Origin: Candidatus Latescibacterota bacterium
GTDB taxonomy: Bacteria > Krumholzibacteriota > Krumholzibacteriia > WVZY01
NCBI GenBank assembly: GCA_963791045.1
Contig: CAWBQK010000016.1
Location: 1-20,834 of the forward strand
DNA length: 20,834 bases
Reading direction: 5' to 3'
Shown: positions 1 through 20,834 of the stretch, piece after piece
Position numbering within the stretch: position 1 is the stretch's first letter
How the letters are laid out: the number at the start of each line of letters is the position of its first letter
The notes under the pieces: model-generated
Database searches by the model: none
What the model was told of the DNA's origin: nothing
The model's input: the letters and a program-made list of their open reading frames with translations, nothing else
Program-made: the position numbers and the translations under genes

Positions 1-1
1 T

Positions 2-916
2 TCAACGGCGCCTGATTGGGCGTTGTGGATGATGTTGGCCGGGTCGGGCGAGATCGTTGCTCAGGACAGGGACCGTGATGGCGTGCCCGACAAACGCGAC
101 GGTTGCCCCGATCAGCCGGAAGACATTGACGGCTTCCAGGATGACGACGGGTGTCCCGATCTCGACAACGATGGCGACGGGCTGTCCGATCGTGAAGACA
201 AGTGTCCCGATCTGGCCGAGGATGTCGACGGATTCGAGGATCAGGATGGGTGTCCCGATCTCGACAACGACCAGGATGGCATCCCGGACACGGATGACCG
301 TTGCCCGAACGAACCCGAGGATTTCGACGGTGACGAAGATCAGGATGGTTGCCCCGACCTCGTAAAAGACAGCGACAATGACGGTATTCCGGACGATGTC
401 GACAGGTGTCCGCTGCAGGCGGAAGACGTCGATGGTTTCCAGGATGACGATGGCTGTCCCGATCTCGACAACGATCTCGATGGTATACCCGACACCAATG
501 ACCAGTGTCCGAACGCCCCCGAATCCTTCAATGGATTCATGGATGAAGACGGGTGTCCCGACGAGAAACCGATCGCGCAGCAGTTTGTTCTCAAAGGCGT
601 CAACTTCGAGAGCGGTAGCGCCGCACTCACACCGGATTCGTATCGTGTGCTGGACGATGTGATTCGTTCTCTGATGGCCTATCCCGAGGTGAGGATCGAG
701 GCCCAGGGGTATACGGATAACGTCGGCAAGGCGAGCTACAATCTGGGGTTGTCGGAGAGACGCGCCGAGGCGGTCAAACAGTACATCGTCAATGCGGGAA
801 TCGATCCGTCCAGGCTGTCCACGCGCGGTTATGGCGAAGAAAACCCGATTGCGAGCAACGCCACACCCGAGGGACGCGCAAAGAACCGGCGTATTGAATT
901 CAAGAGATTGAATTAG
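2..916 (+). CDS. OmpA-family protein with thrombospondin type-3 (Ca-binding) repeats; 5'-truncated by the window edge
   Basis: Frame is open from base 2. Repeated DxDxDGxxDxxDxCP / EDxDGFxDxDGCP units occur with about 33-aa period. C-terminal OmpA-like domain: VNFESGSA, GYTDNVG, NLGLSERRAEAV, GYGEENPIASN, GRAKNRRIE. Confidence 0.93.
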   Translation, partial: STAPDWALWMMLAGSGEIVAQDRDRDGVPDKRDGCPDQPEDIDGFQDDDGCPDLDNDGDGLSDREDKCPDLAEDVDGFEDQDGCPDLDNDQDGIPDTDDRCPNEPEDFDGDEDQDGCPDLVKDSDNDGIPDDVDRCPLQAEDVDGFQDDDGCPDLDNDLDGIPDTNDQCPNAPESFNGFMDEDGCPDEKPIAQQFVLKGVNFESGSAALTPDSYRVLDDVIRSLMAYPEVRIEAQGYTDNVGKASYNLGLSERRAEAVKQYIVNAGIDPSRLSTRGYGEENPIASNATPEGRAKNRRIEFKRLN

Positions 917-959
917 CCTGTTTGATGGGCGCAAGAGGTGCCCGGCGAGAGGTGGAATC

Positions 960-995
960 GAGAAAGGGAAGCCGTCGAGGTTTCCCTTTCTCTTT
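960..995. terminator. Probable bidirectional intrinsic terminator between convergent genes
   Basis: Stem GAGAAAGGGAAGCC, loop GTCGA, stem GGTTTCCCTTTCTC, then TTT. It lies between the OmpA-like stop (916) and the mazG stop (1032). Confidence 0.75.
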
Positions 996-1031
996 GAATG
1001 CCGTGTTGTCGAGATGGACTAAAAAACTCAT

Positions 1032-1829
1032 TTACGTTTTTTTTATTCGCTCCCAGTAAACGTCCATTTCTTCAAGGGTCATATCTGCGAGCGAGCGTCC
1101 GTCACTTCGTATCAGTTCCTCCATCGCCGAGTAACGATCGACAAACTTGGCGTTGGCGCGTGTGAGAGCGGCCTCACCGTCAATATTCATAAAACGACTC
1201 AGGTTTATCACCGAAAAGAAAAGATCGCCGATTTCTTCTTCGATACCGGTCTCGTCGTCATCGTTCTTGGCGTCGTTTCCGATGAGCTCCTCGACCTCAA
1301 TCAGCTCCTCCCGGATCTTATCAAAAATCCCGGTTGTATCGTCCCAGTCAAAACCAGTCCGGGCGGCTCGTTTCTGGATCTTCTCGGCGCGCCGAATGGG
1401 TGGAAGGTTGCCGGGGACGTCGTCAAAAAGAGTTTGGCCGGCTGGTTTGTTTTTCTTCTCCGCGGCTTTGATCCTGTCCCAATGGGCGAGACTCTCGGTG
1501 GTATTGTTTGCGACGGCGTCGTCGAATACATGGGGATGACGGCGTTTGATTTTTTCGTGTGCCTGCCCCGCGATCCTCTCGATAGTGAATGACGGGTCCT
1601 TCTCTTGGATGAGCGCAATCGCAAAAGTGAGGACGAAGAGGACGTCGCCGGTTTCCTCGAATACTTCCTCGGAGTCACCACGGGCCCGGGCCCACTGGAG
1701 TTCGTACGCCTCGTCGATTAGATCCGAGAGGATGTTCTCGACGGTCTGCGCCTGGTCCCACGGGCAGCCATCGTCGCTTCTTAGTATGCGTATGAGCTCG
1801 AACAGGCGTTGAATCGGTGTGTCTTCCAT
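1032..1829 (-). CDS. mazG: Nucleoside triphosphate pyrophosphohydrolase MazG (265 aa)
   Basis: Motifs LRSDDGCPWDQAQT, EETGDVLF, KIKRRHPHVF, KIQKRAARTGFDW and EEEIGDLFFSVINLSR. Start placed at ATG 1829 (MEDTP); the longer ORF-track version overlaps uvrA. Confidence 0.95.
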   Translation of the reverse strand: MEDTPIQRLFELIRILRSDDGCPWDQAQTVENILSDLIDEAYELQWARARGDSEEVFEETGDVLFVLTFAIALIQEKDPSFTIERIAGQAHEKIKRRHPHVFDDAVANNTTESLAHWDRIKAAEKKNKPAGQTLFDDVPGNLPPIRRAEKIQKRAARTGFDWDDTTGIFDKIREELIEVEELIGNDAKNDDDETGIEEEIGDLFFSVINLSRFMNIDGEAALTRANAKFVDRYSAMEELIRSDGRSLADMTLEEMDVYWERIKKT

Positions 1830-1946
1830 CCGTCGAGGATACGTCCGGCCGATACACGTGACAAGCCCCGATTTGGAACTTGATGGAAGTGGGTCAAACC
1901 CGATACACTTATCGGATACCTTTTTGAGAGGGACAGTACTGATTTC

Positions 1947-4712
1947 ATGCTTGATAAAATTCTGATAAGAGGTGCCCGCGAGCACAATCTCCGCGATGTG
2001 AACGTCGATATACCGCACGGCGAGCTCAGTGTGATAAGTGGGGTGTCGGGTTCGGGGAAATCGAGTCTCGCCTTTGACACGCTCTACGCCGAAGGTCAGC
2101 GTCGGTATATAGAGTCGCTGTCGACCTACGCCAAGCAGTTTCTCGAGCGGATCGCGAGGCCCGATGTCGACGAGGTGTCGGGGATCAGCCCGTCGATAGC
2201 CATTCAGCAAAAAAACACCACACGAAGCTCGAGGTCGACCGTGGGGACCACCACGGAGATATACGATTACCTGCGCCTGCTTTTTGCTCGCGTGGGCAGG
2301 ACGTTCTGTCCTGATTGTGGCCGGGAGGTCGTCCAGTTCGAGCCCGATGAAGTAGTTTCGGAGTTGATCGATGATTTCAACGGAAAGCAACTCCTTGTCC
2401 TCGCTCGAATCCAGGTCGAGAACAAGGTCCAGGTCGACGCGCTCATTGAGCGGCTCATGGGGACGGGGTACGGGCGTGTCCTGGTTCGCGGCGAAATACT
2501 CAAACTCGATTCGGCGCCAAAGAGAAAGTTTTCAAGAATCAAACACCTCGACGTTGTCCTCGACCGTGTTGGGGCGGACCCTGCGAACCGCACACGCATC
2601 TTCGAAGCCGTCGAGGCGGCCTACGCCATGGCGGATGGATTTGTTTGGGTGCGCGAACAGACATCGGGGAATGAGGCGAGATATACCAAGAACCGGGTGT
2701 GCGCCGGGTGCGAACGCACATTCGAGCTTCCACGGCCGATACTGTTTTCATTCAACACTCCCTACGGTGCCTGTCCGCACTGCAAAGGATTCGGAAACCG
2801 GATGGAGTTTGACGATCGTTTGATCGTCCCCGATCCATCGCTGTCCCTGCGCGATCGTGTGATAGAACCGTGGGCTTCCGAGAAGTTTGAGTATTTCTAC
2901 GATCAACTGATCCGATACTGCCGGCGCAAAAAGATATCAATAGTCAAGCCCTTCAAGAGTCTCAGTGCCGCGGTGAGACGCACGCTGATCGAGGGCGGCG
3001 ACGGATTTACGGGAGTCATTCCGTTTCTCGAGGACGTTCGCGAGAAGACGTACAAGAAGTACGCGAGATTCTATACGCGGCGTTATCTCACGTTCAGGGA
3101 GTGCCGACGGTGCCGTGGGGGGCGTCTTCGCGAAGAGGCGTTTTTTGTCCGTATCGGCGGACAGACGATCCGCGATGTGAGCCGGATGATCCCATCCGAC
3201 GCATTGGCCTTTGTCGAATCCTTGGATTTTGACGATCGTGAAAAAGAAATTGCGAAAGACATTTTGCTCGAGCTCCGATCGAGACTGAGATTTCTTCTCG
3301 ACGTGGGACTTTATTACCTGACGCTGGACAGGTTGACGCGGACTCTCTCGGGTGGTGAGGCGCAGCGGATCAACCTGGCCAATTCTCTTGGCGCGAATCT
3401 GATCGGAGTGCTGTACGTCCTCGACGAACCCAGTGTTGGTTTGCATCCCCGGGATACCAGGAATCTCATAGATGTGCTGAAGACGCTGAGAGACCGTGGG
3501 AACACCGTGGTCATTGTCGAACACGACCTCGATATCATCAGGGAAGCGGATTATCTTATCGATCTGGGGCCCGGTGCGGGTCGGTATGGTGGGGAGGTTC
3601 TTTATCAGGGACCTCTCGACGGAGCGGCACACCCGAACTCGAAAACGATCAAATACCTCAACGCCGGACTCCCGATACGCAGTTCGAACGGCGTAGTCGA
3701 GGAACGGCAATGTCTTCGTCTTGAAGGTGTTTCGGAACACAATCTGAAAAATATCGATGTATCCTTTCCGCTCGGCGCGTTTACCGTCGTGACTGGAGTT
3801 TCGGGTTCGGGGAAGAGCACGCTGGTTTGCGAGGTTCTCTACAATGCCCTGACGATGCCTGACGCAAGCCGCTCCTATGAATACACGCGAATCGAGGGTA
3901 AGGATCAGGTGCAAAAGGCGATGCTCGTCGACCAATCTCCGATCGGCAAGACACCGCGTTCAAATCCTCTCACGTATATCAAAGGGTTTTCGTTTGTACG
4001 GGATATTTTTGCCGCTCAAAAACTCGCAAAGAAACGCGGGTACGCATCGGGGCGATTCAGTTTTAATGTCCCCGGCGGGCGCTGTGCGAGGTGTGACGGG
4101 ATGGGGTACGAAAAGATCGAGATGCATTTTATGGCGGATATGTTTGTTTTGTGCGCCGAGTGTGACGGGAAACGTTTTAATAAGGAGACCCTCGAGGTAA
4201 GATACAAAGGCAAAAACCTTTCCGATATTCTTGATTTGACCGTTGATGACGCGCTGACATTTTTTGGCGATTACAAGGCGCTTGTCGACAGGCTGATGAT
4301 TCTGAAAAAGGTTGGGCTGGGGTATCTTCAACTCGGGCAACCATCGACCACACTGTCCGGCGGAGAATCCCAGCGTATTAAGATCGCGCGTGAGCTCTCA
4401 GACAACGTCCAGGGCGGTGGCGTATATCTTCTCGATGAGCCCACAACAGGGCTTCATGTCGATGACGTTGATGTTCTCGTCGGTGTCCTCAGGGACCTGG
4501 TGGCGAAGGGTAACACCGTTATTGTCGTCGAACACAACCCGCAGGTGATTCTTCAGGCCGACACGGTTATCGACCTGGGACCGGGTGGGGGAGAGGATGG
4601 CGGTACCATTGTGAGTATGGGCCGCCCCGTGGACATTATGCGCGCAAAAGCGTCACATACGGGGAAATATCTCAAAAAGCTGACCAGAGAAACAAAGAAA
4701 GGAACCGCATGA
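1947..4712 (+). CDS. uvrA: Excinuclease ABC subunit A (UvrA)
   Basis: GAREHNL, GVSGSGKSSLAFDTLYAEGQRRY, two ABC cassettes with LSGGE and LDEPS/LDEPTTGLH, and CxxC zinc fingers. Confidence 0.97.
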   Translation: MLDKILIRGAREHNLRDVNVDIPHGELSVISGVSGSGKSSLAFDTLYAEGQRRYIESLSTYAKQFLERIARPDVDEVSGISPSIAIQQKNTTRSSRSTVGTTTEIYDYLRLLFARVGRTFCPDCGREVVQFEPDEVVSELIDDFNGKQLLVLARIQVENKVQVDALIERLMGTGYGRVLVRGEILKLDSAPKRKFSRIKHLDVVLDRVGADPANRTRIFEAVEAAYAMADGFVWVREQTSGNEARYTKNRVCAGCERTFELPRPILFSFNTPYGACPHCKGFGNRMEFDDRLIVPDPSLSLRDRVIEPWASEKFEYFYDQLIRYCRRKKISIVKPFKSLSAAVRRTLIEGGDGFTGVIPFLEDVREKTYKKYARFYTRRYLTFRECRRCRGGRLREEAFFVRIGGQTIRDVSRMIPSDALAFVESLDFDDREKEIAKDILLELRSRLRFLLDVGLYYLTLDRLTRTLSGGEAQRINLANSLGANLIGVLYVLDEPSVGLHPRDTRNLIDVLKTLRDRGNTVVIVEHDLDIIREADYLIDLGPGAGRYGGEVLYQGPLDGAAHPNSKTIKYLNAGLPIRSSNGVVEERQCLRLEGVSEHNLKNIDVSFPLGAFTVVTGVSGSGKSTLVCEVLYNALTMPDASRSYEYTRIEGKDQVQKAMLVDQSPIGKTPRSNPLTYIKGFSFVRDIFAAQKLAKKRGYASGRFSFNVPGGRCARCDGMGYEKIEMHFMADMFVLCAECDGKRFNKETLEVRYKGKNLSDILDLTVDDALTFFGDYKALVDRLMILKKVGLGYLQLGQPSTTLSGGESQRIKIARELSDNVQGGGVYLLDEPTTGLHVDDVDVLVGVLRDLVAKGNTVIVVEHNPQVILQADTVIDLGPGGGEDGGTIVSMGRPVDIMRAKASHTGKYLKKLTRETKKGTA

Positions 4713-5686
4713 AAATCTGTGTAACCGGCGGGGCAGGCTATATAGGATCCGTGGTCGCCCAGGCGCTCATCGATGAAGGACAGGACGTCACGATCATCGA
4801 CAATCTGTCTTCCGGACACAGATCCGCGATTCCCAAGGGAAGCAGGTTTGTTGAAGGCGATATCCGCGATCACGAAATCCTCGACCGCGCACTTGGAGAC
4901 GGAGTTCGCGCGGTGCTTCATTTTGCCGCGCTCAGTATCGTTCCGGAGTCGGTCAAGGAACCGCTTCGGTATTTCAACAATAACATCGGCGGTACGGTTC
5001 ATCTTCTCGAGGGCATGCAGAAACATGGTGTGAAACAAATCGTGTTTTCCTCGAGTGCGGCGGTCTATGGCGATCCTGATTCGCTCCCGATCGAGGAAAC
5101 GGCGCCATGCAAACCGCTCAATCCATACGGTTTTTCGAAACTTGCCGTGGAAAACATCCTCGATGCGTGCAATATCGCGTGGGGGCTGAAATACTCGTCG
5201 TTGAGATACTTCAACGCCGGAGGTAGCACGGAGCTTCACGGCGAACATCACAACCCCGAGACACATTTGATCCCGGTCGTGCTCGATCTGGTGTCGGGGA
5301 AGCGGAAGGATTTCACCATCTTCGGCGATGATTACGATACGCCCGACGGCACATGTATCCGCGATTATATCCACGTCCACGATCTTGCCGCCGCGCACAT
5401 TCTGGCGCTCGACGCGATGGACAAAGGTTTCTCGGGTATCCTCAACCTCGGAAGCGAAGATCCGTTCACTGTCCTCGATGTTGTAAAAACCGCGGAACGC
5501 GTGACGGGCAAATCGATCGAGTACGGAATCGGGCCGCGCCGCCCCGGAGATCCCCCCGGACTTCTGGCTTCCTCCAAAAAGGCCGAGGCCGTCCTTGGCT
5601 GGAAGAAATCAAGGAGTTCTCTGGAGGATATTATCCGCTCCGCGTACGAGTGGCGGTTGGCAAACCCGGATGGATATCCTTCCTGA
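4709..5686 (+). CDS. galE: UDP-glucose 4-epimerase
   Basis: TGGAGYIGS, HFAALSIVPES, FSSSAAVYG, YGFSK (YxxxK), LRYFN, DGTCIRDYIHV. The start overlaps the uvrA stop (ATGA). Confidence 0.96.
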   Translation: MKICVTGGAGYIGSVVAQALIDEGQDVTIIDNLSSGHRSAIPKGSRFVEGDIRDHEILDRALGDGVRAVLHFAALSIVPESVKEPLRYFNNNIGGTVHLLEGMQKHGVKQIVFSSSAAVYGDPDSLPIEETAPCKPLNPYGFSKLAVENILDACNIAWGLKYSSLRYFNAGGSTELHGEHHNPETHLIPVVLDLVSGKRKDFTIFGDDYDTPDGTCIRDYIHVHDLAAAHILALDAMDKGFSGILNLGSEDPFTVLDVVKTAERVTGKSIEYGIGPRRPGDPPGLLASSKKAEAVLGWKKSRSSLEDIIRSAYEWRLANPDGYPS

Positions 5687-5757
5687 TTACCCCCGGCCGC
5701 CGACAGTGGCATGGGCAACTCATTTGCCTGAAATCCCGAGCCGAATAACCGCTGTGG

Positions 5758-5772
5758 TGGCACGGAGATTGC
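5758..5772 (+). promoter_or_regulatory. sigma54 (RpoN) -24/-12 promoter
   Basis: TGGCACG-GAGA-TTGC matches the TGGCACG-N4-TTGC consensus exactly and lies about 60 bp upstream of the ATG at 5835. Confidence 0.75.
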
Positions 5773-5834
5773 CCCTATCCCCATATTCGGAACCTGTTGA
5801 CATCTAAACCTTTAGAGGTATAGGGATATAGCGT

Positions 5835-7718
5835 ATGAGGACCACTGGGGCCACCGTCTCGGAGCTTGCATTTATATTCAAACTTCTTCCGCTTTTGCAA
5901 GAAGTCGATACCATCGACAGACTTTACAGGCTCTTGCTGGCCATCGTGACTTCGGGTCGGCAGTTCGGCTACGAACGAGCGATGTTGCTTGTTCCCGATG
6001 AGGGCTCCGGTGTGTTGAGGGGACGGTACGGGGTCGAGCGAACCGTGGAATTTTCCGGCAGGCCCGGTTTTGACGACATGGCCCGGTCGGTGTTCAAGAA
6101 TTTCGAACAGGTGGATGCCACCGACCTCACGGTAAAAGTGCGTTCGTATTCGGTTCCGCTGAACTGGCACCGGAGCGCGCTGGTCAAAGCGGCGAGAACA
6201 ACCTATCCGGTACTCGCGGAACGCGGAGCGAGTGAGTTCGCGACCGATACCTTTTTTGGTTTCTTCGGTGTTAAGAGTTACCTGGCCGTCCCCGTAGAGG
6301 TGGACCACAAGGTCGCGGCCATCCTTGCCGTGGATCGATCGTCGTTCAAGAAACGAGACTCGGTCGATGAGATATCGGTTCTCTACAGCCTTGTCCAACA
6401 GACCGCAATGGCGGCGGAACGCCTCCTTGATTCATCGGCAAACAAACGAAAAACTCGGGTGTTGACCAAACTTCACGAATCGCTGAACCGCGCATCGACC
6501 GACTCCGAATTTGAGGAGGGACTCAAGGCGATACTTGCGATGGTATGCAACACGGTGAATACCAGCGTCTGTCTTCTCAAGGATTACACGTCACAAAAAA
6601 CCTACAAGGCCGTGACAACACGGCCGCTTTTTGAAAACTCCGATGACGACGGATCGGTCGTCGCGGAGGGCTTCGAGGAAATTCTGGCGTTATCGGCCGG
6701 AACCAGAGAGGTGATAAGCGGGGACGGGGTGTGCGGCCACTTGAAGGGGCGTGCGGCCGACGAGATCGCGTTCTTCCACGCGACCCCGTTGGGTGTCGGC
6801 AAAGACGTTCTTGGCGCCCTTGGTGTATATACTGTGACCGCGGACAACCCGGGCAAGCACGATGACCTGCGGCCGGGAGACAAGAGTTTTCTCGATCTCT
6901 GCGCCAGGGTCCTGGCCTCGACCATCGAGAAACGGCAGAAACATGACCGCGTTCACCGTGTCGAGGAATTCCTTCAGGAAATGAGTTCTAATCTTGTTCG
7001 TGAACGCGAACGGTCGCGTATCGGCGATCAAAGCGTCGAGTATCTCGCCAAAGTCCGGGAAGACTTAAAACATCTCCACGAGATAGTCACCAGCGAGAAA
7101 GCGGTAGCCGCGCGGCTTCTCGAAATTACCGGACAGGTGAAGAAAATGCGGCGTTACAACAGCGATTTTGAAGACTCGGTGTTGAACGACAAGACCGCTT
7201 ATGTAATGACCGACCTTTACAAACTGACAAAAAGGGTTGTAAAGAAATGGCAGACGGCTGCGGCACAAAAGGGTATCGACATTACCGTGCGTATCCCCGA
7301 CAGCGGCCCGTCGCTACTGCTCGACAAGAAAAACGTTACCACGGCGCTGTCCAATATTCTTCGCGCGACGTCTTCGTTTCTTAAAGAAGGGGACAAGATG
7401 TTAGTGGAGTGTTCGGAAACGGAAGACCGTGTCCTCGTGTGCGTGGCCGACAACGGGGCCGGTTTGCCCGGTGATACGATCTCGAGGTTGTTTATGCCGT
7501 TTGGTGACACGGATCCTGAAAGCGATGACAAACGCGCGTTGTCGCTGGCTGGGGACGTTCTCCAAAAACATGCCGCCGAGATCATGATCAAGTCGTCCTA
7601 CAGTTGGAAGACCATTCTCGTCCTCAGTTTTCCCGTGGCGGCAAGCCGAGATCGACGGGCGACAAAAAAGGACCGGCGCCGTCGCACCGACCGGAGAGAG
7701 AAAACGCCTGAAGAGTAA
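5835..7718 (+). CDS. GAF-domain protein with a degenerate histidine-kinase (HATPase-like) C-terminus; probable pseudokinase
   Basis: Two GAF-like segments (RAMLLVPDE...YLAVPVEV...AAILAVDR and HATPLGVGKDVLGALGVY). G1 box VADNGAGL and F box LFMPF are present, but there is no recognisable H box or G2 box. Confidence 0.75.
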   Translation: MRTTGATVSELAFIFKLLPLLQEVDTIDRLYRLLLAIVTSGRQFGYERAMLLVPDEGSGVLRGRYGVERTVEFSGRPGFDDMARSVFKNFEQVDATDLTVKVRSYSVPLNWHRSALVKAARTTYPVLAERGASEFATDTFFGFFGVKSYLAVPVEVDHKVAAILAVDRSSFKKRDSVDEISVLYSLVQQTAMAAERLLDSSANKRKTRVLTKLHESLNRASTDSEFEEGLKAILAMVCNTVNTSVCLLKDYTSQKTYKAVTTRPLFENSDDDGSVVAEGFEEILALSAGTREVISGDGVCGHLKGRAADEIAFFHATPLGVGKDVLGALGVYTVTADNPGKHDDLRPGDKSFLDLCARVLASTIEKRQKHDRVHRVEEFLQEMSSNLVRERERSRIGDQSVEYLAKVREDLKHLHEIVTSEKAVAARLLEITGQVKKMRRYNSDFEDSVLNDKTAYVMTDLYKLTKRVVKKWQTAAAQKGIDITVRIPDSGPSLLLDKKNVTTALSNILRATSSFLKEGDKMLVECSETEDRVLVCVADNGAGLPGDTISRLFMPFGDTDPESDDKRALSLAGDVLQKHAAEIMIKSSYSWKTILVLSFPVAASRDRRATKKDRRRRTDRREKTPEE

Positions 7719-7900
7719 TTTCCGCTGTGTGACCCCTGGCGGTTCCCGGCGGAGCCACTGGGCCGCCCAGGTGCCCCTGGTTGGAATCTGACCACCCTGC
7801 CCTTGGAATCCCGCCGTCTCCTCGATAGCCTGTTGTTGAGAAGAACCTCTTAATGAATTGTAATCATGTCGGTTAGGCGATTGTTTATCTGCTCTGACTC

Positions 7901-7915
7901 TGGCACGCCGTTTGC
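7901..7915 (+). promoter_or_regulatory. sigma54 (RpoN) -24/-12 promoter
   Basis: TGGCACG-CCGT-TTGC is a perfect consensus, about 90 bp upstream of ATG 8004. An AT-rich IHF-like TAATGAATTGTAA lies at 7851-7863. Confidence 0.8.
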
Positions 7916-8003
7916 CCGTAATGGGTGAATTCACAAACATTTCTCCCCCGGCACCGGCGGGGACGGGCGTCTTGCCGCGACCCGACGGTGGGGGAACCGC
8001 AAC

Positions 8004-9518
8004 ATGAACAGATTCAGCAAACATTTCCAGACGACGTTCGAACAGATCAGGGATCCGCTCCTAATCGTGGACCTCACGGGGAACATACGTGGAGCGAACC
8101 CCTCGGCGCAGGCGGTCCTGGATCTTGGCCAGAACGATCATCTACGCGATGTGGTGTCACTCGAGCGTAGTTTTGTCTTCGACGTAGAACTTCTGCTGTC
8201 ATTGATCTCCCAGGACACGCCGGTGGTCGGGCACCGCTTGAAGGATTCCGAGGGTAACGAGGCGGATGTCGTGGTCGATGTGCTGGACATGCCCGGCAAA
8301 AAAGGCCGCTCTCAAACCAAACTCATTCACATCAAAGATTTCTCGCCATTTCAGAATTACGAGCGTTGGAAGGACGAATTGATCTCGATGGTTGCTCACG
8401 AGATCAAGAACCCTCTTTCCGCCATGAAAAATTCGATGGGTATTCTTATTTCCCAAGCGAATGATGGGATGTCGGACGGACAGATAAACCTGCTCAAAGT
8501 GTCGACGAGAAGTATCGATCGCTTGACACGGCTTCTGGACAACTTTCTCGATGTGTCCCGGTTGAGCTCCGGTCAGTATGTCCCGGATCCTGATTGGGAG
8601 GATGCGAGGGGGTTTACATCGGAAGTCATAAGCACTTTCAAAACTCTCTTCAATGTTCGCCGGCAGCGGCTGAACTTCAGTGTGTCCGGGGCCCTTGGGA
8701 AAATATATGTCGACGGACCAAAGCTCGAACAAATACTCATAAACCTTCTGAATAACGCGATCAAATTTACACAGGATGACGGCGAGATCTCGGTATCGCT
8801 CGAGCCGGCAAGTCTTGAGGCGCTAAGCGATGACCTGAGGATCCTCCCGTGGAGCGAACTTGCGGATCTCAAATTCGTTCGCGTAACCGTGAAAGACACG
8901 GGCATTGGGATGACCGAGAAAACGATCGCCCACCTGTTTACCCGTCACTACGGGCAAGACGAGCGAACCGTTTCGAAGGGATCTCATCTCGGGCTTAGCA
9001 TATCGAAAGCCCTTGTAGAGGTTCAAAACGGCAGTCTTGAGTTCGAAAGCCAACTGGGTGTCGGAACCGAAGTCTCCGTCACGCTGCCCGCGGATGAGAT
9101 CACGTTCACGATACTCAACAGGGTCAAGTCGATCGATCGAGTATTGAGCCGTATGACGAGTCTTCGCAGGGAGCCGACATTCCTCGCCGTCCGCAAGGAT
9201 ACGCCGCGGGAATGGGAAAACTTGCTCGTCGGAAAGACGTCTGCCCCCGTCGTCAATCCGACATTCCAACAGGAACAGAACGGTGATGTTTTCATGTGGA
9301 CGCTTGGCGAAAGGCTAGCCGTGTCGCTGATCGCAGAAAGCGCCGATCAGACGGCAAATGACGGTGATTCGCGCCGGGTGGAAAACAAAACGGTTCCTCA
9401 TGATGGATACGCCGTCGTGGGCCAGCGGTTGTCGTCGGGGGACAGCCGCGTGAACAGAATCATGGGAATTGCATTGACGCACTTGAAACAAGACAAAGAG
9501 TTGACACGGGCGATCTGA
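8004..9518 (+). CDS. PAS-domain sensor histidine kinase (cytoplasmic)
   Basis: N-terminal PAS-like region (DPLLIVDLTGNIRGANPSA). H box VAHEIKNPLS, N box QILINLLNNAIKFT, G1 VKDTGIGM, G2 GSHLGLSISK. Confidence 0.92.
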   Translation: MNRFSKHFQTTFEQIRDPLLIVDLTGNIRGANPSAQAVLDLGQNDHLRDVVSLERSFVFDVELLLSLISQDTPVVGHRLKDSEGNEADVVVDVLDMPGKKGRSQTKLIHIKDFSPFQNYERWKDELISMVAHEIKNPLSAMKNSMGILISQANDGMSDGQINLLKVSTRSIDRLTRLLDNFLDVSRLSSGQYVPDPDWEDARGFTSEVISTFKTLFNVRRQRLNFSVSGALGKIYVDGPKLEQILINLLNNAIKFTQDDGEISVSLEPASLEALSDDLRILPWSELADLKFVRVTVKDTGIGMTEKTIAHLFTRHYGQDERTVSKGSHLGLSISKALVEVQNGSLEFESQLGVGTEVSVTLPADEITFTILNRVKSIDRVLSRMTSLRREPTFLAVRKDTPREWENLLVGKTSAPVVNPTFQQEQNGDVFMWTLGERLAVSLIAESADQTANDGDSRRVENKTVPHDGYAVVGQRLSSGDSRVNRIMGIALTHLKQDKELTRAI

Positions 9519-9585
9519 AAAAGAAACAAGCCCGTTGTTTTGGCAGACAGGCAGATAAACCCCAGACTGATCCAGGAGAGTGATA

Positions 9586-9999
9586 ATGGAACGCTTAAGA
9601 GTCCTTCTGGTGGACGATGAACAAGACATCGTGGATACGGTGAAATACAGCCTCGAACTTCGGGGTTACGATGTCGATGTCGCCTTCGATGGTCCCAGCG
9701 CCTTGACCCGGGCGCGCCAGGGCTCATACGATGCGATGATTCTCGATGTGATGCTGCCGGGGAAGAACGGTTACGAGGTCTCGCGGCTTCTCAAAGAAGA
9801 TATGGAGAACAAGACACTCGACCCGTTCGGTATCATCCTTTTTACAGCCAGAAAACTCGATAGCGAGTTCAGGGAGGAATTCGTGTCGACGTGGTCAAAA
9901 GCCGATGGTTGTATTTACAAGCCATTCGACATGGAAGTGTTGCTCGAAAAGATTGCGGAGATCGTCGATTCGGAGAAATCCGAACTCGTCGAATCTTGA
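9586..9999 (+). CDS. Single-domain response regulator (receiver)
   Basis: VLLVDDE, phospho-acceptor in ILDVMLP, FTAR and YKPFD. GGAG RBS at 9575-9578 supports the ATG at 9586. Confidence 0.92.
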   Translation: MERLRVLLVDDEQDIVDTVKYSLELRGYDVDVAFDGPSALTRARQGSYDAMILDVMLPGKNGYEVSRLLKEDMENKTLDPFGIILFTARKLDSEFREEFVSTWSKADGCIYKPFDMEVLLEKIAEIVDSEKSELVES

Positions 10000-10048
10000 T
10001 AACTCCCGCCTGGTTTGAAAAGTGTGTGACGGGTGTTCCTGCAAAGAG

Positions 10049-10086
10049 GCGAAAGGCCCTTCCTTAGTTTCGGAAGGGCCTTTCGC
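10049..10086. terminator. Hairpin, probable terminator between convergent genes
   Basis: Perfect 15-bp stem GCGAAAGGCCCTTCC / GGAAGGGCCTTTCGC with an 8-nt loop. Confidence 0.7.
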
Positions 10087-10171
10087 ACACGCGCAGTGTG
10101 GTTCAAAAGGGGGGTATGGTGGAAACACTATCCGCGAGCGGCAGCGCGGAAGGTGCTACGTATATGCGATA

Positions 10172-13100
10172 TCAACGTACGATCACCATCTTTTTTGTCA
10201 CTGCGGCATTCTTTGCTCTGATCTGATAGAAATAAACTCCGCTCGGCAAGACCTGGCCGTTCAGATCTCTTCCTGCGAAGGGGAATCGATTCCATCCCGG
10301 GGTCGCGCCGGACACCCTCTCGGTGTAGACACGCCGTCCCGCAACATCATAGATATTTATTTCGACATCGGACGCCGATGGGAGACCCACATCGAGATAG
10401 GTATTGTGCTTGAACGGGTTGGGTGAATTCTGCCGGACGGTGAGGGCCCGGATGCTCGGTGTTGTTTCAATCCCCACAATAGTGGCGAAGAACGTCCCGA
10501 GGATATTCATGTCGCCCGTCACAATAACCGTATCGGGAGTGGCGTCGCTTTCGAAATCATCCGACCATCCATAGAAGTAGTAACCCGAGTCGGGTTCCGC
10601 GGAGATCACGATCGTGTCGCCGTATAGATAGCTCGTTTCAATTGGCGTCATCTCAACCGTTCCGTTTCCGACTGCCAGCAGGGTCACCGTGAAAGCATCC
10701 TGTGTGAAGGTTGCCGTGACGGTCGTGTCGCTTTGGATTACGATCTTCGCCGGGTTGGTCTTTCCGGTCAGGCCGTCAGACCATTCGCCGAACTTCCACC
10801 CAGGATCAGGAATCGCTTCAAACGAAATGGTGTCACCGTCGGCGTAGAATTCCATGTCGGGATCGACCGTAATGGATCCGTTTCCGTTGACGGTTGTCGT
10901 GATCTGATAGAGTGCCTGCGCGAAATTAGCCGTTATCGTGATGTCACTAATCATGATCAACGTGTCGGGGTTTTGCGTCCCGCTTAGCCCTTCCGACCAC
11001 GCCATAAATACATAACCCGAGTCTGGAACCGCCGTGACCACGACGGTGTCCCCGAGTCCGTAGGTGAACTGATCGGGCGAGAGTTCGATCGAACCGCTGC
11101 CGAGTACATTCCGTGTGATTGAGTACTCGGGAATAATGAAGTTGGCGGTAATCGTCGAGTCGCTTTGCATCGCGATCGTGACCGGGTTCGTCGTCGAGGT
11201 GATTCCGCCGGTCCAGCCGGTGAAGGCCCAGCCCGGATCTGGTTCAGCGGTCAGTTCGACCAGCGCGCTGTCGGAGTACGCCGCATAATCCGGGATACGG
11301 GTCACGGCGCCGTTGCCCGTCACGTTCGTCGTCAAAACGTGGAGCGGGAACGATGCCAGCGGCGCGATGTCCACGTTTCCGAATGTCACGTCGGACATGT
11401 GACCGATGAGCACAACGGAACCGTCGTACGGTGCGAAATCATCCGCGAGCAGCCATTCGGTGGGTTCTGTCGTGCCCTCTTGCCAGAATTTGACTCCTAC
11501 GCGGCTCAAGCCCTCTCCAATCGTCTCGGAGCGCATCTTGAGGATATATTTCACGTCGGCCGACACGCTGAGGAATACTTCGCCGCGGCTGACCTCGTCG
11601 TCCTTGAGCTCAAAAACCGGGTCATCGGGGAAGTTCCGCAGCCACCCGATCGCCTGGTAACGGTTTTCCAGCCTGGGTTGGACGAGGACCGGACCGTCGA
11701 TACCGCCTCCGACGTGTCCGCGCCATCCAATAGCGATGCCGAAACCGGTATTGCCACCCAGATTGCCCGCGTGAATCGTCATAGGTACCGTGACCTCATA
11801 GTCGGTCATCCACGTGCGGTCACCCATAACAACGAAGCGGTCGTACCCGGTCCCGGCGGGATCGGTTCGAAGGCCGTCGGGAGTGAGGATCCAGCGGCCG
11901 TCACCCACATTTGCCACATCGGCGATCTCTGTGGCCGCCGACCAATCCGCAACGTACGGCATTTCCCAAGTGATTCCCGCCGTATAGTTGATCGTCACCA
12001 TTTTCTCGGTTTGTTCTCCGAGTGTGTCGATTGCCGTAATCACGAGAGCGTTGGCGCCCACGATAAGTTCTTCGTAATCGATTTCTACATTGTAGTCGCC
12101 GTAACTAACGAGTCGCTGACCGTCCGGACCCATATTCAGAGCGTAGCTTGGGCCGCCGTTCAGCGTGTAAGACAATGAGGCGATCGCGTCGGTGTCCCAC
12201 ACGTGACCGAGAATGTTCGCCCAACGCTGAGGCACGCCAAGTTGCCCGAAATTCTGTGTGTCCCCGTACCAGACTTCGACAACGGGTGGCGTCTCGGCGG
12301 ACGGATTTCCGCCGTCCTCGGGAACGATGGGTTCAAGGGCGTTGAAGAAGTAGTCCACGTTACCCGTGAACATTGGTGTCTCCCAATAATTCGCGCCGCC
12401 ACCGGTGTTGCTGAAAAACACACCGATCTTGGTCACGACCATTAATTGGTCGAAATCGGTAAATCGGGTCCAAACTTCGTCATCAAACGAGGAGCGGAGT
12501 TCGAAATTGTCACCGGTTCGGACAACACGCAAGAATCCGGGTGCGTCCGCGACACTGATGAGCCTTATTGTCGTCAGGACGCCCGCGTCAAAGTATCCGG
12601 CGAAAATTTGGGGGCCGGTGGAGGTATAGATGATTTCGAAACGGATGTACGTGTCCAGGTCTTCCTCTACAATGATCCCCTGTCCCTGGTAGGTCGCGAT
12701 TCCGCGTGAATCAAATTTTACCTCGACCTCGAAGTCGGTATCCGGCGCAACCTGCATCAAACGCGGCGCGAGATTGCCCGCCGCGGAGAGATTGTGTTTG
12801 ATTCCACCGGGGATGTTCACCGTGGCGTTGGTCCCGGACATTGTGAGCGTCGCATCGCCGAGTGGATCGACAAACTCCCATATGCTCGTGTCCAGCGTCG
12901 GTCCGTAGAAATCATCCGACGCGATGCCGGGGACGAATGTGGCCGTCACGCTGGTGTCGGCCAACATCATGATTGTGTCGGGGTTCATCCTGCCCGTGAG
13001 CCCATCGGACCATCCAAGGAACGCGTGGCCGGGGTCCGGGTCAGCCGTCAATACTACGTACGTGCTGTCGGCATGGAGCGTAAAGTCTGGATCCAGAGTG

Positions 13101-14800
13101 ATCGAGCCGTTTCCGACGACGCTCGTTGATATTTCGTGAACGACGGTTGGGACTTGTACGACCGACACGTCGCCAAAGGTCACATTGGCGTAGTCGGCGA
13201 CGAGCACTATCGAGCCATCATGTCTGTCGAAATCATAGGTCAGATCCCACGTGCCTGGTTCGAGTGTTCCGTCTTCCCAGAATTTCACGTCGACTTTGGC
13301 GAGACCGCCTCCGATCGATTGTGATCGAACTTTGAGGTTATAGGGCACGTTTGGAAGGACGGTGACGGGCATCTGCGCGCGGGTATCGTCATTGTCCTTC
13401 ATTATAAGAGTGGGGCTCGTGGGGAAATTCTCGATTCGTGCAAGCATCTGATACGGTTTCTGCAGGGCGGGACTGGTTGGGCCCTCGTGGCCCTGCCAAC
13501 CAACAATAACTCCGACACCGAGTACGCCGCCGAGATCGCCCTCGTGGATGGTCATCGGCACGGTGACCTCGTAGTCCGGTGTCCAGGTCATGTCTCCGAG
13601 AACGAGGTAGCGGTCATACCCGGTCGCGCTCGAATCGGTGGTCACACCCTGGCCGCTGAGATTCCAGCGTCCGTCTATCACCTGGGCGACATCGGGGATG
13701 GCGGTGGCCGTCGTGAAGGTCGCGTCGTAGGGAAGCGCCCACGTTACTCCGTCGGTATAATTAATCGTGACGGGATGGTCGGTTTGCTCGCCGAGCGTAT
13801 CGATGGCTGTGATGACAACACTATTCGCGCCGGAGGTCAGGTCCGCGTGATCGATTTCAATGTTGTAGTCACCGGTCTGGATAAGCCGGAAGCCGTCGGG
13901 CCCCTGGGGGAGAGCCGTGCTCGCGCCGCCGTTCAGCGTGTACGAGAGTGTGGCGATGTCATCGGTGTCCCAGACGGTCCCGAGAACGTTTATCGACCGT
14001 TGCGGGTTGCCGAGCTGGCCGAAGTTCTGGGTATCGCCGTACCAGACATCGACGACGGGGTACGTCGGAGCCGAAGGGTCTCCGTTGTCTTCCGGAACGA
14101 TCGGACTTGCTGTATTAAAGAAGTAATCGAGATCTGCGACGAATGGTGGTGTATTGTACTCGTCGGAAAGGGTGTTGCCGACGAATGGTCCGACTTCAGT
14201 GACGACCATCCCTCGCGTGAACGTGCCGGCGGAGGTCCATGCCGATCCGTCGTACGAGTACAAGAACTCCCATAATGTCCCGCTCCGGTTGACCTTGAGA
14301 TACGCCGGGATTCCGCCGGGGAGCGCCGCATTGATTTTGATCGAAGCCGGGTTGATCCCGTTTATGAAGCCGGCGAAAATCCTTGCGTTCGTCCCGTCGT
14401 GGCTGACGTCAAACCGAAGATATGTGTCCGCGTCTTCGTGTACGACAATGCCCTGGAACTGGTAGCGTGCCGATGGTCTCGAATCGTATTTTGCCTCGAC
14501 CTCGAAATTGGCGTCCGCAATTGTTTGCAGCAGCCGGGGCGCGCAGTTGCACGATTCCCAAAGGTTGTGTGAGACCCCGCCTGGAACGCGGATCAACAGG
14601 TTGGTGCCGCTCATTAGAAGCGTGGCGTCACCGACCGGATCCGAAAATGTCCACACCGGATCGAGTGATGTCGAGTAGAAATCGTCGGACTGGACGGCCT
14701 GTGCGTGGGCGTCCGACGGTGTGACGGATTTAGAGATAAACAGAAAAGCAGCGAGACTCGAGATCGCGAGCCAACGGTGCCATTGATTACCCCTGGACAT
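10172..14800 (-). CDS. Large secreted protein (1542 aa): two ~590-aa lectin/ConA-like + Ig-like modules, InlB B-repeat/Flg_new-type repeats, C-terminal FlgD-Ig/T9SS-like domain
   Basis: GGAGG RBS precedes ATG 14800, followed by a signal peptide (AHA-Q). Duplicated modules start at DDFY (14686 and 12916). Repeats have the form GNGxxxxxP...LTAxPDxGxxFxGWS. The C-terminus reads QNSPNPF...IYDVAGRRV...GRDLNGQVLPSGVYFY...KKMVIVR. Confidence 0.85.
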   Translation of the reverse strand: MSRGNQWHRWLAISSLAAFLFISKSVTPSDAHAQAVQSDDFYSTSLDPVWTFSDPVGDATLLMSGTNLLIRVPGGVSHNLWESCNCAPRLLQTIADANFEVEAKYDSRPSARYQFQGIVVHEDADTYLRFDVSHDGTNARIFAGFINGINPASIKINAALPGGIPAYLKVNRSGTLWEFLYSYDGSAWTSAGTFTRGMVVTEVGPFVGNTLSDEYNTPPFVADLDYFFNTASPIVPEDNGDPSAPTYPVVDVWYGDTQNFGQLGNPQRSINVLGTVWDTDDIATLSYTLNGGASTALPQGPDGFRLIQTGDYNIEIDHADLTSGANSVVITAIDTLGEQTDHPVTINYTDGVTWALPYDATFTTATAIPDVAQVIDGRWNLSGQGVTTDSSATGYDRYLVLGDMTWTPDYEVTVPMTIHEGDLGGVLGVGVIVGWQGHEGPTSPALQKPYQMLARIENFPTSPTLIMKDNDDTRAQMPVTVLPNVPYNLKVRSQSIGGGLAKVDVKFWEDGTLEPGTWDLTYDFDRHDGSIVLVADYANVTFGDVSVVQVPTVVHEISTSVVGNGSITLDPDFTLHADSTYVVLTADPDPGHAFLGWSDGLTGRMNPDTIMMLADTSVTATFVPGIASDDFYGPTLDTSIWEFVDPLGDATLTMSGTNATVNIPGGIKHNLSAAGNLAPRLMQVAPDTDFEVEVKFDSRGIATYQGQGIIVEEDLDTYIRFEIIYTSTGPQIFAGYFDAGVLTTIRLISVADAPGFLRVVRTGDNFELRSSFDDEVWTRFTDFDQLMVVTKIGVFFSNTGGGANYWETPMFTGNVDYFFNALEPIVPEDGGNPSAETPPVVEVWYGDTQNFGQLGVPQRWANILGHVWDTDAIASLSYTLNGGPSYALNMGPDGQRLVSYGDYNVEIDYEELIVGANALVITAIDTLGEQTEKMVTINYTAGITWEMPYVADWSAATEIADVANVGDGRWILTPDGLRTDPAGTGYDRFVVMGDRTWMTDYEVTVPMTIHAGNLGGNTGFGIAIGWRGHVGGGIDGPVLVQPRLENRYQAIGWLRNFPDDPVFELKDDEVSRGEVFLSVSADVKYILKMRSETIGEGLSRVGVKFWQEGTTEPTEWLLADDFAPYDGSVVLIGHMSDVTFGNVDIAPLASFPLHVLTTNVTGNGAVTRIPDYAAYSDSALVELTAEPDPGWAFTGWTGGITSTTNPVTIAMQSDSTITANFIIPEYSITRNVLGSGSIELSPDQFTYGLGDTVVVTAVPDSGYVFMAWSEGLSGTQNPDTLIMISDITITANFAQALYQITTTVNGNGSITVDPDMEFYADGDTISFEAIPDPGWKFGEWSDGLTGKTNPAKIVIQSDTTVTATFTQDAFTVTLLAVGNGTVEMTPIETSYLYGDTIVISAEPDSGYYFYGWSDDFESDATPDTVIVTGDMNILGTFFATIVGIETTPSIRALTVRQNSPNPFKHNTYLDVGLPSASDVEINIYDVAGRRVYTERVSGATPGWNRFPFAGRDLNGQVLPSGVYFYQIRAKNAAVTKKMVIVR

Positions 14801-15239
14801 TATGTGTGACCTCCGAAGTGTTAGTATTCGAGCCCGGGTGCAAACAGAATGCACCCTGCCGTTAGCTGACAATTGCAGGATCGAGACCGTTCGGGGGGGT
14901 ATTTTATCTTTGGCCGTATTTTAACTTATGTTGTCACAGTCGTTTACAGGCGCGCCTAATTCAACTCTACCAGAGAACGTGCGCTTTGTCGGACGCGTGG
15001 GCACATCACCCAAAGGTGCGGTTTGAGGGCGGAATTAGTGCGCGAACACACCCGTGAGGGGGGGCTTTGCGGTCTGTGGCGGAGAAATCGAACTCGCTGT
15101 TCCCGGTCGCGTATCGTTGCGCCTTTTGGCGGTCAATTCGTAACGCCGCCGTCGCGCAGAGGGAATCGCGCCTGATATCGCGGGGAATATATCCAACCCG
15201 CCGGCCTGGAGGGAGGGTCCCCCGCACAAAAGTCGGGCG

Positions 15240-15268
15240 TTGACAAATGGGGGATCGAATGGCAATAT
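15240..15268 (+). promoter_or_regulatory. sigma70-type promoter of the tRNA-Phe locus
   Basis: TTGACA, 17-bp spacer, then CAATAT with an extended -10 TG, about 90 bp upstream of the tRNA start. Confidence 0.55.
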
Positions 15269-15356
15269 ATTCGGGCCTGGCGGAAAAGAATTCACACTGG
15301 TCGCGGTCAGGGGCTTTGGGTGCGGGATGATGGGGCAGGACCGCGTGGCCATTGGT

Positions 15357-15397
15357 GCGAAGGTAGCTCAGTCGGTAGAGCAACGGATTGAAAATCC
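15357..15397 (+). tRNA. 5' half of tRNA-Phe(GAA), truncated after the anticodon loop (integration junction)
   Basis: GCGAAGG-TA-GCTC-AGTCGGTA-GAGC-A-ACGGA-TTGAAAA-TCC gives the acceptor 5' strand, D arm and anticodon arm with GAA. No variable loop, T arm or 3' acceptor strand follows. Confidence 0.85.
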
Positions 15398-15607
15398 AAT
15401 AAGTCCGTTTTTTTTGCCCACGTCCCAACCTCAAGTAACACACCTAATTCGTTGATCCCAAATTGATTATCTGCTCTGGAGTCGTTTGTTCGGCTTTGTG
15501 TCTTCATGCGTGGTTTTGCGGAAGTTTAGGGTCACCTATATGGACACAACCGATTCTGGTGACGAGTGGGCACATCACGGAATCGTGAAGCGACGAGAAA
15601 TTTCCTC

Positions 15608-15635
15608 TTGACAAAACCAAGTCTCAAGCTAGACT
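15608..15635 (+). promoter_or_regulatory. sigma70-type promoter, possibly for a leaderless transcript
   Basis: TTGACA, 16-bp spacer, TAGACT, with an ATG 7 nt downstream (15643) and no Shine-Dalgarno sequence. Confidence 0.5.
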
Positions 15636-15642
15636 AGCGACT

Positions 15643-16266
15643 ATGAGTAGTACCACTGAATGGAATGAAGTCCTTCGCAGGTTTGATGACTTGTTGGAAC
15701 GAGTTCGGTTGATGGCGACTAGAACTGTGTTCCGAGATTTCGAGAGTCAAAGATGAAGACTAATCGTGAACCTGGCTAGAACGTGGGATTCTCCGACCAG
15801 ATATGATTCGGAACCCGCCGGTCCATGGTACGCGTCGGTTGTATTCATAGGCGAAATTGCATTCAGATCGGTGTCGTCATCGCCTTCAGTCAACACGGTA
15901 TGCCGATGGCGACGGGAAGAGGCATTGGATCATTGGACCGGGCGGCTTTTACGATTGTTACACGAAAAAGGGTTTCGTTTTGGCATTAACTGCAGATCCG
16001 ATCCTTGACTGGTTTTTGATGAAGAACACCCGGTAACCTGAGCTCGAGATGGGGGCTTACGGGACATACAGCTTTTGGTGTATGACAAAACGAAAAACAT
16101 GGGCGAGCAACTTGAAAAGGTGTGGGGGATCGACGGGAAAAAAAGTGCGATTGAGAAGCGACCAGAAAAAGCAATGAAGGGCTGGAGCGTTAAAGTATGG
16201 GCTCCCGAACGATATGGCGTGACCACCGGTCATCACGCTGATCAGATGTGAACAAGTTTACGATAA
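15643..16266 (+). pseudogene. Interrupted hypothetical gene (begins MSSTTEWNEVLRRFDDLLERV)
   Basis: Promoter-linked ATG and coding-like sequence interrupted by TGA stops. No family recognised and the extent is uncertain. Confidence 0.3.
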
Positions 16267-16382
16267 GGTTCGGATTCGGCGTCTTTTCAGGGATGGTCAA
16301 CGGAGGCTTTCGACCCGAAATTGTCGCGGTGAGCGCATTTTTTTGGGATAGATAAGATCTATAAAGATAGACATGAGGTCTT

Positions 16383-16562
16383 ATGAATAGGCGATATTTG
16401 AACATCAAAGAGGCGTCAACCTATACGGGATATACGGCAGGGCACAATATACCAATTCGTATCGAACGCTTGATCCCCGTCATAAAGAAACGGGGGAGAC
16501 TTCGATTCGACATCCGAGAGCTCGACGAGTGGATGGCAACGAGACCGACAAGATGTTGTTGA
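16383..16562 (+). CDS. Excisionase-like HTH DNA-binding protein (HTH_17/Xis-like), 59 aa
   Basis: GAGG RBS, then MNRRYLNIKEASTYTGY...LIPVIKKRGRLRFDIRELDEWM. The middle reads TIYQFVS in a shifted frame, suggesting a compensating +1/-1 indel pair. Too short for the ORF track. Confidence 0.8.
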   Translation: MNRRYLNIKEASTYTGYTAGHNIPIRIERLIPVIKKRGRLRFDIRELDEWMATRPTRCC

Positions 16563-16597
16563 TGACACCCACATCTGGCCCTAACTCTGGGGAGCTT

Positions 16598-17860
16598 ATG
16601 GATCACGAATCAGATCAATCGATCAAGCGAGACCCGATCAAAGAACTCCAAGAGGAGGCTATTTGTTGGGCCCCACTGCGGAGCGCCGGAAAACTCGAAG
16701 TGTTGAACGACGCCATAGCTCAGTCCGCATGTGAGGCGCTCGTGGAACTCTCCGACGGGGGAAGGGAAGACAATTCTCAAGTTTGAAGTGGTATCCGGTC
16801 TGTCTAGGCCCGGAAAGAGTATCGCAAGCGAGTGAGAGACCTGGAAACGAAAGCGCCGAGACTCAGAGTCCGCTGACCTTTCCCTGCATATTGCCGACTA
16901 CCATGCCGAACTCACGCGGCTGTGCGAAGCGGGAGACACCGATGGCTATCTCGAAACCCTCCGTTCGTTTAAACCAACATCGAAATCATCTCGCCATTCA
17001 GCCGTACACACGCGCCAATTACGAAGTAGATACCCGGTCTCGTTGGAGAGGGTCTTTGCACTGGGTTTGCCGAGCTAGACATCGTACGTATCAATCCACC
17101 CCGAGTCGCTAACGATAATCGGCGCTCGCACGTCACACGGGAAAACGGCTCTCCTCGTCAACATCATGTGCCAACATGATCGACCCAGTACACGGAGAAG
17201 TCGTTTGCGTTTGTCTCGTATGAGCACAGCCAAGACTACAAGCGTGTACGTCCGAATGTTACAACGTGAGAGCGGGGGTGACCTCGAACGCTTTTCAAAA
17301 CGCGAGAGAGATACATCGGTACATCCGTGAAGGCATGAGAGCGACAACAGCGACCTGGAACGCGCCCGGGCCAAACTCGAGGAGCTTGGGAAAGACCGAA
17401 CGCCTCTACATAATAGACAAACCACACGCGGTCGAGGAGCTTGTCGGATGTCATCCGCGACTTGAAAACACAAGGCGTGGCTGCGGTCTTTGTGGACTAC
17501 ATCCAGCCAGATTCCCAGCGACCAAGTCTCTCCCCACGCGCCAGGCGACCATTCAATTCATCAGCGACCAACTCAAGAACGCCGCGAAGAGGTACCACGT
17601 CCCGATCATCGCCGCGTCGCAACTAAACCGGGAAGGCGGGAGACGATCCGCGTCTTGAGAATTTCAGGGAGAGCGATGACCAAACATCCGACGCGCACAC
17701 GGTCTTGTCGTTGGTCAATACCTCGATGACCGGTGATGAGGACGGAGACACCGCAACGCTCAAGATCAAGATTCTCAAAAACAGAGACGGCCAGGTGGGA
17801 CGGACGATCTTGCTTGGACTTCGAGCAACCGACACAACGCATTGTCACTGGGAGCGCAAC
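16598..17860 (+). pseudogene. DnaB-like SF4 replicative helicase (Pgp1-like), multiply frameshifted as sequenced
   Basis: Motifs appear in order across frames: GLCTGFAELD (17051), LTIIGARTSHGKT Walker A (17121), FAFVSYE, VFVDYIQ Walker B (17486), PIIAASQLNR (17601), KILKNRDG (17768). GGAG RBS precedes ATG 16598. The ends are approximate. Confidence 0.85.
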
Positions 17861-17871
17861 AGTGGGTGCGT

Positions 17872-18994
17872 GGTGATAACAAAAACAAACGTAAGGACGG
17901 CACATCGTCATTGAGTGGAATCCACACACCGATCCCGCGCCGGACATTGGTGGGCTTCTCAATGATCCGAGCATAGACAGGGAGAACATCGTCGTGGAGT
18001 TTAGCGGAAACAGGCGGGCGTATCACTTGCCAGCGGTCATTGACACGCGGCACAGGGCACCGATTCATCTTGAGGAGCAGAAGTTTCCCAAAGACCCATC
18101 GCGGTCGTTCTTCGGTGACCTGTCGCCCGGGGAACATAGTGGTGTTCGAGTCGTGGGGATCGATTACACGCCAGGACTTTGTCGAACGGTGAACGCGTTA
18201 CAGCTTCTGTTGGCCTCTCCCGATTGCCGAGCCAACATCCTCGACGAATGTTATCTCACGACGGACAACGTCTATCGGTATACAGGTGTCGTGCCGGGTT
18301 TGTCTTTTACGCCGTCCGCGTGGTTTAGGGCGTGGGGTGTTCGGGAGCATGTCGGGCCCGACGGCAAGAGGCGGTTTCAGGGATGGGAACGCGGCAAGGC
18401 GCTCGAGGCGTTACACGATTGGCCAACATGCCCTTTTATCTTTTGTACCGAAAGACGGCCACGGTTGACGGCAGGCGGAAGACGTTCACGGTCAAAACAC
18501 TCGAGCACATCATAAAGCTCTCCGAAGTGTTCGACGGGGAACTCACGGACCGCGACATCGTTTCCCTCAGTGGTTCCACTCACGACACTGTGTCGCCCGT
18601 CCTCATTGGCGTGCAGCTCAAACCGATTTGGGTGGACGGCATCGATAACTACTTCGTCTTAAAACCCCCGAGATACTTGAGCGAGATCCGCGAACACGCG
18701 AAGGGCTCCAAATTTCCGTATGGATTCATCGAACGACTTCTCATCGAGACAGCCAAGCGCCACCGAAAAGACAAGGGGCTCGTGATGGTTTCTAAGCCAC
18801 TCACGTTGGCGTCAGAGCTACGCATGGACGGGTGGATTCGGAAACGCCAGTGGAAGCGGATTCAGGACACGCTTGACTGGTGTGGAGAGATCGCCCAGGA
18901 GCTTGGTTACGTCGAACGGATTTCCACGCGCACCCGAGGTGGGGAACTGCGGTACGAGATCATCTTGAACCCGAGGAAGGTGACGGGTGACTAA
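17872..18994 (+). CDS. Homologue of Chlamydia plasmid protein Pgp2 (pGP2-D; putative replication initiator), frameshift near 18420
   Basis: Joining ORFs 17994-18515 and 18332-18994 gives colinear motifs matching recalled Pgp2: RAPIHLEEQKF, VVGID, ALQLLL, ALEALHDLANMPF, PIWVDGIDNYFVLKP, SKFPYGFIE, LASELRM..RQWKRI..CGEIAQELG. The start is uncertain (frame open from about 17895). Confidence 0.8.
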
Positions 18995-18996
18995 GG

Positions 18997-19048
18997 GGAC
19001 GCCACTGTTGGTAGCAAAGTACGCCACTATTGGTAGCAAGCGGTGCCA
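18997..19048 (+). repeat. Tandem 22-bp direct repeats (2 full + 1 partial), putative iterons/origin
   Basis: GGACGCCACTGTTGGTAGCAAA (18997-19018) and GTACGCCACTATTGGTAGCAAG (19019-19040), plus an in-register GCCA at 19045. The array begins 2 bp after the Pgp2-like stop. Confidence 0.75.
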
Positions 19049-19577
19049 GAACTCGCAACACCGCAAAGAGTTACAAGGCCAAATTTCGCTTAGGTATTCT
19101 TTAGGAATACAGAAAGAGACGACGGCTCTCGCTATGCGTCGCCGTCTATTTGAGGCGGTAAACGCACCAAACCACGCCATATGTCAACATCTCGACACCC
19201 GCCTGGCAGCGACAAAGCTGTCTAACCCGTTACCACGCACAATAATGGCCCGCCGTTGCCGCCCTAAGCCCTTGTCAATTCGTACCTTAGAAAACCAAAA
19301 GAGCCTGTTTTTGATTGTGGATTGTATGCGGAATAGCGGAAGGAATTACGGCGCTTGCAGTTATACGATCAGCGGACTAATTGCGAGAAAGTTGAACGGA
19401 CTTAACCTATTGTCACATAAAGAAATAACCCCCCTAGTTAACATAATGGGGATTAGACGCCACGCCAACGAGAGAGGGGATTATCCGGTATACCGCACGG
19501 GGAAGGGCTCCTACCAACGATTTACCGCCGGAATTCTCACACATCGCCCGTTGCGTGTCAAGCGTGGAAGCGCTCGA

Positions 19578-20015
19578 TCACTTGTTGCCGTCGTACTTGC
19601 CTTTCACACCGCCCCAGGTGTTTTCCTGTGCCGGTACCGTGCCGCCTGGCCCCCACCGACCACAACTTACCCACTCCGGCGGTTGCGTGTCATCCCTGAG
19701 CATCCACGCGTATCCGTCTTGGGTGATTATCGAACCGTGAGACCAGAACTTGATGTTGGACACGGGAGCGGGAAGCTCGTTTGGAATCGAAAATCTTTCC
19801 TCGGCTGGTACCCACTTGGGATTGAACGTGCCGTCAGGATCTTTAAGCTCAATGACCCATGTCCGTCCAAATTCATCGAGTGCCAAGTAACCACCACCCG
19901 CGATGATTCCAGGTCCCGGGAACACTCCGGTTGCCTCGCTTGCGGGCATGGTCCACTGCGTCACGACGATTCCTACGAGTACACCAATCGTGATGTAGAG
20001 CAATCGATTCTTCAC
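19578..20015 (-). CDS. Small secreted protein with C-terminal TWGxxK motif
   Basis: GGAGG RBS and GTG start, N-terminal signal/TM segment (MKNRLLYITIGVLVGIVV), C-terminus VPAQENTWGGVKGKYDGNK. Confidence 0.8.
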   Translation of the reverse strand: MKNRLLYITIGVLVGIVVTQWTMPASEATGVFPGPGIIAGGGYLALDEFGRTWVIELKDPDGTFNPKWVPAEERFSIPNELPAPVSNIKFWSHGSIITQDGYAWMLRDDTQPPEWVSCGRWGPGGTVPAQENTWGGVKGKYDGNK

Positions 20016-20030
20016 GTTAGTCGCCCTCCG

Positions 20031-20349
20031 TTATTTGTCGCCGTCGTACTTGCCCTTGATGTTACCCCACGTTTCCGGGGCCACGGGAACCTGGCCCATT
20101 TCGCCGGTCCAGAAGTTGCCGAGGTAGGTTGCCGGTTGGGTGTAGGGAGAGGTCAAATTAGACCGTTGATTAAAATACGCATCGCCGGTGTCAGTAATAA
20201 CATATTCCGTATCCGACCAGGTGGCGTATCCGGGCAATCGAACTCCCCACTTGCGCCTGTACAGTTCGCCTCCTCGAGATGAAACCCGATCATCGCAGAC
20301 ACCATCAGACAAAGCACTCCAATCCAGAGCACACTAATCGTTTCGCCAT
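20031..20349 (-). CDS. Small secreted protein with C-terminal TWGxxK motif (two apparent frameshifts)
   Basis: GGAGG RBS at 20356-20360 and ATG at 20349 (MAKRL). The hydrophobic VLWIGVLCLMVSAMIGF is in one frame and the body ending VPVAPETWGNIKGKYDGDK is in another. Confidence 0.65.
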
Positions 20350-20427
20350 GAGTCACCTCCGTTGTTAAGGGAATGCCCCATTGTAGCACAGCGGAGGGTC
20401 CTACATGACTACTACTAGGAGGTATGA

Positions 20428-20834
20428 ATGGATTCATCCAACCCCGTTGCCACGAAGGACGCAGGCGGTCGACCACCGTCACACGGTCTCTACCAGTACC
20501 TTTCCCTCAACACCGACCACTGGCCCGAGGAGATGCGGAACACCTACACCGCACGGTACACGCAGCTAATGAACCTCGAGCATGTGGACCAGGAGCTAGA
20601 TGCGGGCCTTGTGTCGCAAGTCTCACGTTACGAGGTGTTGTTGGATCAGGTGTGGGGTTTTCTCGCTGAGAATGGCCTGTTTGACGCCAATGGGAACCAT
20701 CACGCGATACTCAACATGTTAGGCCATTACGAAAACTCACTCACTCGGATGTACGACAAGCTAGGACTCACACCCGAGAGCCGAAAGCGACTGGTGTGGC
20801 TAAGAAGAAAAAAGGATTGTGGAGTCACTGGAGC
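20428..20834 (+). CDS. Phage terminase small subunit, P27 family; 3'-truncated by the window edge
   Basis: AGGAGGT RBS and ATG at 20428. Translation: MDSSNPVATKDAGGRPP...YEVLLDQVWGFLAENGLFDANGNHHAIL...LTRMYDKLGLTPESRKRL. LGLTPxSRxRL is the P27 TerS signature. Absent from the ORF track because there is no stop in the window. Confidence 0.75.
   Translation, partial: MDSSNPVATKDAGGRPPSHGLYQYLSLNTDHWPEEMRNTYTARYTQLMNLEHVDQELDAGLVSQVSRYEVLLDQVWGFLAENGLFDANGNHHAILNMLGHYENSLTRMYDKLGLTPESRKRLVWLRRKKDCGVTG

Follow-up and report, generated by a model that had tools for sequence, protein, structure and literature searches.

Gene content of the locus

The analysed window comprises the whole of contig C16 (20,834 nt) of a metagenome-assembled genome (MAG), the bin being 81% complete with 5.8% contamination. 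Positions 15398–20834, the last ~5.4 kb of the contig, belong to a mobile element and form its left arm, the features of which are compiled in Table 1. The order proposed in the preliminary description, leading from an att junction via small ORFs, an HTH gene, a helicase gene, a Pgp2-like gene, iterons and a reverse-strand gene pair to a terS-like gene, was confirmed, all parts except the reverse-strand pair lying on the forward strand. That description had missed three points, namely that the tRNA is only half present, that the genes are frameshifted and that the window ends with the contig. The contig stops at position 20834 inside the terS-like ORF, and the assembly is broken on both flanks of the element; the remainder is absent from the assembly, and the right end is represented by just 63 bases on contig C7.

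Table 1: Features of the left arm of the element and of its junction with the host chromosome (positions refer to the window)
Feature	Position	Strand	Remarks
5′ part of tRNA-Phe(GAA), displaced	15357..15397	+	Acceptor 5′ strand, D arm, anticodon loop, 3 nt of the 3′ anticodon stem strand
att core, 23 bp	15375..15397	+	100% identical to C7:64-86; adjacent bases different on either side
Junction hairpin followed by T8	15383..15416	+	Predicted fold; host anticodon-stem strand pairs with first element bases
Promoter-like site	15608..15635	+	10/12 consensus positions; site count no higher than in shuffles
Three small hypothetical ORFs	15643-15756, 15766-16008, 16075-16251	+	
HTH_17 (Xis/AlpA-type) DNA-binding gene, weak match	16383..16562	+	
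DnaB-type replicative helicase, without primase domain	16529..17880	+	Split over all three frames
Pgp2-family replication initiator, full-length homologue	17994..18994	+	One frameshift near 18420
Two 22-bp iterons, likely origin	18998..19039	+	19 nt each, 95% alike
145-aa ORF, orphan	19578..20015	-	Hydrophobic N-terminus
Paralogue of the 145-aa ORF	20031..20350 (ORF 20031-20312)	-	N-terminal hydrophobic segment in another frame
Probable P27-type small terminase	20428..20834	+	Truncated by the contig end; one frame change near 20791

No Pfam or PHROG match was obtained for the three small ORFs at the left end. The following gene matches the HTH_17 profile over positions 1–50 of 51 with 21.1 bits, falling short of the cut-off of 27, and the PHROG 66 excisionase family with an E value of 0.0078, so that a gene of the xis-like HTH kind predicted earlier is present with a below-cut-off score. 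Its frame possibly contains two compensating indels near 16443–16470.

The predicted helicase gene is located directly upstream of the Pgp2-like gene. One of its pieces exceeds the DnaB_C cut-off (30.1 versus 27 bits), and tblastn matches are spread over three frames. Frameshift-aware alignment to the helicase domain of L039, an environmental plasmid, yielded 124 identical residues out of 315 with 13 frame changes, and 120 out of 300 with 11 frame changes were obtained for the domain of L027. The corrected path contains no in-frame stop and retains every helicase motif. The helicase gene described earlier is thus present, though frameshifted.

Searching with pGP2-D of C. muridarum by tblastn clearly identified both halves of the next gene product (E = 3.7e-15 for the N half and 2e-18 for the C half). 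The alignment to chlamydial Pgp2 covers residues 11–333 of 353 with 103 of 327 positions identical (~30%) and a single frameshift, which all five alignment queries place at 18417–18420. When the C half was used to search PLSDB, all 116 records obtained were plasmids of the Chlamydia group. The structure model of this half (pLDDT 80) contains a winged helix that aligns with the iteron-binding domains of pi of R6K (Z 8.3), RepE of F (Z 8.1) and RepA of pPS10 (Z 7.3), proteins with no sequence similarity to it (8–13% identity). Pi and RepE occupy only ranks 2 and 3; the first rank is taken by an unrelated winged helix, that of a JetABC kleisin (Z 9.3), so that the fold similarity by itself lacks specificity. 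Foldseek returned no match at E ≤ 0.001 for this model. Chlamydial Pgp2 itself is reported as a replication initiator in the relevant passages of PMC11895440.

The iteron array, with a period of 22 and 1.9 copies, starts 4 nt past the stop codon of the Pgp2-like gene. An array of this type is found at the same place in 18 of 21 relatives' loci (period 22, and 23 in one locus), where copy numbers range from 2.7 to 8.3 and are mostly at least three, versus 1.9 here. Comparison of the repeat unit with the chlamydial one revealed 14 of 22 identical bases, which is marginal after 14 comparisons. Owing to the conserved position of the array, the presence of a plasmid-type replicon of the Pgp2 type in the element is, on sequence grounds, strongly supported. 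The chlamydial-plasmid-like replication module postulated in the preliminary description, and within it the full-length Pgp2 homologue and the period-22 repeats, was therefore borne out by the Pgp2 homology, the DnaB-type helicase gene upstream and the 22-bp iterons downstream.

The reverse-strand genes noted earlier are both present and paralogous to each other (44% tblastx identity over 43 aa; 27 of 81 aligned positions identical). The 145-aa ORF had no family match and retrieved only itself among 5.8 billion clusters.

The terS-like gene and the phage link

The ORF starting at 20428 was previously proposed to encode a terminase small subunit. It scores 23.2 bits against both Terminase_4 (cut-off 24.7) and TIGR01558 (cut-off 45.6), and PHROG 83 was matched with an E value of 0.006. 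Three independent libraries indicate a small terminase (E values of 5e-5 to 6e-3) and no other family, the match extending over profile positions 13–92 of 98. A 72%-identical homologue carries the source name terS; its seven weak tblastn matches all lie at bases 274–860 of phage genomes, and three of the seven are annotated as small terminase. The homologue P0131 also remained below the cut-off in the family test (21.5), and the fold model of the terS-like protein is poor (pLDDT 59). The similarity to small terminases noted before thus held, and since all family scores lie below the curated cut-offs, we regard the ORF as probably encoding a P27-type small terminase.

No family match to TerL, portal or HK97 capsid proteins was found in the 81% complete bin. 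An integrase gene was found neither in the 5.4 kb that follow the left junction nor, in a form assignable to the element, elsewhere in the bin. No relative was detected in IMG/VR or a phage collection.

Insertion into the tRNA-Phe gene

Positions 1–41 of tRNA-Phe correspond to 15357–15397, after which similarity to the tRNA ends. This half-tRNA reaches 27.1 bits with the Rfam tRNA model, below the cut-off of 29; ARAGORN called no tRNA in the window, and none of the 46 tRNAs it called in the assembly was a tRNA-Phe. The 3′ part was detected at C7:64–121, beginning with the identical 23-bp core behind the 63 element bases mentioned above, which locates attR on C7. The two halves represent reciprocal junctions sharing this core, the att junction noted earlier being one of them, and no empty site was found in the assembly. 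Joining 15357–15397 to C7:87–121 restores a sequence equal to the intact tRNA-Phe in 8 of the 11 relatives' loci examined; the gene on the left flank is syntenic in 5 of 9 relatives' loci, and relatives mostly have one full tRNA-Phe match apiece. Since the 5′ part lies on C16 and the 3′ part on C7 behind the same core, the element is inserted within the sole tRNA-Phe gene detectable in the assembly.

The core spans the region from the D arm to the anticodon stem, the block of identity reaching neither end of the tRNA, and a normal tRNA is restored at neither junction. At the right junction, a hybrid tRNA (C7:41–121) exceeds the cut-off of 29 with 37.3 bits and adopts a cloverleaf-like fold, but it contains two mismatches in the acceptor and an insert of 13 nt in the D loop and was rejected by ARAGORN. 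It could perhaps be functional, in which case an old insertion would be allowed; otherwise the broken state of the only tRNA-Phe found argues for a recent insertion. As the bin is 81% complete, a second tRNA-Phe gene could be missing from the assembly. The hairpin at the left junction appears terminator-like; it was not listed by the terminator scan.

Phages and islands integrating into tRNA genes have reportedly been grouped by Williams (2002) into sublocation classes. As in such temperate phages and islands, the repeats at the ends of the element consist of a tRNA gene segment containing the anticodon loop. In contrast to them, the element brings a degenerate 5′ part instead of an exact 3′ part, and consequently no normal tRNA is restored.

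Frameshifts in the element

Frame changes were found in the helicase gene (11–13), the Pgp2-like gene (one) and the terS-like gene (one). With frameshifts in both the helicase and the replication gene, the assembled copy, judged by its reading frames, could not work as written. Long ORFs are intact in the 15 kb of host DNA on C16 and at the end of C21; such clean host ORFs beside a frameshifted element fit real decay and a local consensus error equally. We lean slightly towards a consensus of low quality, the insertion being badly supported and probably polymorphic. The 11–13 frame changes of the helicase gene fall within ~0.9 kb, yet the product retains 40% identity to distant helicases with no in-frame stop, and the sole tRNA-Phe found is broken in an assembly interrupted on both sides of the element. 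The uneven density of frame changes in the helicase and Pgp2-like genes argues against a uniform consensus error.

If the frameshifts are real, the same element would represent a cryptic remnant undergoing decay, its replication and mobility lost, with tRNA-Phe being supplied by the hybrid or by an unassembled copy. At least 13 frame changes, all within the element, a density differing between adjacent genes in a way unlike uniform read noise, and the residual 1.9 iterons are in line with this reading, as are the score and fold of the hybrid tRNA and the incompleteness of the bin. It is nevertheless a minority view in our assessment, being difficult to reconcile with the uninterrupted corrected helicase path and its complete motifs, with the single full tRNA-Phe match of most relatives and with the defects of the hybrid; moreover, a fixed single-copy remnant would not explain the assembly breaks on both sides.

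Discussion

The locus harbours an integrated element with a replicon of the Pgp2 type that is probably related to phages; judged by the visible 5.4 kb, it may be a prophage, a satellite or an integrated plasmid. The best explanation, which we hold with modest confidence, is that a mobile element, of which this is the left arm, recombined with the chromosome at the 23-bp core within tRNA-Phe. Excision would be performed by a tyrosine recombinase outside the visible part, aided by the HTH_17 protein, and the excised circle would replicate as an iteron plasmid. For this, the Pgp2-family initiator is expected to bind the 22-bp repeats behind its own gene and to load the element-encoded DnaB-type helicase. 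Packaging might then proceed via the probable P27-type small terminase together with a large terminase, either the element's own (prophage) or that of a helper phage (satellite).

The preliminary description had suggested a phage satellite or phage-plasmid packaged in virions. Its replicon part stands, and for packaging the 20428 ORF is the evidence at hand. A phage-plasmid is not favoured, the element being integrated and no partition gene being present in the visible 5.4 kb; among 15 ORFs scanned there was no ParA-type match. An integrated plasmid or non-phage island, in which terS is a false positive and nothing is packaged, appears rather improbable. The terS scores, each below its cut-off, are compatible with such an island, the replicon has its closest relatives among small circular plasmids that encode a tyrosine recombinase but no phage genes, and relatives were found on no viral contig; against this, the three independent libraries and tblastn all indicate a small terminase, and the match covers most of the profile. 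A free episome might also have been joined artificially to the chromosome through 23 bp of tRNA-like sequence common to both. The position of the element at contig ends, the contamination of the bin and an abrupt GC change at the start of another contig, C15, would be consistent with such a chimera, which is nevertheless highly improbable because both reciprocal junctions lie on separate contigs with exactly the same core and no empty site is present.

The integrated element resembles the chlamydial plasmid (Pgp1 helicase, Pgp2 and 22-bp iterons; pMoPn in C. muridarum) in the order and common orientation of the helicase and Pgp2-family genes, in the iteron period of 22 bp and in Pgp2 homology over the whole length. 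The hairpin region of Pgp2 described as essential in passages of PMC11895440 aligns without gaps with the protein encoded here. On the other hand, Pgp2 identity is only ~30% and the helicase is weakly Pgp1-like (27%), the two iteron copies lie directly behind the rep gene instead of ~2.9 kb away, and the element is chromosomally integrated with a terS-like neighbour. No ParA, Pgp3, Pgp4 or Pgp6 was found in its visible part. Environmental circular plasmids of ~9.7 kb (L030, L039) and relatives from Sericytochromatia MAGs likewise have 22-bp iterons immediately behind a Pgp2-family gene; the plasmid helicase domain is ~40% identical to that of the window, and in L008 an HTH_17 gene lies within the replicon module as it does here. 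Unlike the element, these plasmids and relatives have the helicase fused to a DnaG-type primase, an initiator with an extra N-terminal region of ~250 aa, a tyrosine recombinase and ParA, whereas a terS-like gene was not observed in them.

In PICI and cf-PICI satellites, an AlpA-type HTH regulator, a replication gene, an origin, accessory genes and a small terminase lie within ~5 kb of att. These islands measure ~10–15 kb, lack a full phage gene set and have the integrase at the island end beside att. The element shares this order of parts, but differs in having no integrase at its visible left end and a replicon of another type.

An insertion that leaves the sole tRNA-Phe unrestored is unusual. 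A Pgp2-type initiator, accompanied by iterons of identical period and partly identical sequence, occurs here outside Chlamydia, both in a bacterial chromosome and in small plasmids from the environment. The function of Pgp2 was assigned only in 2025, and sequence relatives are described as lacking in the portion of PMC11895440 dealing with the protein; according to PMC7846284, it is unknown from which donor the chlamydial plasmid came. Our full-text literature search, which covered main texts, retrieved no paper on non-chlamydial Pgp2 relatives. We tentatively suggest, as a speculative possibility, that a widespread lineage of environmental plasmids is built on Pgp2 and 22-bp iterons; this lineage would be a candidate donor of the ancestral chlamydial plasmid, and its backbone would have been captured here by a temperate phage or satellite inserting in the middle of tRNA-Phe and replacing the 5′ part with an imperfect copy. 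If the terS-like link is real, the Pgp2 replicon would pass from plasmids to integrative elements of phage-like character and vice versa. The non-chlamydial relatives provide harmless systems for studying this replicon as well as a lead on its origin.

The Pgp2-like initiator

The element carries a single gene, read in two frames, whose product is related to Pgp2, the replication initiator of the chlamydial plasmid. With C. muridarum pGP2-D as tblastn query, the N-terminal half was matched at E = 3.7e-15 and the C-terminal half at E = 2e-18, and a frameshift-aware alignment covered residues 11-333 of the 353 of Pgp2 with 103 of 327 positions identical. The gene contains one frame change (at ~18420), which fell at the same place with all five queries. 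In PLSDB, the C-terminal half matched 116 records, all of them plasmids of Chlamydia, Chlamydiifrater or Chlamydophila. No model recognising Pgp2 was found in Pfam or NCBIfam.

According to PMC11895440, Pgp2 initiates replication, has a fold like that of pi and RepE, and contains an essential hairpin that is unique to it among initiators. The region of this hairpin aligned without gaps in the Pgp2-like protein. In the alignment of the family (A1), the length and partly the sequence of the hairpin are conserved across non-chlamydial members. When the C-terminal half was modelled (pLDDT 80), its structure resembled the winged helices with which pi (Z 8.3), RepE (Z 8.1) and RepA (Z 7.3) bind iterons. 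These initiators were outscored by an unrelated kleisin domain (Z 9.3), and Foldseek returned nothing from the PDB at E <= 0.001.

Upstream of the initiator gene lies a DnaB-type helicase gene (DnaB_C, 30.1 bits), whose product shares ~40% identity with helicase domains from environmental relatives. Two 19-nt iterons with a period of 22 bp follow, the first base being 4 nt past the stop codon of the Pgp2-like gene. A good sigma-70-like site (10 of 12 positions, TG-extended), located just below the 145-aa reverse-strand ORF, faces the iterons; it could drive transcription across the origin region. For the 145-aa ORF itself, no relatives were found and the Atlas yielded unnamed clusters only.

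Features of the element, its host contigs and related loci
Feature	Contig or locus	Position	Remarks
Left-flank host gene	C16	9580-9999	
Secreted host protein	C16	10172-14872	1,566 aa
tRNA-Phe(GAA), positions 1-41	C16	15357-15397	
23-bp core, left end	C16	15375-15397	
23-bp core, right end	C7	64-86	identical to left core
End of tRNA-Phe through CCA	C7	87-121	
Hybrid tRNA stretch	C7	41-118	
Helicase gene, stretch aligned with frame changes	C16	16917-17873	
Pgp2-like gene, first ORF	C16	17994-18515	
Pgp2-like gene, second ORF	C16	18332-18994	
Hairpin region of Pgp2-like gene	C16	18330-18400	
Sigma-70-like site	C16	19533-19561	minus strand
Chlamydial 22-bp iteron	L007	7436-7501	
37-fold repeat	L009	10686-11568	24-bp unit
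Metagenome locus	L030	1-9825	primase-helicase, ParA, Pgp2-like initiator, tyrosine recombinase, 22-bp iterons
Metagenome locus	L039	1-9761	as L030
Partial tRNA-Phe copy together with full or second copy	G205:C197	15380-18213	
Partial tRNA-Phe copy together with full or second copy	G207:C69	128112-130897	
Partial tRNA-Phe copy together with full or second copy	G199:C102	9288-13467	
Low-GC contig start	C15 (L043)	1-9000	
Tyrosine recombinase gene	C21	3-1025	contig end
Tyrosine recombinase gene	C3	107332-107493	contig end; internal TAG

Relatives of the replicon

An exhaustive profile-free search with the Pgp2-like protein returned 130 cluster representatives at E <= 0.001, 55 of them at E <= 1e-10; leaving aside the product of the window itself, none exceeded 45% identity, and no Pfam family was detected in the 22 representatives scanned. 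Among the 207 other genomes of the host phylum none carried the gene. Pattern scans gave, as lower bounds, at least five loci from three MAGs, of which two are Sericytochromatia, and at least 16 metagenome loci. Scans of IMG/VR with the Pgp2-like piece, terS, the family alignment and the first 38 bases of the element detected no relative, and a phage collection gave neither a DNA match nor a protein match to the Pgp2-like piece.

The related loci encode a DnaG-primase/DnaB helicase fusion, ParA, a Pgp2-like protein and a tyrosine recombinase. They were matched by chlamydial Pgp2 (33-39% identity), Pgp5 (31-34%) and the helicase domain of Pgp1 (29-31%), and by none of Pgp3, Pgp4, Pgp6, Pgp7 and Pgp8 at E <= 1e-3. 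Both L030 and L039 have terminal overlaps of 123 bp and thus represent circles of ~9.7 kb. Their initiators are ~38% and ~33% identical to chlamydial Pgp2, respectively, and their hosts may be environmental chlamydiae.

An array with a period of 22 bp (23 in one locus) was present within 700 nt downstream of the Pgp2-like gene in 18 of 21 loci; the remaining three had no room for one, no array, or an AT-rich 21-mer only. In 11 of 13 comparisons between the chlamydial and the environmental units, 13-18 of the 22 positions were identical, and the pattern GGTCTACC...GTTGC is common to the chlamydial iteron and the arrays of L009-L012 and L027-L040. The environmental arrays follow the rep gene directly and are oriented opposite to the chlamydial array. 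The iteron unit of the window matched the chlamydial unit at 14 of 22 positions, which was reached by 9 of 2,000 shuffles and, given 14 comparisons, makes the apparent sequence match marginal; against the other 13 units it stayed at chance level. The 80-kb Sericytochromatia contig of L009 carries 37 copies of a 24-bp unit containing the iteron motif (GGTCTACCC), ~150 bases past an ordinary 22-bp array that ends at 10539.

Host and integration site

The window is all of contig C16 (20,834 bp), one of 21 contigs of a 3.66-Mb assembly rated at 80.9% completeness and 5.8% contamination, in which a complete 16S gene in the interior of a 230-kb contig suggests the use of long reads. Its host part (1-15,356) carries long, unbroken ORFs, one of them for a secreted protein that has a sorting domain for type IX secretion and an internal duplication; it follows that the host is no chlamydia. 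This protein is encoded between the syntenic flank gene and tRNA-Phe and was matched in only one of nine relatives' loci. On another contig, C15, the first 9 kb have a GC content of 35-43% versus 56% beyond and few long ORFs; this stretch is either an island of foreign origin or the chimeric start of a contig.

ARAGORN predicted no tRNA in the window. The match to tRNA-Phe breaks off after position 41 of the tRNA (Rfam 27.1 bits, cut-off 29), and the 46 tRNAs of the whole assembly cover all amino acids but Phe. The 3' part was found at the start of contig C7. Joined, the two halves equal the intact tRNA-Phe of same-family relatives in 8 of 11 loci examined; of the other three, one had tRNA-Arg and two had nothing. 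The left-flank gene adjoins tRNA-Phe in five of nine relatives' loci, and the right flank was matched in none of the nine. The split tRNA and the shared core thus show that the element runs from C16:15398 to C7:63 and that its two junctions are reciprocal.

On C7, the core is preceded by 23 bases that form a degenerate version of the 5' part of the tRNA. The resulting hybrid scored 37.3 bits against Rfam; its acceptor stem has two mismatches, and its D loop is enlarged by an insert of 13 nt. Its predicted fold is cloverleaf-like, yet ARAGORN rejects it. A normal tRNA-Phe is restored at neither end of the element. In three relatives, an incomplete copy of the tRNA-Phe 3' part lies at a distance of 2.7-4 kb from a full or second copy, which suggests that integration at tRNA-Phe recurs in the host's family; unlike the present case, these integrations would be of the usual 3'-duplicating type. 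In six relatives' loci, no tRNA-like att site was detected at E <= 0.1.

Origin of the frameshifts

Within C16, frame changes are limited to the element. The helicase gene shows 13 or 11 of them, located near 17000-17820, depending on the query, with surplus bases in 11 of 13 and 8 of 11, respectively. Another lies near 20791, in the terS-like ORF. We lean slightly towards consensus error, since the corrected helicase path contains no in-frame stop and retains all helicase motifs, a break in a tRNA that is both essential and single-copy is unlikely to be old, and the assembly breaks at either side of the element. Real decay, to which we give a little less than an even chance, would account for the uneven density (11-13 changes in the helicase versus one in the Pgp2-like gene), and is also favoured by the position of the changes outside homopolymers and by the clean tip of contig C21. 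A genome-wide scan of stop-free-frame coverage missed the element owing to a spurious 431-aa frame and is no gauge of local quality. Two putative indels in the HTH gene are unconfirmed because the alignment with the HTH_17 protein of L008 fell on an unrelated stretch.

Phage link and nature of the element

The ORF at 20428, which runs off the end of C16, stayed below threshold with all three small-terminase profiles: Terminase_4 (23.2 bits, cut-off 24.7; profile positions 13-92 of 98), TIGR01558 (23.2, cut-off 45.6) and PHROG 83 (E = 0.006). Its sole close relative, P0131, shares 72% identity, bears the name small terminase in its source and scores equally borderline. All seven weak tblastn matches of P0131 fell within 860 bases of the start of a phage genome, and three of them were annotated as small terminase; a metagenome scan with P0131 gave no match. 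The structure model of terS was poor (pLDDT 59). No matches to TerL_ATPase, Terminase_6N, portal or HK97 capsid were obtained in the bin, and blastn and tblastx searches for a continuation of the element returned C16 itself only. An integrase at the end of C21 was rejected as that of the element, as it adjoins ordinary host genes; this recombinase and the one on C3 probably mark junctions of other unassembled elements.

The preliminary description had listed an att junction, xis-like, helicase, Pgp2-like, iteron, reverse-strand and terS components, and all are present, terS as a probable call. Its plasmid-type replicon is well supported by Pgp2 homology, the DnaB-type helicase and the 22-bp iterons; packaging in virions, given the sub-threshold terS, is only plausible, and the element may be a prophage, a satellite or neither. 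It is a tRNA-integrated mobile element with a replication module of the Pgp2/22-bp-iteron family. The texts returned by full-text search describe this family from chlamydial plasmids only; here its replication module resides in a non-chlamydial, tRNA-integrated element.

Follow-up and report, generated by a model that had tools for sequence, protein, structure and literature searches.

Two tandem 22-bp repeats lie directly behind an open reading frame that resembles Pgp2 of the chlamydial plasmid, in a Candidatus Latescibacterota genome. The locus raises the question of whether these repeats are iterons, that is, sites bound by a replication initiator encoded by the preceding gene. A preliminary description had proposed this on the grounds of a similarity to the chlamydial origin repeat. 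The window (the whole stretch of DNA that was analysed, 20,834 nucleotides) is the entire contig C16 of an assembly with 21 contigs and 3.66 Mb, which is 80.9% complete.

The array was called by TRF at 18998-19039 (period 22, 1.9 copies, 90% matches, score 63) and is the only one called in the window. Copy 1 (GACGCCACTGTTGGTAGCAAAG) occupies 18998-19019 and copy 2 (TACGCCACTATTGGTAGCAAGC) 19020-19041, both on the plus strand, and the two share an exact 19-nt core, ACGCCACTRTTGGTAGCAA, which occurs at 18999-19017 and 19021-19039, 22 bp apart. In the phase used previously (18997-19018 and 19019-19040) the copies are identical at 19 of 22 positions, and the tandem pair that had been described is thus found by TRF and by direct comparison alike. 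The placement right after the Pgp2-like stop also holds: the stop codon is at 18992-18994 and the array starts 4 bp downstream. A partial third repeat had been described as well. A unit in the proper phase is present at 19042-19063 on the plus strand, but its similarity is weak (11 of 22 positions shared with copy 1 and 10 with copy 2, where at least 11/22 is attained by 0.9% of random window 22-mers), and it is at best a possible degenerate third unit. With up to three mismatches allowed, the window contains no additional match to the core, and two matches were not attained in any of 100 shuffles. Dispersed copies in the window are at chance level, with 24 matches at 12/19 or better (the two iterons included) against 22.8 expected. 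An assembly-wide search found no further copy in the rest of the 3.66 Mb. As a base rate, arrays of this sort are rare in the genome, with 16 that have a period of 18-26 and a score of at least 60, and 5 with a period of 21-23.

The gene upstream is distributed over two frames. With chlamydial Pgp2 as the tblastn query, residues 11-144 align to 18054-18455 (plus strand, E 6e-15) and residues 112-312 to 18356-18937 in a different frame, which together cover residues 11-312 of 353; the change of frame falls near 18419-18422. The N-terminal part includes the position of the beta-hairpin. The second part belongs to the Pgp2-like ORF at 18332-18994 (plus strand), which aligns to Pgp2 residues 112-312 and represents the C-terminal two thirds of the protein, the WH2 DNA-binding domain included. 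A profile of the family detected the window with E-values of 1.5e-65 and 6.6e-17, the latter for the N-terminal part. A tblastn search of PLSDB with the ORF returned 121 records: 112 from Chlamydia, 5 from Chlamydiifrater, 1 from Chlamydophila, and 3 from Nitratidesulfovibrio. At least 80% of the query was covered in 111 of the 121, and the matches to Chlamydia pGP2-D have about 30% identity (E 4e-16 to 5e-15). The three Nitratidesulfovibrio records were rejected as homologues, since they are chance-level matches (the one listed has an E-value of 7). On these alignments, the window ORF is a true relative of Pgp2.

Protein family libraries contain little on this group. Pfam, NCBIfam, and PHROGs hold no family for the window ORF, a word-indexed protein search found nothing except the ORF itself, and 30 relatives gave no family either, bar one sub-cutoff match to DUF2200. 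RefSeq labels C. trachomatis Pgp2 (L003:2928-3992) as a 'DUF5597 domain-containing protein'. The DUF5597 match on this protein does not reach the Pfam cutoff (20 vs 23 bits, E 8e-4), and C. pneumoniae Pgp2 lacks it altogether. NCBIfam also gave no match to C. trachomatis Pgp2, and the family is without a curated model in Pfam or NCBIfam.

Pgp2 was published as a plasmid replication initiator in 2025 (PMC11895440). As presented there, the assignment is based on the predicted fold together with a single deletion, and binding to the iterons is inferred. The same source gives R108-F118 as a functional beta-hairpin of C. trachomatis Pgp2. In alignment A5 the window peptide REHVGPDGKRRF is placed under C. 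trachomatis RYKTSRNKYEF and is of the same length and basic. The fold of a non-chlamydial member (P0019) was predicted with a pLDDT of 90.6, and its top Foldseek rows were all RepE or RctB, with a probability of about 1 but E-values of 1.2e-3 or weaker. The predicted fold of the Pgp2 family, with the window's own ORF included, is RepE/pi-like, consisting of WH1 and WH2.

Further upstream, the C-terminal ATPase domain of a DnaB-like (Pgp1-like) helicase is found at 17064-17815 (plus strand) in three frames. Pfam DnaB_C matches 17266-17658 (E 4e-7) and 17079-17330 (E 1.8e-5), and the helicase of locus L016 used as a tblastn query matches 17064-17390 (frame 3), 17263-17649 (frame 1), and 17477-17815 (frame 2). 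The C-terminal domain is the only recognisable part of this remnant, which ends about 240 bp before the Rep match. The order of helicase and rep mirrors that of pgp1 and pgp2 on chlamydial plasmids. On contig C5 (about 64200-65500, minus strand), the replicative dnaB of the host itself shows good sequence conservation, yet it too is split over three frames. This points to indel errors in the assembly, which may have lowered the completeness estimate as well. Because the host dnaB is similarly split, the breaks in the helicase and rep genes are no proof of decay, and these frameshifts may be assembly errors.

Sequences from elsewhere bear on both the gene and the repeats. Contigs from four other studies were aligned on 18300-19400, none of which spans the frameshift site near 18420; no sequencing run had more than 0.10 of the sampled words. 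The other-study contigs show 18 distinct differences within the rep ORF, 12 of them in third codon positions (binomial p 0.004); 12 are synonymous. This indicates purifying selection on the rep frame. Contigs X2 (18800-19045) and X3 (18864-19065), from two other studies, cross the array and span both copies with 0 gaps. From 18969 on neither has a listed difference, against about 5 and 10 expected at coding rates, and 11 are listed for each in the adjacent coding part; divergence in the flanking coding DNA of these contigs is about 7-10%. The listing omits two differences of X2 and one of X3. As listed differences come within 27 nt of a contig end, the omitted ones are probably located closer still to the ends, which for X3 would place them outside both good copies. 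A collapsed repeat count had been raised as a concern, and the same two copies in X2 and X3 indicate that the count is reproduced and not collapsed.

On the chlamydial side, plasmid pCHL1 carries TTTGCAACTCTTGGTGGTAGAC in 4.1 copies (100% matches) at 6858-6947, and pMoPn carries an identical unit. The four-copy 22-bp unit given in the preliminary description is exact when compared to pCHL1. All nine Chlamydiaceae plasmids examined possess a period-22 array of about four units (3.9-4.4) of TGCAACTYTWGGTGGTAGAC, and the C. avium plasmid has a second array of 2.5 units besides the main one. The iteron is described in PMC7259575 as the most conserved part of the plasmid in Chlamydiaceae, and a C. 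suis plasmid with two repeats is on record in the same source, so that the repeat count may not be strictly defining.

A match of 14/22 between the window consensus and the reverse complement of the chlamydial unit had been the starting point of the comparison. The figure depends on the consensus used at the time; the actual copies reach 12 and 13 of 22 in that orientation, and 13 and 14 of 22 in the forward one. As forward and reverse fit about equally, the strand of the window unit cannot be assigned. Among shuffled units, 0.36% attain the top summed score of 27/44 (p about 0.004), and 0.6% of all window 22-mers match the chlamydial unit at 14/22 or better. The words GC[A/C]ACT and TTGGT.G are common to the window and chlamydial units; in a reading of the units anchored on GGTAG, two shared words are 3 nt closer together in the window than in the relatives. 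Taken alone, the match to the chlamydial unit is weak and suggestive only.

The family extends beyond Chlamydia. An exhaustive phmmer search found 132 representatives with an E-value of 1e-3 or lower, 62 of them at 1e-10 or lower. Members lie on contigs assigned to Sericytochromatia and Syntrophomonadaceae MAGs, on metagenome contigs with 35-59% GC, and in the host genome. Within the host phylum, 208 genomes were searched with the family profile and the rep gene was absent from the other 207; there are thus no close relatives for comparison. Viral contigs gave 139 pattern matches, of which 0 were confirmed. Many members of the family are about 600 aa long; the Pgp2-like part takes up the last 330-350 aa and is preceded by an N-terminal extension (about 250-300 aa) that has no Pfam match. 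Examples are proteins P0002-P0010 and others, as well as L028:2831-4648, L029:2837-4741, and L030:2663-4414. The neighbours of the relatives are plasmid-like: a DnaB helicase lies upstream, in many cases as a fusion with a Toprim or Prim-Pol primase, and ParA, ParB, and tyrosine recombinases are encoded nearby.

Thirty loci were retrieved, 14 from named genomes (with a profile built from a 12-row alignment) and 16 from metagenomes. The chlamydial-type plasmids L017, L021, L022, L024, L025, and L026, six loci in which the array is far from pgp2, were left out of the array count together with L035, which ends at the match. For the 23 non-chlamydial-type loci the array zone was defined as -50 to +1000 bp of the Pgp2-like stop, with a period of 21-24. 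The preliminary description had suggested looking for such arrays beside other Pgp2 homologues. They are present in 15 of the 23 loci at a score of at least 50, in 13 at a score of at least 90, and in 11 at a score of at least 150, and no array with a score of 150 or more was found outside the zone in 137,199 bp of the same loci. The period is 22 in 13 of 17 in-zone arrays of related loci, and the copy number is mostly about four (3.0-8.3 among arrays scoring at least 90). In L014, L028, L029, L030, L031, and L033 the offset from the stop is between -39 and +29 bp; in the window it is +4. Eight of the 23 loci have no such in-zone array: L027, L032, L036, L037, and L039 are without any, in L042 and L043 arrays were detected 1.8-2.0 kb beyond the stop, and the array of L041 has a longer period.

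Several of the loci deviate from this arrangement. In the metagenome relative L041 a 33-bp array of 3.7 copies (854-976) starts at +1 bp of the stop, instead of a 22-bp one. L019 (6747-6948), L020 (6749-6944), and L023 (2548-2656) have two tiers, in which copies spaced by 42-43 bp adjoin rep and a tight 22-bp array lies about 280-450 bp beyond those copies (about 500-730 bp on from the gene). In L016, from a Sericytochromatia MAG, a 24-bp unit repeated 37 times forms an 883-bp iteron-like block (7423-8305), which starts about 150 bp past the four 22-bp iterons and has the core GTCTACCCAAATCTGTAGGT in common with them. L024, from a Clostridia MAG bin, is a complete chlamydial-type plasmid with pgp1-pgp8 at 54-86% identity and the chlamydial iteron unit, and therefore the bin labels of such small contigs are unreliable. 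L025 is a chlamydial-type plasmid from a Chlamydiaceae MAG.

Comparison of the repeat units with their Rep proteins suggests that the two diverged in parallel. Fifteen units, oriented alike, give the consensus CTTGCAACTnTnnnnGGTAGAC. The chlamydial units match those of L030, L031, and L033 at 13-17/22, and the Reps of L030 and L031 are the closest to chlamydial Pgp2 (41-53% identity). Across 19 loci, Rep identity and unit similarity are correlated (Mantel Spearman r 0.61, p 2e-4), also after removal of near-duplicates (r 0.52, p 0.002); L015 (period 23), L041 (period 33), weak arrays, and array-less loci were left out. Read from sequences, such a correlation indicates co-inheritance of gene and site, not binding, and shared descent alone would yield it. 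The window Rep is a short form and the most divergent of all, with 18-30% identity to all others. Its unit has a mean best match of 11.5 to 18 family units, vs a null of 10.0 +/- 0.43 from random window 22-mers (p 0.003), and five family units match it at 13 or more positions, vs 0.37 expected. It agrees with the consensus at 9 or 10 of 17 positions, depending on the strand. The half-sites of the family are CTTGCAAC and GGTAGAC; the similarity of the window unit is above background (p about 0.003-0.004) with an ambiguous strand. The earlier proposal that initiator and binding site were conserved together is borne out, mainly by evidence other than the 14/22 match it had been built on: the Pgp2 homology, the RepE/pi-like predicted fold, the arrays at the rep genes of relatives, and the Mantel correlation.

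Downstream of the array, an AT-rich stretch at 19065-19125 (no strand assigned) is a candidate DNA-unwinding element, with 40-nt windows of 0.65-0.68 AT at 19070-19080. The peak of 0.68, 40-80 bp past the array, is modest against a window mean of 0.45 and a maximum of 0.72. In related loci 40-mers of 0.75-0.97 AT are found within 200 bp downstream of the arrays, stronger than in the window. No DnaA-box-like site (TTATCCACA, up to one mismatch, a consensus that may not fit this host) was found at 18000-20000. DnaA boxes are common at iteron-type origins, but they are not universal. There is no terminator-like site on the array (the z-score of the DNA fold, -1.39, is not significant), and the tRNA and Rfam searches found nothing in the window.

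The element around the array is joined to chromosomal genes, the window has 55% GC, and a type IX secretion sorting signal is encoded in the host genome. Within the window GC is lowest (0.48) at 14900-17000, a region of about 2.1 kb with no open frame of at least 150 codons. Apart from the start of DnaB_C, its 17 stop-to-stop frames match nothing in Pfam or PHROGs, and it contains no tRNA or Rfam hit. Lying between the gene for a T9SS-sorted surface protein and the helicase remnant, it may hold the left end of the element. On the other side are two adjacent paralogous small ORFs on the minus strand, 19578-20015 (145 aa) and 20031-20312 (93 aa). They have a ...KGKYDG[ND]K tail in common, their 3' ends form a 50-nt direct repeat of 72% identity, and neither has a family match. 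An ORF at 20428-20832 (plus strand) runs off the contig end, 1.8 kb downstream of the array, and encodes a P27-type small terminase-like protein (Pfam Terminase_4, E 9e-5) whose match is just under the cutoff (23.2-23.6 vs 24.7 bits). A large terminase (PF03354, PF03237) was not found in the 81%-complete assembly, and a prophage reading is therefore unproven.

The two 22-bp units and the degenerate third are best explained as iterons, the putative cognate sites of the Pgp2-family two-winged-helix RepE/pi-type Rep encoded upstream, with an estimated probability of about 0.72. This reading follows from the Pgp2 homology, the RepE-like predicted fold, the helicase upstream, and the arrays of relatives that lie at the same place and co-vary with Rep. 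Most likely they make up the origin of a mobile element that is joined to the chromosome, or at least a putative site to which its Rep binds. Rep monomers would bind the units, whose spacing amounts to two helical turns, and would thereby distort and open the neighbouring AT-rich stretch at about 19065-19125. The element's own helicase would be loaded there, leading to theta-type replication of a plasmid- or phage-like element. Counting against iterons are the presence of only two good copies, the frameshift in rep, the distribution of the helicase over at least three frames, and the modest similarity to chlamydial and other units (14/22 at most, on both strands). The closer spacing of the two shared words, the weak AT peak, the lack of DnaA-box-like sites at 18000-20000, and the eight related loci with no array in the zone count against them as well.

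The small number of units, two or three, would also fit real Rep-binding sites with a function in the control of copy number or incompatibility (titration, handcuffing) or in the regulation of downstream genes, and with the origin elsewhere, possibly past the contig end 1.8 kb away. Iteron plasmids often have extra control iterons, and the two-tier sites of L019, L020, and L023 and the second array of L016 (37 x 24 bp) are of a kind with this. However, the array at the stop codon is the only one found in L029, L030, L033, L014, L028, and L031, as it is in the window, it is followed by an AT-rich stretch in the window, and neither a second array or dispersed copy in the window nor one elsewhere in the genome was detected. 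A role in control alone is accordingly considered unlikely.

The sites could also have nothing to do with Rep. An array of 1.9 copies with a TRF score of 63 is short, 16 arrays of similar size and score exist in the genome, and the match to known iterons is modest, all of which would be expected of a chance tandem duplication by slippage in an intergenic spacer. Such an event would nevertheless have had to hit upon the period and position seen in 11-15 of the 23 related loci. Given that the 3.66-Mb assembly contains 5 arrays with a period of 21-23, the probability that one starts within 50 bp of this particular stop was calculated at about 7e-5. Both copies are also kept, with no listed change, in two other studies despite coding divergence of about 7-10%, and slippage is a quite improbable source of the array. 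Terminase and recombinase sites are often short repeats too, and recognition by another enzyme of the element, such as the small terminase (packaging) or a recombinase, could be imagined from the P27-type ORF at 20428-20832 (23.2 bits) and from the tyrosine recombinases in related loci. The terminase match is below the Pfam cutoff, though, and no large terminase accompanies it in the assembly. The arrays of relatives follow the Pgp2-like gene with no terminase among the neighbours scanned, and viral contigs yielded no relative. Of the explanations considered, an enzyme site is the most doubtful. The preferred reading remains that of iterons bound by the Pgp2-like Rep.

Compared to the Chlamydiaceae plasmid (as described in PMC11895440 and PMC7259575), the window has a homologous Rep of about 30% identity with the beta-hairpin position kept, a helicase gene directly upstream, and the 22-bp period. 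It differs in having two (or three) units instead of four, and in a unit that matches the chlamydial one at 14/22 at most, whereas the Chlamydiaceae units are nearly invariant among themselves. The window array abuts the rep stop, whereas the chlamydial array is about 2.9 kb downstream of pgp2, between pgp6 and pgp7. The contig, with its 55% GC and adjoining chromosomal genes, has no relatives of pgp3, pgp4, pgp6, pgp7, or pgp8, and pgp5/ParA matches are on other contigs. Because it lacks the chlamydial gene set and its array abuts rep, the window is not a chlamydial plasmid but a member of the wider family of Rep-iteron elements. Its closest counterparts in layout are the metagenome and MAG replicons L029, L030, L033, L014, L028, and L031, which have the same helicase-Rep-array order, period 22, and an AT-rich stretch after the array. 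Unlike the window, they have arrays of about four perfect or near-perfect units, and many of the Reps are about 600 aa long with the N-terminal extension.

Among other iteron systems, RepE of mini-F and pi of R6K (PDB 1rep, 8aan, 2nra) are similar in that tandem direct repeats adjoin the rep gene. They have no detectable sequence similarity to the Pgp2 family (10-13% identity in structural alignments), and the latter has an extra beta-hairpin (described in PMC11895440) and its own helicase. RctB of Vibrio cholerae chromosome 2 (PDB 5tbf, 5ubf) is alike in fold only; it is a much larger, four-domain chromosomal initiator.

Iteron origins are a known kind, and Pgp2 has already been reported as an initiator (PMC11895440). 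A full-text literature search found no report of a Pgp2 Rep-iteron module beyond Chlamydiota with linked, co-varying 22-bp arrays, nor of a GC-rich, divergent Pgp2-type copy joined to chromosomal genes. The main text of PMC7846284 mentions Pgp2 a single time, where it is counted among the core genes of chlamydial plasmids and its function is given as unknown; the words 'iteron' and 'outside' are absent.

In the host genome alone, the feature is an ordinary putative iteron origin of a mobile element. In a broader context, there is a reasonable case that the chlamydial core of Pgp1 helicase, Pgp2, and 22-bp iterons is one branch of a broad, undescribed family of iteron replicons on plasmid-like elements in several phyla. 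In this family the bipartite site CTTGCAAC ... GGTAGAC and the 22-bp period would have persisted through a joint divergence of Rep and site, and the window would contain its most divergent branch, which is GC-rich and joined to a chromosome. The comparative pattern provides independent evidence for the assignment of Pgp2 as an initiator, as in many unrelated contigs the gene is accompanied by a 22-bp array whose sequence tracks that of the protein. It also offers a natural series of Rep-iteron pairs, with Rep identities from 18% to 79%, from which recognition rules could be derived with non-pathogen material. Finally, the relatives suggested here for the chlamydial plasmid replicon outside Chlamydiota bear on the origin of that plasmid.
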